Assembly (NCBI GenBank): GCA_016699915.1
Contig: CP064990.1
Location: 644,456 to 708,455, forward strand
DNA: 64,000 bases
DNA from: Neisseriales bacterium
GTDB lineage: Bacteria > Pseudomonadota > Gammaproteobacteria > Burkholderiales > Q3-R57-64
Direction: 5' to 3'
Shown here: in pieces, positions 1-64,000 of the stretch
How positions within the stretch are numbered: position 1 is the stretch's first letter
Layout: each line of letters opens with the position of its first letter
The notes under the pieces: generated by a model
Told to the model about the DNA's origin: nothing
Databases searched by the model: none
What the model saw: only the letters and a program-made list of their open reading frames with translations
Position numbers and translations under genes: made by a program

Positions 1-354
1 GTCTTTGTATTGCTTGCTAATGCTAGCGTGCTGCAAGATTTTAGTGTGCGTTTATGGTGTTTGAAAGATGATGCGTTTGTGCCGCATTGCGATATCCAAG
101 CTAAAGAAGCGTCCGAAACACCTATCATTTTGGGAACAAGTATCCTGGAGCATAATGAAAAATTACCAGCTATTTTGCTGAACTTGACTGAGGATGCCAA
201 CCCTAAAAATTATGCCATGTCTTTTGAGCGAGTGTTAGAAATGACGCAAAATACTAAAGAATCACAAGCTGTTGCTCATGAACGGCTTATATATTACCAA
301 AATCAAGCATTTGAAATATACCAGCATGATATGTCAGCAAGTTTGGTAGGATAA
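1..354 (+). CDS. 3' end of an uncharacterised protein (partial, runs off the left edge)
   Basis: The frame is open from base 1 (VFVLLANAS...) to the stop at 352-354. I recognise no motif. Confidence 0.5.
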   Translation, partial: VFVLLANASVLQDFSVRLWCLKDDAFVPHCDIQAKEASETPIILGTSILEHNEKLPAILLNLTEDANPKNYAMSFERVLEMTQNTKESQAVAHERLIYYQNQAFEIYQHDMSASLVG

Positions 355-463
355 ACATTCATCGTATGAAGAGGGATTTCCTATCAAATCTATCTTAACT
401 GTAAGATGGTCATTATTCTTTGCAGTACTCGCCTTATGTTGTCATGGCTGTACATCTCAACAC

Positions 464-1660
464 TTGCCCGACTCTATCTCTTCACGATTGACCGTGGCAA
501 GCTATCACCCAACACAATTTTCAAACTTGCCCAATTGGCCTGGTCAGTTAACCCAAGCCACCATGAATACTTTTCTAAAAAGTTGTATTAAGCTGACTCA
601 TCAACCACATTGGCAAGATGTGTGCAAAAAAGCCAAAGCGCTTTCACAAGAACCTAAAGCTTGGCGAGCTTTTTTTGAAACCGAATTTACGCCCTGGCAA
701 ATCGTTACACCATCAACTAATTATGGTCTTATCACCGGATACTATGAACCCCTTTTAAGGGGTGAACGTCTACCTCGCAAAAATACACCCTATTCTATCT
801 ATGGAATTCCAAAGGATATGTGGCAAGTACTCTTCCCTAACACTTTACATGATCGGTCTGTTTTAGTAGTACGCCCCTTAGCAAATCAAAAAATGGCAGT
901 TATCGCCAATCGAATAAAACCTGACAAAAATGAATATATCCTTTACCCGAAGAAATTTTGGTTTGATCGCCAAACTACGATCTTATCAACGCGCATGGTA
1001 GGCAATGAACTCATTCCCTACTACACACGTAGCGAAATACACCAAGGCTATGGCGTGAAAGATGCACCTGTTATAGCATGGCTAGAAAATTGGGTAGATT
1101 TGGCTTATTTGCAAATACAAGGCTCGGGACGCATACAGCTAGAGGACAACCATACAATTCGGATCAGTTATGCGGCTAGTAACGGCCATCCCTTTGTATC
1201 AATCGCTAAATGGCTGATAAAATCACAAAAACTAAGTACCATTCAAGCTTCCCAAACTGGCATCAAGCGCTGGCTTAATAAGCATCCTACTGAATTTAAA
1301 AAAATATTGACTGTTAATCCACATTACGTTTTCTTCAAAGAGGCACGCATCGCCGAAGAAGAAGGTCCTATTGGTGCTTTAGGGGTTCCATTAAGTAGCA
1401 CGCTAAGTGTTGCAGTTGATGAGCGTTATATACCGCTTGGCGCTCCCGTTTATATCGCCACACAACATACTACTACCAACCAATTGGTTTTTGCTCAAGA
1501 TAAAGGAAGCGCGATTAAAGGACCACTTAGACTGGATTGGTTTTTGGGATACGGAAAACAAGCGGGACTTAAAGCCGAGAAAATGCACCAGCTAGGTAGT
1601 GTTTGGTTATTTTTACCCAATCATGTTGTGCCATCCGATATAGGACTTGATGCTGATTAG
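464..1660 (+). CDS. mltA: Membrane-bound lytic murein transglycosylase A
   Basis: Carries the MltA signatures TGYYEPLLRG, SVAVDERYIPLGAPVYI (3D domain) and DKGSAIKGPLRLDWFLG. The true start is probably upstream, near 383 (see findings). Confidence 0.85.
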   Translation: MPDSISSRLTVASYHPTQFSNLPNWPGQLTQATMNTFLKSCIKLTHQPHWQDVCKKAKALSQEPKAWRAFFETEFTPWQIVTPSTNYGLITGYYEPLLRGERLPRKNTPYSIYGIPKDMWQVLFPNTLHDRSVLVVRPLANQKMAVIANRIKPDKNEYILYPKKFWFDRQTTILSTRMVGNELIPYYTRSEIHQGYGVKDAPVIAWLENWVDLAYLQIQGSGRIQLEDNHTIRISYAASNGHPFVSIAKWLIKSQKLSTIQASQTGIKRWLNKHPTEFKKILTVNPHYVFFKEARIAEEEGPIGALGVPLSSTLSVAVDERYIPLGAPVYIATQHTTTNQLVFAQDKGSAIKGPLRLDWFLGYGKQAGLKAEKMHQLGSVWLFLPNHVVPSDIGLDAD

Positions 1661-1666
1661 CAAGTA

Positions 1667-3601
1667 CTACAACTCAACCTGGGCACCTAATTCGACAACA
1701 CGGTCTAAAGGAATCTGAAAAAAATCTGTTGGTCTTAAAGCATTCTTGCTCATCCAAATAAATAAACGTTCGCGCCAAGGTGCCATGCCAGGACGCGATG
1801 TAGAAATAAGCGCTTCTTTGGATAAGAAAAATGATGTTTCCATCAGATAAAATGATAACCCTCTTTCTGCACAAGCAGTAATGATACTAGGTATATTAGG
1901 CGTTTCTTTAAAACCATAGCGCGCAACAACGCGCGAGAATGTTGGTGACAGAGAACTTACCTCCACACGTTCAGCAGACCCAATAAAAGGTACATCCTCC
2001 GTTTTAATCGTCATGATCACAACACGCTCATGCAATACCTTATTGTGTTTTAGGTTATGTAATAAAGCATGTGGCACACCCTTAGCAGTTCTATCTAGGA
2101 AGATAGCGGTACCCTGAACACGTTGGGGAGTTGATATTTCTACTTCTTTGATGAAAGCTTGGAGCGGTAAAGCTTGCTCTTGAATACGTTGAGAAAGTAT
2201 TCGGCGTCCACGCCACCATGTGCTCATCAATGTAAAGATCAATGCACCAATCACAAGTGGTAACCATCCTCCATGCATAATTTTAAAGATATTAGCACTG
2301 AAAAAGACCAGATCAATCGCCAAGAAAAGACCGGTTAGCCCCCCCGCTACAAAAATTGGCCAATGCCAATGCCGATGCATCACCACGAAGAAAAGTAAAG
2401 TAGAAGTAAGCATCGTACCGGTTACCGCAATACCATAAGCCGCTGCCAAATGGCTGGACGAGCGAAAATCCAACACAATCACTAAGACAATGGCCAATAA
2501 TACCCAATTAATAAAAGGCAAATAAATTTGACCCATTTCTTGTACAGAAGTATGACGAATTTGCATGCGTGGACAAAAACCCAGCTGTATAGCTTGACGC
2601 GTTAAAGAGTAAGCTCCAGAAATAACCGATTGCGAAGCAATAACCGTTGCAATAGTAGCCAAACAAACCAAGGGAAGAAGCGCCCAATTGGGTGCTAATA
2701 AGAAAAACGGGCTCTCTGCTAGTGCTTCAGGGTGACGCAGTAATAAAGCGCCCTGCCCAAGGTAATTTAAAACTAAACTCGGTAAGACAAGACTAAACCA
2801 TGCATATTGGATTGGACGACGTCCAAAATGACCCATATCAGCATAGAGTGCTTCGGCACCTGTGAGAGCTAATACAACGGCTCCTAATCCCAACAAGGAA
2901 TGGCTGCCATAGGTCCATATAAAATGGATGCCGTGCCAAGGATTTAAAGCAAACAAGATGCTAGGCATTTGCCAAATATTAAGTAGGCCTAGTATAGCAA
3001 GCGTCAAAAACCATATAAACATAATAGGGCCAAAACAAATCCCTACCCTCGCTGTACCAAAACGCTGAATCAAAAACAAAACCAGTAAAATCACGATAGC
3101 CATCGGCAACACATAAGGCGCCAATGCCACATTAACAATTTGCAATCCTTCAGAAGCAGACAACACAGAAATAGCAGGCGTAATGGCAGAGTCACCATAA
3201 AACAAAGCAGTACCCATCAAACCCAATAAGATAACAACCCAGCGTGCACTAAGCCGCAGTCGCTTACGTGCCAACGCCATTAATACCATGATGCCACCTT
3301 CTTGATGGCTGTCTGCTTTCAAAATAAATAGGACATATTTGAAGCAAACCACCAACATAATGGCCCAAAAAATTAGCGATATAAATCCCAATACATTGAA
3401 GGGCTCAGCAGACAAACCTTCTGCTAAAAAACATTCTTTGACAGCATATAACGGGCTTGTACCAATATCGCCGTACACGACACCAAGTGCTGCAAGCGTG
3501 ATACCAGTAAGTGACTGATTACGGATTGCAAATTCAGTAGACATAAAACCAATGAAGAGCCTGAAAGTCGCCATTGTGGCTGACAAAGTGATAAGATGCA
3601 A
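1667..3601 (-). CDS. kup: KUP-family potassium uptake protein
   Basis: GVVYGDIGTSPLY motif, about 12 TM segments and a C-terminal cytoplasmic domain. The real start is probably the internal Met at 3544 (MSTEFAIRNQ...). Confidence 0.9.
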   Translation of the reverse strand: MHLITLSATMATFRLFIGFMSTEFAIRNQSLTGITLAALGVVYGDIGTSPLYAVKECFLAEGLSAEPFNVLGFISLIFWAIMLVVCFKYVLFILKADSHQEGGIMVLMALARKRLRLSARWVVILLGLMGTALFYGDSAITPAISVLSASEGLQIVNVALAPYVLPMAIVILLVLFLIQRFGTARVGICFGPIMFIWFLTLAILGLLNIWQMPSILFALNPWHGIHFIWTYGSHSLLGLGAVVLALTGAEALYADMGHFGRRPIQYAWFSLVLPSLVLNYLGQGALLLRHPEALAESPFFLLAPNWALLPLVCLATIATVIASQSVISGAYSLTRQAIQLGFCPRMQIRHTSVQEMGQIYLPFINWVLLAIVLVIVLDFRSSSHLAAAYGIAVTGTMLTSTLLFFVVMHRHWHWPIFVAGGLTGLFLAIDLVFFSANIFKIMHGGWLPLVIGALIFTLMSTWWRGRRILSQRIQEQALPLQAFIKEVEISTPQRVQGTAIFLDRTAKGVPHALLHNLKHNKVLHERVVIMTIKTEDVPFIGSAERVEVSSLSPTFSRVVARYGFKETPNIPSIITACAERGLSFYLMETSFFLSKEALISTSRPGMAPWRERLFIWMSKNALRPTDFFQIPLDRVVELGAQVEL

Positions 3602-3701
3602 ATCTTTTAAAGAGAATAGTGGTTGTTTTTGCCATGGATACTGACAATCAGTAATTCCTATTCACCCAACCGTAACGGCTAATATTTATTGGGATGTTTG
3701 T

Positions 3702-5423
3702 ATGCGTGCTTCTGCATTTTTTATGCCTACTTCTAAAGAAACTCCCGCTGAAGCAGAATTAATCAGTCATAAACTGATGCTGCGGGCAGGTTTAATCAAA
3801 AGGGTGGCAGCAGGTATCTATACATGGATGCCTTTAGGGTTATTGGTATTACGCAAAGTGGAAGCTATTGTACGCGAGGAAATGAATAAAATTGGCGCAA
3901 TAGAATTACTCATGCCCGCTCTTCAACCTGCTGAATTATGGCAAACTTCAGGTCGCTGGACATTATATGACCAAGAGCTCTTACGATTAAAAGATCGGCA
4001 TGAACGCGATCTTTGCATCGGGCCTACTTATGAAGAAGTGATCACAGATTTAGTGAAAAAAGAAATCAGACACCATAAACAATTACCGCTGATTTTTTAC
4101 CAAATTCAAACAAAATTTCGTGATGAAATCCGTCCACGTTTTGGCGTTATGCGTGCGCGGGAATTCATGATGAAAGACGCTTATTCTTTCCACGCTGATA
4201 AAACTTGCCTACAAAAAACTTATCAACGGTTATATGATAGCTATTGTCGTATTTTTACAAGAATTGGGTTTCAATTTCGCACAGTCGTTGCAGACACAGG
4301 AACAATCGGCGGGTCTTTTTCTCATGAATTTCAAGTGCTAGCCGATACGGGGGAAGATATAGTCGCTTATTGCCTACATTCCGATTACGCTGCCAATATT
4401 GAATTAGCTGCCATCCATCCCCCCAAATCTACTATAAGACCAACACCTACTCTTCCTATACAAAAAGTACATACACCCGCAATTAAAACGATTGAAGATT
4501 TATCGAAATTTTTGCACTGCCCTGCATCGGCTGTAATCAAATCAATTGTAGTTGATGGTGAAAAAAGCGAGCAACCCGTATTACTATTACTACGTGGCGA
4601 CAATGTACTAAATGAAGCAAAAGCAAGTAAATTACCCGGCATTAAATCTCCTCTAACGTTTTCTAGCATAACAACAATTCAACAGTATTTTGGTGCTGAA
4701 CCGGGTTTTGTCGGACCCATTCCGTTTTCGGGTTTGGTCTACGCAGATTACAACTTAATAAATCAGTCGGACTGGATAACAGGCGCTAATCAAAATCACT
4801 ACCATTTTATGGGCGCAAATTTTGGACGCGATTGCCCAGAACCTATTTTTGTTGATCTACGTCAGGCTGAGACAGGCGATCCAAGCCCGTGTGGCAAAGG
4901 GTTACTTAAGTTAGCTCGTGGCATTGAAGTAGGTCATATTTTTCAATTAGGCACGAAATATTCGCTCGCCATGCAAGCTATGTTTTTGAATAAAGACAAT
5001 ACTAAACAGCCTATTGAGATGGGCTGCTATGGAATCGGTATCTCACGGATTGTAGCGGCATTCATCGAACAACATCATGATGAACAGGGAATCATTTTTA
5101 ATGAAGCTATTGCGCCGTTTGATCTCGTTATTGTTCCACTAGGCTACCATCAACACGAAAAAGTACGCAATATTGCCGATACACTATATCAAGCACTCGC
5201 AGGTACAGGGCGACATATTTTGTTAGACGATCGCAACGAACGGGCTGGTATACTACTGACTGATTCAGAATTGGTTGGGATACCGCATCGCTTTGTCGTT
5301 GGAGAACGCAGTATTCAAAAAAACCAAGTGGAATACCAAAACCGGCAAAACAAAACAACCCAAACACTACCTTTAGAATCTGCAATATCTTTTGTTTTAA
5401 ATCAATTTGCTACAATAGCTTAA
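3702..5423 (+). CDS. proS: Proline--tRNA ligase
   Basis: 573 aa with class II aaRS motifs (FRDEIRPRFGVMRAREFMMKDAYSF, GCYGIGISR) and an editing-domain insertion. Confidence 0.95.
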   Translation: MRASAFFMPTSKETPAEAELISHKLMLRAGLIKRVAAGIYTWMPLGLLVLRKVEAIVREEMNKIGAIELLMPALQPAELWQTSGRWTLYDQELLRLKDRHERDLCIGPTYEEVITDLVKKEIRHHKQLPLIFYQIQTKFRDEIRPRFGVMRAREFMMKDAYSFHADKTCLQKTYQRLYDSYCRIFTRIGFQFRTVVADTGTIGGSFSHEFQVLADTGEDIVAYCLHSDYAANIELAAIHPPKSTIRPTPTLPIQKVHTPAIKTIEDLSKFLHCPASAVIKSIVVDGEKSEQPVLLLLRGDNVLNEAKASKLPGIKSPLTFSSITTIQQYFGAEPGFVGPIPFSGLVYADYNLINQSDWITGANQNHYHFMGANFGRDCPEPIFVDLRQAETGDPSPCGKGLLKLARGIEVGHIFQLGTKYSLAMQAMFLNKDNTKQPIEMGCYGIGISRIVAAFIEQHHDEQGIIFNEAIAPFDLVIVPLGYHQHEKVRNIADTLYQALAGTGRHILLDDRNERAGILLTDSELVGIPHRFVVGERSIQKNQVEYQNRQNKTTQTLPLESAISFVLNQFATIA

Positions 5424-5451
5424 CGCCGTAATATTTCTGATTGATATCACA

Positions 5452-6321
5452 ATGCATACGTTATCCATAAAACCAGCGAAAAAATTACCGTGCCGTTTGC
5501 CGAATCAAGCAACGCGCATTAAAATTAGACAGCTCACATATAGACAAAATAAGCCCGCTGCACACCAACCTGTTCGAATACAAAAAATATTATCGGCATC
5601 CGGACTAGGTTCTAGGCGTCATATTGAAGCGGCCATATTTAATAAAGCTATCACAGTTAATGGACAAATCGCACAATTAGGTCAATGCATTACCCCATCT
5701 GATCACATTATGATGGACAATAAACCCGTGCGATTAATTTGGTCTGATACACTGCCGAGAATTATTCTTTACAACAAACCAGAAGGTGAAATCGTAACAC
5801 GTAAAGACCCTAGTGGTCGTGTTAGTGTTTTTGATCGCCTGCCACAAACAAAAAGTAGTCGCTGGATTAGCATTGGCAGGCTGGATTTAAATAGTTGCGG
5901 CTTATTGATCTTAACAACGCATGGAGGACTTGCACACCATTTCATGCATCCTCGCTTTGAAATTGATAGGAAGTATGCGGTACGAGTGTTAGGTATCCTA
6001 ACTGACGCACAAAAAAAACAGCTTTATCAAGGCATCATGTTACCAACAGGACTTGCTCGTGTAGTAGCTATTCAAGAAGTAGCTCACCATAAACTAGGAT
6101 CTGCTAATAAGTGGTATCACGTTACCTTAAAAGAGGGTAAAAACCGAGAAGTAAGAGCTTTATTTGCAGCCATTGGATTAACCGTTAGCCGTTTGATCCG
6201 AATACAATTTGGTCCAGTTGTATTGCCAACCCGCTTAAAGTGCGGTCAGTATCAAGAATTAAATGCTGTAGAAGTAGCAAATATTTTAAAATGGGCAAAA
6301 TTTCCAATACACCGTGGATAA
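5452..6321 (+). CDS. rluB: 23S rRNA pseudouridine synthase, RluB-like
   Basis: S4 domain (RIQKILSASGLGSRRHIE) and the RsuA/RluB catalytic motif IGRLDLNSCGLLILT. Has a basic N-terminal extension. Confidence 0.85.
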   Translation: MHTLSIKPAKKLPCRLPNQATRIKIRQLTYRQNKPAAHQPVRIQKILSASGLGSRRHIEAAIFNKAITVNGQIAQLGQCITPSDHIMMDNKPVRLIWSDTLPRIILYNKPEGEIVTRKDPSGRVSVFDRLPQTKSSRWISIGRLDLNSCGLLILTTHGGLAHHFMHPRFEIDRKYAVRVLGILTDAQKKQLYQGIMLPTGLARVVAIQEVAHHKLGSANKWYHVTLKEGKNREVRALFAAIGLTVSRLIRIQFGPVVLPTRLKCGQYQELNAVEVANILKWAKFPIHRG

Positions 6322-6366
6322 CAGTTGGCTAATTAAACGTTGGAATTTTTAAAATAATTGCTTGGG

Positions 6367-6846
6367 ATGAAAAATTACATTACAAAACGCGGCTGGCAAA
6401 AACTCTCCAGTGAGCTTTGTCAGTTAGTTCGCCATGAACGGCAAAAAATAGTCGAGCTAGTCAGTTGGGCAGCCAAAAACGGAGATCGCTCGGAAAACGG
6501 CGACTATTTATATGGGAAGAGTCGACTCAGAGAAATTGACCGACGCATTCGCTTTTTAAGCAAACAACTGGAAAATGCGGAAGTCGTGGAAACCACCCAT
6601 CATCAAGATAATCCGCAAATTTTCTTTGGTGCAACCGTTACCATCCAACGTAATAATCAAACACTACAAACAGTCACTATTGTAGGCATTGATGAATCAG
6701 ATGCTCAGCAAGGCTATATTAGTTGGATATCTCCACTTGCTCGTGCATTACTGCGAGCAAAAATAGGTGACTCAATACAGTTTAACGGTCCAAATGGTGC
6801 AGAAAACATCCAAATTATACAAGTATCCTACAACCCGACCATGTAA
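6367..6846 (+). CDS. greB: Transcription elongation factor GreB
   Basis: Contains WAAKNGDRSENGDYLYGKSRLREIDRRIRFL, close to E. coli GreB as I recall it. I prefer the ATG at 6367 over the TTG at 6358. Confidence 0.85.
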   Translation: MKNYITKRGWQKLSSELCQLVRHERQKIVELVSWAAKNGDRSENGDYLYGKSRLREIDRRIRFLSKQLENAEVVETTHHQDNPQIFFGATVTIQRNNQTLQTVTIVGIDESDAQQGYISWISPLARALLRAKIGDSIQFNGPNGAENIQIIQVSYNPTM

Positions 6847-6872
6847 CCTCAAAAAATTGGGCGCATCTATCA

Positions 6873-8051
6873 TTATGATAGACCAGCTTCTTGCCGTAAA
6901 ATTAATGATCTATCTATTTTTTCCCACGAAAACTCAGGTTCTTCACGACCAAAATGGCCGTAAACTGCTGTTTTTTTATAAATAGGACGTAATAAATCTA
7001 ACATTTCAATAATTTTTTTAGGTCGTAAGTCAAAATGACGCTTAACAAGCACCTCAATATCCTTAGAAGGAATGGCATTGGTTCCAAATGTATCAATAGC
7101 GATAGAAATTGGCTCGGCAATACCAATAGCATAAGATATTTGAATCTGACATTGCCTAGCAAGCTTGGCCGCAACAATATTTTTTGCAATATAGCGACCC
7201 GCATAGGCCGCTGAGCGATCTACCTTCGTCGGATCCTTGCCTGAAAATGCTCCACCACCATGAGGTGCTGCAGCACCATAAGTATCCACCATGATTTTTC
7301 TTCCTGTTAAACCACAATCTCCATTAGGGCCACCCGTTACAAAACGCCCCGTTGGATTAATAAAATATTTTGTTTGCTTTGTTAACATGTGCGGAGGCAA
7401 TATAGGTTTGATGATTTCCTCAATGACTGCTTCTTTTAAGTCATCATAAGCAATGTCTGGATCGTGCTGTGTGGATAATACAATTGTATCAATACGACTA
7501 GGCTGTCCTGTTTGCTGATCATATACGCAGGTAATCTGGCTTTTTGCATCGGGTCTTAGCCATGGTAAGCAACCATTTTTTCTAAGCTCCGCTTGACGCT
7601 GCATTAAACGATGCGCATAGTAGATTGAAAAAGGCATCAAGGTAGGCGTTTCATCGCAAGCATAACCAAACATGATGCCTTGATCACCCGCGCCTTGATC
7701 TAGATCAATGCCTTCTCCTTCATTAACACCTTGTGCTATATCTGTGGATTGTCCACCGTAACAGGGTATTATCTTGCAAGTCTGACTATCAAACCCTAAC
7801 TCACTGTTATCATAGCCAATTAAACGGATCGTTTCGCGAACAATTGATTCATAATCGATCTTTGCTTTTGTAGTAATCTCACCTGCCAACACGACTAAAT
7901 TTTTACTAACAAGTGTTTCGGCTGCCACACGCGCATAAAGGTCTTGGCTAATTGCATCATCTAAAATAGCATCAGAAATTTGATCGGCTATTTTATCGGG
8001 ATGGCCTTCTGATACCGATTCAGATGTAAAAAAATATTCGCTCATATTCAC
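6873..8051 (-). CDS. metK: S-adenosylmethionine synthase
   Basis: [25 protein letters not shown] and [19 protein letters not shown] motifs. Confidence 0.97.
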
Positions 8052-8096
8052 TTTTCATTTAAATAATGCTTATTTCAAAGATAAATAAAGCTAAAA

Positions 8097-8561
8097 TTAG
8101 CATATACCCGTACTACCAAAACCACCATCAGCTCGGTTACTTGGCAAAAAATCTTCCACAACATTAAAATGCACTTGAACAACAGGAACGACTACCAATT
8201 GTGCAATGCGTTCCATTGGGGATAACGTAAAGGCTTCTTGTCCACGATTCCACACAGAAATAAAAATCTGTCCTTGGTAATCGGAATCAATCAAACCCAC
8301 TAAATTACCCAGCACAATGCCATGTTTATGACCTAACCCAGAGCGAGGCAATATCAGTGCTGCTAGTCTTGCCTCAGCAAGATGGATCGCAATGCCTGTT
8401 GGCACTAAAATCGTTGTATTAGGTAAAAGCACAATTGACTGATCAATCACCGCGTAAAGATCAAGTCCAGCGGAGCCGTCTGTAGCATAGCGTGGTAACT
8501 GATTACTTAGCCGCTTATCAAGAATTTTAAGGTCAACGCCAGTACGGATTCGATCAATCAT
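8097..8561 (-). CDS. dut: dUTP diphosphatase
   Basis: [20 protein letters not shown] and [10 protein letters not shown] motifs. The start is placed at the internal Met ([15 protein letters not shown]) by analogy with E. coli Dut. Confidence 0.9.
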
Positions 8562-8727
8562 ATAGAAATGACATAACGATTGATCATGCAATTTTGCATA
8601 TGAATTAGAGCCATTTTTTTAATTAATCAACACAGTAAAATAAGTTCTTGCTATGCGTTACACAATCCAATAGACAACCATCGTTGAGTCTACTATACTT
8701 CGGCGCCTCTAATCAAGGAAGTGAATT

Positions 8728-10800
8728 GTGCATACCACCATATTACCCGTCCCACCGGAAGCCTCCTATCGCGAACTGACTTGGCGTGGTATGTTGCTCG
8801 CTGCAGTCATGACAGCTATTTTCACTGCTTCAGATGTCTATCTTGGCCTTAAAATTGGCTTAACTTCCTCTTCTGCTATTCCTGCTGCTGTCATTTCGAT
8901 GGCTGTACTAAGTTCATTTGCTGGCTCCAATATTCTCGAAAACAATATGGTTCAAACACAAGCTTCAGCAGCAGGGACACAATCACGTATTATTTTTGCG
9001 TTACCAGCATTAATCATGATTGGCTACTGGAAAAATTTTTCCTTTCTTGAAACAACTCTCATTGCATTGGCTGGTGGCATGTTAGGCGTGGTATTTTCTA
9101 TCCCATTACGACGCGCCCTCGTCGTCAATAGTCAACTACCTTATCCAGAAGGCGTAGCAGCAGCAGAAATTTTAAAAGTAGGTAGCGCTATCCGAGAAAG
9201 TCATACGAAAAATCATACGCAATCCACTGACAAACCACGTGATATTCAGGATATTCTTTCAGGTAGTTTATTTGCCGCTATCATTAACTTATTAACAACA
9301 GGATTACAGCTTTTATCAGGAAGTTGCGCTTATTGGATTCACACAAGTTATGGCGGTATGTTTCAGTTATCAGCTGGTTTTTCATTGGCAATGACTGGCG
9401 CAGGCTACCTCATTGGTGCTACAACAGGTTTATCAATATTCATTGGATTATTGTTGGGTTGGGGCATCATTTTGCCTTATTTGACTGCCACAACACCTGT
9501 TCCAACAAATTTTTCATCAAACCTGCCCGCTTTTGCAATGATGCTTTGGCAAACAAAAGCACGTTTAATTGGTGCGGGTGTCATGACAGTTGGTGCGTTA
9601 TGGACGATTATTGCTCTATTCAAACCATTGATGGATGGATTGCAAACTTCTTTTCGTGCCAAACGAAAAACCGATGCAATCCATAACATTAGAACAGAAC
9701 AAGATCTATCATCTAGTACGATGATTGGCATCATAACAATAGCACTAATCATATTAACTGGGGCGTTTTATTGTTTTGCTGCTGATATATCGACCAACCC
9801 AACAAAATTAGTATTATTAATCAGCTCATCTATTCTTTTTACTTTTGTGATAGGTTTTTTAGTTGCTTCAGTTTGTGGCTATATGGCTGGTGTTTTTGGT
9901 TCATCTGGTAGCCCTATTTCAGGTATTGCTATCATCGCTATTATGGGTGCATCGTTGTTATTACTGGCTGTAGGACATATTACTGGGCTCACAAAAACGG
10001 ATGCAGGAATACATTTTGCGATGGCTTTAGCAATTTTTATCACCAGCGTTATTATTACGATTGCTTGTATTGCCAATGATAATCTTCAGGATCTCAATAC
10101 AGGATATTTAGTCGGCGCCACACCGTGGCGGCAGCAAGTAGCATTACTAATTGGCTGCGCTATTGGTTCACTTGTTATTGCACCGATCATGCAATTAGTT
10201 TATCAAGCTTATGGTTTTATCGGAGCTATGCCAAGACCAAATATGGATCTTTCGCAAGCTTTAATTGCCCCACAAGCCACACTCGTTAGCATCATTGCAA
10301 CAGGTATCTTCAACGGAACAATTGCTTGGAAAATGATTTACATCGGGGTCGGTATGGGCGTTGTCCTACTATTCATTGATCACTTACTAAAAAAATTCAC
10401 CCGTTTTCACTTACCACCTTTAGCTGTCGGTATCGGTTTATACTTACCACCAAGCGTTGAAATGCCACTTGTTATTGGCGCGGTTCTGGGCTGCTTGATT
10501 GATTACATATTACGAAAAAAATTACCTAGCAACGATACACAAAGCGCTATACGCATAAAACAAGTAAATCGACGAGGCACACTACTTGCTTCAGGCCTTA
10601 TTGTAGGGGAAAGCATAGTGGGCGTATTCATGGCTATCATCATTGTTGCCAGTGTTGCGCAAGGCGGATCCGATGCACCATTATCTTTATTGCCCTATTT
10701 AGGAGGTGATACATACCGACCCATTGCAGAGTGGCTAGGGCTAAGCGTTTTTATTATTTCTTGCATTATTTTTGTCAGAAAAATTATTGTAATAAAATAA
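8728..10800 (+). CDS. OPT-family oligopeptide transporter
   Basis: 690-aa polytopic membrane protein with an N-terminal pattern typical of bacterial OPT proteins (REL TWRG..LA....IFTA..VYLGLKIGLT). GTG start. Confidence 0.75.
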   Translation: MHTTILPVPPEASYRELTWRGMLLAAVMTAIFTASDVYLGLKIGLTSSSAIPAAVISMAVLSSFAGSNILENNMVQTQASAAGTQSRIIFALPALIMIGYWKNFSFLETTLIALAGGMLGVVFSIPLRRALVVNSQLPYPEGVAAAEILKVGSAIRESHTKNHTQSTDKPRDIQDILSGSLFAAIINLLTTGLQLLSGSCAYWIHTSYGGMFQLSAGFSLAMTGAGYLIGATTGLSIFIGLLLGWGIILPYLTATTPVPTNFSSNLPAFAMMLWQTKARLIGAGVMTVGALWTIIALFKPLMDGLQTSFRAKRKTDAIHNIRTEQDLSSSTMIGIITIALIILTGAFYCFAADISTNPTKLVLLISSSILFTFVIGFLVASVCGYMAGVFGSSGSPISGIAIIAIMGASLLLLAVGHITGLTKTDAGIHFAMALAIFITSVIITIACIANDNLQDLNTGYLVGATPWRQQVALLIGCAIGSLVIAPIMQLVYQAYGFIGAMPRPNMDLSQALIAPQATLVSIIATGIFNGTIAWKMIYIGVGMGVVLLFIDHLLKKFTRFHLPPLAVGIGLYLPPSVEMPLVIGAVLGCLIDYILRKKLPSNDTQSAIRIKQVNRRGTLLASGLIVGESIVGVFMAIIIVASVAQGGSDAPLSLLPYLGGDTYRPIAEWLGLSVFIISCIIFVRKIIVIK

Positions 10801-10871
10801 ATCTGATTTTAGACCATAGGTATTTTTTTCGTAATCCCTCAATCTAATGAATGCTACTCAACAGCAGCTTA

Positions 10872-12023
10872 TCAACATGGTAAACTCATACAATCGGAAT
10901 GATGTTTTTCGAAAGTACGCATATATCGCAACTCGTCAATTGGTACTTTGATGAGTGCTGCGGCTTTATTTTCATCAATATAGCCCTCGCCCAAAGCACG
11001 AAACACTAATTGCTCAAAAAACTGCGTTGTCTCTACGGGATACGCATCGCCAGGCTCTTGAATATGCCAACCATTGATTTTAAATTGACGTAATTGTCTA
11101 TTAAATGCACTAACAGGCAAAATCTCTAAAGCTTTGGCTCGATATAAAGTCGCCATCATACTGATACCAAATTTTTTCTTAATTAGCATCAGTTCACTTA
11201 ATTCAATATGTTTGCGATAAGTACCTAGTATTTGTTTGGCTGGCTGGCTCGGTAGCAAAAAAGCACCCGCAAAATAGTGGCATGCTAATTCCTCATCCAC
11301 GGCAGGATCCAATCGATTAGCTAATATAAGGTGACCCAATTCATAGGCTAACGTGAAACGCTGGTGGTCACCAGGCCAATTGCGATCAACCACAATAATA
11401 GGCGTTTGGCCAATCCAAGCAGTTAAACCATCAAATTTCTTATAACTTGTTTCGTCCATATGAGTGGTTATCACTCGAATGCCATGGCTTTCTAAGATAT
11501 CAACAAAGTGCATAATATCAACTAAACCCAATGCCCAATATTGGCGAATTTTATAGGTAACTTGCTCAATATCACGCAATGCAGTAATGCGTTTAGGCAA
11601 ACGAAGTGGCAAACTAAAAGGGATAATGGGAACCGATGGAAAGAGGCGCTCTAAATCAATACGTTCTTCAACTTGACTAATAATATCCCATTGAATTGCT
11701 TCTAATCGTTTCTTCGAAAGACGGTAGCGGGTACGATATTTCACTGCTTGCAAAGTAATTTTTTGAGGCAAAAAGAAATAGGTGGGACATACACCCAATG
11801 CATCGGCTAGCTTTGCGACGACTGAAGAAGAAGGATTAACTCCTTCGTCTTCGTAACGTTTGATCGCAGCATGCGTCAAACCAATACGATTACCCAATGC
11901 ACGCAAAGAAAAACCAGCAGACTTTCTAGCACGTCGTAACCGCCACCCTACAACTGCCCCACCCCATTTTTGATCTCTCTCAAAAAGCTCTTGTTGAGAA
12001 ACCCGGTACATTGTATATATCAC
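10872..12023 (-). CDS. XRE-family HTH regulator fused to an ImmA/IrrE-type (COG2856) metallopeptidase-like domain
   Basis: N-terminal HTH (LRRARKSAGFSLRALGNRIGLTHAAIKRYE). The peptidase core reads RFTLAYELGHLIL...FAGAFLLP. The first zinc ligand of HExxH is Tyr here. Confidence 0.75.
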   Translation of the reverse strand: MIYTMYRVSQQELFERDQKWGGAVVGWRLRRARKSAGFSLRALGNRIGLTHAAIKRYEDEGVNPSSSVVAKLADALGVCPTYFFLPQKITLQAVKYRTRYRLSKKRLEAIQWDIISQVEERIDLERLFPSVPIIPFSLPLRLPKRITALRDIEQVTYKIRQYWALGLVDIMHFVDILESHGIRVITTHMDETSYKKFDGLTAWIGQTPIIVVDRNWPGDHQRFTLAYELGHLILANRLDPAVDEELACHYFAGAFLLPSQPAKQILGTYRKHIELSELMLIKKKFGISMMATLYRAKALEILPVSAFNRQLRQFKINGWHIQEPGDAYPVETTQFFEQLVFRALGEGYIDENKAAALIKVPIDELRYMRTFEKHHSDCMSLPC

Positions 12024-12038
12024 CCCAAAACGATCATC

Positions 12039-12062
12039 CTGACTTTATTATCGTAAAGTCAG
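12039..12062 (-). terminator. Hairpin downstream of the tRNA-Leu/Cys/Gly cluster (possible terminator)
   Basis: CTGACTTTA (12039-12047) pairs with TAAAGTCAG (12054-12062) around a 6-nt loop. The stem is AT-rich and only a weak T-run follows on the minus strand. Confidence 0.3.
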
Positions 12063-12103
12063 TCACTCATCCTTACATCAGCATTACACTACATACAAAA
12101 AGA

Positions 12104-12191
12104 TGGTGCCCGAGACCAGAATCGAACTGGTACGACTTTTTAAGTCGACGGATTTTAAGTCCGTTGTGTCTACCTGTTCCACCACTCGGGC
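12104..12191 (-). tRNA. tRNA-Leu (anticodon UAA)
   Basis: The reverse complement reads GCCCGAGTGGTGGAACAGGTAGACACAACGGACTTAAAATCCG...long variable arm...GGTTCGATTCTGGTCTCGGGCACCA. The acceptor stem pairs and CCA is encoded. Confidence 0.9.
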
Positions 12192-12221
12192 TACTCATCA
12201 ACTGCATGATCTACCCATAAC

Positions 12222-12295
12222 TGGAGGCGGGAGTCGGAATCGAACCGGCGTAGACGGCTTTGCAGGCCGCTGCATAACCACTTTGCTACCCCGCC
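12222..12295 (-). tRNA. tRNA-Cys (anticodon GCA)
   Basis: The reverse complement reads GGCGGGGTAGCAAAGTGGTTATGCAGCGGCCTGCAAAGCCGTCTACGCCGGTTCGATTCCGACTCCCGCCTCCA. Confidence 0.9.
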
Positions 12296-12337
12296 ATTTT
12301 ATCGTGACGCTTTAAGTGCATGACTATATGCGGGAAA

Positions 12338-12413
12338 TGGAGCGGGAAACGAGTCTCGAACTCGCGACCTCAACCTTGGCAAGGTTGCGCTCTACCAACT
12401 GAGCTATTCCCGC
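12338..12413 (-). tRNA. tRNA-Gly (anticodon GCC)
   Basis: The reverse complement reads GCGGGAATAGCTCAGTTGGTAGAGCGCAACCTTGCCAAGGTTGAGGTCGCGAGTTCGAGACTCGTTTCCCGCTCCA. Confidence 0.92.
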
Positions 12414-12474
12414 ACAAACTCCAATCATCTTTGATTATAAAGCCTTATATAACACTGTCAACTATTGAAATAGA

Positions 12475-13050
12475 CTATTTAACTTGATCAAACGATTCAC
12501 GAATAGCAATATTTAAATAAAATAACATTGACCCTATCGTGAGCAAAACAGCAATCCACATCAAAATATTACCTAACAACAGCGTTGGAACAAATGGAAG
12601 AAGCGGATTCGCCCAAAGGAGTACTACTATAGCTGTAATCTGCATCGCTGTTTTAAATTTGCCGATCCAATGCACAGCAACGCTTTTTTGTTGTCCGATT
12701 TGCGCCATCCATTCTCTTAACGCGGATACTGCAATTTCCCGACTGATAATAATCATCGCCAACACTGCAGGCATTCGCCCAAAATCAACCAATAAGGTTA
12801 ACGCTACGACAATCATACATTTATCTGCTACCGGGTCTAAAAAGGCTCCAAATGCTGAAGATTGTCCTAATTTACGCGCCAAAAAACCGTCCAACCAGTC
12901 GGTGAATCCAGCAACACCAAATAGCAGCACGCTGATACCATTTTTTGTTGCTTCCAGCAATAATGTGTCAGGTATATAGAATATCGCAACAAATGCAGGT
13001 AATAGCGCAATGCGTAGCCAAGTTAATATATTGGGAATGCTCAACAACAT
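12475..13050 (-). CDS. pgsA: CDP-diacylglycerol--glycerol-3-phosphate 3-phosphatidyltransferase
   Basis: CDP-alcohol phosphatidyltransferase motif DWLDGFLAR...GAFLDPVADK. 191 aa and multi-TM. Confidence 0.92.
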   Translation of the reverse strand: MLLSIPNILTWLRIALLPAFVAIFYIPDTLLLEATKNGISVLLFGVAGFTDWLDGFLARKLGQSSAFGAFLDPVADKCMIVVALTLLVDFGRMPAVLAMIIISREIAVSALREWMAQIGQQKSVAVHWIGKFKTAMQITAIVVLLWANPLLPFVPTLLLGNILMWIAVLLTIGSMLFYLNIAIRESFDQVK

Positions 13051-13109
13051 AGTATTAGCTCATGAATGTTAATTTCAAGATAAGCAAGTCTATCTTAATT
13101 TCGTTGCAC

Positions 13110-14936
13110 TTACTCATGTAAAGCTTGATAAATTTTTTCAGCCAGAGCATGACCAATTTGATTGATTTGTGCAATATCTTCAACGCTCGCCGCTGTAACA
13201 CCTTTGAGTCCTTCAAAATGAGTGAGCAATAATTGCCTGCGTTTTGGACCAATACCCACTATATTTTCTAGGCAAGAAGTACGTCTTGCCATTGCACGAC
13301 GGCGACGGTGAGCACCCACTGCAAATCGGTGCGCTTCATCACGAATCAATTGAAGTAGTAAAAAACCTAAGTGATCCGCTGGCAACTGTACTGTTTGGCA
13401 ACGATAGGACAAAATAAGCCGTTCTTTACCCACTTCTCTGTTTTCAGCTTTAGCAATACCGATCACGGGCAACTTCAACGATAATGCTTGCAATACTTCA
13501 AGAGCAACAGCAACTTGACCTTGCCCACCATCGATAAGTATGGCGTCTGGGTATGATGTATTCTCTTGAATGGGTCGCGCATAGCGCCTCTGTAATACTT
13601 CCCGCATTGCTCCATAATCATCTCCAGACTTGGCGTTACAAATACGATAAGAGCGGTATTCGGATCGCTGCATTTGTCGGCGATCATACACAACGCAAGA
13701 AGCCATCGTTGCTTCGCCTTGTGTATGACTCACATCAAAACATTCGATACGCTCAAGTGGGTATATCCCCAGGATCGCTTGCAACGCATCATGCTTTGCC
13801 TGTGCAGTAGCAGTATGTTGCTGCTTTTGTGTCAAAGCTAATCGGATATTCTTTTCAGCCATTTGCAACCAAACTAATTTTTCTCCCCTTGGGCGAGAAA
13901 TAAATAAGCAATGTTTATTAACATCTTGGATCAGGTAGTCTTGCAAACAATTGCTTGGCGCATAACGAAGCACCACTTTATCCGGTAAGGGGTAACGGGT
14001 ATAGTGTTGCATTAAAAATACCTCCGTCACAGTACGCTCATCAACCATGTTAGCGTGAAGTGGAAAAAAATTTTTATCGCCTAAGTGATTTCCATTACGG
14101 ATCATCACTAGATTAATACCTGTCAATTGGCCTTCTGATGCAACGGCAATAACATCCACCTGGCTCACTACATTGTGGCTTGATATAAACTGCTTGGCTT
14201 GGATTGTGGTTAGTGCTTGGATTTGATTACGCAATCTTGTTGCCTCCTCAAAAATCAATTGATTAGCAGCTAGATGCATACGTTTTGATAAATCGCTCAC
14301 CAATTTTTTTGTATGACCCGACAAAAATAGAGCGGCATCCCGCACAGCATGTTGGTAAGCTGAATGCGTAATCTTATTGGTACATGGTGCTGAGCAATAT
14401 TTAATTTGGTAAAGTAAACAAGGACGTGAACGATTTTTAAAAACGGTATCATGACAAGTCCGTAATTGGAAAACACGTTGCAAAACTTCCATACTGGTAC
14501 GTGCTGCTGTGCTGTGGGGAAAAGGCCCAAAATACTGATGGCACTTATTAGGCGTATCCCGGCAATAAGATAATTGCGGCCATTCATGGGAAGACAACCT
14601 CAGATAGGGGTAGCTTTTGTCGTCCCGAAATAAAATGTTATAACGCGGTAAAAGTGATTGAATCAACTGATACTCTAATAGTAGAGCTTCAGTCTCTGAT
14701 CTTGTTACCGTTGTATCAATCCCACCAACATGTTGCATCATGTGGCCGATACGAGGAGATAAGGTATGATATTGGAAGTAACTTTTAACGCGTCGCTTCA
14801 AATCGACAGCTTTGCCAACATAAAGTACCTTGCCTGCTTTGCTGAGCATTCGATATACACCAGGTAAATGCGGTAAGCTTTCAGCGTATTGCCTCAAGGG
14901 TAAAAGAGCACTTGGCAAACTATTTTTTGATTTCAA
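13110..14936 (-). CDS. uvrC: Excinuclease ABC subunit C
   Basis: GIY-YIG N-terminus (PGVYRMLSKAGKVLYVGKA), UvrBC domain and a C-terminal HhH. 608 aa. Confidence 0.95.
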   Translation of the reverse strand: MKSKNSLPSALLPLRQYAESLPHLPGVYRMLSKAGKVLYVGKAVDLKRRVKSYFQYHTLSPRIGHMMQHVGGIDTTVTRSETEALLLEYQLIQSLLPRYNILFRDDKSYPYLRLSSHEWPQLSYCRDTPNKCHQYFGPFPHSTAARTSMEVLQRVFQLRTCHDTVFKNRSRPCLLYQIKYCSAPCTNKITHSAYQHAVRDAALFLSGHTKKLVSDLSKRMHLAANQLIFEEATRLRNQIQALTTIQAKQFISSHNVVSQVDVIAVASEGQLTGINLVMIRNGNHLGDKNFFPLHANMVDERTVTEVFLMQHYTRYPLPDKVVLRYAPSNCLQDYLIQDVNKHCLFISRPRGEKLVWLQMAEKNIRLALTQKQQHTATAQAKHDALQAILGIYPLERIECFDVSHTQGEATMASCVVYDRRQMQRSEYRSYRICNAKSGDDYGAMREVLQRRYARPIQENTSYPDAILIDGGQGQVAVALEVLQALSLKLPVIGIAKAENREVGKERLILSYRCQTVQLPADHLGFLLLQLIRDEAHRFAVGAHRRRRAMARRTSCLENIVGIGPKRRQLLLTHFEGLKGVTAASVEDIAQINQIGHALAEKIYQALHE

Positions 14937-14954
14937 GGATCACGATCCAATTGA

Positions 14955-16484
<1,530 letters not shown>

Positions 16485-16487
16485 ATT

Positions 16488-16676
16488 ATGGCTATCAACA
16501 GACTTTACCGATCCGCTTACAGCAATTTTATTGACCGCTTTTTAGCAACACATGAGGCTGTACAAATTTCCCGTGCTACACTGCGTAAAACTTGGTGGCA
16601 AAATGAGTTGGATGAAGATACTGCTCGTCGCTTTAAAGCATCTTCTGTGCCTAAAAAATCTTACACATATGAATAA
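16488..16676 (+). CDS. Small hypothetical protein (62 aa)
   Basis: The ORF starts 3 nt after the guaB stop. I recognise no motif, so coding status is uncertain. Confidence 0.35.
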   Translation: MAINRLYRSAYSNFIDRFLATHEAVQISRATLRKTWWQNELDEDTARRFKASSVPKKSYTYE

Positions 16677-16705
16677 TTAATCACACTATTTAGGAATTAA
16701 AGGCA

Positions 16706-17230
16706 ATGAATTTATCGAATATTGGACCCGGTCAAGCAATACCTAATAACTTTAACGTTATTATCGAAATCAGCGCACACAGCGATCCTATTAAATATGA
16801 ATTGGACAAAGTAGGCGATATCATCGCCGTGGATCGCTTTTTAGGTACTGCTATGTCTTACCCTGCCAATTATGGATTTGTACCCCAAACACTATCTGAA
16901 GACGGCGACCCGGTTGATGTTTTAGTTGTATCTCCTTTTTCGCTCCCACCAGGTGTACTGATTCGCTGTCGTGCTTTGGGCATGCTAAAAATGGAGGATG
17001 AATCAGGGGTTGACGCAAAAATCATTGCCGTGCCAATTGAAAAAGTCTGCCCTATGTATCGTACCATCCAATCATTAGAAGATTTACCAGAATTATTGCG
17101 TAACCAAATTAAACATTTTTTTGAACACTACAAAGATCTCGAAAAAGGCAAATGGGTAAAAATACGAGGTTGGACAGATCTTGCCTCAGCACATCAAGAA
17201 CTCATAGATGGTATTGCACGATTTCAGTAG
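16706..17230 (+). CDS. ppa: Inorganic pyrophosphatase (family I)
   Basis: Contains KYELDK, YPANYGFVPQTLSEDGDPVDVLV and the DAKIIAV motif. Confidence 0.95.
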   Translation: MNLSNIGPGQAIPNNFNVIIEISAHSDPIKYELDKVGDIIAVDRFLGTAMSYPANYGFVPQTLSEDGDPVDVLVVSPFSLPPGVLIRCRALGMLKMEDESGVDAKIIAVPIEKVCPMYRTIQSLEDLPELLRNQIKHFFEHYKDLEKGKWVKIRGWTDLASAHQELIDGIARFQ

Positions 17231-17243
17231 TGCGGATGGATAT

Positions 17244-17262
17244 AACCTTGTTTGGCAAGGTT
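17244..17262. terminator. Hairpin between convergent ppa and pdxA (possible bidirectional terminator)
   Basis: AACCTTG-tttgg-CAAGGTT forms a 7-bp stem with A/T-rich flanks. It overlaps the pdxA stop codon. Confidence 0.35.
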
Positions 17263-18230
17263 TAACGGATCAACTGATGCACAAGCCGGATTGCCGATAA
17301 TAAACTTTCTGGCTTGGCGTTGCCAGTACCAGCTAGATTGAGTGCTGTACCATGATCAACTGAAGCACGAATAATCGGTAACCCGAGCGTCATATTTACG
17401 CTTTGACCAAAACGCAAGCTTTTTAAAATAGGCAGCCCTTGATCATGAAACATCATGAATATCGCATCTGCTTTGGCAAGTTTTGCTTGCTGATAAATCG
17501 TATCAGCAGGAAATGGGCCTTCTAAAAACATGCCTTGTTGCCGTAATTTGTGAACCACAGGCTCAATGATTTGTATTTCTTCTTGTCCCAAGAATCCTGA
17601 TTCTCCGGCATGTGGATTAAGACCTGCTATAAAAATATGTGGCGTAGGAAGATGAAAGGTATGGATAAGATCATGGTGCAATACTTTAATCATCGCTTCG
17701 AGTTGATCAAAAGTAATGGCATCTGGTACCTGCCGAAGTGGGATATGTGTTGTAGCAAGCGCTATACGCAAACGAAACGCAACAAACATCATCACAGGAT
17801 GCCGCACATGCAATTTGTTGGCAAAATATTCAGTGTGGCCACAAAATGTAATCCCTGCACGATTGATCAGGGCTTTGTGAACCGGACATGTTATGAGTGC
17901 TGCAAATTGATTTGCCATACAACCTGCTAACGCTGTATCAAGCAACCGCAAAACATAAGCAGCATTATTTTCATCTAACTGGCCCGCAATACAAGATTTA
18001 GTAAGTGGCACGTGGCAAATGAATATACGCCCTGCTTGGTGCGATTTGTTTTCTTGAAATTCATCCAAAGTCACCGCTAAACGTAACTGCGCTGCTCGTT
18101 CCTCTAATAAATCACGATCGCCAATTAATACAAGTGAACGGCGTGCTGAGCGTGATGCTGCATATAAAGCAATATCAGGACCAATGCCAGCAGGTTCACC
18201 CGTCGTAATAGCAACAATGGGATGATTCAT
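17262..18230 (-). CDS. pdxA: 4-hydroxythreonine-4-phosphate dehydrogenase
   Basis: IAITTGEPAGIGPDI, GHTEYF, NPHAGE and SVDHGTA motifs. Its start directly abuts the surA stop. Confidence 0.93.
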   Translation of the reverse strand: MNHPIVAITTGEPAGIGPDIALYAASRSARRSLVLIGDRDLLEERAAQLRLAVTLDEFQENKSHQAGRIFICHVPLTKSCIAGQLDENNAAYVLRLLDTALAGCMANQFAALITCPVHKALINRAGITFCGHTEYFANKLHVRHPVMMFVAFRLRIALATTHIPLRQVPDAITFDQLEAMIKVLHHDLIHTFHLPTPHIFIAGLNPHAGESGFLGQEEIQIIEPVVHKLRQQGMFLEGPFPADTIYQQAKLAKADAIFMMFHDQGLPILKSLRFGQSVNMTLGLPIIRASVDHGTALNLAGTGNAKPESLLSAIRLVHQLIR

Positions 18231-19547
18231 TCAATGCAATAACCGTTTTTCGATATAAGCAGAATGGCGCAATTGCTGCAGATAATCCGAAAACACTTCT
18301 TGAGCATTCTGCTGCATAAGTTGTTGGCGTACAATATTCTTAAGTATCGCATCCGTATCTGAGGCACGAATACCAAGTACTTTAATCACATGCCAACCGA
18401 ACTGCGTTTGTACAGGTTCACTGACTGTATTAAGTGGCAACCTCAAAAAAGCGTTTTCAAACGCTGTAGCTGTTTGACCTAACTCTACCCAACCAATATC
18501 TCCCCCTTTTGCGCGACTCGTATCCTCTGAATATTGTTCAGCTAACGTCGCAAAATCTTCTCCTTTATCAAGACGTGCTTTAATGCTTTTAATTTGATCC
18601 AAAGCCACTTTTGCGCTGTCTTGATCACTTACTTTAAGCAAAATATGCAAAATATGATATTGCTCAGATTGCTTTTGATCGATATGTAATGGTCGCATAC
18701 CATTTAGTTTGAAGACCGATAGACCATTTGGCACTGAAATCAAATCGGTGTAGTCCCCTGCCCTCAATGGGGTTATGATTTTGGCGAGCTGATCGGGTAA
18801 TTGGTAAGCAGCCTGCCAAGCAGGCTGATCAACTCGTAGCACGATATGGTTTTGAGCAAGCATCGCTGTGACTTCATCTATAGATTGGCCTGCCTTAAGC
18901 GACAAAAAAGCTTGCTCAACTTGTTGAATAGCTTGTTCTGAACGACTTTGGTCAAGTCCATCTGGAAATATAAAAGATATTTTTTCAATTGAATATTCAT
19001 TCAGAGAAAATTTAGTTGGATTTGTTTTGATCGCCTGGATAATATCACTATCTGTAATATGGATACGCTCATTAATCACCCGTTTTCGTAAAGCCTCAAT
19101 CACTATTTCGCGCTGAATCATTTGATACAGCTCTTGCTGCGTAGTCATTGGTTGTGTAGCAAGCAATTGACGCTCAAATTCCTCTAAAGTCATCTGATGC
19201 TGCTCTGCATTAGATTTAAGTAGATTTTTTGCGTCTTCTTGTGTGATACGCAATCCCAAATTCTGAGCCTCTTCCATGATGACGGCTTCATCAATCATCC
19301 TTTCTAAAATATAGTCACGCAGAACGTCATCAGCAGGCAATTTAGTATGTTGCGCAACAAGCTTAACTTTCGCAGCCTCTACACGTTTATTTAAGGCAAT
19401 AGAAGTAATTGCTGTTTTGCCAACAATGGCAACAATCTGATTGGTGTGGGCAGCTGAAACCATTAATAAAGTCGTTTCTTGATTCGCTACAGCAGCAGCG
19501 CTTAGCGCAATCCAACACACCATACTAATCAATTTGCTTAATTTCAT
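18231..19547 (-). CDS. surA: Periplasmic chaperone / peptidyl-prolyl isomerase SurA
   Basis: Signal peptide, a SurA N-domain and parvulin domains (HILHILLKV..., GGDIGWV, FGWHVIKV). Confidence 0.88.
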   Translation of the reverse strand: MKLSKLISMVCWIALSAAAVANQETTLLMVSAAHTNQIVAIVGKTAITSIALNKRVEAAKVKLVAQHTKLPADDVLRDYILERMIDEAVIMEEAQNLGLRITQEDAKNLLKSNAEQHQMTLEEFERQLLATQPMTTQQELYQMIQREIVIEALRKRVINERIHITDSDIIQAIKTNPTKFSLNEYSIEKISFIFPDGLDQSRSEQAIQQVEQAFLSLKAGQSIDEVTAMLAQNHIVLRVDQPAWQAAYQLPDQLAKIITPLRAGDYTDLISVPNGLSVFKLNGMRPLHIDQKQSEQYHILHILLKVSDQDSAKVALDQIKSIKARLDKGEDFATLAEQYSEDTSRAKGGDIGWVELGQTATAFENAFLRLPLNTVSEPVQTQFGWHVIKVLGIRASDTDAILKNIVRQQLMQQNAQEVFSDYLQQLRHSAYIEKRLLH

Positions 19548-19612
19548 GATGGTAACTCAATATACAATATCAATTTTTCAACCCAGTCATTCTAACAGCC
19601 TATAGGTTATTA

Positions 19613-20608
19613 TTGGACGATATGTTGCGACAAGCTCAATTAAAAGCATGGCTAGCTACTTACTATCCCGAACCCATTCACCTAGAATTTGCAGCAGCTG
19701 ACGCAGAATTTCGACGCTATTTTCGCTTATTTTTACCCGATGGTCATTGTTTTATTATCATGGATGCATTACCCCACAAAATGCATATCGCTTCTTATAT
19801 TCAAGTGCGCGAACAATTTTCTATGTTAAACGTGCCAAAAATTTTTCGCTTTAATCAAAAAAAAGGATTTATGGTGCTTGAAGATATGGGCGATACTACT
19901 TATTTAACAGCTTGCATGCACTCAACAGATCATGCTTATCATCAAGCCTTATTATTTGATGCTGTGGATGAATTAATCACCCTACAACAAGCCAGTCAGC
20001 CTAATTGTTTACCCATTTATCACGCTCTGTTACTGCGCAAAGAAGTGGAGGAGTTTATCGCCTGGTTTTGCCGCTACGAATTGCAACACCCATTTAATCC
20101 ACGACAAAAAGCCTGTTGGGATGCTTTTTTAGCCATACTACTTCCTGCATTAACACAACAACCGAAGGTATTCGTGCATCATGATTACATGGTGCGCAAC
20201 ATTATGTATACGGGCGCAAGACCAGGTATCTTAGATTTTCAAGATGCCGTATATGGTCCCATTACTTATGATATCGCTTCTTTATTAAAGGATGCCTTTA
20301 TTGAGTGGGATGAAACACTCATCCATAACGTAGCGCTGAGATATTGGACACAAGCACAAGCAGCACATTTACCTGTACCCAATATTTTTTCAGTCTTTTG
20401 TCAAACAGTAGATTGGATGAGTATTCAGCGCCACTTAAAAGTAATCGGTGTTTTTGCTAGGTTATATCACCGGGATGGCAAAAAACAATACTTACCAGAA
20501 ATTCGAAGGTTTCTAAACTACCTAGATCAAACTACGAGCCGTTATAAGGTATTTTGGCCATTTAATCAATTATTGCATGAATTAACCGATCACTATGTTG
20601 TCTCCTGA
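19613..20608 (+). CDS. Aminoglycoside-phosphotransferase-fold kinase, AmgK-like (anomeric MurNAc/GlcNAc kinase)
   Basis: APH-fold motifs (VFVHHDYMVRNIM, ILDFQDAV). It lies divergent from the surA operon, where amgK sits in other gammaproteobacteria. Confidence 0.65.
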   Translation: MDDMLRQAQLKAWLATYYPEPIHLEFAAADAEFRRYFRLFLPDGHCFIIMDALPHKMHIASYIQVREQFSMLNVPKIFRFNQKKGFMVLEDMGDTTYLTACMHSTDHAYHQALLFDAVDELITLQQASQPNCLPIYHALLLRKEVEEFIAWFCRYELQHPFNPRQKACWDAFLAILLPALTQQPKVFVHHDYMVRNIMYTGARPGILDFQDAVYGPITYDIASLLKDAFIEWDETLIHNVALRYWTQAQAAHLPVPNIFSVFCQTVDWMSIQRHLKVIGVFARLYHRDGKKQYLPEIRRFLNYLDQTTSRYKVFWPFNQLLHELTDHYVVS

Positions 20609-20630
20609 TCAAGTCAGATAGAATACCTGT

Positions 20631-21218
20631 ATGCAACCTGATGAATCTTCTTCCCTAACGCAATTGACTAAATCGCCTGCCTTGCCAGCGCAAACAAGAC
20701 GCGTATTGGGTATTGATCCAGGTAGCTGTATAACAGGGTTTGGCATCATTGATATCATAGGGCATCGCCACCAGTATGTCGCATCAGGTACGATTGCTAC
20801 TGCCTCGCATGCTGTGCTATCTGATCGCTTATTAACTATCCTTTCACATCTATTTGAGATTATTGACACCTACCAGCCTACCGAAGCGGCTGTTGAAAAA
20901 GTATTTGTCAATGTCAACCCTACAGCAACGTTGATGCTAGGGCAAGCAAGAGGAGCCTGTATCAGTGCTTTGGTATTACGGAAACTGCCCGTTACCGAAT
21001 ATACAGCGCTTCAAGTCAAGCAATCAGTCGTCGGCCACGGTAAAGCCGCCAAAGAACAAGTTCAACATATGGTCAAGCAGCTCTTAAAACTTGATGGCAT
21101 ACCACAGTCTGATGCAGCTGATGCTATCGCGGTTGCCTTGACACATGCCCATCATAGTTTTGCAAAACAAAACCCGCTACTTAAAGATAAGCAAATTAAA
21201 CATGGGCGTTTTATATAG
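20631..21218 (+). CDS. ruvC: Holliday junction resolvase RuvC
   Basis: [37 protein letters not shown] and [14 protein letters not shown]. About 24 aa of N-terminal extension precede the conserved core. Confidence 0.9.
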
Positions 21219-21223
21219 TCACG

Positions 21224-23368
21224 CTAAACCACGCAACGTTCCACATTCAATACAGAACCCACTTGGCCAATTTTCGCTAAGATATGATCTAGATGCATCG
21301 TATTATTAACGCGCAGGCGAAAATGAACGCGCATCAAATAATTATCCGATGTTTTTTGTGTATTGACTCCTTCAATACTAGCCGATGCTTGTGAAATCGC
21401 GGCAGTAACTTGTGCTAATGCATTGAGCTCATTATAAATGAGTACACGAATAGCCGTTTCATAGGTGCGTATGTTCTGAGAGATCAATTCAACCATCATG
21501 CTTTTGTCTGGGTCAATATGTTTTATATATTTACAGCGATATTGATGGACTACAAGTCCATTGCGTTCATTAATCAAACCCGTAACCGCATCGCCTGGTA
21601 TCGGTTGGCAGCATGACGCAAAAAAAACTCCTCCTTCATTGCCCGCTATGGCAATCGGTTTCGTTTGTGTAGCCAAATGGCCACAAGATAAATGCGCTAA
21701 CTGTCTGCTAAGCACAATGGCCGATGCATATCCCATGCCTACTTCTGACAAAATCGTATCAAAATTGTTTGTTCGCGGTGAAAATACACGTAGGTAATCC
21801 GCCTTGAGTACGTCGGATAATACAATGGGTGGACTGGTCAAAACACTTAGTACACGATCAAGTAATTGTTGGCCAATTTGTACAGCCTGTTTTGGCGCTA
21901 AATGCTTCATGCGGTGACGAATAGCAAATATTGCACGATGACTCACTGCAAAATCTAACCAAGCCGGGTCTGGTTCATGGTTGTCACGTACCATAACGTT
22001 AACAATATCGCCATTGCGTAGCATGGTTTCTAGAGGCTTATCAATATGATTAACCTGCGCTCGATAGCAACCATTACCCGTTTCTTGGCTAATTGCATAA
22101 GCAAAGTCAATCACCGTTGCACCACGTGGCAAGGTTACAACCTTGCCCTGCGTCGTAAAAACATACAATTCACTTGGCAATAAATCTGTTTTGATTTGCT
22201 TGAGAAAATTAGTTGCCTCTTGATCATCGATCGCTAATATATTTTGTAGCCACTGATCCGTACCCTGATTAAGTTGCTGCATATCCAGCGCATCAACTTG
22301 GTTTTTCCAATAAGCAACAACACCAAACTCAGCAACTGCATACATCGCTTGAGTGAAAATCTGCACTTCAATTGGTAGACTTTCCGGACCAAACAGGGTC
22401 GTATGTAATCCTTGATAACGATTATTTTTTGGAACAGCAACATAATCTTTGATCTTATTGGAAATAGGTTTATATAGCTCGTGTAGAGCGCCAAGTGCTG
22501 CATAGCAATTTGCTCTATCTTTGACAATGATCTGACAACTATACATATCCAAAATATCGAAAAATGGTAATTTTTTCTCACGCATTTTTCGATAAATACG
22601 GTATATATTTTTTTCGTATTCCATAACATCTGCTGCAATATTGTGTTGCGTTAATTGCTTTTGAATGGCATGGAGTACTTCTCCAATTATGTGCATTTGA
22701 TGCTGTCGCACTTTCTTCATGGATTTTTGAATGACCTGATAGCGATTTGGAAAAAGAGCTTGGAAAGCAAGATCTTCCAGCGTACGACAAAGTTGATGAA
22801 AACCAAACCTCCTTGCAATTGGAGCGTAAATATGCAAAGTCTCTTCTGCGATGCGTCGTCTTTTTTCGAGCCTAGTAATACCACTGAGCGTTTGCATATT
22901 ATGTAGGCGATCTGCTAGCTTAATAACGATCACACGCATATCTTTTGCCGTGGCAATAATCATTTTGCGAAAATTCTCAGCACGTTCCACGTCCTGAGAA
23001 GGTACGGCTAAACGTGACAATTTGGATAACCCATCCACCAAATCCGCAACTTCGCTACCAAAAACTTGTATGAGTTCTTTCTTATCAACCGCTGTATCTT
23101 CAATCACGTCATGTAAAAGTGCTGCAGTGATGGACGTTGCATCCATACGCCAGCTCAAAAGCTGTGTTGCAACAGCTATAGGATGTGTAATATAGGGTAT
23201 GCCGCTTTCACGTTGTTGAGAAGCATGTGCTGCTTGTGCAAAATCAAGCGCTAAATGGAGTAACTTAATGGAGGGTGCGAGAAGATAACAGGCGGCTTCA
23301 TCAAAAAAAGACTGCTTAATCTGCTCATCAAGGCAGTCTTCGTGATCAGAGCTATCACAGCTTGTCAT
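21224..23368 (-). CDS. spoT: Bifunctional (p)ppGpp synthetase/hydrolase SpoT
   Basis: HD domain (HPIAVA...LHDVIEDT), RelA/SpoT synthetase domain, and TGS and ACT-like C-terminal domains. Follows rpoZ as in other gammaproteobacteria. Confidence 0.92.
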   Translation of the reverse strand: MTSCDSSDHEDCLDEQIKQSFFDEAACYLLAPSIKLLHLALDFAQAAHASQQRESGIPYITHPIAVATQLLSWRMDATSITAALLHDVIEDTAVDKKELIQVFGSEVADLVDGLSKLSRLAVPSQDVERAENFRKMIIATAKDMRVIVIKLADRLHNMQTLSGITRLEKRRRIAEETLHIYAPIARRFGFHQLCRTLEDLAFQALFPNRYQVIQKSMKKVRQHQMHIIGEVLHAIQKQLTQHNIAADVMEYEKNIYRIYRKMREKKLPFFDILDMYSCQIIVKDRANCYAALGALHELYKPISNKIKDYVAVPKNNRYQGLHTTLFGPESLPIEVQIFTQAMYAVAEFGVVAYWKNQVDALDMQQLNQGTDQWLQNILAIDDQEATNFLKQIKTDLLPSELYVFTTQGKVVTLPRGATVIDFAYAISQETGNGCYRAQVNHIDKPLETMLRNGDIVNVMVRDNHEPDPAWLDFAVSHRAIFAIRHRMKHLAPKQAVQIGQQLLDRVLSVLTSPPIVLSDVLKADYLRVFSPRTNNFDTILSEVGMGYASAIVLSRQLAHLSCGHLATQTKPIAIAGNEGGVFFASCCQPIPGDAVTGLINERNGLVVHQYRCKYIKHIDPDKSMMVELISQNIRTYETAIRVLIYNELNALAQVTAAISQASASIEGVNTQKTSDNYLMRVHFRLRVNNTMHLDHILAKIGQVGSVLNVERCVV

Positions 23369-23386
23369 CGCTTGGCTATACCCAAA

Positions 23387-23593
23387 TCAATGTGTGGGAG
23401 TACTTAAAATATCCTTATTCACATGACCTGCTGCAATTTCTCGAAGCGCCAAAACAGTTGGTTTGTCATGCGTATGTTCAATATAAGGCGTTGCTCCGGA
23501 AGCTAACTGTCTTGCTCGCATCGCTGTAACCAATGTGAGCTCAAACCGATTAGGAATATTCCCTAATGCATCATCTACCGTAATACGTGCCAT
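23387..23593 (-). CDS. rpoZ: RNA polymerase subunit omega
   Basis: Starts [10 protein letters not shown]...[16 protein letters not shown]. 68 aa. Confidence 0.92.
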
Positions 23594-23726
23594 GTTTCAT
23601 CTCCTTTTTTTATTGGCGTAGATCCTATGCTATACAACAAAATGATTTTTTTAGCAATAAAGTGATCATTTTTATTCATCTTTTTCATAACTTATCAATA
23701 TATGATATGGCGCCAAATTTGACCTG

Positions 23727-24371
23727 CTATGACCAAACTACTCTGAAGAACTTACGAATAATACTCAGTAAGCGATAGGCCATATAATGGTAGGTTTCTT
23801 GTATTAAAAAACGCACACGCAACCCCCTTGTTTGATATCGTGTTGTTTTCGTTGCAGAGGGTAACGCCTCAATATCTAAATCCCTCGCAATCTGCATGGC
23901 ACGGCACATATGATAGTGATCACTAACAATCAAAAAGGAGCGCAAACCAACTGCGCGAGCCTCTTTGGCAGCATTATTTAAGTTGTCATAAGTTGTCCGA
24001 GAGCGATTTTCAATCAAAATATCACGTGGCGGTATACCTTGTTTAATGGCATAACGACGCCCCACTTCCGCTTCAGTTGGATAAAGATGTTGTGGCGTAC
24101 CGCCCGTAAAAATTAACATGCGCACATGCTGCGTACGGTATAACCAAATTGCATGATTGATGCGCTCCTGAAATATTGGTGATGGTTTATTGCCCCAAAC
24201 TGCAGCGCCCAGTACTAAAGCAGCATCAGCCCGATAATCTGTCTGATCAATACGATAGCCATAGCGATAAATAGACCAAGCAACATACAAGGTAACGAAA
24301 CAGAGCAATAAACCACTCAATAGTAATCCATACAAAAAGTAACGCATGGATAAATAGCGCTTTAAGAACAA
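23727..24371 (-). CDS. DUF218 / YdcF (ElyC)-family membrane-anchored protein
   Basis: N-terminal TM followed by the DUF218 pattern (ALVLGAAVWG...RINHAIWLY...IFTGG). Overlaps the upstream capD-like gene by 10 nt. Confidence 0.7.
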   Translation of the reverse strand: MFLKRYLSMRYFLYGLLLSGLLLCFVTLYVAWSIYRYGYRIDQTDYRADAALVLGAAVWGNKPSPIFQERINHAIWLYRTQHVRMLIFTGGTPQHLYPTEAEVGRRYAIKQGIPPRDILIENRSRTTYDNLNNAAKEARAVGLRSFLIVSDHYHMCRAMQIARDLDIEALPSATKTTRYQTRGLRVRFLIQETYHYMAYRLLSIIRKFFRVVWS

Positions 24372-26215
24372 TTATGAAATTCCTTGACTAAATAGTGCAA
24401 ATACCGCATCGCCTGTTTGTTGTCAGCGTGGTAACACGCTTGTGCTAAAGCCATCAAGTTTTTATCAAATAACTTGGGTAGTTTGCTAGTTTTTTTAAGC
24501 TGCACGATGCGTGGATGTTGCGTAGGCAAAACGGTCGCATCTTCCCAAAGCTCTTCGTGGATTTTTTCGCCTGGACGTATACCCGTAAAGCATATTTCAA
24601 TATCACCCTTTTGGGAGATACCCTCTTTCAAGGTTAAGCCCGATAAACTAATCATGCGTTTAGCCAAATCCACGATACGAATAGGTTCACCCATATCTAA
24701 TACAAATATTTCGCCACCCTGACCCATCGCTCCTGCTTGAATCACAAGTTCTGCTGCCTCTGTTAATGCCATAAAATACCGCGTCATATCAGGATGTGTA
24801 ATGGTAATCGGACCACCCTTTGCAATTTGCTGACGGAAAAGAGGTACAACTGAACCTGAACTACCTAATACATTACCAAAGCGCACAATAATAAGGCGTG
24901 TTGTTTTATGAACACTTTGTTTCATTTGCAAAATCAATTCAGCTAACCGCTTCGTTGCTCCCATTACACTTGTTGGTTTTACCGCTTTATCGGTCGAAAT
25001 AAACACTAGGGTATTAACTTGGCAATCAATGGCCGCTTGGACTAAAGCATCTGTCCCAAGCGCATTATTTGCAATACCAATAATCGGATTATTTTCTACA
25101 AGCGGTACATGTTTATAGGCAGCTGCATGATAAATCGTATTTACTTGATGTGATTGCAAAACAGATACCACTTTCTTGCTATCCATGATCGAGCAAAGGA
25201 TCGCTTCGCGTGGCACTTGGGGAGCACACTGTTGCAAAGATTGATCAATCTGATATAAAGCATATTCAGAGTGGTCTAGTAAAATCAATTTATGAGGCTG
25301 CAGCATTGCAATTTGATGACATAATGCAGACCCAATTGATCCGCCAGCTCCGGTCACTAATACCTGCTTATTCGCAATATCCGCGCAAAGTAGCGTCTGA
25401 TCAGGAGGCACGATATCTCTGCCTAATAAATCATCAATATCAATTTCTTTTAATTCTTGTACGATTGCCTCGCCCGAGACAATGTCGACCATACTAGGTA
25501 AACGTTTAATTGGCACGCAAAGGTCAGTGAGGGACTCAATAATTTTTTTCTGACGCGAACGACTCACCGAAGGCATGGCAAGCAATATGGCGCCCGCATT
25601 GGTCTTATGCAATAAATCTTTTGCTGCTTTAGGAGGATAGACCGATAAACCGCGGTAGGTATGCCCCCATAGCGCTGCATTGTCATCTAATAATGCAACA
25701 GGCTGATACTCAAGACTACTTCGTAGCGCAGCAACAAGCTGTAATCCAGCATGCCCTGCCCCATAAATTAACACTGGTATAGCAGAAGCTTTATGGCCGT
25801 CCAAACGCCGAAAAAGACCGCGCAATAAAAAACGAATGCCGCCAATATAGGCCATCGCAAATACCCAAAAAATGATGACAGCACTTCTTGGAAAAACAGT
25901 CATATCTAATAGAGCCATCACCGCCATTAACATCAAAACAGTCAGTGAGACACCATAAAATACTGTCCAAACAATTTGATCATCAATATATTTAAGAGCA
26001 GCGCGGTATAAGCCTAGTTTCGTAAAAATAGGTAATATCCATATAATCGGGATCACAAAGATCCACCAATAAGGATTGAGGGCAGTGTCCCACACGCCGC
26101 CTAAGCGTAATAAAACAGCAGAAAGGAGGGCAAGCGGCAGTAATACAGCGTCCATCAAAATGAGCCAAACCATTTTGGGCGACTGTTTGAGTAGCAATGT
26201 ATTGAACCGACTCAT
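24362..26215 (-). CDS. Membrane-bound nucleotide-sugar 4,6-dehydratase (CapD/WbpM/PglF family)
   Basis: 4 N-terminal TM segments, two Rossmann regions (VLVTGAGGSIGS) and YKHVP, GATKR motifs. 617 aa. Confidence 0.88.
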   Translation of the reverse strand: MSRFNTLLLKQSPKMVWLILMDAVLLPLALLSAVLLRLGGVWDTALNPYWWIFVIPIIWILPIFTKLGLYRAALKYIDDQIVWTVFYGVSLTVLMLMAVMALLDMTVFPRSAVIIFWVFAMAYIGGIRFLLRGLFRRLDGHKASAIPVLIYGAGHAGLQLVAALRSSLEYQPVALLDDNAALWGHTYRGLSVYPPKAAKDLLHKTNAGAILLAMPSVSRSRQKKIIESLTDLCVPIKRLPSMVDIVSGEAIVQELKEIDIDDLLGRDIVPPDQTLLCADIANKQVLVTGAGGSIGSALCHQIAMLQPHKLILLDHSEYALYQIDQSLQQCAPQVPREAILCSIMDSKKVVSVLQSHQVNTIYHAAAYKHVPLVENNPIIGIANNALGTDALVQAAIDCQVNTLVFISTDKAVKPTSVMGATKRLAELILQMKQSVHKTTRLIIVRFGNVLGSSGSVVPLFRQQIAKGGPITITHPDMTRYFMALTEAAELVIQAGAMGQGGEIFVLDMGEPIRIVDLAKRMISLSGLTLKEGISQKGDIEICFTGIRPGEKIHEELWEDATVLPTQHPRIVQLKKTSKLPKLFDKNLMALAQACYHADNKQAMRYLHYLVKEFHNCS

Positions 26216-26290
26216 TTTCTTATTTTATGACAGTATCAATATCGTGGACTATCGCAGATTGTGAAGCGATGCTATTTTTGATCAATAACA

Positions 26291-26571
26291 TGGTGGGCCC
26301 AGCTGGACTTGAACCAGCGACCAACGGATTCTGCTTTATGTTGCTTTCGCAACTCGCTGGACTATGTCTTCACCCTATCACATGGACTTAGGTGGGCGCC
26401 GTATAGTCTCTACACCTTCTGTTGATAGTCACACCAACAGCTTGGCTCGGCGTTACCATGAATCGTTATTTTTAGGTTTCGCCGAATTTGACGCCATTCA
26501 CTATCGAGTTTCCTCATATAGTGCACAGTTATCTATGAGTCCGCTGCTCTGACCAACTGAGCTATAGGCCC
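26291..26571 (-). tRNA. tRNA-Ile2 (anticodon CAU, lysidine type) interrupted by a 204-nt intron in the anticodon loop
   Basis: The 5' exon is 26571->26535 (GGGCCTATAGCTCAGTTGGTCAGAGCAGCGGACTCAT). The 3' exon is 26330->26291 (AATCCGTTGGTCGCTGGTTCAAGTCCAGCTGGGCCCACCA). Joined, they give a 77-nt cloverleaf. The T-arm and 3' half match E. coli ileX as I recall it, and the gene sits downstream of rpoD as ileX does in E. coli. Confidence 0.85.
26331..26534 (-). ncRNA. Group I (IC3, Azoarcus-like) self-splicing intron, no ORF
   Basis: P1 is CAU|AG-auaa-CUGUG with a U:G pair at the splice site. P2 is a hairpin with a GAAA loop. Core strings present are GGCGTCAAATTCGGCGAAACCTAA, GGTAACGCCGAGCCAAGC and GAAGGTGTAGAGACTATACGGCGCCCACCTAAG. 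P9 is GTTGC-GAAA-GCAAC, and the last nucleotide is G. Confidence 0.8.
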
Positions 26572-26635
26572 TCTTTTACATACATTATTTCATGCTACTT
26601 GTGTTAGGGCAAGTAGCCTTACCTACGTTATATTT

Positions 26636-28594
26636 TCAGTGTTTACTGGGTCCACGATCCAAGAAACTACGCAATCGCTCAGAGCGCGTAGGATGACGTA
26701 ATTTGCGTAGCGCCTTGGCCTCAATCTGACGGATACGCTCCCTCGTTACATCAAACTGTTTACCCACTTCTTCTAATGTATGATCCGTATTCATGTCCAT
26801 ACCAAAACGCATACGCAATACCTTAGCTTCTCTGGGGGTAAGCGTATCGAGTACTTCTCCTGCAACCTCTTTTAAACTAGCATAAATCGCCGCATCAGCT
26901 GGCGATAAATGACTCTCATCCTCAATAAAATCGCCTAAGTGTGAATCCCCATCCTCGCCAACAGGCAAACCCATTGAAATCGGTTCCTTAGAGATTTTGA
27001 GAATTTTGCGAACTTTATCTTCTGGCATATCCATTAATTTAGCCAGTTCATGGGGATCAGGATTGCGTCCCGTATCTTGTAAAATTTGTCGCTGAATGCG
27101 ATTCATTTTATTGATGGTTTCAATCATATGTACCGGAATACGAATAGTCCGAGCTTGATCAGCAATAGAACGAGTAATCGCTTGACGAATCCACCACGTG
27201 GCATAAGTAGAAAATTTGTAACCACGCCGATATTCGAATTTATCCACCGCCTTCATCAAACCAATATTGCCCTCTTGAATCAGATCCAAAAACTGCAAAC
27301 CCCGATTGGTATATTTTTTTGCAATAGAGATCACTAAACGCAAATTGGCTTCAATCATTTCCTGTTTTGCAAAACTGGTCAATTCTTCCCCTTTAAGCAT
27401 TTGCTGATGAATCCCTTTTAATTCACCAATAGAAAGTCCTGATACGTCCTGTATAGCGCAAAGACTTTGCTGTATTTCAATCACACTATGTTTAATACGT
27501 TTTAACGCAGCATCCCAGGCATGATGATGCTGAATTTCTTCCTCTATCCACTGTAAATTAGTGGCATTATCCGGAAACTGTTTCAAAAAGTAATCGCAAT
27601 CCATGCGGGCGCGTGATACACAAAGGGTTCGAATATTACTTTCACAATGTTGAATATGCCGAATCGTTTCGCGTAGATCGTTACATAAACTCTCAATTTG
27701 TTTGGAAACAAAACGCACTTTCGTAAAAGCCTTCGCAATGCGGGCTTGCCACTTCAAATAACTCTTACTCTGACTGCCATATCGCGCTAAAGCTTGCATC
27801 ATTTTACGAAAATCGATTTCCACTTCTGCAAAATGTTCAATCACCTTTTGCCGTAGTATTTTCATATCAGCTGCTTTGGACGCAGCCAGCATGGCGGCTT
27901 CTGCATCCTGTTCATCCATCAGGCTGATGTCTTCATCGCCTTCTACTCGCTTTTCTCGCGCAGGCAATGACGATGCTACTGTTAAGATGGCTTCAACCTC
28001 GGCCTCTTGTGCATCCTCTGTTAAGACGCTATCAATTACTTCATCAGCTGCCAACTCATCTTTTTTAATTCGTTCAATTTGCTTTAAAACGGCTCTGATG
28101 ATGCTAGGACAAGCCGAGATTGCCTGAATCATATTGGTTAAACCAGCTTCAATACGTTTGGCAATTGCAATTTCTTTTTCTCGGCTTAAAAGATCCACCA
28201 CACCCATTTCTCGCATATACATACGGGTAGGATCCGTCGTGCGACCAAACTCCGTATCAACGGAAGTCCAAGCAGCTTCTTCCGTAACATCTTCATCTGG
28301 TGCAGCCGATGTTGCATCCAACATCAATAGTGTTTCAGCATCCGGAGCCGTTTCAGTTACTTGAATCCCAAGGCTGGTAATCGTATTGATGATGTTGTCA
28401 ACTTGATCACTATCGGCCGTAATATCTTCTGGTAAATGATCATGTACCTCAGACAAAATCAGATACCCACGCGCTTTGCCTAATTCAATCAACTGACGAA
28501 AACGCCCCCTTTGCTCTTCGATCGTCGATCGCGACTCATCTTTCAAAGGGTTTTTTTCTGCGTGTTGCATGGATTGACCGCCTTTTCCTGTCAA
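26636..28594 (-). CDS. rpoD: RNA polymerase sigma factor RpoD (sigma-70)
   Basis: Regions 1.1 to 4.2 are present ([44 protein letters not shown]). The start may be the Met at 28570. Confidence 0.96.
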
Positions 28595-28622
28595 AAAAAC
28601 ATAATCTTTAATTTTAACACAG

Positions 28623-30398
28623 CTATGGTTTTTTCAGTAGCCCAACGAGCTTGTGTTTATCCGCATCGGTAGAAGCTTGATAAGGTTTATTGACCAATTG
28701 ATCTATATGTAATTTAAACTGTGCTTGTCGTAAGTAATCGGCGAAGAGTCGCTTATTGCCATCACGAAAAGCTTGTCTTGCCTCTTTACTCGTATCCATC
28801 AATTCACCTGTTTCCCGATAGATTGTTAAGACACGCTTGAGCATCGCTTCGCAAGGCGTACCGCGCAAACCCTCCATCAAGGCAGCGCTTGATGGAATAG
28901 AATCGTACTGTTGAATTTTATCAACCAATCCTACAAAACAATCCATATCATCCTTAAGTTGACCCATGTCTTCTATCATATCTGGCAAGGCAACATCTTC
29001 TATCCAACTGGGGTTCATTAATAATATAGCAAACTGCTTGTAGATCAGTGAAGTAACTTGAAGCCGTTGAGAAGTCCTGGGTACTTGATAGTGATACGGC
29101 CTACTTTGCTTGGTATGATGCTGACTAAATAATGCCTCAAAATCAGTTATAGTCATGCGCGTTAATTCAGCCAATCGATTGCGAATCATATAGGATAAAA
29201 GCGGCGCTTGCTTTAACTTGACTAACCAAGGCAATGCACGATGCACTAGTTTAGCACGGCCTTCTGGTGAATCAAGATGGATGCTATCCACTAACTGACG
29301 AATCAGATAAGTCGATAAGGGCACACTCTCTTTGGCTAGCTTATCGGTAAAAATAGCGGCTGAATGGCTCCTGATGAAGCTATCTGGATCATGTTCGGAT
29401 GGTAAAAACAAAAACGATATACTCTTACCATCCCGCATAACAGGTAAGCTATTTTCTAACGCTCTAAAAGCCGCCTTATGGCCTGCCTCATCCCCATCGA
29501 AACAAAAATAGATATCATCAGCATATTGCAAAAGTTTTCTCATTTGTTCAGGCGTAGTTGCCGTGCCCAATGTAGCGACCGTATCACCAATTCCATGCTG
29601 CACGAGCGCAATAACATCCATATACCCTTCCACCACTACCACACGACGAGTTTGGTAAAGTGCTTGCCGTACTTCAAAAAATCCGTAGAGCTCTTGACCT
29701 TTCTTAAATAAGACGGTCTCTGGCGAATTAAGATATTTGGGCTCTTTTTTGCTATCCATGGTGCGTCCACCAAAACCAATAACAAAGCCTTTTGGGTTAC
29801 GAATTGGAAACATGATGCGGTCGCGAAAACGGCAGTAGTGGGTATTTTGTTTTTCTGAAGGGCTTATTAGCCCAACTTGATCAAGTAGCAAATGACTCGT
29901 TGGGTATTGTTTAAGCAGCAATTGTGTATCGTCTGGTGCATAGCCGATGCCAAATTTTTGAATCATCTCATCCGATACACCGCGTTTTTTAAGATAATCA
30001 AGGCTCTTGGCTGATTGGGTCAAACAAGACTGATAAAACTCGGCTACCTGCATTAACAACTTTTCAAGCGAAAGATAAGACTTCTGGGTTGGGCGACTGG
30101 ACAAAGTTGCGTGGGGCACTGGCATATTCACGCTTTGCGCAAGCTGTTCTACCGCCTCAACAAAACTTAACCCTTGATATTGCATGATAAAGCCAATGGC
30201 TGTGCCATGTGCTCCACAGCCAAAACAATGGAAAAACTGCTTATGTGGACTAACCGTAAAAGAGGGGGTTTTTTCTTGATGGAAAGGGCAGCAAGCCATG
30301 TAATTCTGACCGCCTTTTTTAAGAGGTACATAGCGGTCAATCACATCAACAACATCAACTTTATCAAGTAACTGATGGAGAAAATCTTGTGGGATCAT
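28623..30398 (-). CDS. dnaG: DNA primase
   Basis: Zinc ribbon ([27 protein letters not shown]) and a TOPRIM domain ([13 protein letters not shown]). Lies in the rpsU-dnaG-rpoD order. Confidence 0.95.
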
Positions 30399-30443
30399 GG
30401 TTTTAGCGTTAGTACGCTCAACAGGTACTCAACCGACAAGATA

Positions 30444-30459
30444 ACGCCAAACGTTTGGC
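30444..30459 (-). terminator. Perfect 16-bp palindrome between rpsU and dnaG (possible internal attenuator)
   Basis: CGCCAAACGTTTGGCG, followed on the minus strand by TTATCTTGT. Its position is analogous to the partial terminator between rpsU and dnaG in E. coli. Confidence 0.4.
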
Positions 30460-30483
30460 GAACTATTCAACTCAAACAAAAAA

Positions 30484-30696
30484 CTAGAAGAGTTTGGGAG
30501 GCAACATTTGGCTTCTTAAGCGCTTGAAATGCCGTTTAACGGCTGCTGCAGCTTTCCTTTTACGTTCTGTTGTAGGCTTTTCGTAAAATTCGCGTGCCCG
30601 CAACTCCGTTAGCAAACCTGTTTTTTCAACGGCACGTTTGAAACGCCGTGCAGCAAGCTCAAATGGCTCATTTTCTTTTAGCTTAATACTTGTCAT
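30484..30696 (-). CDS. rpsU: 30S ribosomal protein S21
   Basis: Contains [35 protein letters not shown]. 70 aa. Confidence 0.96.
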
Positions 30697-30845
30697 GAAA
30701 ACTGATTCCTTAGGTTAGGATCACAAGTAAAAAAATTACTAGCCGACCATTTTAACAACAATCACAAAACCTGTGAAGGCTAATTTATAAGCATCGCAAA
30801 AAGATTGAAGCATATAGCTTCATTTTGAATCATTGACTCAACCAT

Positions 30846-30874
30846 TTATTGGACTAATGTGGCTATGCTACAAT
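30846..30874 (+). promoter_or_regulatory. Candidate sigma-70 promoter for tRNA-Ala
   Basis: TTATTG (30846-30851), a 17-nt spacer, then TACAAT (30869-30874). This lies 12 nt upstream of the tRNA 5' end. Identified by eye only. Confidence 0.3.
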
Positions 30875-30886
30875 ACTTCTAGTAAG

Positions 30887-30962
<76 letters not shown>

Positions 30963-31140
30963 ACCAATCAACATTTCAATTCCTCATTTCCATTGGAGGT
31001 GGTTTTAATTACTGAGTTGCTCGTCTTAGTCAAGAATGATTCCACTCGCTCAAAAAAACAAAAATTGCAAAAAAATCATTCAAAAACAAAATGCTGCTAT
31101 TGGATTCCTGGTAGGATAGATGCGTCAAAAAATTTACCTG

Positions 31141-31416
31141 TTAAACAGCAGAACGTTTTATTTCTTTAATCTGTAAAATTTTCGATAGTTTACCAACAAG
31201 ATGTAGTCGCTTTTGATCTCCGACAGCTAATCCGAGTAACGATTTTGCAATAGGCCTGCTTTCATTTACAATACCATTATCAAGATCATCTTTGGTGTTT
31301 GTTATTTGAATCGTCAAAATATCTTCTGGGTTCGCTAAATCAATGTAATGTATAACGTCGCCAACCTCTACCGTTAGTTCAGTTTTTGTGCTGGTGCTTT
31401 TGTTATCCTTTGTCAA
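31141..31416 (-). CDS. GreA/GreB C-terminal-domain-only protein
   Basis: VEVGDVIHYIDL...ILTIQITN...ESRPIAKSLLGLAVGDQKRLHL...ILQIKEI fits the Gre C-terminal (FKBP-like) domain pattern. The coiled-coil N-domain is absent. Confidence 0.6.
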   Translation of the reverse strand: MTKDNKSTSTKTELTVEVGDVIHYIDLANPEDILTIQITNTKDDLDNGIVNESRPIAKSLLGLAVGDQKRLHLVGKLSKILQIKEIKRSAV

Positions 31417-31458
31417 AATTGTTGATGTGTCAATATACCGATTTTCTACTGTTGAATC

Positions 31459-34400
31459 TTATGTTTGCTCAGAATCTTCAATGGTTTCTTTAAGATCATT
31501 ATTTGATACTATGTCTAGCTCTAGAGTATTAACAACACGCTGTTCGCAATAAAGACTGGGTACTACACCATCAGAGCTGGTAGGATATACATTATTTTCG
31601 CTCAACGCTCCAATAAGGTCTTCAATCATTTCTTCTCTTCGTCTAAACCATGTTGAAGCAAGACACCGCCAAAAAACCCAGCCTGCTCTCTCTAACATTC
31701 TTTGGCGCGCTATATCATCCTCCCATTTTTCTGGGCCGTGATACTGGTCACCATCACATTCAATAGCTAAACGTGCATCATTCTCACCTTCTACAACCAT
31801 ATCAATTCGAAATAATTGACCAATTTGTACCTGGGGAATTACCCTATACCCACGCTCTGTTAGTACATCGTACACTGCTTTTTCGAATTCTGATTCGCAT
31901 AATTCGCGCGTATCCTTTCTACAACTTTCATTGTAGGAAAACGGTGCAGAAAAATGCGCAATTAGACTACGTCGAAACTTATCAGCTGGACTTAGCTGTT
32001 CGATAGAAACAGACCTAACTAAATACATACGATCACGGGCACGCGAAGCTGCTACATTAAATCGTTGAGCATAAGTCTCTCTAGTTAAAGGAGCGCCTAA
32101 TTCGTTGGGCGCAACTACCATCGATAAAAATACAATATCTCGCTCTTTGCCCTGGAAATCACTTGCACCACCATAAGCAATTCGATGCTTGTCCCATACT
32201 TCAGAGCCTAGCTCTTGTATTAACATATCACGAATTCGACAGGCTTGTTGTTTGGCTAGTAAAGATACAATACCAATTGAACGGCTAGACAAGGACTCAT
32301 CGTTAACTATTTTTTTAATTTCTGCCACAATAAATTTTGCTTCTGCGATATTTTCATCTCCTGCTCGATATCCATCTTGGATAAGAACATCAATCAGCGG
32401 TGGATCAAGCCTTTCAGACATTTTTGGTAATCGAATAGGTATAAGTTCATGATTGTAAAATTCACGTTTTGAATACTCAATGATTGGATGAACACATCTA
32501 AAATGTTCCTTGAGCATGACGGTATTATTTGCATAAACAGTTTTAAATAAATCGTATATTGATCTTTCTGGCGACATGACTGATTTATAAATCCCAACTT
32601 GATTACCTAGACATTGATCCATTAAATGCCTAATTTTTTCTTCCAATCCTACCCCTTCTGGAGATACTTGTTTATCATCGCCCACAATTAGAACTTTTTG
32701 AGCGCGCAGTAATACTGGTAAGGCCACTAAATCAGATTGCGAAGCTTCATCTACAATAACAAGATCAAAATCCCCTAAATTAGGTGGCAACGATTCAGAA
32801 ACTCTATCATGTCGCATAATCCAGCAAGGTACAGCCCAATTTGCTTGGGAAGCTGCATCCCGTGCATTTTTGCGATAACGAACTTCACGTTTACCAGTTC
32901 CTTTTCCCATTTTTTGAATAGCAGCAAGATAAGCTTGGAGTGCAGAACGTACCTTTGGCGAAGCATTTTCTTCAATTTTTAACCAAGTTCTTTTTACAAT
33001 GACATCTTGGTAGGTCTTAGCTAATCTAGTTTCGGTATCATGTCTATCTTTGGATAAAGTTTGAAGTTGCTTTTGGCAGTCAATTTCTTCAAGATAAACC
33101 GCTAAACGCTTTAGTTTCCAACTTTATTGCAAATTGTTGGGTAACAAATGGTCAATAGCACCACTCACTGGTTGCTGTAAACGCATTGCATACTCAGGGG
33201 CTCCAGATTGCTTGATAAGTTCGGTGACACGAACCACTACATCCAGCTGAGGGCGTAGTTTCAAAACGCGAGAAAGTTCGGCAGTTAATTCCAACCAAGT
33301 TTCTTGTATCTTGCTATCTGTTACAAGCGGATCACCTAACGTTTGATTTAAAAAAGCACGAATTGCCTCAACAATTAACCCGCTTTTGTTTGTCAAAATT
33401 TTCTGAAATTCTGATTTTTGTGCCCATACATTTGCCAGCCGGCTTTTTGATAAATGATGGTTGAGTACAACAATCAACTCATCAACAATATCTTTATTGC
33501 CAATCGCCAAATCAGAGTTCAACCAGAGCGGAAATAGTTTTTTGGCTTTTAAGGAAATTTTTTGTTTCAATTCAACTTGTTTTCCTATATTTTCAAAAAC
33601 AAGTAAAAACTCATAAGCTTGCTGAGCGCTTTTTGCAGAAACAGCAACCCTTGGCAAACCAACTTCCGGTGCAATAACATTCCAACGAATAGTAAGCTCT
33701 TTTAAGTCTTTCTGAAATTTAATATAGCTGGCAACATGTTTCCATTCATCTTCATCGCGCGGATCATGACCGAGGATCCTAATATCCTTAATTGCTTTTT
33801 TCTCTGCGGATTTACCAAGCAATCCGGAAAGACCAAATGGATATTTGCCTTCAGATAGTCTTTTTATCGCTTCCAGTAATTCTGGTTGCATTTCATCCGG
33901 AACAGATACTGGTTTTTTGATAAAGCGCTCGCGTACTCCTGGGATTCGCTTGAATTTTTCTCCAAGTTCATATAGATTTTTTACAAAATCTCGCTTTGAA
34001 CGGTCTTCTATGTTTTGCGTAACTAATAAGAGCCATTTATAATCAGCCGCTTTTAAAGTTTCGCGTATTTTCTGCAATTTTTTTATATCTTCACTTAAAG
34101 CCCGAACAGCTTCAAAAGTTTTTTGAGTGGTATCCATAAGATTTGGCATACCATCAGCTTCGGCTTCTTTTTTTAATTCCTCCAACCTTGAAATATCTTG
34201 GTGAATTTGTAAAATTTCTTCCGCTTTTGGTAATTCAATCATTTGTGGTAATGATGATTTTACATATGCAATATCATGACCAAGTTTCCTACGAACATCC
34301 TTCAATGCCTTGATATCTTCGTTGTTGAAAAGAGGATCGAATTGAGAAGAGATAGTTATGGTATCTTCAATCCATTCATAATTTCCTTTATTCTCAATTA

Positions 34401-36066
34401 ATTCTAAGGTAGCGACATAAGGATCAATCTCAGCTTCATTGATAGCAATTTTTCCAAAAATCTTTTTTGCGAGCACTGAAATATCCCAATCAATTTTTGC
34501 GAGCTTGCTGTGTAAAGCATCAATATTTTCTTCCAAATGATTAATTTCTTTTGCAGTGGTACTGCGATCTACACTTTGAATGGCAGATGAGATTTTTTGT
34601 ATAGAATATTCAAATTGCTTTTGTCCATCTTGATCATTAGTTAACAATGGTATGGCTAGGGGTTTAATCTCATCAGGCAATTGTTGATGCAAAACACTTA
34701 AGGCTGGATCTTTCATGGATGTAACTAATATGCGTTTACCATTGGCAAGAAAATGGCAAATAATATTTGCGATAGTATGGGTTTTTCCAGTTCCAGGAGG
34801 TCCTTGGACAACAACTCCACTATGAGACTCAAGACGCTGGATAATTTTAACTTGCTCACCATTAAAGGGCTTAGGAAAATAAAAGTCTTTCGAATTATGC
34901 TCAAGATTCATTCCATCACGGTAAACAGTAGAAAAACCTCTAAATTCTGCCAGCTTAATCTCCGGATTTTCAGTATCTGGCTCAGTAATGATTGCTAATA
35001 CAGCTGGTGGAAATGCTTCTTGTTCTTCAACAGCTTTGATCATGCGATCAAGATCTTGTAAATAAGCACTATGAGTTCTCGGCCTAGCAAATAGTATCCA
35101 AGTATCGGTTACTTTTAATCGATCATCTGCCTTCGGAACAGCACGATCACTCGGTTGAGTTTGGTCTAGCCAATAAATACCATGGGCATCTAAATTAGTT
35201 GCAGCATTTCTCAAAAGTGGCTCATATGTACTATGATCAAATGGTGAAATAACAACTTGAAGTTCATCGAAAAATTCTTTTGCGGCTTTTTCAAGACCAG
35301 TTGTTCCGTAATTTTTTTGAGAAACATACCAGTCTAATTCGACTCTTGGCTCGATATTGCTTCTTGGGCGAATCTCAATAGCAGCTGTTTTTTGATTAAG
35401 AGTAAGCTCGACTAATTGCCCAATGATCGGATAGCGAACGGTAGTTGCATTTGTTTTCCAAACTCCAACACCTATGCCCCATACAAGCTCAGGTTGCGCT
35501 TCAACAATTTCGCCATCAAGCTGTTGTTTTAATGTGTAAAGTTCGCTATATAACTTAATAGTATGAAGACGTTTCTTTTCCTCAAGAGACCAGGGTACCC
35601 ACTGAAGCGCAACGTATTCATCGAAAAGCTTCTGAACCTTCATTGATTCATTATAGTTTTCGATATTGATAAGTGCATCTGGATCAACAAATGGTCCTTT
35701 GCTTTCGCTTTCCTCTAGAGCTTGCTTTGGGAAATGCGTACCTGTTTTTATTAAAGAAGCACCACTTACCGTCGCGAGAAGTGTTGGTTCATTTTGCGGA
35801 CCGTGCGTAAAACTAACCCATGGGCGAAGCCATATATTTGTAATCTCTGGTGGAGAAGTTTCGTGCAATCTATCAACGGACAACCAAATTTCATCATCAT
35901 CTTGCTGAGAGATATTAAAGTGTATCCCAATCGCTCCGCTTAAATTCTCCTCATAAAGCAAAAAATTGTTATGTGCAGATATATTTGCCACTGGGTTTCC
36001 GCGAAGACGAGTTGATTGAGAGCAAAACTGCAATAATTCAATCAACCTTTGCTTTTGCATGTTCAC
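31459..36066 (-). pseudogene. SF1 (Upf1/DNA2-like) helicase fused to a C-terminal DUF559/Vsr-like endonuclease, interrupted by a single in-frame TAA
   Basis: This is one continuous frame of 1536 codons with an internal TAA at 33124-33126. Walker A (VVQGPPGTGKTH) lies in the 980-aa part. The 483-aa part carries DEASQ, VGDDKQVSP, FQGKERDIVFLS, NVAASRARDRMYLV and the nuclease fold (RIDMVVEG...AIECDGDQYH). The 71 codons between the two track ORFs are sense codons in the same frame. Confidence 0.8.
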
Positions 36067-36186
36067 GGTGATTACCTTGATTAAGCCAGTAAAGGTGGAA
36101 ATTTTGAGCTAGTAAGTGACAAAAAGAACTCTAAAAGCACAAAATCTGTCTGTATGGTAACAAGCTTTTGAAAATAGAAACCAAAG

Positions 36187-36266
36187 TATGAAAATAGCGA
36201 TGCTTGTGGTTTTTTGAAAGCGGCCATATTCCTGCATTGAGCGAAACGGGTTCTGCTTGCAAAAAA
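36187..36266 (+). repeat. Inverted repeat, left copy (IR-B), in the intergenic region between the TolQ-like gene and the helicase
   Basis: 72 of 80 positions are identical to the reverse complement of 37676-37755, from my position-by-position comparison. Confidence 0.85.
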
Positions 36267-36280
36267 GGCTGAATTTTTTA

Positions 36281-37441
36281 TTACTCCAACCATTTTTTAA
36301 ACCACTGCCATTTCTTAGGAACAAAACGAACACCTTCTAAGCTTTTAGTTGCTTGCGCAAAATTATCTAAAGCCACTTTGGAACTACTTAATACATTAGC
36401 CAATGATCCAATTTCTCTTTGGAGAGTGAATAAACCATCTGCACTTAACTTCATATTGTTCTTCATGACATCTAGATGATTATTTGCTGTTTTAAACCCA
36501 TCTCCAAATGAAGAAAACTGGGTTAATAAATTTCCTGTGGCTCCCGTAATATTTTCAAAGGAAGCAACAAAAGATTTTTTGGTTTCGGTAAAACTAACAG
36601 CCACTTCCTTGAGCTCATTAAGAGACTTCAAAAAACTTGCAATTGATTGATCAACACCTTTAGCATTTAAGTTAGTCACCATCTTTTGGTTGGCCTGACA
36701 CAATTCATTCCCAACTTCATTGAAAGAACTATTGGCTTTTTTGGTCATTTCCTGTAGATCAGCAAAGCATGTTTTTAACGCTTCCGCATAATTGTTAGAA
36801 TGTCTTGACATAGACTCCTGTGATTTGTTCATCTCCTGCACTAAACCATTTACATCCTTTTTAAGTTGGCTGGTAAGGCCACTGATTTCATTACCTAATT
36901 GACCGTTTAATGCACTAATTTCTCTTCGGAAAACGCTTAATTGATCATTTAGTGCTCGGTAAATCTTTTTAGGGTCAGCGCCATTCGTGTCAAACGTCGA
37001 CTGAGCAGCTAAGAGAATTCTAGCCCATAAGCCAAACATCGTTGCCGTTAACCCCACCCCAAACTGGAATATAGCATGCTGAATCAATTGAGACTTATTT
37101 AAGTCATTAGAAGAATACAAAGCTTCAAAAATAAAAATGCTTGCTAAAGCACAAATCGTTAGAATAAAACCAAGATAATAGGCTAAATCGGCAGCATCAG
37201 GATCATCGACTAGACCTTGTGATTTAATAGAAAAGAAATAACCAAAGATAGTTACTGTATTGATAAAAAATATAGCAATCCCAAGCTTAATATGGCTAGA
37301 TTCACTTACACCAGATTTAAAATATATAATCGAGGTAATGAGCAAAACAATTCCACAACCAAGAAAACGAGAGAATAAATCGCTGGCTTTTTTCTCAATC
37401 TCACTTGCTGTATTTTTAGTTAACTTAACATCCAAATTCAT
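36281..37441 (-). CDS. TolQ/ExbB/MotA-like 4-TM channel domain with a ~240-aa C-terminal helical (coiled-coil-like) tail
   Basis: There are 4 TM segments in aa 20-145. The last two read YYLGFILTICALASIF and GLTATMFGLWARILL, compared with TolQ/ExbB G-L-L-G-T-V-x-G-I and L-I-A-T-A-I-G-L-F-A-A-I. The rest is heptad-like and rich in Q, N, S, L and K. It has its own SD (AGAGG). Confidence 0.5.
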   Translation of the reverse strand: MNLDVKLTKNTASEIEKKASDLFSRFLGCGIVLLITSIIYFKSGVSESSHIKLGIAIFFINTVTIFGYFFSIKSQGLVDDPDAADLAYYLGFILTICALASIFIFEALYSSNDLNKSQLIQHAIFQFGVGLTATMFGLWARILLAAQSTFDTNGADPKKIYRALNDQLSVFRREISALNGQLGNEISGLTSQLKKDVNGLVQEMNKSQESMSRHSNNYAEALKTCFADLQEMTKKANSSFNEVGNELCQANQKMVTNLNAKGVDQSIASFLKSLNELKEVAVSFTETKKSFVASFENITGATGNLLTQFSSFGDGFKTANNHLDVMKNNMKLSADGLFTLQREIGSLANVLSSSKVALDNFAQATKSLEGVRFVPKKWQWFKKWLE

Positions 37442-37471
37442 ATAAAACCTCTATAATTAGGCACATCAATA

Positions 37472-38376
37472 TTATTTAGAACGATCGGCAATTTCACTGG
37501 GGTCACAAGTAAACAGAATGCTATGCTCCTGAGACTGAAATAAAGCTCTCCAAAACGCAACAACGCCTTCCTTTTGCGGTTTTGATAAAATTTGACAAAT
37601 AGCAACATTGCTACGCTCTTTTTGCTTGGTATTTTTTAAATATCCAAGTAAGTTTTTGCCTAATATATCGGTCCATTTTTTGCAAGCGGAACCCGTTTCG
37701 CTAAATGTAGGGATGTTGCCGCTTTCAAAAAACCACAAGTATCGCTGTTTTCATATAAATCCGAGAAAACGATCAGTTTACTACCAGCCTTCCAGTAAGT
37801 TGCATTCGATGTAACCGTTACTAAAGCCTCCACAATATGAGAACGACCCGCATCCCACCTTTGTAAGATATCATCAACCGCCTTTTTAACATGACCCAAA
37901 GCAACATCCTTCACTCTCTTTTCTTCAGTCGCAGAAAGATCGGTCAAAAGCCAAGTTGTATTGGGAGGAAAGGAGCAATAGCTTGCCACCGGCGTCATCT
38001 CTGCAGGTTTTTGGTCAGAAAGTAAATAAATACTCGTTTTTTCAATTTTCTTACCCCCTGTAATCCATGACCAAAATCCTTGTTCAACAAAAGCTGTTTC
38101 CTTAATCAGCCGATATAAATCCTCTATTTTGCCTTCGGGAATTTTGTCAGTTATGTCAACAAAAATAATATTTCTTTTGCCAATATAACTCTCATTTGCT
38201 GGGCAAACACAACGAGGTTCCAATTCTCCTTTTTTGCACTCAACAAATGTTGGAGGTTTAAAAAAATAGGCTACGCCAAACAAACATAATGCGAATACAA
38301 TAGCAAAAAGCATCATACGCTTAGCTAAAACGCTTTCACCTGAGGTTTTTTGAGTAAGCGCCCTGTAATTTTTCAT
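37472..38376 (-). pseudogene. Membrane-anchored vWA-like protein, split by a frameshift at a T6 run (238-aa and 88-aa track ORFs)
   Basis: N-terminal TM followed by vWA-like strands (NIIFVDITDK, TSIYLLSD, SKLIVFSDLYEN). The reading frame moves by -1 at GGT TTT TTG (37734-37726). The downstream frame stays open for 84 more codons, which is unlikely by chance in AT-rich DNA. Confidence 0.55.
37676..37755 (-). repeat. Inverted repeat, right copy (IR-A), inside the 3' part of the vWA-like gene
   Basis: Partner of 36187-36266. It includes the T6 frameshift site. Confidence 0.85.
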
Positions 38377-38377
38377 T

Positions 38378-39841
38378 TCAATTCAGAATGTACTCATCTT
38401 CTGCATTTGCTTGCGCTACTTTTTTTGAGCCATGTTTTTTATCCTCGGGCATTTTGGGGAAGTTAAGTAAATCAGTTATGTCAGATTTTTGCCACCAAAC
38501 TTGCAAACTTTTCTTCTGGGAAAGAATTGATTTTTGCAATGTTTGAGCTTGTTGATGAATACCTTCCTTATTTTTTATAAAGTCTTCTAACTGTGTTTTA
38601 TAACTTTCCAACTGCGTATTCTCAGATAGGCTTTGTATTTTTTGTGGGTAGTCATCAGTACCATTGGGCTGATGTGCACTGATGGTAATTTTAAAAATCT
38701 CTTGCAGTTGTTGATAAGCAAAATCAACCTGTTTTCGATCTTCTTCCCAAGCTTTTATTTCTCTTGCAATTTCTGGCAGATTCCCATTAAAGTCATCATA
38801 GGTTGACAAAATTCGCATGCCTAAATTATCTAAATCCAGATCCGCGCGTTGCTTAAGATCGGTACAATACACCCCACGAGCATTTTGCGCTTCCGCTAAT
38901 CGCTTCGACCATTTATCAAACATTCTGGCGTAATGTCCATAACCGGGATAGGGATCATCTAATTGATAGCCTTTTTGAAAAGCTGCAATACCCATACTAA
39001 TACCGATTAAGAACAACACCATGCTTTCTAACCAAAATGCATCATTAAATCCTTCGTTCGCACTAATATAGCGATACCTATAAAAGGCAATAATGCCATT
39101 AATGATTAAAATTGCTAAGATGGAAAAAATAAGGTACCACGCGCCACGCTTGGCTTTTCTTTTATTAATATGGTTTTTAATCCGATATGCAAAACCAAAA
39201 ACTGTGTTCGATACAATATTCAGTGCAGCTATACCAAAAGCTACAAATAAAAAAGTTAAAAAATTGATTCCCTGCCTTAAGAAAAAAGCGTTGAATAACG
39301 CTTCAGCAATACCAAAAAACACTAACCAGTATAACGCATTCTTTCGATCAGAGTAAATTGCAGAAACGCTAATACCATTTGCCCCCTTAAATACCTCTAA
39401 ATCCTTTTTAGTTTCTTGATATTTCTTAACAATGCGATCTACTTCAGCTTGATTCTGCGCCACCCACGATCTGATTTTACCTTCAAGGTCTTCTGGTGCG
39501 GCATGAGACAGCTCACTATATAAACCAGACTTTAACAATGCGGATAAATGCTGCAAATCACCAAAATACTGCTTGATAGCGCCAACATGAAATTTGGCGC
39601 ACTCTGTATCCACCATAATACTATCTGTGCGTAAAGTAGCTTCATAGGGATGAATTTGGTTAGGTTTTAGATCATCACCACTTTGAATAGCTTGATAGGC
39701 TTTTATTCTTGCCTCATCTTGCTTTTCTTGCAAGCTTAACCAAGCCAACATTGCTTCAAAACCAATTAACTTGCGCTTTTTTAGACCAAAAAAATGAGCA
39801 ACCGGCTCCAAAAGTTCATCAATTTCTCCAAATGCCAACAA
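38378..39841 (-). CDS. Uncharacterised membrane protein: helical N-domain, 4 central TM segments, coiled-coil C-domain
   Basis: TM segments lie at about aa 168-300, followed by the LDDPYPGYG motif and Q/K/E-rich heptads. The stop is 1 nt from the start of the vWA-like gene, which suggests translational coupling. The TTG start is uncertain. Confidence 0.6.
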   Translation of the reverse strand: MLAFGEIDELLEPVAHFFGLKKRKLIGFEAMLAWLSLQEKQDEARIKAYQAIQSGDDLKPNQIHPYEATLRTDSIMVDTECAKFHVGAIKQYFGDLQHLSALLKSGLYSELSHAAPEDLEGKIRSWVAQNQAEVDRIVKKYQETKKDLEVFKGANGISVSAIYSDRKNALYWLVFFGIAEALFNAFFLRQGINFLTFLFVAFGIAALNIVSNTVFGFAYRIKNHINKRKAKRGAWYLIFSILAILIINGIIAFYRYRYISANEGFNDAFWLESMVLFLIGISMGIAAFQKGYQLDDPYPGYGHYARMFDKWSKRLAEAQNARGVYCTDLKQRADLDLDNLGMRILSTYDDFNGNLPEIAREIKAWEEDRKQVDFAYQQLQEIFKITISAHQPNGTDDYPQKIQSLSENTQLESYKTQLEDFIKNKEGIHQQAQTLQKSILSQKKSLQVWWQKSDITDLLNFPKMPEDKKHGSKKVAQANAEDEYILN

Positions 39842-39924
39842 TTTTATGTTTACTATTTTAACATTATTTTGTTAGGATGTGCACCTTTAAAAATTAAAGC
39901 TAATCAAAATGACTTTATGTAATT

Positions 39925-40525
39925 TTGAGCATGAATAGACATAAACGAGAAGTTTCAAGGGAAAGGCTCATCGGTATATCCTTTATTGATATTTTGATTC
40001 AGGCTATATTTGTTTTGTTTTTGGCGCTTGGGGTTGGGTATATGGATCCGATAGAGCGCGAAGAGGCAGAAGAGGCAAAACGAAAGTTACATGATATTTG
40101 TCACAGATTTAATAAGGATTCAACCAAACCCTGTTACGATTATCTAATACAAATAGCAACAAAAGAGGCAAAAGGGCAGAAAGGATCACTACATTTATGT
40201 ATAGCACCAAAATCCTTTAACAAATCAATTCCCTCTGTGTTTTTTTAAGGTACATTCTCCTACCCAAATTAGGTTTTTACGTTTCAGTCCTGAATATAAA
40301 ACTTATTTGTTAAAAAATGGACAAATCCAAAAACTCAAGAAAGCTCAGGCTATCCGAGCGGGTTTATATCCCATTGACTCTATTGAGTCAACCTTCGGAT
40401 TTATTAGAGAAGAGAAGTGCTATCACAAGGTAGAGAGAGGATGGGAAGGTAGATGGGATCCCAGCCAAGTAAGTAAAGGCTTCCAAACTTTATTAAAATT
40501 GCAAGAATCTTCTTCTAAAAAATAA
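39925..40525 (+). pseudogene. ExbD/TolR/MotB-like single-TM protein, split by a frameshift in a T7 run (107-aa and 72-aa track ORFs)
   Basis: A basic N-terminus is followed by a TM reading GISFIDILIQAIFVLFLAL, compared with ExbD/TolR (N/I)-V-x-P-(F/L)-(I/L)-D-V-(M/L)-L-V-L-L-I-I-F-M with a membrane-embedded Asp. Removing one T from 40240-40246 fuses the frames into a 199-aa product. Confidence 0.5.
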
Positions 40526-40539
40526 ACTCACCTTGAGCC

Positions 40540-42003
40540 TTACGATCTAATTCGGTACATACCAACCCAATAGATTGTTGACGAAATCAATAAACCAACA
40601 AACCATGCATAAGTGTAAATGTTGTTAAAAATGCTTGGAATATTTGTGAAACTTGCTGGAAAAGCTGCCCCTAAAAATCCAGGAATATTGGGTAGCACAC
40701 CCAATATAAAAGCTAGTAACGCTATCTTGTTCCATCCATTCCCATAGTGGTAAATGCCTTTGAGTTGATAAAGCGCTTCAACATTCAGTTTTGTGCGGCG
40801 AATTAAAAAATAATCCACAATCAAAATTCCGGTAATAGGTCCTAATAAGGAAGAGTAGCCGATTAACCACGTAAAAATATAGCCATCTGTTGTCTCAATC
40901 ACTTTCCAAGGCATCATTAAAATAGCTAAAGCTGCGGTTATATAGCCGCCCACCTTGTAAGAAATCTTCTGTGGATACAATGCTGAAAAGTCGTAACTAG
41001 GTCCCACCATATTAGCTGCCAAATTCACGCTGATAGTATCAACCAATAACACAATTAAAGCCACCAATACCGCAATGCCCGTCATACGACCAGCAAGCGT
41101 AATCGGATCCCATAATGCTTCGCCATAAATCACAATCGTTGCCGAAGTCACTAAAACCGCAAGTAAAGACAACATGGCCATGGGAATTGGCAAACCAACC
41201 ATTTGGCCAATCACTTGTTCGCGCTGATTTTTGGTAAATCGCGTAAAGTCAGCAATACTTAAGGCTAATGCCGCCCAAAACCCGACCATCGCCGTTAAAG
41301 AAGGCCAAAAAACTTGCCAAAACTGCCCAGCTTTAGCGCCTCCCGCTTCAAACTGAGAAGGTTGATCCAAAATAGGGCCTAGTCCTCCGGCTTGATGGTA
41401 TACCCATCCCAATAACACAAAACAGATCACAATCTTAATGGGAGCAGTATAAGTTTCAAGTTTGCGTATCGAATCAATCCCATGCACAATAAACCACAAT
41501 TGCAAGAACCAAAAGGCCATAAAACAGACCAATTGGGCAAAATTGATGCCCAAAAATGGCAAAATAGCACCCCCTATGGGTACGCCGAGAATCAAACTAC
41601 CAAGCGTGTAAATCATTTGACCACCAATCCACGTATCAATGCCATACCACCCACAAGCAACCAGGGCACGCAAAAAGGCGGGTAATTTAGCGCCCAAAGT
41701 ACCAAAAGATGAGCGCATCAATACTGCGCAAGGTATCCCATATTTGACACCCGCATGGCCAATTAAGAGCATCGGGATTAACACAATGACATTGCCTAAG
41801 AAGATCGTTGCAACAGCCTGCTTCCATGACATCCCATTCATGATCAGGCTGCCTGATAACATGTAAGCGGTGATACACATCACCATCCCAATCCATAAGG
41901 CTGCAAAATGATACCAGGCCCAAGTACGCGCTTGCACGGAAGTTGGCATCAAATCAGGGTTCGATAAATGAGCATCCATCGTTATATTTTCAAGTTGATC
42001 CAA
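40540..42003 (-). CDS. NCS1-family nucleobase:cation symporter (cytosine/uracil/allantoin permease type)
   Basis: 487 aa, 12 TM segments and an NCS1-like N-terminal pattern (DLMPTS...RTWAWYHFAALWIGM). Confidence 0.8.
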   Translation of the reverse strand: MDQLENITMDAHLSNPDLMPTSVQARTWAWYHFAALWIGMVMCITAYMLSGSLIMNGMSWKQAVATIFLGNVIVLIPMLLIGHAGVKYGIPCAVLMRSSFGTLGAKLPAFLRALVACGWYGIDTWIGGQMIYTLGSLILGVPIGGAILPFLGINFAQLVCFMAFWFLQLWFIVHGIDSIRKLETYTAPIKIVICFVLLGWVYHQAGGLGPILDQPSQFEAGGAKAGQFWQVFWPSLTAMVGFWAALALSIADFTRFTKNQREQVIGQMVGLPIPMAMLSLLAVLVTSATIVIYGEALWDPITLAGRMTGIAVLVALIVLLVDTISVNLAANMVGPSYDFSALYPQKISYKVGGYITAALAILMMPWKVIETTDGYIFTWLIGYSSLLGPITGILIVDYFLIRRTKLNVEALYQLKGIYHYGNGWNKIALLAFILGVLPNIPGFLGAAFPASFTNIPSIFNNIYTYAWFVGLLISSTIYWVGMYRIRS

Positions 42004-42153
42004 AGCGGATTATTGTACAATTAATGTTGGCTCTACTTTAAAAAAAGTAGCACTTAGCAACAAAAAGCAGTCATCTTGACACGCTTTCTTTATAATAGCG
42101 CCTGCTTGTTAATGTTTTCATACTTTAATGGTCGATTGCATTAGGCATAACCT

Positions 42154-43437
42154 ATGAATACGTTCTCTTTTTTTCGATCTTCTTTATTCTTATCCATCAA
42201 CCGGTATATCGGTAAAATTGGTGGTGTGGCTATGATCATGATCCTAGGCCACTATGACACAAATGTTGTGGCGGCTTTTTCCCTGCTATTGGCTGGCATC
42301 TCCATTTTTTTTATGGCTGCTATAGCGGGTCAAATGGGTTTGCAATCAGAATTTGCAAGGCTCAAAGCGCAGAATAAAGATAGTGCAGGATTACTGGCTG
42401 GCTCGATCATGCTATTTGGTGGATTAGCGGGTATTTTATATCTTGCTATCTCGGTCATGGGAGCTGATTACTTTATTAGGGGGAAAGATCCCATTTTTGA
42501 GAGTGCTCGCCAGAGTTTTGGGCTACTAACTATCTCCATTCCGCTTTTAGCACTCAACAATATCTGTGCCATGTTTTTAGAGGGTAATGGCCGTGCTGCT
42601 GTTGTATCCATCGTACGTATTGGACAAGTATTTTGTGGTATTACTATCGTAGTTAGCATCGCTTTACTAATAGGGTTGAGCCTATTTAAAGTGATTAGCG
42701 TCTATGTTATTTTAGATGCAACCGCATTATGTGTATTGGGACTATACATTCACAAAAAACAACTGGTTTCTTTTCTTGATTTGTCATTCAACAATATTAA
42801 ACAAGTTTTTCGACCCTTTACGATCGGGGCACCTGCTGCACTTTGCCAAGCTGCTACGTCTTTTGCCACTTTTCAATTAACAAGTCTTGTAACGGGATTA
42901 GGAGTACCTGCTGCAATCGCTTTATCAACCATCATATCGTTAACACTTTTGCTACAAATTCCGATTATTGGGGTTAGTCAACAGGTCGGCTTAGAGGTAG
43001 CCAAACAACATAGTCTTAAACAGCCTATTTGGGCTAGCACGAAAAAAGGCTCTATGACGATTTTGATCATTCTGAGCATCGGGATATTAGCTATCTTTTT
43101 GAATCGCTCAACACTCGGTTTGATGGTAGCTAATGACGCTACGACCCAAATGGTTTTTGTAGAATCGATTGGTAGCGTCATTTTATACATGATTGCTAGC
43201 ATCGCATCGCTTTATCTATTGAACTTGCTTCGTTCCTGTGGAGACTATGTGATTCCACAGGTTATTGCTACACTCTGCGGTGCGTTGGGATTTGCCGCAT
43301 GGGTCATTTGGGTCAGGCAACCTATCTCTTTTGTAGAAAGCATCAATACCTATATTGTATTTAGTATTTTATCAAGCCTAATGCTACTGGGCAGACTGCT
43401 CTACCTGAATACTAAGGTAAAAAATAGTCATGCCTAA
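42154..43437 (+). CDS. MATE-family efflux transporter (probable)
   Basis: 427 aa and 12 TM segments. The N-terminal pattern GGVAMIMILGHYDTNVVAAFSL resembles the MATE motif (vd..mvGhlG...laa..la). Confidence 0.55.
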   Translation: MNTFSFFRSSLFLSINRYIGKIGGVAMIMILGHYDTNVVAAFSLLLAGISIFFMAAIAGQMGLQSEFARLKAQNKDSAGLLAGSIMLFGGLAGILYLAISVMGADYFIRGKDPIFESARQSFGLLTISIPLLALNNICAMFLEGNGRAAVVSIVRIGQVFCGITIVVSIALLIGLSLFKVISVYVILDATALCVLGLYIHKKQLVSFLDLSFNNIKQVFRPFTIGAPAALCQAATSFATFQLTSLVTGLGVPAAIALSTIISLTLLLQIPIIGVSQQVGLEVAKQHSLKQPIWASTKKGSMTILIILSIGILAIFLNRSTLGLMVANDATTQMVFVESIGSVILYMIASIASLYLLNLLRSCGDYVIPQVIATLCGALGFAAWVIWVRQPISFVESINTYIVFSILSSLMLLGRLLYLNTKVKNSHA

Positions 43438-43900
43438 ACATCGTCCAGCACTAATTTGGGTAAACCTTTCACAATTTTCAGGGAATACAAACTGACGGTA
43501 ATAACACGCAAGAAAAGCTTTAATGGATAAGCAGCATCCTTCATTTTTTCCGTTGCCCAGCAGTTTGCATCATTAAGAAGGGTGCTTTCCTTGTGTACGC
43601 TCATACCTTGACGCTCCATAACCCATTCTAAAGCTGACTTACCGTTAACCACATAGCGGTAAACATCTAAGGGAATCTTACGTGTTGTTAACCATTCGTT
43701 ATAAACGACACGGTTTTGCCAAGGCTTTTCCAGCTTCTATAAAAGCATTAAAATCCGTATAGATTCTGACGCAAGGAATATGTAGCAATACTTTGGTAAG
43801 ATTATTGGTGTAGCTTGTTTTATAGGCTTCAGAATATTAAGACACCATAAACATGGTATAAAGATATTTTCTTTGGTAAGAGTTTGGTTAGGATATGCAG
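43434..43900 (-). pseudogene. Decayed C-terminal remnant of a type ISP restriction-modification enzyme / COG4889 helicase
   Basis: The intact tail reads YRYVVNGKSALEWVMERQ...LLNDANCW...LFLRVITVSLYSLKIVKGLP. Upstream pieces in three different frames read KENIF, YHVYGVL and EAYKTSYTNNLTKVLLHIP...TDFNAFIEAGKALAK. No helicase or methylase domains remain. Confidence 0.6.
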
Positions 43901-43979
43901 GTAGCGGCTTGCTTAAATAGCATGAATCTTGCCATCAGTCTCCTTTGTAACAAGACTAACCATTTTTGTCAACATACTA

Positions 43980-44624
43980 CTACTCTACTTGTTTGGTACC
44001 AAATATCTTATCGCCCGCATCTCCCAAACCTGGAATAATGTAACCATTCTCATTAAGATGGCTATCTAAGGCAGCGGTAAAAATTTCTACATCCGGATGC
44101 CGTTTATTCACTAATGCTACGCCTTCTGGCGCTGAAACCATCGTTACCGCTCGAACATGTTGACAGCCTTTTGTTTTAAGTAAATCAATGGTTGCACACA
44201 TTGACCCACCTGTTGCTAGCATCGGATCAATGATCAGCGCTAAACGCTGATTAAGCGAACCGACAAACTTATCAAAATAAGGAACTGGCTCTAAAGTTGC
44301 TTCATTGCGATAAAGCCCCATCACACTGATCTTAGCCGAAGGAATCATATCAATAACCCCATCGAGCATACCTAATCCTGCCCGTAAAATAGGTACCACA
44401 TTGATTTTTTTACCCTTGATGCGAAATACATCAACTGACCCACACCACCCTTCAATACTCGTTAACTCAAGATCTAAATCACGGGTTGCTTCGTAGGTTA
44501 ACAATCTTGCCAATTCTTTGGTCAATAGTCGAAATTGTGATGTACTGATATCACGCGCTCTCATTAAACCTAACTTATGTTGCACCAAGGGATGTTTGAC
44601 AATGTGAACCCCTAGTTTCGTCAT
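43980..44624 (-). CDS. upp: Uracil phosphoribosyltransferase
   Basis: [32 protein letters not shown] and [11 protein letters not shown] motifs. The start is placed at MTKLGVHIV. Confidence 0.93.
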
Positions 44625-44841
44625 GGGCACTCCTTCAAAACAATTGGCAAGATTAAGATGCTTCATTTTACTCTCTAGACTTTAATTTTAGGGTAAAAAT
44701 TCCTATTTTTAGAAGAATAGCATCCTGTTTTAAAGGGTAAGCACATTCAATACATACATTTCAACTAATTCTCCTAACCACATCAAACATGTTACAATTT
44801 TGGCTGATCAAATCAGGTAGGATCAGACTAGGATATGAGAT

Positions 44842-46269
44842 ATGAAAAAATATTGTTGGCTTGCTGCATTAGTCATCGCGAGTAGTTTGCCAGTTTTATC
44901 TTGTGCCGACGATGCTCCGCTTCTCCCAAAGTCTCACTCTGAATCACTGCCTTCTTTTTTTGATTTTTGGGATTACGATATCACCGTTGAAGCTGGCATT
45001 GAAAAAACACTCTCCAAAGACGAATCTTTCAACCTATCTCACCCAATACTGATAGGTAATTTTGACCTAGAAGTAAAGGGAGTTTTTCCGGTTGCGCCAA
45101 CCACTTCAAAGACGAGCTTATTATGGGGAACCCATATGCGCTTGTCGCCACAGCACTTAGCCATTAAAGATGTTTACGCGGGTGTAGGTTTTCAGTTTGG
45201 GCAGTTAAAGTATGGTTTATTGACAACACTACCTGAGAACCCTCTTGCTGATTACTGGAAGGGAGAAGGCGCTAATAATATCGCTATTTATAATAATTTT
45301 GACACACTACTAAAAAATGCTTATCGTTTTCAATCCACTCCGTTAAACGGCTTTTCTTTTCATCTCATTCGAGGAACCAGCGGTTATATCACGGGTGCAA
45401 CCAACAAACCCGATATTACCTTTACCATTTCTGACATTCCTGTCACAGGTTATGGATTCCAGTTTCAAGATAAAGGTTTAACGATGGGCTACACTACTTT
45501 TACAAAAGAAGGCGATGCACAAACAACTGTCGCACCGCGAGGAACCTATATTTTGACAACACCCTCAACGCCTTCCCCTGGTGGATTTCCAGATATGCCA
45601 GGATTTGGTAGAAATGAGCGATCTACATCACCATCCACCTCAACTCAGTCTTCTGCTGATACATCGAATAAAGATATTTATATACAACGGCAGATTAAAA
45701 TTGGCTATGACCAACACCCGCTATGGTGGCAATTAGGCTACCAACAAAAACAAAGTCGGGAAGGCTGGGGAGATGTCTCATCGGTCATGCCCGTTACACC
45801 GAGTCAAAAAGCAATCGACGTCATTAAAGAAGATATTGGTTTGCTCAATGAAATACTCCAAAATCCGGACATTAAATTCACTTGGCCTTGGTTTAAAACA
45901 CATGAAATTTTAGCAGGGATAGGTTATACCTTTGGCCAATTCCGACCTAAGGCCATGGTGGTTTTTGGTACCATTGACAAGAGCAGTCGTCGTAATATCT
46001 GTATTGATGTATCGCAATGCGATGACTCGATCTGTCAAGTCGCAGAACAACGTTATGGTCAAATCATTGAACGAGAAGTTCCCATGTCCGACTATCGACA
46101 ATATATCTTAGGCATAGATTATCTTGTCAATACGCACACCACTTTGGGTGTCTCTTGTGGAAAAATAAATTGGCTTAACCATGACTATGGGAGTGATGAA
46201 ACCCTCCAAGAACTGGGTGCTTGGCAAAATAAACAAAGTTTTGGGTTACATATTAGTCATCGGTTCTAA
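44842..46269 (+). CDS. Outer-membrane beta-barrel protein (putative porin)
   Basis: Signal peptide (MKKYCWLAALVIASSLPVLSCADD), alternating beta-strand patterns and a C-terminal ...GLHISHRF ending in Phe. Contains a low-complexity S/T/P insert. Confidence 0.6.
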   Translation: MKKYCWLAALVIASSLPVLSCADDAPLLPKSHSESLPSFFDFWDYDITVEAGIEKTLSKDESFNLSHPILIGNFDLEVKGVFPVAPTTSKTSLLWGTHMRLSPQHLAIKDVYAGVGFQFGQLKYGLLTTLPENPLADYWKGEGANNIAIYNNFDTLLKNAYRFQSTPLNGFSFHLIRGTSGYITGATNKPDITFTISDIPVTGYGFQFQDKGLTMGYTTFTKEGDAQTTVAPRGTYILTTPSTPSPGGFPDMPGFGRNERSTSPSTSTQSSADTSNKDIYIQRQIKIGYDQHPLWWQLGYQQKQSREGWGDVSSVMPVTPSQKAIDVIKEDIGLLNEILQNPDIKFTWPWFKTHEILAGIGYTFGQFRPKAMVVFGTIDKSSRRNICIDVSQCDDSICQVAEQRYGQIIEREVPMSDYRQYILGIDYLVNTHTTLGVSCGKINWLNHDYGSDETLQELGAWQNKQSFGLHISHRF

Positions 46270-46497
46270 AAAAATAGCTTGTGACCTGTCTATCACCTCT
46301 AACGTACCTTTCAAAAATAAGGTGTGTTATCGCGTTGTATGACCTGTTAGTAATGGTAATCCAACCAGCGAAAAGGTCATCGGCACAACAGGTAAATCTC
46401 GCAGACCTAAAAGCAAAAACGCTTGATTTAATTTGATCGTTTATTCTAAAAAGTTATATTGCCCTCTAGCCTATCATCGCCACATTACTGAACCAAT

Positions 46498-47163
46498 ATG
46501 CCCACTTCACAATTAATTTTTAATCTCAATTTGCCTAGTCACTATGACTTTAATCATTTTATTGTCGGAGACAATCATGAAGCACTGGCCATGCTTGCCT
46601 CAAAGAACACGGAACGATTCATTGCATTATGGGGCTATTCAGGCGCTGGTAAAACGCACCTACTTAAAGCTTGGATTCAGCAAGCAACAATACAAAAACT
46701 ACCTGCTCTTTATATTGATGCGCGACACACAAAACTTACACATGCCATAAAACACGCGAACCAGCTTGCTGTTGATCATATCGAAGCACTCGATACAGAA
46801 TCGCAAACTACGCTATTTGCGATATATAACGCTTTTCGTACAACACCGTCTGCTCGCTTATTGATCGCATCAAATTGTCCTCCCTCACAATTAGTGCTGC
46901 GCGATGATTTGCGATCGCGTATCAGTGCAGGGTTAGTCTATGAAATTCACGCACTCAGCGATGAACACAAATTCATCGCGCTACGCACTTATGCTCAGGC
47001 GAAACAAATTAATATACCGGATAACATATTGCGATACTTGCTGCATCACTTCCAGCGCAACCTTTCCGCTTTAACTTTGCTTATAGATACACTGGATCGT
47101 GAAGCGTTATCCCATCATCATCCCATTACCTTGCCATTTTTAAAATCCATTTTATCTATTTAG
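46498..47163 (+). CDS. hda: DnaA regulatory inactivator Hda
   Basis: FNHFIVGDNHEALAML, Walker A LWGYSGAGKTHLL, and DnaA-like AAA+ box VII/sensor regions. 221 aa. Confidence 0.85.
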   Translation: MPTSQLIFNLNLPSHYDFNHFIVGDNHEALAMLASKNTERFIALWGYSGAGKTHLLKAWIQQATIQKLPALYIDARHTKLTHAIKHANQLAVDHIEALDTESQTTLFAIYNAFRTTPSARLLIASNCPPSQLVLRDDLRSRISAGLVYEIHALSDEHKFIALRTYAQAKQINIPDNILRYLLHHFQRNLSALTLLIDTLDREALSHHHPITLPFLKSILSI

Positions 47164-47277
47164 CGTAATACACTCAATCTGGGCACTTATTAACTGTCTT
47201 TGACTCGTTTTAACAATGCTAGTCAAGGATAGCAAAACACGTTACAATGTGCGCTTAATATTCACCCTCAATAAGGA

Positions 47278-47601
47278 ATGACTATGCTTGCTGCTCCTGC
47301 TGTTAGTTCGTCAATAGCCAGTATCTTTTCCTCACCCATGATCCCGATGCTCTTGATTTTCTTTGGATTTTGGTATTTTTTCATTATTCGCCCCCAAATC
47401 AAACGTAATAAATCCGACCAAGCGATGCGAAGTGCCCTATCTAAAGGAGACGAAGTGATGGTGCTCGGAGGGCTCATTGGACGTATTGCCAAAACCGATG
47501 AGCAGTTTATTAGCATTGAAGTTGCTAAAGGCGTAACGATTCAATTACAACGCACTAGCGTCAATGCAAAATTACCGGAAGGCACCTATAAAGCATCATA
47601 A
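47278..47601 (+). CDS. yajC: Preprotein translocase subunit YajC
   Basis: FFIIRPQIKRNK...LSKGDEVMVLGGLIGRI. Lies directly upstream of secDF. Confidence 0.93.
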   Translation: MTMLAAPAVSSSIASIFSSPMIPMLLIFFGFWYFFIIRPQIKRNKSDQAMRSALSKGDEVMVLGGLIGRIAKTDEQFISIEVAKGVTIQLQRTSVNAKLPEGTYKAS

Positions 47602-47618
47602 TCTCAATAAAGATTGCC

Positions 47619-49448
47619 ATGTATCGCTACGCTCATTGGAAATATGCTGTTATTGTTTTTATTTTAGCTTTAGCAACCGTTTATATCCTGCCTAATTTTT
47701 TTCGTACCGTACCGGCAATCCAAATTTCCAGTGCACGGCAGTCTGCGCATATTAATGAATCCACCCTAAGAGCTGCCAAAATCACCTTACAAATAGCAGG
47801 TATTCCTTATCGCGATTTATTTTTACATCAAAACAGTGTAAAGATACGATTTGCTAATCCTCAGCACCAGCACCAAGCCTACCTAGCTATCCAAAAACAG
47901 TTTGGCTCAAGCTACATCATGGCATTAAATCAGCTCGTTAATTCACCTGTATGGATGCATAAAATTGGAGCGCAGCCCCTATTTTTGGGGTTAGATTTAC
48001 GCGGTGGCGTACACTTTTTACTTCAAGTAGATACAGAGGCGGTCTTAAATAAAACCATGGATCGCTATATGAGCGATCTTCGGCATGCCTTGATCGATCA
48101 AAACATCCTACCAAGCAGCATGATGAAACAAAATAAGCGTATCGTGCTGATCTTTGCTAATGCGCTCGCAACGCAAAAAAGTCAGGAAGTTATCCGCCAA
48201 GCCACCCCGTTGCAAACTTTCAAACAGTCGAGTAATCAGCTTATTCTCGATTTACCAAAGGGAGAATTGGATCGTATACAGCGTCGCATGATCCAGCAAA
48301 ATATCCATACGCTGCACAACCGCATTAATGAATTAGGGGTAGCAGAACCCGTTGTACAGCAAGCTGGATTTGATCGCATCATTGTAGAGCTACCTGGTAT
48401 ACAGGACACTGCTAAAGCAAAGGATATTCTGGGTCGTACAGCCATTTTGCAGGTTCGTATGGTAGACGATGATGAAGCAGCAAACCGCGAAGCGATCACT
48501 GGCAATGTACCACCTGGCTATGAATTATTAGACGATGGACAACGTAAAATCCTTGTTTCACAGGATGTTGAATTAACGGGTGATAACATCAGTGATGCCC
48601 AAGCTGGTTTTGACCAAAATGGTGCGCCTGCTGTGCATATTCGTTTAGATTCACGGGGAGCTGAAATCTTTCGACAAGTCACCGCAGCGAATATTGGTCA
48701 GCGTATGGCCATGGTATTAATTGAAAAAAATAAAACAGAAGTGGTCACCGCCCCGGTTATTCGCTCCGAGATCGGTGGAGGACAAGTAGAAATCTCTGGT
48801 CATATGAATTCGGCCGAAGCCAATGACATCGCACTACTCTTACGCTCTGGTGCCTTGGCAGCACCGATGAGTATCATTGAAGAGAGTATAGTTGGCCCGA
48901 GCTTGGGTCAAGAAAATATTCAAAAAGGGCTTTATGCAACCCTTTGGGGTTTTATTGCCGTCGCCTGCTTCATGGTGCTCTATTACCGTGTATTTGGCTT
49001 AATTTCTGCTGGTTCTTTGCTGGTTAATGTCGTGCTATTGCTTGCCATACTATCTGCCTTGCAAGCAACACTAACCTTGCCAGGCATTGCAGCTATCGCA
49101 CTGACGCTCGGTATGGCTATTGACTCAAACGTATTAATTAATGAGCGCATCAGAGAAGAGTTAAGAAATGGTGCAACCCCACATTTTGCGATGCAAGCTG
49201 GTTATCGATTTGCTTGGGCGACCATTTTGGACTCTAACGTAACCTCATTTATTGCAGGCGCTGCTTTGTTTAGTTTAGGTTCTGGTTCAGTGAAAGGTTT
49301 TGCAGTCGTACATTGTTTGGGTATTTTAACTTCCATGTTTTCTGCCGTATTCGTATCGCGCGGGTTAGTCCACCTGTGGTACGGCAACCGCAACAGGTTA
49401 GCTAGCCTTTCAATTGGTCAAATCTGGCAACCCAAAACACCCGCCTAA
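47619..49448 (+). CDS. secD: Protein translocase subunit SecD
   Basis: 609 aa with LGLDLRGGVHFLLQVD and a C-terminal 6-TM domain with GMAIDSNVLINERIREE. Confidence 0.95.
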   Translation: MYRYAHWKYAVIVFILALATVYILPNFFRTVPAIQISSARQSAHINESTLRAAKITLQIAGIPYRDLFLHQNSVKIRFANPQHQHQAYLAIQKQFGSSYIMALNQLVNSPVWMHKIGAQPLFLGLDLRGGVHFLLQVDTEAVLNKTMDRYMSDLRHALIDQNILPSSMMKQNKRIVLIFANALATQKSQEVIRQATPLQTFKQSSNQLILDLPKGELDRIQRRMIQQNIHTLHNRINELGVAEPVVQQAGFDRIIVELPGIQDTAKAKDILGRTAILQVRMVDDDEAANREAITGNVPPGYELLDDGQRKILVSQDVELTGDNISDAQAGFDQNGAPAVHIRLDSRGAEIFRQVTAANIGQRMAMVLIEKNKTEVVTAPVIRSEIGGGQVEISGHMNSAEANDIALLLRSGALAAPMSIIEESIVGPSLGQENIQKGLYATLWGFIAVACFMVLYYRVFGLISAGSLLVNVVLLLAILSALQATLTLPGIAAIALTLGMAIDSNVLINERIREELRNGATPHFAMQAGYRFAWATILDSNVTSFIAGAALFSLGSGSVKGFAVVHCLGILTSMFSAVFVSRGLVHLWYGNRNRLASLSIGQIWQPKTPA

Positions 49449-49460
49449 GGATAAATCGCT

Positions 49461-50393
49461 ATGGAATTTTTCCGCATCAAACATGACATCCCATTCATGA
49501 GTTACGGCAAAATTACTACCGCCATCTCTTTAATCACCTTTTTACTGGCTATTGTGTTTTTATTGTTGCGCGGATTGAACTTGTCAATGGAATTTACAGG
49601 AGGTACTGCTTTACAGGTACACTATCCACATGCTGCACCCTTACAAGACATTCGCCATCGTTTGGCAGCATTTGGCACCAATCTTTCTGTGCAACAAATC
49701 AATAGCGTACATGAGGTACAGATCAAATTACCTAGCAACACCAAAGCCTCCTCAACACAATCTGTTGAGCATTGTATGGCGCTATTAAAGCAAGGTAATA
49801 CAGGCGTAACGCTTGCATCTAGTTCAACCATTCAACCACAAGTAGGTTCTGAATTAGCGCTGCAAGGTATTTATGTGATTTTAGCAGTTTGTGTGGGCAT
49901 CATGCTCTATTTGGCTTTGCGCTTTGAGTGGCGTTTTGCGCTCTCAGCGATCATCGCCAATATGCATGACATTGTCATTATTTTGGGTTGCTTTGCTTAT
50001 TTTCAGTGGGAATTTTCACTAACGGTATTAGCGGGTGTTTTAGCGGTCTTAGGCTACTCAGTTAATGAATCGGTTGTTGTTTTTGATCGAATCCGTGAAA
50101 ACTTCAAGCGGCCTAGCATGCGTAAAAGACCAGTCGCTGAAATTATTGACAATGCCATTACAGCAACCATAAGTCGTACTATCATCACGCACGGCTCAAC
50201 CGAAGCAATGGTGCTGTCCATGCTCATTTTTGGAGGATCTGTTTTGCATGGTTTTGCACTTGCTTTAACAATTGGTATCGTGTTCGGTATTTACTCTTCA
50301 GTATTAGTTGCTAGCCCAATTGTCATGGCATTGGGCTTATCTCACCACAACCTCATCAAACCACCAAAAATCAAGCAAGAAGCTGTTGTTTAA
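49461..50393 (+). CDS. secF: Protein translocase subunit SecF
   Basis: GLNLSMEFTGGT, HDIVIILG and YSVNESVVVFDRIRE motifs. Confidence 0.95.
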   Translation: MEFFRIKHDIPFMSYGKITTAISLITFLLAIVFLLLRGLNLSMEFTGGTALQVHYPHAAPLQDIRHRLAAFGTNLSVQQINSVHEVQIKLPSNTKASSTQSVEHCMALLKQGNTGVTLASSSTIQPQVGSELALQGIYVILAVCVGIMLYLALRFEWRFALSAIIANMHDIVIILGCFAYFQWEFSLTVLAGVLAVLGYSVNESVVVFDRIRENFKRPSMRKRPVAEIIDNAITATISRTIITHGSTEAMVLSMLIFGGSVLHGFALALTIGIVFGIYSSVLVASPIVMALGLSHHNLIKPPKIKQEAVV

Positions 50394-50427
50394 GCAATAA
50401 TACTGTGCCGACATTCTGAAAGCTAGT

Positions 50428-51399
50428 TTAACCGCCTAATGCTGACATGAACCGCACAATTTTAGTCGGTTCTTCAATAAATTCATGCCGCTCTGGTTTT
50501 TGCCAAATGGCGTGATAAATGGCCTCAGTTAGCACTTCATCATCATGGTTTTCTAAAATTGGCTTAAGTGGCAATGCACTATTTTGTCCTAAGCAGGAAT
50601 AGAGCACACCATCAACTGATAAGCGGACACGATTACAAGACGCGCAAAAATGTTGTGAAATCGGTGTAATAATGCCAATAGTAAATTGACCATCCGAGGT
50701 TCTCCAATAACGAGCAGGTCCCCCACCTAATTCTTGCGTCAAAGGCACCAACTGATAACGTGCTTTTAAATGCTCTAAAATAGGTTGGAGGTTAACAAAA
50801 CCAGCGCTTCTACCTGACTGTCCAACAGGCATTGCTTCAATCAACCGCAGGATAAAACCTTCTTGTATACAAAAATCTGCCATGGATTCAATATCACCAT
50901 CATTCACGCCAGCGAGTACGACCATATTTAATTTGATCGGAGAAAACCCAACGGTTTTGGCTACCATCAAGCCATCCATTACTTGCTGTAAACTGTCTGA
51001 ACCCGTAATTTGCTGCATGCAATCACGACGCAATGAATCAATACTGACATTCAGTCGTTTGACGCCAGCCATGTAAAGTGGCTTGGCAAACCTAACCAGT
51101 TGTGTCGCATTGGTCGTCAATGATAAATCCGTTAAACCGGGTAATGTGGCAAGTTGCTTGGCTAATTCGGGCAAATTACGTCGCAATAGCGGCTCGCCAC
51201 CCGTGATGCGGACATGATCAACACCTAGGCGAACAAAAGCGCCCACAACCCTTGCTATTTGATCAAAATTTAACCAACGGCTTGGCTCCTTAAAATCCTT
51301 GAAGCGCTTAGGTAAACAATAGGTACAACGCAAATTACACCGATCCATCACCGATAGGCGAAGATAGCGAATTGTTCGATTAAACCGATCTGTTAACAT
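50428..51399 (-). CDS. moaA: GTP 3',8-cyclase (molybdenum cofactor biosynthesis protein A)
   Basis: Radical-SAM motif YLRLSVMDRCNLRCTYC and a C-terminal FCASCNRVRLSVDG cluster. Confidence 0.93.
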   Translation of the reverse strand: MLTDRFNRTIRYLRLSVMDRCNLRCTYCLPKRFKDFKEPSRWLNFDQIARVVGAFVRLGVDHVRITGGEPLLRRNLPELAKQLATLPGLTDLSLTTNATQLVRFAKPLYMAGVKRLNVSIDSLRRDCMQQITGSDSLQQVMDGLMVAKTVGFSPIKLNMVVLAGVNDGDIESMADFCIQEGFILRLIEAMPVGQSGRSAGFVNLQPILEHLKARYQLVPLTQELGGGPARYWRTSDGQFTIGIITPISQHFCASCNRVRLSVDGVLYSCLGQNSALPLKPILENHDDEVLTEAIYHAIWQKPERHEFIEEPTKIVRFMSALGG

Positions 51400-51520
51400 C
51401 TTTGAAAGATTTGCTTTGTATTGAAGTTCATGCTGAATCCCTCAACATCAAGAACCAACCTACCTATTCCATGTAGGTGAAACGCTTCTGCTAAAAAACC
51501 TGATTCTCGCCTTATACGCG

Positions 51521-52036
51521 TTATTCGATCTGCTGACAAGAGGGTAAATCGTCTCGGCGTATATAGTTAACAATATGGTAGATAACACCAGAGCTTGACT
51601 GACCCGACAAACGCTTGCTTTCTTGCCAGTACGCCACATCAAATACAGGAAAAAAAGTATCGCCTGCCACCTGTAAACCAATCTTCGTCAAACAAAGCTC
51701 ATGCGCAAAAGGTAAACTGGCTTCATAAATCTTAGCACCGCCAATAACATAAATAATCGACTCATTTTTAAGTAGATTAAAGGCCTCTTCAACACCATGT
51801 GCTACCTCTACCCCCTTAGAGCGCCAAGTAACTTGGTGCGTTACCACAACATTTTTGCGATTCGGTAGGGGTTTTTCGCCAATTGATTCATAAGTTCTAC
51901 GACCCATAACCACCACTTTACCTGTAGTCGCTGCTTTAAAATGCTTTAAATCTTCAGGTATATGCCAAGGAATATGATTATTCAAACCAATGACATTATT
52001 ATCCGCAATGGCTGCAATTAAGATAATTTTTGTCAT
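51521..52036 (-). CDS. folA: Dihydrofolate reductase
   Basis: [28 protein letters not shown] and [12 protein letters not shown]. Overlaps thyA by 4 nt (ATGA). Confidence 0.93.
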
Positions 52037-52830
52037 ACTGCTACCGTTGCTTTAATCGGTGGGTGCGGGTCATAACCTATTAATTCAATATCTTCATAAC
52101 GAAAAGCAAAAATATCACCGACAGCAGGATTTAAACGAACTTGTGGTAAGGCTTTTGGCGTACGATTTAATTGTTCAGTTGCCTGCATGATATGGTTATC
52201 ATAAAGATGTGCATCACCCAAGGTATGGATAAAATCACCAAGCGCTAAATGACAGACCTGCGCAACCATCATGGTGAGTAAAGCATAACTTGCAATATTG
52301 AACGGAACGCCTAAAAAAATATCTCCTGAGCGCTGGTATAACTGACAGGATAATTGATTGTTCAATACATAAAACTGGAAAAAAGAATGGCAAGGCGGTA
52401 GAGCCATCTGATCTACCAGTGCAGGATTCCAAGCGCAAACTAGGTGTCGCCTTGAATAGGGGTCATGTCGAATCGCATCAATCACGTTGGCGATCTGATC
52501 AATTGATGTACCATCTGGCTTTGGCCAATGTCGCCATTGATAACCATAAACAGGGCCCAATTCACCTTGCTCATCTGCCCACTCGTCCCAAATACGTACG
52601 CCATGTTCACGTAAGTAAGCAATATTAGTCTCACCGCGTAAAAACCATAGCAATTCATGCACAATAGACTTCCAATGACATTTTTTTGTGGTAACGAGTG
52701 GAAACCCTTTTTGTAGGTTAAAGCGCATCTGATAGCCAAAAATCGATCTGGTTCCTGTACCTGTCCGATCAGGTTTTTTAACGCCATGCATCAATACATG
52801 CTGCATTAAATCAAGATAAACTCGCATCAA
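52033..52830 (-). CDS. thyA: Thymidylate synthase
   Basis: [39 protein letters not shown] and ends ...VAV. Confidence 0.96.
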
Positions 52831-53002
52831 TGGTTATCCTTTTTTTCACAAAGCCTAAGCGACAGTCATGAATGCCAGGCTTAAGATCAGTATAAAACAG
52901 CTTCTCAAGAATTGCATCATCATCCCCTATTCTTTTAAAGAAGCTTGACAAGGTAAGGTTCACTCTCTAGAATTCAAACGAGTTGGTGATTAACAGTTCA
53001 AA

Positions 53003-53079
53003 GCACCCGTAGCTCAGTTGGATAGAGTATCTGGCTACGAACCAGAAGGTCGGGCGTTCGAATCGCTCCGGGTGCGCCA
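53003..53079 (+). tRNA. tRNA-Arg (anticodon ACG)
   Basis: GCACCCGTAGCTCAGTTGGATAGAGTATCTGGCTACGAACCAGAAGGTCGGGCGTTCGAATCGCTCCGGGTGCGCCA. Confidence 0.92.
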
Positions 53080-53082
53080 CTT

Positions 53083-53158
53083 GTCCCCATCGTCTAGAGG
53101 CCTAGGACATCGCCTTTTCACGGCGGCAACCGGGGTTCGACTCCCCGTGGGGACGCCA
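53083..53158 (+). tRNA. tRNA-Glu (anticodon UUC)
   Basis: GTCCCCATCGTCTAGAGGCCTAGGACATCGCCTTTTCACGGCGGCAACCGGGGTTCGACTCCCCGTGGGGACGCCA. Starts 3 nt after tRNA-Arg. Confidence 0.92.
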
Positions 53159-53263
53159 CTTTTTGTTCTTAAATTGGCCCGCTCCCTTATTTCAGGGGTG
53201 ACAGTCTCTTGTGCTTGAAAATAAATCATGGCATACTGAACAGTTTTTGGTCTTGATGAAAAC

Positions 53264-54517
53264 GTGCATAACAATATGATGTTGCGTAGTTTTGTAAAAT
53301 ACCTTTCCTCGTCTTCCCTGATCATCTGTGTCATCTTAGGTGGTCTGATCGGGCTTTATATGGGCAAAAGCGCTGAAGTTCTTGCGCCCATTGGCACACT
53401 TTTTGTTAATGTTGTCTTTACGCTCGTTGTACCGCTCATTTGCACCAGCGTCATTCGTGCCATCAGTAGCATGGAAAGCACCAGCCGTTTAGGCAAGGTC
53501 TTCGGCGTATCCATGCTGGTTTTTTTAGTAACCAGCTTACTATCCAGTTTAATTATGGTCGCTATTGTGTTCGCTATTCCGGCGGCACAAAAAATGGATC
53601 TACCCTTTGCGCAAGCAGTCGTTAGTCAATCCAAAAGCTTGGCTGATATTTTAGTGACAATACTCAGTGTTTCGGATTTTGTGAGCTTGCTCAGCCGCAC
53701 CAATATGCTGGCAATGATTATCATCTCAGGTGGCGTTGGCTTTGCCACGCTTTTGTCAGGCAAATCTGGAGAACCCTTTGCCACATTCATTGAATCAGCC
53801 AATACGGTATTAATTCGCTTGAGTCAAATGGTGATGAAAGCCGCTCCCATTGGATTAGGAGCTTATTTTGCAACACTGACTGGTCGCTTTGGGGAAACAC
53901 TCGTAGCACAGTACTTAACAGCAGCGGGCATCTATTGGATATCAGGTATCGTTTACATCTTGATCATGTTTTCGCTTTACGCATGGATCGCTGGTGGTAA
54001 CATAGGTTTTAGACGTTTTTGGGGTGCTATTTCACCAACTGCCATTACCGCTATATCAACTTGCTCAAGCGCCGTATCACTTCCAGCTAATTTACAGTCA
54101 GCCAAAAAAATAGGTGTACCCAATGATATTGTCAATACTTGCATTCCATTGGGAACCAGTATTCATAAACAAGGTGCGGCACGCTGTGGTGTACTTTTTT
54201 CCGCATTTTTATTCGGCGTATTTAACCAAACCATCCATACCCACACCATCTTTTTTGCGCTACTTGCCATAGGTTTACTCGTTAGTGTCATCATGGGAGC
54301 TATGCCTAATGGTGGCGCTATTGTCGAAGTGGTTATCATTAGCATCTTGGGTTTTCCGATTGAATCGTTACCTCTACTCATTGTTTTACACTCCATCGTT
54401 GATCCCCTATCTACCGTTATCAATGCCTGCGGCAATACGGTCAATAGCATGATAATTGCCCGGATTGTTGATGGCAAAGCATGGCTGTCACGACATCGCC
54501 CCTCACCTATTCTCTAA
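53264..54517 (+). CDS. Dicarboxylate/amino acid:cation symporter (DAACS family)
   Basis: 417 aa, polytopic, with CSSAVSLP (the SSxxTLP-type motif) and a GltP/SstT-like arrangement. Confidence 0.7.
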   Translation: MHNNMMLRSFVKYLSSSSLIICVILGGLIGLYMGKSAEVLAPIGTLFVNVVFTLVVPLICTSVIRAISSMESTSRLGKVFGVSMLVFLVTSLLSSLIMVAIVFAIPAAQKMDLPFAQAVVSQSKSLADILVTILSVSDFVSLLSRTNMLAMIIISGGVGFATLLSGKSGEPFATFIESANTVLIRLSQMVMKAAPIGLGAYFATLTGRFGETLVAQYLTAAGIYWISGIVYILIMFSLYAWIAGGNIGFRRFWGAISPTAITAISTCSSAVSLPANLQSAKKIGVPNDIVNTCIPLGTSIHKQGAARCGVLFSAFLFGVFNQTIHTHTIFFALLAIGLLVSVIMGAMPNGGAIVEVVIISILGFPIESLPLLIVLHSIVDPLSTVINACGNTVNSMIIARIVDGKAWLSRHRPSPIL

Positions 54518-54588
54518 GTAGTACGTCTTGCTCAGCTTAAAGCGTTTTTAATGTCGGTTTTTGCATACGATGTTTTTAAAAGGAATTT

Positions 54589-55902
54589 ATGATGAATGCT
54601 GCACTCGTAGCGATTCTCGTCATGTTAACTTTGGCGTTATGTCGCATTCATGTCATTATCAGCTTGCTTTTAGGTTGTATCATCGGTGGCGTCTTAGGTA
54701 ATTTGTCTATTGAAGCCATCATTAAGGCTTTTAATGGCGGTATATCCAATGGGGCACCGATCGCTTTAGCTTATATCTTGTTGGGCGCTTTTTCGATCGC
54801 CATTGACCGCTCGGGATTACCGCAGGCGTTTTCAGATTGGATCACCAAACAAATCACCCTAAACACTGCCAAAACTCACTTAAAGTGGGGTCTTATCAGT
54901 TTACTTATTTTGGTCAGCATTGCATCGCAAAACTTAGTACCCGTACACATTGCTTTTATCCCTATTTTGATCCCGCCTTTACTTTATATCATGAGTCAAT
55001 TAAACATTGATCGGCGTGCTATTGCATGTGTACTATCTTTCGGATTAGTAGCTCCTTACATGTTTTTACCTATTGGTTTTGGTAGTATTTTTTTAAATCA
55101 AATCCTCCTCGGTAACATAGCAAAATTTGGCGCATCGGTTGCTGATATTAATATTATGCAAACCATGGCTCTTCCAGCGCTAGGAATGTTTGTTGGTCTA
55201 ATCATTGCGCTTTTGATTAGTTACCGTAAACCAAGACATTATGCTGTTGAAATTAACCGGGCTTCACTCACCAAAAAGCCGCTGCGTCTAAGGGCATTAG
55301 TGATTCCATTAGGCGCTGTAACCGCAGCTTTTATAGTACAAATTTATTCAAATTCGATGATGTTAGGAGCGCTTTTTGGATTTTTGTTATTCATGACAAC
55401 CGGCACCGTGAAATGGAAAGAATCCGATGCAGTATTTACTGAAGGCGTGCAAATGATGGCCATGATCGGCTTTATCATGATCACCGCTCAAGGTTTTGCT
55501 GAAGTCTTACAAGCTACAGGCACAATCAACGACTTAGTCGCTAACGCTGTTCGCCTCTTTGGTGATAATAAAGGCGCTGCTGCTTTGGTGATGTTAGTTA
55601 CTGGGTTATTGGTCACAACAGGTGTAGGTTCATCGTTTTCTGTGGTACCGATTTTGGCAGTTGTGTATGTACCCATTTGTCTTAAGATGGGCTTTTCTCC
55701 AGCAGCAATTGTGGCGTTAGTGGGTACATCTAGTGTATTGGGGGATGCGGGTTCTCCTGTATCGGACTCTGCATTAGGGCCCACGTCTGGGCTGAACGGT
55801 GATGGCTTACACGATCACATTAAAGACACCGTCATTCCAACATTTTTACACTTGAACATACCACTACTGATCGCTGGTTGGATTGCGGTGATGGTTTTAT
55901 AA
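54589..55902 (+). CDS. NhaC-superfamily (YuiF-like) Na+/H+ antiporter-family transporter
   Basis: 437 aa and 11-12 TM segments. The N-terminus (MNAALVAILVMLTLALCRIHVIISLLLGCIIGG) resembles YuiF-type proteins as I recall them. Confidence 0.5.
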   Translation: MMNAALVAILVMLTLALCRIHVIISLLLGCIIGGVLGNLSIEAIIKAFNGGISNGAPIALAYILLGAFSIAIDRSGLPQAFSDWITKQITLNTAKTHLKWGLISLLILVSIASQNLVPVHIAFIPILIPPLLYIMSQLNIDRRAIACVLSFGLVAPYMFLPIGFGSIFLNQILLGNIAKFGASVADINIMQTMALPALGMFVGLIIALLISYRKPRHYAVEINRASLTKKPLRLRALVIPLGAVTAAFIVQIYSNSMMLGALFGFLLFMTTGTVKWKESDAVFTEGVQMMAMIGFIMITAQGFAEVLQATGTINDLVANAVRLFGDNKGAAALVMLVTGLLVTTGVGSSFSVVPILAVVYVPICLKMGFSPAAIVALVGTSSVLGDAGSPVSDSALGPTSGLNGDGLHDHIKDTVIPTFLHLNIPLLIAGWIAVMVL

Positions 55903-56193
55903 GTTACGGTCTTCTAGGTTCGGTGAGATGCATTGTTACGATGGATTAGGAAGCAGTTGACGACATTTGGCGTTAGAGTATGTATAACTTTGCTTTACAA
56001 CTGAAAACGTGGCATGAATACACAAAGCAGCTAAAAGAACGAGTTATTCATTAAAAGGCAGTAAGTTATGACGACAATTATCATATTGTTAATTTTGGAA
56101 GCTGTCTGCTTTATAAAAAAATGCTGTTATTTTCAAACAGTCTAGCGCAACATAAAAAGGCAACCAATGTTGGTATGCTACGAAGTTATCTAT

Positions 56194-57426
56194 TTAACTT
56201 GAGCAATAAGTTAAAAAATTTTGCGCAAGGTTTGAGTAGTCATAGTCTTTCAGCACACAGCGCTTTGCGCGACGACCCATTTTTTCTTTCTCATCCAAAC
56301 TCAAGGCTGTGATGGCTAAAATACCTTGAGCAATTGCCTCAATGTTTTCAGCTTCAACCGTAATACCACATTTTATTTCACTGACAAGATCACGCTTCAA
56401 AGGCGAAGCATGTAAGATAGGTTTAGCTGCCATCATATAGTCAAATAATTTGTTAGGATTTAAACCAAAGCGATAAATGGGTCGGTTTTTCCAACCCAGA
56501 TAACAAGCATCCAATTGTTGCAAGACGTCAGGCACTAGTTTTTTGGGTATAGCTGGATAAAAATAAAGATTCGTGAGCGCTAAGTCCTCAGCTAGGCGCA
56601 TTAAAGCTTTTTTATCAGGACCCTCTCCAACCAACACCACGCCGACCGATGCATCGTTTAATTGTGCGATTGCATGTAAAAGATCATCAAGTGCATTAGC
56701 TAAACCATGGCCACCGATATAGCCTAATAAAAAACGATGGCGTTGTCGTAGGGATGTTAGATCAATAGAGGATTGACTGAAGGAACTTCTTTTGTGGGCT
56801 AGCCATAAATCTCGTGCAACACCATTAGGAACCACGTGATATTTATGAGCCGCCATACCATGTGCCATCATGTAAGTTTTTGCATCAGGTACCATCGAAA
56901 TAACTTGGTCAGCATAGCGGTAAGCAAAATATTGCGCAGACTGTAATAGCCAAACAAAAGGATGAAAACGTGACATCCCACCCACCTCGATGAGCGTTAA
57001 GGGCCATAAATCATGTACTTCATACACTAGTTTAGCGTGAAATCGTTTTGCAATAATTTTGGCTTGAAAAATATCCAATGGATAGGTACTGGATGCAATA
57101 ACGATATTGGGTCGCCAGGCTATACTTTGCAAATGGCGCGTAAAACCTCTCAAGCGATATAAAAAAGTAAAAATATTTCGTGCACGCCGTATGCCATTAT
57201 GCTGGTAAGTGGGCGTTTTACACCAAGTATAACGAATCCCATCAATTAACTGATGCAAAAAACGTCCATTAACAACTGGATTTGTTTGGCGTAAATGGCT
57301 ATAAGCAGCAGCCACGATCCACACTTTATGACCTGCATGGATCCATTCGCGTGCCAAATAATAAGGACGAAACTCCATACCATGCACCATGGAGCCAGCA
57401 TAATGATTGATATAGAGGATATTCAC
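56194..57426 (-). CDS. Glycosyltransferase family 4 (WbuB-like)
   Basis: GT-B fold. N-terminus reads MNILYINHYAG, and the C-terminal half has the EX7E-like region. Confidence 0.75.
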   Translation of the reverse strand: MNILYINHYAGSMVHGMEFRPYYLAREWIHAGHKVWIVAAAYSHLRQTNPVVNGRFLHQLIDGIRYTWCKTPTYQHNGIRRARNIFTFLYRLRGFTRHLQSIAWRPNIVIASSTYPLDIFQAKIIAKRFHAKLVYEVHDLWPLTLIEVGGMSRFHPFVWLLQSAQYFAYRYADQVISMVPDAKTYMMAHGMAAHKYHVVPNGVARDLWLAHKRSSFSQSSIDLTSLRQRHRFLLGYIGGHGLANALDDLLHAIAQLNDASVGVVLVGEGPDKKALMRLAEDLALTNLYFYPAIPKKLVPDVLQQLDACYLGWKNRPIYRFGLNPNKLFDYMMAAKPILHASPLKRDLVSEIKCGITVEAENIEAIAQGILAITALSLDEKEKMGRRAKRCVLKDYDYSNLAQNFLTYCSS

Positions 57427-57432
57427 GGTTGT

Positions 57433-58560
57433 CTACGAATCCGCCACAGATCCAGTTAATTGATCATATAAAGCAAAGAGTTTATGGGATTCCATTTCCC
57501 AATTATATTGCTTTAACACGGCTTGTCGACCCGCATCACCCATAGCTTTAGCCATTTTAGGGTTATCCAATAATTGACGAATCGCCTGTGCAATGGCTTG
57601 CGCATCAGAAGGATCAACCAGTAACCCGCACTGCGCCTGCTCAACAATACTACGCCATAGCGGAAAATCAGACACAATAACTGGTAAACCAACTGCCATA
57701 TATTCGAACAATTTGATTGGCAACGCCAAAAGATGGTTCGGTGTTGGTAAAAGCGTTACGACGCCCACCTTAACACGCATCAATATATTCATGATACCTT
57801 GGCGATTCACTACGCCTAATTCATGCACCCAGCACCAACCCGCTTTCTTCACCAACTGCTCATGAAGCATCGGTTCGCTCCATAGTCCAGCCAATTGCAA
57901 TGGCACCCTCGCCTGATGAATCGCCTCAATCAGTATGTTGATACCCCGAATAGATGAAATGCTTCCTATATAACAGATTTCGTTTTTTCGCTTTGACCAA
58001 GCAACGGGCTTACCCAATTCAGTGAGTAAAGGATAATTGCGAAGTAAAATGGTAGGGTTTTTAATTCGCCTAAAGCGATCCTGAAGATGAAGAGTAGGCA
58101 CGACTAAAGCATCAAAGCGCTTTGCAGCATAATGTTCTAAGTGGATCCATAAATAGGAGCAAGTTGGGCGTATCCACCGTGGAATCCAATATTTGGTCAA
58201 TAGCTGGCGTGGCACATCCTCATGGATGTCGTAAATGACTCGGTACCCTAATTTTTTAAGCCACAACGCCATGATGATCAGTTCTGGGTCATGGAAGTGT
58301 ACTAAACAAGAGCCTAATGAACGAACCGCTTGAAACAAGCGATATATCGTATAAGTCATGCGCATCAAGCGTCCGCCACGAGCAAAACACCCAACATCCA
58401 CAATCGTGACACCCTGACATTGTCCATTACCTTTTCCATCAGCAACGAACAAAGTCACTGCATAACCTGCTCGTGCTAACGTTACGCATTCTTTAGTAAA
58501 GATACGCACATCATTTCTTGGGTGAACAGACGTCACATGCACAACCGTTTTACGTTGCAT
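57433..58560 (-). CDS. Glycosyltransferase family 4
   Basis: GT-B fold, with the C-terminal motif PIKLFEYMAVGLPVIVSD. Confidence 0.8.
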   Translation of the reverse strand: MQRKTVVHVTSVHPRNDVRIFTKECVTLARAGYAVTLFVADGKGNGQCQGVTIVDVGCFARGGRLMRMTYTIYRLFQAVRSLGSCLVHFHDPELIIMALWLKKLGYRVIYDIHEDVPRQLLTKYWIPRWIRPTCSYLWIHLEHYAAKRFDALVVPTLHLQDRFRRIKNPTILLRNYPLLTELGKPVAWSKRKNEICYIGSISSIRGINILIEAIHQARVPLQLAGLWSEPMLHEQLVKKAGWCWVHELGVVNRQGIMNILMRVKVGVVTLLPTPNHLLALPIKLFEYMAVGLPVIVSDFPLWRSIVEQAQCGLLVDPSDAQAIAQAIRQLLDNPKMAKAMGDAGRQAVLKQYNWEMESHKLFALYDQLTGSVADS

Positions 58561-58581
58561 CGTTTGTTCCTTGAGCTCTCA

Positions 58582-59676
58582 TCAAATCGAACAAAGTTCG
58601 TGATAGATAGCTACAAAACGTTGGATAGACTGGCTACGTAAGCCTGAAGCGCGAACGATCTGTCGGTTCATCAAAATTAATCGATCCATTCGTGCACTAT
58701 TTTTGGTCAGCATGATAGCACGCAAGATACTATTCGATAATCCCATTAGGTCAGTATGCGGATGAACAATACCATTTACACCGTCTCGTATCACTTCTAC
58801 ATTACCCGCAATATTCGATACCACCGGAATACAACCATATGCCATTGCCTCCGACAAACTTAGACTCACCGCATCAGAATTGGGCACGCTCACAAAAATA
58901 GCAGCCGATTGATAAAGTTTATTTAACGCTTGTTCGCTAACCATTCCGATAAACTGCACCTGTTTAAGTTGGAGTGCTTGAGCTAAGTTTTTTAGTATAA
59001 CTGTTTGATGACCCTCCCCAGCGATAAGCAGCAGCCAATCTGGATGTACTGCTTCTACCCGCTGCCAAGCACGTAAAATAGCATCAATACGGTAAAGTGG
59101 TTTATGTAAACGATTGGACAAAACATATTGGCGTTTTGAAAAACTCCGATTGGGCATCGAAACACCAAAATTCAGGACAGACAACCTATCTGATTTGAGC
59201 AATAACGGGCTGACAATCCTTGCCATTTCATAAGAAGCTACGGTTACATAATCAACATGCTTTAGATATTTTTTTAAGAGTTGGTATTGCCACCACACGG
59301 ATTTAGCTTGTAAGACATCCGAACCATAGCAAGTTAGTAAGGTCGTAATCTTCATTGCGCTAGTTGCTTGCAACATATGCCAAGCAATGCTGTTGGCTTG
59401 ATGAATATGTAATACTGTTGGTACAGATTGCTTCAATAAATCCGGCCAGTACTGTAAAAGCCAAGCACGAATGCGTTGTGGCAGATTGTATGCTGAAAAA
59501 GTAAATGAAACAGGTAGCTGTGCTTCTAAATTGGCGGGTCGGTAACAAGACGGTATATCACCTCCACCAACGAGCAAAATAGTCTTCACATGAGGGGCAA
59601 TATATCGTAAATATCGCCAAGTATGAATCGAAACAGAACCCGCCAAAATCAGCCGAATGTTCTTTTTGTGCATCAT
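58582..59676 (-). CDS. Glycosyltransferase family 4
   Basis: The C-terminal motif SLSLSEAMAYGCIPVVSN is typical of GT4. Confidence 0.75.
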   Translation of the reverse strand: MMHKKNIRLILAGSVSIHTWRYLRYIAPHVKTILLVGGGDIPSCYRPANLEAQLPVSFTFSAYNLPQRIRAWLLQYWPDLLKQSVPTVLHIHQANSIAWHMLQATSAMKITTLLTCYGSDVLQAKSVWWQYQLLKKYLKHVDYVTVASYEMARIVSPLLLKSDRLSVLNFGVSMPNRSFSKRQYVLSNRLHKPLYRIDAILRAWQRVEAVHPDWLLLIAGEGHQTVILKNLAQALQLKQVQFIGMVSEQALNKLYQSAAIFVSVPNSDAVSLSLSEAMAYGCIPVVSNIAGNVEVIRDGVNGIVHPHTDLMGLSNSILRAIMLTKNSARMDRLILMNRQIVRASGLRSQSIQRFVAIYHELCSI

Positions 59677-59710
59677 GACACAAGAAACAGAAAATGACGG
59701 TAATATATTA

Positions 59711-61003
59711 TCATGTTGGATAGCTCAGTGTTGCCCGTTTGGCCATACGATATAACCATCCTAAATAGCCGATAAAAAAGATACTTTGTAAGGCCGCAAT
59801 GAAATATAAAGCAAGCTGTATATCTTGCCATATAAACCAACCGAACATCAGTCCGCCAACATGTAGCAAACAACTAAGAACGGTGAAATAAAAAGTCACC
59901 TGCTGTTTACCTAATACCAGTGGCAGCATACCCAGTGAAGTCACTAAAAAGTAACCAACCATATAAGGAGAAAATACAGCAGCCATGGCACCTGCCATTC
60001 GCCACACTTCTCCAAACACCCAAACAAATAAAGATTGACCAAAAAATACCAATAGCAAAGCAGGAAACAACGATAAAACACATAAAATACAGAGTAATTT
60101 AAGATAAAAATGCGCAAGATTACCCTGTGTATGGTATAGCGCCGTCATTTCTCGATAAGCAATTTGTGCAATAGCTGTGCCAATCAACATAGCGGGCATA
60201 CGAATAACACGAAGCATTATACCCAATAAGCCAATCATCCATGAACCAGAAAGTATCCCAACCAACATAAAGCATAAAGGATCTTGTAGCCCACCGATGA
60301 AAGTCTGAGGCATCGTAATAATAGGAAACTTAACATACGCTTTGGCTTCCGCTTTCATCCCCGCCCAAGTTGATAATTTCCGCCAAGGAAAGCATTGCAC
60401 CATATCATGCCAGGCATAAGCAATTAATAAAGCCAATTGACCAGTTATATGGCCTATTAATAGCCCTATACCACCCATGCCAAGATAGCCACCCATGATT
60501 TGCGTGATCACCATGACGATAGCCCGAATGATAGGTGCTACAACATTAGTATGATCACGCCGCTGGCGATTGTTCCATTGAAAAAAAACCTGTGAAGCCC
60601 CTGCTAAGAGTAATGCAAGTGGCAACCATAAAAACCAATCAACCATCGCTGGGTCATGTATCCAGCCCGCTAAGATACTGGCTACTACGCTTATTACCAG
60701 CATCAACAATAATCCCATGATGCTGTTAATAACGAGTGCTAAAACCACTAAATTGCTCGCCCTTTTCTCGTTTTCTGGCAACATTAAAGCCAGTTCATAG
60801 CGCCCAGTCATCAGCACGAGTAAATTAGAAAGCCAAGTCGTATAGATTGCAAACTGACCAAAGCTTTCGGGATCATAAAGCTTAGTTAAAATGGGTAAAG
60901 CAATGAAAATTAATGCTTGCCCAATTAAGGCGCCACTCGACATAGCGCCAACTGCGCGCACAAAATACCAAGAAAGGCTTTCAGAAAACATCGAGAAATT
61001 CAT
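59711..61003 (-). CDS. Oligosaccharide flippase (Wzx-type, MOP superfamily)
   Basis: 430 aa and about 12 TM segments. It is embedded between the glycosyltransferase and sugar aminotransferase genes. Confidence 0.65.
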   Translation of the reverse strand: MNFSMFSESLSWYFVRAVGAMSSGALIGQALIFIALPILTKLYDPESFGQFAIYTTWLSNLLVLMTGRYELALMLPENEKRASNLVVLALVINSIMGLLLMLVISVVASILAGWIHDPAMVDWFLWLPLALLLAGASQVFFQWNNRQRRDHTNVVAPIIRAIVMVITQIMGGYLGMGGIGLLIGHITGQLALLIAYAWHDMVQCFPWRKLSTWAGMKAEAKAYVKFPIITMPQTFIGGLQDPLCFMLVGILSGSWMIGLLGIMLRVIRMPAMLIGTAIAQIAYREMTALYHTQGNLAHFYLKLLCILCVLSLFPALLLVFFGQSLFVWVFGEVWRMAGAMAAVFSPYMVGYFLVTSLGMLPLVLGKQQVTFYFTVLSCLLHVGGLMFGWFIWQDIQLALYFIAALQSIFFIGYLGWLYRMAKRATLSYPT

Positions 61004-61055
61004 CGTTACCGATCAACGCTATGAGTCATCGTATGAATAAACCGCTCCAAAAACT

Positions 61056-62186
61056 TTATCCATGATATCCCACCGCCTCTTTAAGTACTTGAGCAATATA
61101 CTGTTGTGTTGCAACATCTAAAAAAGGATGCATGGGCAAACTTAACACGGTGGTCGAGGCTGCTTCGGTATGAATAAAGGCACGAGAGGATTGTTGAGCC
61201 ATGCATAACGCGGGTTGTTGATGTAACGGTATCGGATAATGTACCGCTGTTGGAATACCCTGTTTGGCTAGTACTGCTTGCACATGTGGACGATTATTGA
61301 TTTGGATAGTGTACTGCGCATAAGCGCTCAGGCAATCTGGTGCTATCTGAGGTATCTTCACAAAGCCCTTTAGCAGGGCATCATAATTCTTGGCTACTTG
61401 TTGACGAGCCATAATTTCAGCTTCGAAAGTAGGGAATTTAGCCAACAAAATAGCAGCTTGTAGTGTATCTAACCGACCATTTAAACCCAAAGTGGTATGG
61501 ACATAACGCTCGGATTGGCCATGTATACGCATTAAACGCAATTGCTGTGCTAGGGCTGCATCATTGGTAAAACACATCCCCCCATCCCCATAGCAACCCA
61601 ATGGCTTTGCAGGATAAAAACTCGTACAACTTATCGTCGCTAAACGCCCCGATCGCCTGCCCTTATATTGTCCACCAAAACTTTGTGCCGCATCTTCAAT
61701 AACTGCCAAACCATGCTCTTGCGCAATCGCATTGATTGCATCAAAATCAGCGCATTGCCCATATAAATTCACCACCATAATCGCTTTTGTGCGTGGCGTA
61801 ATGGCTGACGCAATGTTTTTTGGATCCATGTTGTAGCTTATCGGATCAATATCAACATAAATAGGCGTAGCGCCTAATAAAGCAATGGTTTCAGCTGTTG
61901 ATATAAAAGTAAAAGGTGTTGTAATTACTTCGTCGCCTGATCCAATATTCAGTGCCATCAGTGCCATCTGTAAAGCGGTTGTACCGTCTGATACACCAAC
62001 AGCATACTTGGTTTGAACAAAATCCGCTAAAGTAGCTTCAAGCTCAGCAACTTCTGGACCTAAAATATATTGCCCATGATTTAAAACTTGTTGGATGCGC
62101 TCATCAATAACAGCTTTAAGTTGCTGATATTGTGTTGCCAGGTCAGTCAATGCGACGGTCATGATTTGAGCTAAAGAAGATTGCAA
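61056..62186 (-). CDS. DegT/DnrJ/EryC1/StrS-family nucleotide-sugar aminotransferase
   Basis: YILGPEVAELE, the PLP-lysine region SFYPAKPLGCYGDGG, and 376 aa. Confidence 0.88.
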   Translation of the reverse strand: MQSSLAQIMTVALTDLATQYQQLKAVIDERIQQVLNHGQYILGPEVAELEATLADFVQTKYAVGVSDGTTALQMALMALNIGSGDEVITTPFTFISTAETIALLGATPIYVDIDPISYNMDPKNIASAITPRTKAIMVVNLYGQCADFDAINAIAQEHGLAVIEDAAQSFGGQYKGRRSGRLATISCTSFYPAKPLGCYGDGGMCFTNDAALAQQLRLMRIHGQSERYVHTTLGLNGRLDTLQAAILLAKFPTFEAEIMARQQVAKNYDALLKGFVKIPQIAPDCLSAYAQYTIQINNRPHVQAVLAKQGIPTAVHYPIPLHQQPALCMAQQSSRAFIHTEAASTTVLSLPMHPFLDVATQQYIAQVLKEAVGYHG

Positions 62187-62265
62187 ATATTCGCATTATA
62201 AACTGTTTCGATCCACAACATCGGCATTGCAACACTACGGATGTAACTCATACCTAAGCTGCTTT

Positions 62266-64000
62266 TTAAACAGCAAGCAAAATAGCTAATAATGCTTCAC
62301 CATAACGCGCTAACTTTGTTTTGCCAATACCGTATATATGCATTAATCCAGCCAGATTGGTTGGTCTTTTCTCAACTAATTCACGTAAGGTGCGATCTGA
62401 AAAAATGACATAAGTAGGCACCTGTTGATTTGCAACGATCCGAGATCGCCAAGCACGTAAAGCTTCCCATAAACGCTCTTGTCGCTCAGAGCGCAACCAT
62501 ATACTCGCTCCTTTCGTCTGATCTTTGCCATCAAAAATTGACAATTTCGCTGTGACGGTTGCTTGACGTTTTAAGACAGAACGACTTTTTTCAAGCAGGT
62601 ACAATGCTTGGTTCGTGGTAACTTCCACATCCAATAGTTCTTGTGCAATCAACTGCCGAATGAGTGCACGCCAAGTTTTCTCGCTGATAGTCTTACCCAT
62701 ACCATAAGTTGATAATTGGTCATGGCGATGAAAGGCTACAAGTGGCGTACGGTTACCGCGTAATATATCAACAATATGTTGTGCTGAAAAAGATTGTTTG
62801 GCACGATAAATGCAGGACATCAACTGCTGCGCAGCAACCGTTGCGTCAACCGTTTTCGGTTGACGCAAACAATTATCGCAGTACCCGCAAGGCTCACTTG
62901 CCTCACAAAAATAGCGCAAAATATATTGACGGCGACAACCAGTATATTCGCAAAAAGCTAAAACTGCTTTGAGCCGATTCAACTCAATCTGTTTGATGTG
63001 AGCTGTTTGCGACTTAACGATTTGCCCTTTGAGTTGTATAAAATCATTGAGCCCGTAGCATAACCAGCTTGTTGCTGGTAATTCATCGCGACCAGCCCGA
63101 CCGGATTCTTGATAGAAATTTTCCATGCTCTTTGGCATATCAAGATGTGCTACGAATCGAATATCCGGTTTATCAATCCCTAGACCAAAGGCAACGGTAG
63201 CCACCATAATACGATTATCTTGATATAAAAAAGCCCGTTGGTTAAGGGTTCTGACATCTGGATCTAAACCAGCATGATAAGGCAGTGCATCAATACCGTG
63301 CTCACAGAGCCATTGCGTAACTTGATCGACTCTTTTTCGTGATAAGCAATACACAATACCTGAAGTACCCATAAAACCGCTACGGATAAAATCTAGTAAC
63401 TGTCTTTTAGCATGATTTTTTTCAACCACCTGATAAAATAAATTAGGTCGATCAAAACTCGAAACGAATTTTTTAGCAGTAGATAAATCAAGATAATGTA
63501 CGATATCTTGGCAAGTTTGTTCGTCTGCTGTTGCAGTCAACGCTAAGCGTGGTACATGCGGATAGCGCTTAGCCAGCACGCCCAACTGCTGATATTCGTG
63601 TCGAAAATAATATCCCCATTGGCTGACACAATGCGCTTCATCAATCGCAAAAAGCGCAATAGATAGCTGATCAAGCAATTTTAAAAAAGCGGGCATCAGG
63701 AGTCGCTCTGGCGCAACATATAACAACGTTAACTGATTTTTACGTATTGCTTGAAAGACAGACTCTATATCAGTCAAAACCATTGAAGAATGCAAGCAAG
63801 CTGCCTTAATACCCAACTCCGTTAAAGCGGCAACTTGATTTTGCATTAAAGCAATAAGGGGTGATATCACAATCGTAATACCTGATCTAATCAGTGCTGG
63901 CAACTGGTAGCATAGCGATTTACCGCCACCCGTTGACATTAATGCTAAAGCATGTCCTCCCGATAGTACTTGCTCAATAATGGCCGCTTGGTCACCACGG
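62266..64000 (-). CDS. recQ: ATP-dependent DNA helicase RecQ (N-terminus runs off the right edge)
   Basis: TGGGKSLCYQLPA, DEAHCVSQWG, a zinc-binding RQC region (CGYCDNC) and a C-terminal HRDC domain. The frame stays open upstream of the track Met to base 64000. Confidence 0.93.
   Translation of the reverse strand, partial: RGDQAAIIEQVLSGGHALALMSTGGGKSLCYQLPALIRSGITIVISPLIALMQNQVAALTELGIKAACLHSSMVLTDIESVFQAIRKNQLTLLYVAPERLLMPAFLKLLDQLSIALFAIDEAHCVSQWGYYFRHEYQQLGVLAKRYPHVPRLALTATADEQTCQDIVHYLDLSTAKKFVSSFDRPNLFYQVVEKNHAKRQLLDFIRSGFMGTSGIVYCLSRKRVDQVTQWLCEHGIDALPYHAGLDPDVRTLNQRAFLYQDNRIMVATVAFGLGIDKPDIRFVAHLDMPKSMENFYQESGRAGRDELPATSWLCYGLNDFIQLKGQIVKSQTAHIKQIELNRLKAVLAFCEYTGCRRQYILRYFCEASEPCGYCDNCLRQPKTVDATVAAQQLMSCIYRAKQSFSAQHIVDILRGNRTPLVAFHRHDQLSTYGMGKTISEKTWRALIRQLIAQELLDVEVTTNQALYLLEKSRSVLKRQATVTAKLSIFDGKDQTKGASIWLRSERQERLWEALRAWRSRIVANQQVPTYVIFSDRTLRELVEKRPTNLAGLMHIYGIGKTKLARYGEALLAILLAV

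Follow-up and report, generated by a model that had tools for sequence, protein, structure and literature searches.

An Azoarcus-type group I intron very probably splits a tRNA-Ile2(CAU) gene downstream of rpoD in a Neisseriales genome

Location and structure of the interrupted tRNA gene

The window (the whole stretch of 64,000 nucleotides that was analyzed) carries on its minus strand, at positions 26291-26571, the two halves of a tRNA gene with a CAU anticodon. Their coordinates and strings, and the 204 nt that separate them, were reproduced base for base from the initial annotation. The 5′ exon (26535..26571, minus strand, 37 nt), which reads GGGCCTATAGCTCAGTTGGTCAGAGCAGCGGACTCAT from 26571 to 26535, contains the acceptor 5′ strand, the D arm, the 5′ strand of the anticodon stem and the loop bases C-U-C-A-U, ending at U36. 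The 3′ exon (26291..26330, minus strand, 40 nt), which reads AATCCGTTGGTCGCTGGTTCAAGTCCAGCTGGGCCCACCA from 26330 to 26291, contains A37 and A38, the 3′ strand of the anticodon stem, the variable loop, the T arm, the acceptor 3′ strand and an encoded CCA. Both exons were delimited from the sequence itself, by ARAGORN (with introns allowed) and by alignment with E. coli ileX. The insert (26331..26534, minus strand, 204 nt) begins with AGATAACTGTGCAC and finishes with AAAGCAG, read from 26534 to 26331, and was classified as an Azoarcus-type (IC3-like) group I intron on the basis of a match to Rfam model RF00028, its fold, an ORF scan and its conservation. It is located in the anticodon loop, between the anticodon base U36 and A37, and the predicted exon-exon junction of the spliced tRNA is GGACTCAT/AATCCGTT. 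As had been proposed, the joined exons give a 77-nt CAU tRNA, and the 77-mer was folded by ARAGORN as a perfect cloverleaf.

ARAGORN in its default mode called no tRNA at this locus, and the Rfam tRNA model was equally negative, in agreement with the expectation that default tRNA finders would miss the gene. When introns were allowed, ARAGORN recovered it as tRNA(cat) i(38,204). The 62-aa ORF already reported across the gene extends from 26364 to 26552 on the strand opposite to the tRNA. On the sense strand of the insert no ORF is longer than 38 aa, which bears out the claim that it has no homing endonuclease gene.

The gene directly upstream of the tRNA is rpoD (26636..28594, minus strand), identified by gene order as the last gene of the rpsU-dnaG-rpoD operon and separated from the tRNA by 64 nt. 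The equivalent order in E. coli K-12 is rpsU-dnaG-rpoD-(mug)-ileX, and the same gene order together with the same intron was found in Rhodocyclaceae and Burkholderiales genomes. A motif scan revealed a promoter-like site (26584..26612, minus strand) of the form TTGCCC-17-AATAAT, whose second hexamer is preceded by TG and which ends 13 nt upstream of the first base of the tRNA. It must be noted that two such sites were found while 1.5 are expected by chance, and a promoter of its own for the tRNA was therefore discarded as being no better than chance. No terminator-like site was found. The G+C content is 40-43% around the locus and 46% in the intron, with no break in composition. In the closest RpoD relative found in ENA (P0002, 75% identity), 417 bp lie between rpoD and the next gene, a distance large enough for an intron-bearing tRNA.

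With respect to the host, the RpoD of the window is 100% identical to that of an NCBI entry named 'MAG: Neisseriales bacterium', which belongs to the class Betaproteobacteria; its identity to Chromobacteriaceae and Neisseriaceae proteins is 60-64%. A classical gammaproteobacterial host is ruled out by this identity and by the placement of Neisseriales in the Betaproteobacteria, and the surprise that the initial annotation attached to such a host does not hold. GTDB nests the former Betaproteobacteria inside the class Gammaproteobacteria, and the earlier label is therefore defensible only in the GTDB sense. A gammaproteobacterial case, a tRNA-Leu intron, was reportedly described earlier by Vepritskiy et al. 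in 2002. The Betaproteobacteria are also the class of Azoarcus, where this type of intron was first described, and there it recurs in many lineages, in the same tRNA and beside the same rpoD operon.

Secondary structure of the intron and its conservation

The match to RF00028 (Intron_gpI) extends from 26338 to 26546 on the minus strand and spans the whole model (positions 1-253 of 253), with a score of 78.9 bits (gathering score, 50) and an E-value of 2.2e-18, and the group I assignment made from the letters alone was thereby upheld. The minimum free energy fold of the intron recovered most of the helices (z = -4.8), and every modelled helix can form in the window sequence. For the covariation analysis, 74 tRNA(CAU)-plus-intron sequences (the window and 73 homologues) were collected with two core patterns and aligned; a smaller set of 19 sequences was also submitted to the covariation test. 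The insertion context, with ACTCAT before the intron, G at its end and AATC after it, is common to the window and the 73 homologues, which consequently share the same tRNA and the same site. Changes on both sides were observed in 48 of the 84 modelled pairs, and pairing was present in 91.7% of the alignment cells, in comparison with 32-41% when the partners were slid along the alignment of the 74 sequences. None of 500 shuffled controls reached the observed covariation values. Compensatory changes were seen in P3, P5, P6, P6a, P7, and P8.

In the structural model, P1 (26524..26537, minus strand) joins exon C-A-U and intron A-G to the internal guide sequence C-U-G-U-G through an AUAA loop, and the splice-site U (26535) stands opposite G (26526) in a U.G wobble, exactly as the first reading of the sequence had it. 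Its C-G, A-U and U.G pairs are invariant in 74/74 sequences and its extension pairs covary. The P2 hairpin (26499..26523, minus strand) has 10 bp, the announced GAAA tetraloop (L2) and, additionally, one bulged A, and changes on both sides affect 8/10 of its pairs across the family. The 5′ strand of P3 (GGCGUC, 26490..26495, minus strand) pairs with GGCGCC (26395..26400, minus strand), which closes the P3/P7 pseudoknot; a compensatory change from U-A to C-G (63 versus 10 sequences) supports this helix. The P4-P5-P6-P6a domain (26414..26485, minus strand), in which P5, P6, and P6a covary, carries J3/4 AAA, J4/5 AAA and a receptor-like CCUAAA...CAUGG in P5, and one P6 pair appears as C-G, G-C or U-A (54, 18 and 2 sequences, respectively).

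P7 is composed of a 5′ strand, G-(A bulge)-GACUAU (26403..26410, minus strand), and a 3′ strand, AUAGUCC (26359..26365, minus strand). It is invariant across the family apart from one swap from A-U to U-A (58 versus 16 sequences), and the G-C pair between 26408 and 26360, beside the bulged A, is the putative guanosine-binding pair of the model. P8 (26373..26392, minus strand) is a hairpin with a receptor-like CCUAAG...UAGGG, in which 18 sequences have U-A in place of C-G and 31 have G-C in place of U-A. P9.0 (GC/GC, 2 bp) and P9, whose predicted GUUGC-GAAA-GCAAC hairpin with an L9 tetraloop is present, occupy 26333..26357 (minus strand). Four of the five P9 pairs covary across the family, and the second P9.0 pair is G-C in 66 sequences and C-G in the window and six others. 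The intron finishes, as claimed, with a guanosine (omega-G, 26331, minus strand) just before the 3′ splice site, and this base is G in 74/74 sequences.

In the Azoarcus structure, P5 and P8 each contain an 11-nt tetraloop receptor (CCUAAG...UAUGG). Both motifs of the window are close variants of this canonical form and are placed as in Azoarcus, with A.C replacing G.U in P5 and UAGGG replacing UAUGG in P8. The GAAA loops on P2 and P9 and the receptor-like motifs in P8 and P5 would be placed to clamp the fold. A conserved P10 was sought in the structural model and in the family alignment and none was established, the options being one base pair adjoining P1 or an alternative of 3 bp (GAU/AUC). 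In place of P10, the anticodon stem would be expected to keep the exons together, in line with what was reportedly described for the Anabaena intron (Zaug et al. in 1993).

The window retains 151 of the 154 pre-tRNA positions that are conserved in at least 95% of the other 73 sequences. Its three deviations from the consensus consist of one D-loop base and two junction bases, one of which adds a P7 pair. Its RF00028 score of 78.9 bits exceeds the 50-56 bits of the five homologues with a gathering-level match, and the Rfam gathering threshold for this model leaves out part of the Azoarcus-type intron family.

Predicted splicing and identity of the tRNA

The sequence at 26291-26571 (minus strand) is, with high probability, a tRNA-Ile2(CAU) gene downstream of rpsU-dnaG-rpoD that is split by an Azoarcus-type group I intron. 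This intron is predicted to be self-splicing. By sequence and comparison, the GUG of the guide pairs with the anticodon CAU itself, forming P1 and leaving the splice-site U in the U.G wobble, and P3-P9 make up the standard catalytic core with the P3/P7 pseudoknot. Following general group I chemistry, free guanosine bound in P7 would attack the phosphate 3′ of U36 after transcription, the terminal G would then take its place in the same P7 pocket, and the freed 3′-OH of U36 would attack the 3′ splice site, yielding the 77-nt tRNA and the released intron. By the same chemistry, no protein should be needed. The conversion of C34 to lysidine by TilS, followed by isoleucine charging, would be possible only on the spliced tRNA.

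It is unlikely that the intron is instead a decayed, non-splicing relic within a tRNA pseudogene, with AUA being read by a second, uninterrupted tRNA-Ile2 or by a tRNA-Ile(UAU) elsewhere in the genome. The view is confined to 64 kb, a stretch in which ARAGORN in default mode found no other CAU tRNA, and such a reading could also appeal to the weak P10, to the non-canonical form of both receptor motifs and to an extra tRNA(CAU)-like sequence that lies just upstream of the intron-bearing gene in some relatives (L008 and L009). However, decay is hard to reconcile with a copy in which all helices pair, the highly conserved family positions are intact but for a D-loop base and two junction bases (one of them giving P7 a further pair), the covariance score is above those of the five homologues, and the exons, which include an encoded CCA, fold into a perfect cloverleaf.

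The assignment to tRNA-Ile2, the AUA-decoding species with a CAU anticodon, was deduced from the exons and their surroundings. ARAGORN labels every CAU tRNA as Met, and cyanobacteria provide a precedent in which a group I intron lies in a different kind of CAU tRNA, the initiator tRNA-fMet; nevertheless, it is very improbable that the interrupted gene is an elongator tRNA-Met and that the intron sits in a methionine tRNA. The best E. coli matches of the exons are genes annotated as tRNA-Ile(CAT), with 87% identity, and the T arm proved identical to that of ileX on alignment, as the initial annotation had stated. At C4, C5 and the T arm the tRNA of the window agrees with ileX. The metT/metU genes differ from it in the acceptor stem (T4 A5 versus C4 C5), in the anticodon stem and also in the T arm. 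The pairs C4-G69 and C5-G68 are said to act as TilS determinants, according to work by Ikeuchi et al. in 2005. In addition, the location downstream of rpoD is that of E. coli ileX. The tRNA body is of the elongator type, with a G1-C72 pair and without an initiator-type anticodon stem, and these two traits rule out an initiator tRNA. AUA is used in the genes of the window at 12.7 per 1000 codons.

Finally, an error of assembly or binning, by which a piece of another betaproteobacterium would have been joined into a MAG contig, is hardly credible. The source is indeed a MAG, and the closest intron-plus-tRNA comes from an organism with an RpoD only 57% identical, but the tRNA lies 64 nt from an rpoD gene that encodes the very RpoD of the MAG (100% identity), listed on a 912-kb contig, and neither the G+C content nor the gene order departs from what is expected. 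With 81% as the highest identity in the collections, no donor can be recognized.

Related introns, distribution and significance

The Azoarcus pre-tRNA-Ile has an architecture of 39+205+40 nt (PMC13168695), in comparison with 37+204+40 nt in the window, where the 5′ exon is shorter owing to a shorter D loop. Both introns are inserted after the anticodon of a tRNA-Ile (CAU) gene, with a GUG guide pairing with CAU, and both lack an ORF and a P5abc extension and have GAAA loops on P2 and P9. The hosts belong to the Betaproteobacteria in both cases, to the order Neisseriales here and Rhodocyclales there, the host window here having about 41% G+C. P2, P5, P6a, and P8 are AT-richer in the window than in the Azoarcus type and P5 is shorter. 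Further differences are a swapped P9.0 pair and an additional U-A pair in P7. The likeness to Azoarcus rests on general features of the type and on Rhodocyclaceae copies taken as stand-ins for the BH72 sequence (39-nt 5′ exon and 204-nt intron, including Ca. Dactylopiibacterium, L005); the pre-tRNA is 75-76% identical to these stand-ins, and its three core strings agree with theirs at 23/24, 17/18, and 31/33 positions.

A group I intron in the cyanobacterial initiator tRNA-fMet was reportedly described by Biniszkiewicz et al. in 1994 (cited in PMC2686568), and some of its copies are said to carry a homing endonuclease gene (Bonocora and Shub, in 2001). This tRNA-fMet(CAU) intron, discussed in PMC4033280, resembles that of the window in its location in the anticodon loop of a CAU tRNA and its sporadic distribution; by description, the two are set apart by their hosts, an initiator tRNA there and an Ile2-like tRNA here, and by the lack of an ORF here. 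The group I introns of tRNA-Leu(UAA) in cyanobacteria, plastids, and Burkholderia (tRNADB-CE, PMC2686568) are likewise small and located in the anticodon loop, and those of Burkholderia are also betaproteobacterial. They interrupt a different tRNA, between U34 and A35, and their guide sequence therefore differs. The core block GTGTAGAGACT..ACGGC was also found in many tRNA-Leu(UAA) introns of metagenome and viral contigs.

The exact 20-mer TCAAATTCGGCGAAACCTAA was present in genome contigs of 21 GTDB species, with neither the species of the window MAG nor Azoarcus olearius among them, a number that undercounts the family and is uninformative on classical Gammaproteobacteria. In metagenomes, over 120 contigs carry a member of the family, as do 21 viral contigs. 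The closest copy (L039) is 81% identical over the intron plus tRNA, with 76/77 identical exon positions, in a host whose RpoD is 57% identical. All comparators are about equally distant, and identity is therefore no guide to recent horizontal transfer. In this regard, intron G+C content follows that of the host locus across the family (r = 0.77, n = 59), which argues for long residence. The intron has probably been maintained in this lineage for a long time by vertical inheritance, with sporadic losses or gains.

Within Neisseriales the site is variable. In Crenobacter sp. SG2305, the orthologous tRNA gene carries a distinct group-I-like insert, located after U33, and the site is empty in two other sampled members. 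A third empty site belongs to the metagenome relative L022. The same core block also occurs in metagenome tRNA-Ser(UGA), Thr, Lys, Arg, and Leu genes and in viral contigs carrying 11-26 tRNA genes. On account of this variation and of these occurrences in other tRNA genes and in viral contigs, tRNA-Ile2 beside rpoD could be viewed as a place where ORF-less IC3 introns, mobile between tRNA genes and hosts, have inserted repeatedly, a speculative proposal to which we give a rather low probability. Movement would perhaps take place by reverse splicing and on phage tRNA arrays.

The window intron is a fresh copy of the well-known Azoarcus-type intron and leaves the knowledge of group I introns unchanged. 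With this copy, the documented host range of the Azoarcus-type tRNA-Ile intron comes to include a deep-branching Neisseriales lineage of roughly 41% G+C. The copy is also an AT-rich natural form of a ribozyme used as a structural and origin-of-life model system. A review assigns group I tRNA introns to a 'few alpha- and beta-proteobacteria' (PMC4033280), and in comparison with that statement the Azoarcus-type family is much more frequent among environmental Betaproteobacteria and phage-like tRNA arrays. Given that the gene is invisible to default finders, the genome would seem to be without an AUA decoder unless intron-aware annotation were used. If this gene is the only AUA decoder of the genome, splicing would gate both AUA decoding and lysidine formation in the lineage.

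Anatomy of the interrupted tRNA gene

The tRNA(CAU) gene lies on the minus strand and consists of a 37-nt 5' exon (26571-26535, GGGCCTATAGCTCAGTTGGTCAGAGCAGCGGACTCAT), a 204-nt insert (26534-26331) which begins AGATAACTGTGCAC and ends AAAGCAG, and a 40-nt 3' exon (26330-26291, AATCCGTTGGTCGCTGGTTCAAGTCCAGCTGGGCCCACCA). As the initial annotation had stated, the two halves join into a 77-nt tRNA with its CCA encoded, which ARAGORN folded into a perfect cloverleaf bearing the anticodon CAU. Its prediction that standard tRNA finders would miss the gene was correct, since default ARAGORN revealed no tRNA at 26291-26571 and neither did the Rfam tRNA model, which yet recovered the other six tRNAs of the window. 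Two checks suggested there were also positive: with introns allowed, ARAGORN reported "tRNA(cat) i(38,204)", and Rfam Intron_gpI (RF00028) gave a significant match at 26338-26546 (minus) that scored 78.9 bits, the gathering score being 50 (E 2.2e-18), and extended over the full length of the model (positions 1-253). The feature is genuine, and its limits and kind were read correctly at first; it belongs to a well-known family and lies in a bacterial class where it is expected. Very probably the group I intron is intact and interrupts a tRNA-Ile2 gene, splicing to a functional tRNA.

Every standard group I helix forms when laid on the window sequence. P1 pairs C-A-U|A-G with C-U-G-U-G, so that the anticodon itself is the partner of the guide GUG and a U.G wobble involves the splice-site U, and P2 has 10 bp, one bulged A and a GAAA loop. 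They are followed by P3 (GGCGUC with GGCGCC), P4 (UCGGCG with CGCCGA), a short P5 bearing CCUAAA...CAUGG, P6 and P6a, P7 (G-(A)-GACUAU with AUAGUCC, in a pseudoknot with P3), P8 bearing CCUAAG...UAGGG, P9.0, P9 (GUUGC-GAAA-GCAAC) and the terminal G at 26331 (minus). Thus P1, the P2 loop, P9 and the terminal G are all present as first described. P7 has a G-C pair next to its bulged A, which in known group I introns is the guanosine-binding site. No conserved P10 was found; for tRNA introns, Zaug et al. in 1993 reportedly expected the anticodon stem to keep the exons together. Thermodynamic folding of the isolated 204-nt insert recovered P2, P3, P4, P6a, P8, P9.0 and P9, with an energy of -64.7 kcal/mol versus -45.3 +/- 4.0 for shuffles (z = -4.8). 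The insert contains no ORF of homing-endonuclease size, in agreement with the earlier claim that it lacks such a gene; the longest sense-strand ORF has 38 aa, and the 62-aa ORF previously noted is on the strand opposite to the tRNA and intron.

Homologues, covariation and proposed splicing

One genome per species (185,579 species) was scanned for an exact 20-mer from J3/4-P4-J4/5 (TCAAATTCGGCGAAACCTAA), which was present at 21 loci. By name, 19 of them are Burkholderiales or Rhodocyclaceae (Propionivibrio, Uliginosibacterium, Ca. Dactylopiibacterium, Pseudoduganella, Polynucleobacter, Limnohabitans, Brachymonas, Sterolibacterium and others) and two are unclassified MAGs. According to ARAGORN, 18 of the 21 carry a tRNA(CAU) whose intron, of 204-253 nt, occupies a site identical to that of the window, and the order rpsU-dnaG-rpoD-tRNA is the same in at least nine. 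A second, independent core block (GTGTAGAGACTNNACGGCNCNCAYCTA) was found in at least 120 stretches of metagenome contigs. Among the matches listed, the two scans together gave 73 distinct tRNA(CAU) plus intron sequences, all with the junctions ...ACTCAT|intron...G|AATC....

The window and these 73 homologues among the matches listed were aligned for covariation analysis. The modelled structure pairs in 91.7% of cells, versus 32-41% with the 3' partners slid by 1-3 columns, a comparison in which the structure, drawn on the window sequence, has an advantage over the slid versions. Both sides change in 48 of 84 pairs, and none of 500 shuffles reached the observed values by any measure, although these counts are not probabilities given the kinship of the aligned sequences. 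Compensatory switches were found in P3 (U-A 63, C-G 10), P5 (C-G 41, G-C 27), P6 (C-G 54, G-C 18, U-A 2), P7 (A-U 58, U-A 16), P8 (C-G 56, U-A 18) and P9.0 (G-C 66, C-G 7, A-U 1), with covariation also in P2, P6a and P9. Conservation among the 73 homologues reaches at least 95% at 154 positions, and the window departs from the family at only three of these, a single base in the D loop and two in junctions. One departure is a U where all 73 others have G, and it provides an extra U-A pair in P7. As far as sequence can tell, the picture is of a ribozyme under maintenance, not decay.

Exon and intron lengths in the window (37, 204 and 40 nt) can be compared with those of the 284-nt Azoarcus pre-tRNA-Ile, in which the 5' exon has 39 nt, the intron 205 nt and the 3' exon 40 nt (PMC13168695). 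The corresponding lengths are 39 + 204/205 + 40 nt in Rhodocyclaceae loci, Ca. Dactylopiibacterium among them, and the whole window pre-tRNA is 75-76% identical to these loci. The three strings initially given as Azoarcus core are near-identical in these homologues (23/24, 17/18 and 31/33 positions), which served as stand-ins for strain BH72. The differences are peripheral: in the window P2, P5, P6a and P8 are AT-richer, P5 is shorter, its receptor-like motif has A.C instead of G.U, and that of P8 reads UAGGG instead of UAUGG. The GAAA loops predicted to dock on these motifs are intact. The intron has 46% GC in a window of about 41%, and intron GC tracks host-locus GC across the family (r = 0.77, n = 59); long residence therefore fits better than recent arrival.

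The intron anatomy, its conservation and its covariation are established in sequence. Following established group I chemistry, an exogenous guanosine docked on the G-C pair of P7 would attack the phosphate after U36, the terminal G would take over its site, and the 3'-OH of U36 would attack the 3' splice site, so that the tRNA is ligated and the intron set free. TilS lysidine formation and aminoacylation would come after splicing, because P1 is expected to sequester C34-A35-U36. Lacking an endonuclease gene, the intron would have to rely for its spread on vertical descent, on recombination of the entire tRNA locus or on reverse splicing.

Some related loci deserve mention. The closest to the window tRNA and intron among the matches listed is L039:3795-4076 (Ga0075524_10002408), with 81% identity overall, exons identical at 76 of 77 positions and the P9.0 pair swapped likewise. 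Its adjacent RpoD is 57% identical to that of the window, no nearer than Burkholderiales proteins, possibly a sign that the tRNA locus was transferred as a whole. L039 scores above the RF00028 gathering score (53.6 bits), as do only four, at 50.1-56.2 bits against 50, of seven intron-bearing loci searched whole (L014, L007 and L006 versus L004, L015, L019 and L008). Part of the tRNA-Ile introns thus falls below that score and screens based on it undercount. Two Burkholderiales loci have, 150-220 nt upstream of their intron-bearing tRNA(CAU) gene, an extra sequence that resembles a tRNA(CAU) (L009:6286-6362 and L008:395-432). That of L009 appears to be a full uninterrupted gene; these copies may be tandem intron-less copies or tRNA-Met, and they bear on whether the interrupted gene is the sole Ile2 gene in such genomes.

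Identity and locus of the tRNA

The interrupted gene is most likely tRNA-Ile2. The best matches of the spliced sequence in 5,426 complete E. coli genomes were annotated tRNA-Ile (87% identity), and the best-match gene inspected has anticodon CAT. In the K-12 alignment it agrees with ileX in C4, in C5, in an anticodon stem that begins with G and in the entire T arm, as claimed at first for the T arm, while metT and metU differ from it at all four. C4-G69 and C5-G68 are said, after Ikeuchi et al. in 2005, to be TilS identity elements. An initiator tRNA is excluded by G1-C72 and the anticodon stem. The order in E. coli K-12 is rpsU-dnaG-rpoD-mug-ileX, and in the window rpsU (30696-30484), dnaG and rpoD (28594-26636) are followed by the tRNA 64 nt downstream. 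Across 30 long ORFs of the window, AUA occurs 12.7 times per 1000 codons and accounts for 15% of the Ile codons, with four in rpoD and 11 in a spoT-like gene; these codons are in real use and an AUA decoder is therefore needed. ARAGORN found no further CAU tRNA within the 64 kb.

Between the rpoD stop codon and the tRNA there is a perfect 8-bp hairpin (26594-26617, minus; GCUACUUG-CCCUAACA-CAAGUAGC), which overlaps the -35-like hexamer of a weak promoter-like site and is followed by no U tract. A role in the processing or attenuation of read-through from rpoD is conceivable. Elsewhere in the window, the region 30887-39841, adjoining tRNA-Ala(CGC) (30887-30962, plus), has 36-38% GC versus about 41% elsewhere. 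It contains a split Upf1-like helicase, in ORFs 33124-36066 (AAA_11) and 31459-32910 (C-terminal part of AAA_11, AAA_12 and REase_MTES_1575); ORFs 36281-37441, 37660-38376 and 38378-39841 had no Pfam match. The region is possibly a genomic island, or else a defence locus in which one gene has been disrupted.

Host class and distribution of the intron

The window RpoD is 100% identical to a protein named "MAG: Neisseriales bacterium" by NCBI, encoded on a contig of 912,463 bp, and 75% identical to the second-best match. Crenobacter, Aquitalea, Paludibacterium, Chromobacterium, Vogesella and Neisseria follow at 60-64%, and Rhodocyclaceae and Burkholderiales at 54-59%. NCBI taxonomy places Neisseriales within class Betaproteobacteria, and the host is a betaproteobacterium; the "AT-rich gammaproteobacterial background" of the initial annotation is wrong in the usual taxonomy. 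That label is right only in GTDB, which nests the old Betaproteobacteria in its Gammaproteobacteria. Azoarcus, the type host of exactly this tRNA-Ile intron, is itself a betaproteobacterium. The novelty argument built on the label consequently falls, alpha- and beta-proteobacteria being already given in reviews as hosts of tRNA group I introns (PMC4033280). Intron-bearing tRNA-Leu(UAA) genes were recorded in 14 Burkholderia species in tRNADB-CE in 2008 (PMC2686568).

The orthologous tRNA(CAU) is uninterrupted directly after rpoD in Aquitalea magnusonii (L148) and a Neisseriaceae MAG (L149), and also in a metagenome relative (L022/L023) with RpoD 64% identical to that of the window. In Crenobacter sp. 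SG2305 (L147:3547-3873, JAUEDL010000059.1) the tRNA(CAU) after rpoD is split after U33 by an insert of about 248 nt (...GGACT|TAAAGGG...GGTAAG|CATAATCC...), which RF00028 matches only in part and below threshold (21.5 bits, E 0.003); with introns allowed, ARAGORN miscalled this gene tRNA-Leu(taa). This suggests that tRNA-Ile2 was invaded a second time, independently, within Neisseriales. From these empty sites and the insert at another position, the intron looks sporadic in the order, the tRNA-Ile2 gene having been invaded at least twice. Narrow exact-pattern scans found no named Neisseriales genome with an Azoarcus-type intron, and the window copy could possibly be the first in the order.

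The IC3 core block GTGTAGAGACT..ACGGC... was also called by ARAGORN in tRNA-Ser(UGA), between U34 and G35, in at least 10 metagenome contigs (L032, L047, L060, L062, L064, L075, L098, L124, L127 and L130), as well as in tRNA-Thr (L026, L103), tRNA-Lys(CUU) (L037) and tRNA-Arg(UCU) (L105). In every one of these calls the last base is T for the 5' exon and G for the intron. We know of no reports of group I introns in tRNA-Ser, Thr or Lys. Among cyanobacteria, only tRNA-fMet and tRNA-Leu are listed as hosts (PMC4033280). The block occurs in 21 contigs listed as viral in IMG/VR, seven of which (L150, L153, L155, L164, L166, L169 and L170) are dense tRNA arrays with 11-26 tRNA genes in 7-14 kb. Six of the seven have an intron in tRNA(CAU) and/or tRNA-Leu(UAA) by ARAGORN. 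None of the seven has rpoD nearby, and the tRNA(CAU) of L153, with a 204-nt intron, is 77% identical to that of the window. Phage tRNA clusters are a possible vehicle for these ORF-less introns.

The practical value of the finding is that an essential tRNA gene is overlooked by annotation pipelines. Its comparative value is modest: an AT-rich natural variant of a model ribozyme in a new host order.

Follow-up and report, generated by a model that had tools for sequence, protein, structure and literature searches.

Two copies of one sequence lie in inverted orientation on either side of a complete gene in contig CP064990.1 of a Neisseriales bacterium. This raises the question of whether the bracketed segment can be switched, whether the two copies act by pairing in the transcript, or whether they are the trace of a past mutation. 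The window analysed here is the whole 64,000-nt stretch of this contig, and coordinates refer to it unless stated otherwise.

Structure of the inverted repeat

The repeat search placed two arms of 80 nt each at 36187-36266 and 37676-37755, with 90 % complementarity and a spacing of 1409 nt:

36187..36266, + strand: left arm, derived inverted copy; non-coding, 72/80 identical, T6 at 36210-36215, internal stop if read as protein
36267..37675, - strand: enclosed segment of 1409 nt with the complete 386-aa gene, a 30-nt spacer and the last ~68 true-frame codons of the vWA-fold gene (37472-37675)
37676..37755, - strand: right arm, source copy; native coding sequence that spans codons ~208-234 of the 300-aa vWA-fold gene, T6 at 37727-37732

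Comparison of the 64-kb window with itself by blastn recovered the same pair (72/80, gap-free, E 1.4e-22) and thereby reproduced the original prediction of an 80-bp inverted repeat with eight mismatches and no gaps. The same search returned no second repeat at E<1e-3 in 64 kb, and the 80-mer is present in two copies only. Mismatches fall at positions 9, 16, 39, 41, 44, 48, 53 and 68, the longest perfect block between the arms is 22 nt, and the similarity breaks off sharply at either end of the 80 nt. The left copy does lie in a 214-nt spacer (36067-36280), the 1409 bp do enclose the whole 386-aa gene (36281-37441), and the right copy is vWA-like coding DNA including the T6 site, all as had been proposed.

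The genome is a long-read MAG and two frameshifts at the locus are changes in homopolymer length, which would fit an assembly or sequencing artefact. However, a Logan contig assembled independently, L001 (SRR11674035), agrees with the window throughout 33982-39029 (100 % identity) and spans both arms with unchanged orientation. A second strain from an unrelated run (L005, DRR274965) matches 39876-37231 at 99.66 % identity; its right arm and T6 run are identical and its nine SNPs all fall outside them. Since the arms differ from each other at eight sites, neither a collapsed nor a chimeric duplicate accounts for them. The agreement of L001 and L005 shows that the repeat is real, and we regard an artefact as practically negligible. 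The repeat is known from one lineage, represented by these two strains.

The right arm belongs to a frameshifted vWA-fold gene

The right arm is part of the following gene:

37472..38376, - strand: frameshifted 300-aa gene (membrane anchor and vWA fold), called as 238- and 88-aa ORFs

The T run at 37727-37732 has six residues, where the homologues require seven, and adding one T to the gene restores a 301-aa protein. All 29 homologue clusters are 298-306 aa long, have an unbroken frame, are collinear with the 300-aa gene and read SDLYENSxxCGxFE...CKxW in a single frame. The right arm itself aligns codon for codon and without gaps with the orthologues from two homologous loci, L002 and L004. 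The right arm is the ancestral copy.

A Pfam search with the 300-aa protein gave no match. The AF2 model of the orthologue P0005 (pLDDT 81) matches TFIIH p44, Sec24, ANTXR2 and integrin I domains with E values of 1e-4 to 1e-3, and residues D73, T75 and D76 (P0005 numbering; consensus FVDATD) are invariant. The label "vWA-like" given to this gene in the original prediction is thus justified at the level of the fold, although not by Pfam. The T6 frameshift is fixed in both strains. The 85 codons past it show 7/37 departures from the consensus, compared with 7/37 and 5/37 in sister lineages. Phage, plasmid and viral collections contained no relatives of the protein.

The left arm is a lineage-specific copy at a synteny break

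Six homologous loci (L002, L004 and L006-L009) keep the three-gene order first gene, 300-aa gene, third gene. The retention of the repeat at such loci, a point raised by the original prediction, was not observed: an inverted repeat of at least 30 nt is absent from the homologous place in all six loci examined (L002, L004, L006, L007, L008 and L009). Two of the differences between the arms could be resolved with an outgroup (ACT/GCT and TTT/TTG), and both times the derived base is on the left arm. The left arm is a derived, lineage-specific copy.

Its surroundings contain the following features:

36267..36293, - strand: retained start of DUF6804, with its ATG (36293-36291) inside the end of the 386-aa gene; left arm directly after
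36095..36184, - strand: probable degraded DUF6804 remnant (residues 11-45, LVSIFKSL-LPY...), interrupted by gaps and a stop codon; weak support
31459..36066, - strand: helicase-nuclease gene, SF1 helicase with an MTES_1575 REase domain; PADLOC PDC-S37/Hhe-like
30887..30962, + strand: tRNA-Ala(CGC); L002 synteny resumes exactly at its 3′ end, far edge of the inserted segment

The left arm begins 14 nt past the stop of the 386-aa gene and cuts DUF6804 after nine codons. The product starts here with MVGVIKNSA, and with MVQVIS or MVQIHQ in relatives. When DUF6804 of L004 was used as a tblastn query, the probable remnant was the top match against the whole window at E 0.099 and reached 5.7e-4 within the syntenic spacer; neither a three-sequence HMM nor Pfam recovered it. 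We found no target-site duplication or direct repeat at the flanks of the arm and, on reading the sequence, no convincing microhomology at either junction. Later divergence may have obscured the original junctions.

Window positions 40456-36288 match L002, the closest relative, at its positions 6973-11145, and positions 30962-26001 match L002 11733-16703. The 5.3 kb between these two blocks (30963-36288) takes the place of DUF6804 and its spacer. The left arm begins 22 nt inside this interval and so sits at the synteny break. The helicase gene belongs to the same segment, which is missing from the syntenic L002, and is split by an in-frame TAA (33124-33126); an exact look-up of its N-terminal ORF returned no record. 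We also considered whether the island ends on its far side in an att direct repeat derived from the tRNA and rejected this, as no more than 10 nt of the tRNA 3′ end recurs.

Other genes of the operon and decay of the locus

Three further genes complete the picture of the locus:

36281..37441, - strand: third gene, 386 aa; four predicted TM helices, then a long helical tail
38378..39841, - strand: first gene, 487 aa; membrane protein, no family assigned, intact
39925..40525, + strand: divergent gene of the 202-aa type, in which T6->T7 at 40240-40246 leaves two ORFs of 107 and 72 aa

The operon combines a membrane protein, a membrane-anchored vWA-fold protein and a 4-TM/coiled-coil protein, and is rare and without annotation. 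Homologues of the third gene were present in every locus fetched, and distant members of the operon adjoin resolvase and restriction genes. Searches of genome and metagenome contig collections for the family of the first gene and for a degenerate pattern of the arms gave no further relatives. The surrounding operon may be a more interesting object than the repeat.

The 386-aa protein had been described as TolQ/ExbB-like, and this label found no support. It has no sequence match to MotA, TolQ or ExbB in Pfam, NCBIfam or PDB, and its model (pLDDT 59) gave no fold match at E<0.02; the fold search is uninformative because the confidence of the model is low. PADLOC gave only ZorA matches, which are weak and cover the helical tail.

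The vWA-fold gene (T7->T6) is not the only broken one: the helicase gene carries an in-frame TAA, and T6->T7 splits the divergent gene. The housekeeping neighbours are intact, with single-frame matches for each of ten syntenic genes. The locus is decaying.

Differences between the arms

The eight mismatches (four C/T, two A/G, one A/C and one T/G) comprise six transitions and two transversions. All six transitions share one strand polarity (two-sided p about 0.03). In the operon-sense RNA the arms form 72 Watson-Crick pairs, no G-U pairs and eight mismatches; in + strand RNA or single-stranded DNA they would pair at 78/80. Replication skew was rejected as the cause of the one-sided transitions, the GC skew of the + strand being negative throughout. 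Short-patch conversion from the 22-nt perfect block was also considered, but a block of this length is expected by chance (P 0.56) and is no evidence either way.

By codon position, five of the eight differences fall at position 3 and none at position 2 (p 0.04, n = 8). This avoidance of position 2 hints at some coding-type divergence. The presence of T6 in both arms suggests that the copying postdates the frameshift. Yet the arms have diverged by 10 % and the codons downstream of the frameshift are undecayed, which makes the timing a puzzle. Its solution needs independent slippage, conversion from arm to arm, a burst of changes at the insertion or a bypass of the frameshift.

Origin of the repeat

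We consider the repeat to be probably a mutational scar left by a templated inverted insertion, by template switch or as a repair patch. Template switching during replication makes short inverted copies (PMC8794818, PMC7954356, PMC7202029). About 80 nt of the vWA-fold coding sequence would have been copied in inverted orientation in an ancestor of this Neisseriales lineage and deposited 1.4 kb away, in the first DUF6804 codons overlapping the end of the 386-aa gene. The most likely route would be replication or break repair, with the nascent strand moving onto the opposite template strand and then back. A larger rearrangement has its junction at this site: the 5.3-kb helicase-nuclease island abutting tRNA-Ala took the place of the remaining DUF6804 sequence and its spacer; the insertion of the arm and the gain of the island may have been one complex event or two. 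The non-coding copy would then have drifted to 8/80 differences, the whole locus decaying afterwards. By-products would be a potential RNA duplex over a long range and a pair of arms that could serve, weakly, for inversion by homologous recombination or for conversion between the arms. We infer that the repeat is without dedicated function, and we infer likewise the template-switch mechanism and the number and order of the events.

Features of a mobile element are lacking, with two copies in the window, no target-site duplication and no transposase in 64 kb, and no Rfam family matches the repeat. A MITE or REP element was rejected, the right arm being conserved coding DNA that is gap-free against its homologues and the copies numbering two. 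The original prediction had also thought of a scar, one of an inversion or insertion that placed the 386-aa gene here. The scar itself stands as the probable reading, but the event did not place the gene, as the gene order is kept in six repeat-free loci. The rearrangement affected the sequence immediately downstream of it, with DUF6804 lost and the helicase island gained. Several observations speak against the scar. As to the mechanism, no microhomology is visible, and 1.4 kb and 80 nt exceed typical short-range template switches. As to the reading in general, there are the transitions of one polarity, the puzzle of the T6 timing, the codon-position bias, the weak DUF6804 remnant and the sampling of one lineage.

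Some of these difficulties would disappear if the left arm had been imported, as a fragment of a vWA-fold allele of about 90 % identity from a related strain or species that arrived by illegitimate recombination with or beside the island. The eight differences would then be older than the insertion, and the divergence of 10 % would no longer conflict with the undecayed frameshifted gene. The coding-like character of the differences (five of eight at position 3, none at position 2; six transitions to two transversions) and the position of the arm at the edge of DNA missing from the syntenic L002 agree with such an origin. However, the left arm agrees with the window's own gene, rather than with L002 or L004, in the lineage-specific T6 and in the residues D, F, S, G and SETGSA that are likewise specific to the lineage, the probable DUF6804 remnant lies between the arm and the island, no other genome was found with this family at about 90 % identity, and the statistics are based on eight sites. 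We regard the import as unlikely. Another proposal concerns the RNA. The arms could pair across the 386-aa cistron and form a site of RNase III processing or decay, or a distant stimulator of -1 frameshifting at U_UUU_UUG that restores the vWA-fold protein. The duplex predicted for the isolated arms is strong (dG -104.5 kcal/mol), and there is no terminator-like site between the genes. The T6 run lies in the codons ggT TTT TTG, frame 0 of the 238-aa ORF, and, on reading the sequence, forms an X_XXY_YYZ heptamer at which a -1 shift gives the correct downstream frame. In addition, the 85 downstream codons show no relaxed constraint and the frameshift is fixed in two strains. Against this, all six transition differences give A-C and none G-U in the sense RNA, an internal loop (positions 39-44) lies where the stimulator should start, and the slippery site is inside the duplex. 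Furthermore, all 29 homologue clusters are single-frame and without the repeat, three other genes of the locus are broken too, and both arms lie in translated or coupled regions. The duplex envisaged by the original prediction is thus physically possible as predicted (about -104 kcal/mol), but it bears no sign of selection, with 8/8 mismatches non-pairing and the homologues without the repeat. An RNA element of this kind appears very improbable to us. We would put slightly lower still the fuller version, in which the inverted copy was kept for its action on the operon transcript, with the vWA-fold gene alive through -1 slippage and the left arm tuning frameshifting or RNase III cleavage. If true, this version would describe a long-range element for frameshifting or processing in a bacterium that had its origin in a template switch. 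In a variant, the 78/80 hairpin of the + strand, as RNA or single-stranded DNA, would explain the single transition polarity.

The original prediction had further suggested that the segment 36267-37675 may be invertible, as an ON/OFF switch for the 386-aa gene or for the exchange of vWA-fold 3′ ends. Such an inversion would depend on RecA or on a recombinase encoded elsewhere. A complete gene with its ribosome-binding site is indeed bracketed by the inverted repeat, and the length of the arms is in principle adequate for homologous recombination. However, the remark that no recombinase is nearby extends to the whole window: Pfam identified only housekeeping, operon and island proteins among the ORFs of at least 170 aa, and no recombinase, integrase or transposase. 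The MAG, L001 and L005 all have one orientation and the contigs pass through the arms unbroken; a search for alternative orientations with a degenerate arm pattern against genome and metagenome contig collections gave no match, and the 90 % cluster of the 238-aa product holds no recombinant variant ORF. At 10 % divergence the perfect block is at most 22 nt, promoter-like sites are no commoner than in shuffles, and the repeat is missing from six homologous loci. Moreover, conceptual translation predicts that inversion would lead to a stop after 2-14 vWA-fold codons and not to an alternative domain, the reading becoming ...CKKG* in the true frame or ...AKKAEFFITPTIF* in the T6 frame. The proposal finds no support in the search for a recombinase, in the conservation of the repeat or in the inverted product, three assemblies show a single orientation, and we find a switch hardly credible.

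The scar in itself matters little. It offers a clean natural case from a bacterial chromosome: the source and the inverted copy templated on it both survive, and the copy lies at an island junction next to a tRNA gene. It also illustrates that a long inverted repeat bracketing a gene is by itself no evidence of a switch. If the repeat later moved the T6 allele into the coding arm, such scars could inactivate genes through conversion from arm to arm.

Comparison with known systems

As in the Hin/Gin invertases, the fim switch and the shufflons, inverted repeats surround a segment holding a complete gene. In contrast to them, the 64 kb encode no recombinase, the arms are imperfect and far longer than recombinase sites usually are, a single orientation is seen, conservation of the repeat is absent, and inversion would yield no alternative product. 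With the TR/VR pairs of DGRs the locus shares a protein gene whose 3′ part contains a segment with a nearby non-coding counterpart of about 90 % identity. However, our locus has no reverse transcriptase, the copies are inverted, mismatches extend beyond the adenines of one copy, and the region that would be variable is not a C-terminal ligand-binding fold. A DGR was accordingly rejected, as the mismatch spectrum is mixed and the 64 kb have no RT domain.

Programmed -1 ribosomal frameshifting with long-distance stimulatory pairing occurs in luteoviruses. The locus shares with it an in-frame X_XXY_YYZ heptamer (U_UUU_UUG) and a complement far downstream in the same transcript, but here the slippery site is within the duplex, the spacing is non-canonical, there is no covariation and the homologues lack the frameshift. 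In rRNA operons, long-range RNase III stems flank the 16S and 23S rRNA, and they too are complementary segments around a complete gene in one transcript. The arms described here are instead located in mRNA that is translated; conservation of the repeat is lacking, and the sense strand displays no compensatory or G-U changes.

Compared with template-switch mutations, which arise by strand switching in replication or repair, include quasipalindrome-type events and short-range switches, and are typically smaller and nearer to their template, the copy described here is long (80 nt), lies 1.4 kb from its template, shows no visible microhomology, has diverged by 10 % and coincides with a 5.3-kb insertion. 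Like them, it is a de novo inverted copy of nearby sequence in one lineage, with a possible hairpin (PMC8794818, PMC7954356, PMC7202029), and it arose likewise without mobile-element machinery or target-site duplication.

Structure of the inverted repeat

The repeat search returned two arms of 80 nt each, 36187-36266 on the plus strand and 37676-37755 on the minus strand, which are 90% complementary and separated by 1409 nt. In self-blastn of the 64-kb window the arms matched at 72/80 positions with no gaps (E 1.4e-22), and no further repeats were found at E<1e-3. Both searches thus reproduced the gapless ~80-bp inverted repeat of the original prediction, which was also correct on the 214-nt spacer, the 1409 nt enclosed and the T6 run within the right arm. 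The mismatches fall at arm positions 9, 16, 39, 41, 44, 48, 53 and 68, leaving a longest perfect block of 22 nt. Pairwise alignment with 100-nt flanks showed that the similarity breaks off sharply at either end of the 80 nt.

Features around the repeat, in minus-strand order
38378-39841, minus: 487-aa membrane protein, first gene
37472-38376, minus: split gene (ORFs of 238 and 88 aa), the vWA-fold gene
36281-37441, minus: 386-aa gene
Between the 386-aa gene and the helicase: 214-nt spacer containing the left arm
31459-36066, minus: SF1 helicase with MTES_1575 nuclease domain (PADLOC PDC-S37/Hhe-like), one in-frame TAA
30887-30962, plus: tRNA-Ala(CGC), next to rpsU, dnaG and rpoD

The 386-aa protein is deposited at NCBI as hypothetical protein IPK86_03220 of the MAG 'Neisseriales bacterium' (912-kb contig). 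The Logan contig L001 (SRR11674035) contains both arms and matches window 33982-39029 at 100% identity. The unrelated run DRR274965 yielded contig L005, with 99.66% identity over 39876-37231 and all nine SNPs outside the right arm. As these two further assemblies confirm the feature, an assembly artefact was rejected. The T6 run of the vWA-fold gene is present in L005 too and is therefore real, as L005 represents a second strain that was sequenced in a separate project. This second strain of the same organism differs at 9/2646 positions over window 37231-39876; one difference changes Gly to Val in the vWA-fold gene.

Right arm and the enclosed gene

Homologues of the split gene form 29 clusters, every one of them single-frame and 298-306 aa long. 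With one more T in the T6 run (37727-37732), the gene would encode a 301-aa protein collinear with these clusters. Translation of the right arm gives YENSDTCGF(F)ESGNIPTFSETGSACKK, and the orthologues from the homologous loci L002 and L004 align with the arm codon for codon, without gaps. Judging from these alignments, the right arm is native coding DNA. The 85 codons past the frameshift have diverged no more than in sister lineages and show no relaxation of constraint. The frameshift is possibly bypassed, because the minus-strand GGT TTT TTG (37727-37733) holds an in-frame X_XXY_YYZ heptamer, U_UUU_UUG, at which a -1 slip would bring back the conserved downstream frame.

The AlphaFold model (pLDDT 81) of P0005, an orthologue of the 300-aa protein, matches vWA domains of TFIIH p44, Sec24, ANTXR2 and integrin I domains (E 1e-4 to 1e-3), so the earlier label 'vWA-like' stands at the level of the predicted fold. 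The label 'TolQ-like' for the 386-aa protein is unsupported. Four TM helices and a long helical tail are predicted for this protein, which had no match to MotA/TolQ/ExbB in Pfam, NCBIfam, PDB-sequence or fold searches. Its sole hits were weak PADLOC ZorA matches, on the tail.

Homologous loci

Homologous loci were recovered from the closest relatives (L002/L003, L006, L004) and from more remote relatives (L007, L008/L009). The gene order, with the 300-aa gene between the first and third genes, is the same in every one of them. The proposed check for the repeat at homologous loci was run and found it absent throughout, with no inverted repeat of at least 30 nt around the third gene in any locus recovered.

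These loci define a rare, conserved, unannotated operon (window 36281-40525, L002 6910-11433, L004 3046-7565, also L006-L009). The first gene encodes 459-487 aa, a membrane protein in the window copy. The second protein (~300 aa) is membrane-anchored with a vWA fold, and the third has 375-449 aa, with four TM helices and a helical tail predicted for the window copy. The fourth gene is DUF6804 in the three closest loci and encodes a ~200-aa protein in distant loci. The neighbours of two distant loci (serine resolvase, HIRAN protein or type I restriction gene) hint at a mobile or defence-island setting; the 300-aa protein had no match in phage, plasmid and viral collections. A cytosine/purine/allantoin-type permease gene (40540-42003) separates MatE from the operon in the window. 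It is missing at that place in L002, and L004 has permease-related sequence on the opposite strand, downstream of its operon; these differing positions suggest more local rearrangement around the operon. A single 475-aa ORF (44842-46269, no Pfam match) corresponds to two L002 genes of 205 and 243 aa (3032-4448), either fused in the window or split in L002.

Left arm and the break in synteny

Synteny between L002 and the window holds on either flank (window 40456-36288 with L002 6973-11145, window 30962-26001 with L002 11733-16703). Between the flanks, the window has a 5.3-kb island (30963-36288) that carries a 91-aa ORF as well as the left arm and the helicase-nuclease gene, and that takes the place of 0.6 kb of DUF6804 and spacer in L002. 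Its far edge is exactly the tRNA-Ala 3' end, and neither an integrase nor an att-like direct repeat was found for it. The 91-aa ORF (31141-31416, minus), at the tRNA-proximal end, has weak similarity to the GreA C-terminal domain (NCBIfam E 1e-4, well short of the curated cut-off).

A DUF6804 gene of 94-97 aa comes after the third gene in L002, L004 and L006, and its start overlaps the stop codon of that third gene. The window retains this start (ATG at 36293, MVGVIKNSA) and passes directly from codon 9 into the left arm. Past the arm, 36184-36095 gives a gapped, stop-interrupted match to residues 11-45 of L004 DUF6804, the best hit window-wide (E 0.099; E 5.7e-4 within the syntenic spacer). 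Since Pfam and a small HMM did not confirm it, we consider it a probable DUF6804 remnant. At two outgroup-informative differences (ACT vs GCT; TTT vs TTG) the right arm has the ancestral codon and the left arm the derived one. By this sequence comparison, the left arm is the derived copy and lies at a rearrangement junction.

Decay of the locus

Four defects mark the operon and island when compared with L002.

Defects relative to L002
1: T7 to T6, vWA-fold gene
2: T6 to T7 at 40240-40246, divergent 202-aa-type gene now ORFs of 107 and 72 aa
3: loss of DUF6804
4: nonsense codon, helicase

The homopolymer change at 40240-40246 runs opposite to that of the vWA-fold gene, and the helicase-nuclease gene (about 1535 aa) is broken by the single TAA at 33124-33126. 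By contrast, single-frame matches were obtained for each of YajC, Hda, UPRT, MatE, S21, DnaG, RpoD, polysaccharide synthase, DUF218 and RpoZ, and the remaining window ORFs scanned have complete housekeeping domains. The operon and island locus is, as these lesions indicate, decaying.

Function and origin of the repeat

An invertible switch had been suggested. However, no window ORF of at least 170 aa encodes a recombinase (serine or tyrosine), an integrase or a transposase, the three assemblies agree on a single orientation, with contigs continuing through the arms, and no recombinant variant shares the 90% protein cluster of the 238-aa product. The inverted state would end the vWA-fold gene after 2-14 codons and so provide no alternative C-terminus. 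For the suggested long-range RNA duplex, strong pairing is predicted for the isolated arms (dG -104.5 kcal/mol). Against it, operon-sense RNA has 72 Watson-Crick, 0 G-U and 8 mismatched pairs over the 80 positions, no Rfam family matched, and the repeat is unconserved. We leave a small residual chance for an RNA or frameshifting role.

The repeat is real and ordinary in kind: a scar of inverted duplication, specific to this lineage, in an accessory locus undergoing decay. To be explained is an 80-nt inverted copy, with its source 1.4 kb away, at a junction of deletion and insertion. A DGR was rejected on the mixed mismatch spectrum and lack of an RT, and a MITE was excluded with the right arm being native coding DNA. 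As the main rival, a fragment of a diverged allele may have been imported together with foreign DNA, but the left arm carries the lineage's own residues and the T6 run.

Both arms have T6 although they differ by 10% and divergence in the 85 codons past the frameshift does not exceed that of sister lineages. Independent slippage in each, arm-to-arm conversion moving T6 into the gene, a burst of changes upon insertion, or bypass of the frameshift at the slippery heptamer are all possible. The six transitions share one polarity (right-arm C or A, left-arm T or G; two-sided p about 0.03), so pairing in plus-strand RNA or ssDNA would reach 78/80, six of the pairs being G-U or G-T (dG -129), whereas eight positions of the operon-sense RNA are true mismatches. 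The one-sided transitions are not accounted for by GC skew. Arm differences avoid codon position 2 (p 0.04). With n=8 sites, neither T6 sharing nor transition polarity nor codon-position bias is decisive.

We infer that the left arm most likely arose by templated insertion, in which a nascent strand would switch to the opposite template strand in replication or break repair. An inverted copy placed at the junction, showing no element features and confined to one lineage, fits this mechanism; no microhomology was seen at the junctions. Short inverted copies and new hairpins are a documented outcome of template-strand switching (PMC8794818, PMC7954356, PMC7202029), although typical short-range template switches are smaller than the event in the window.
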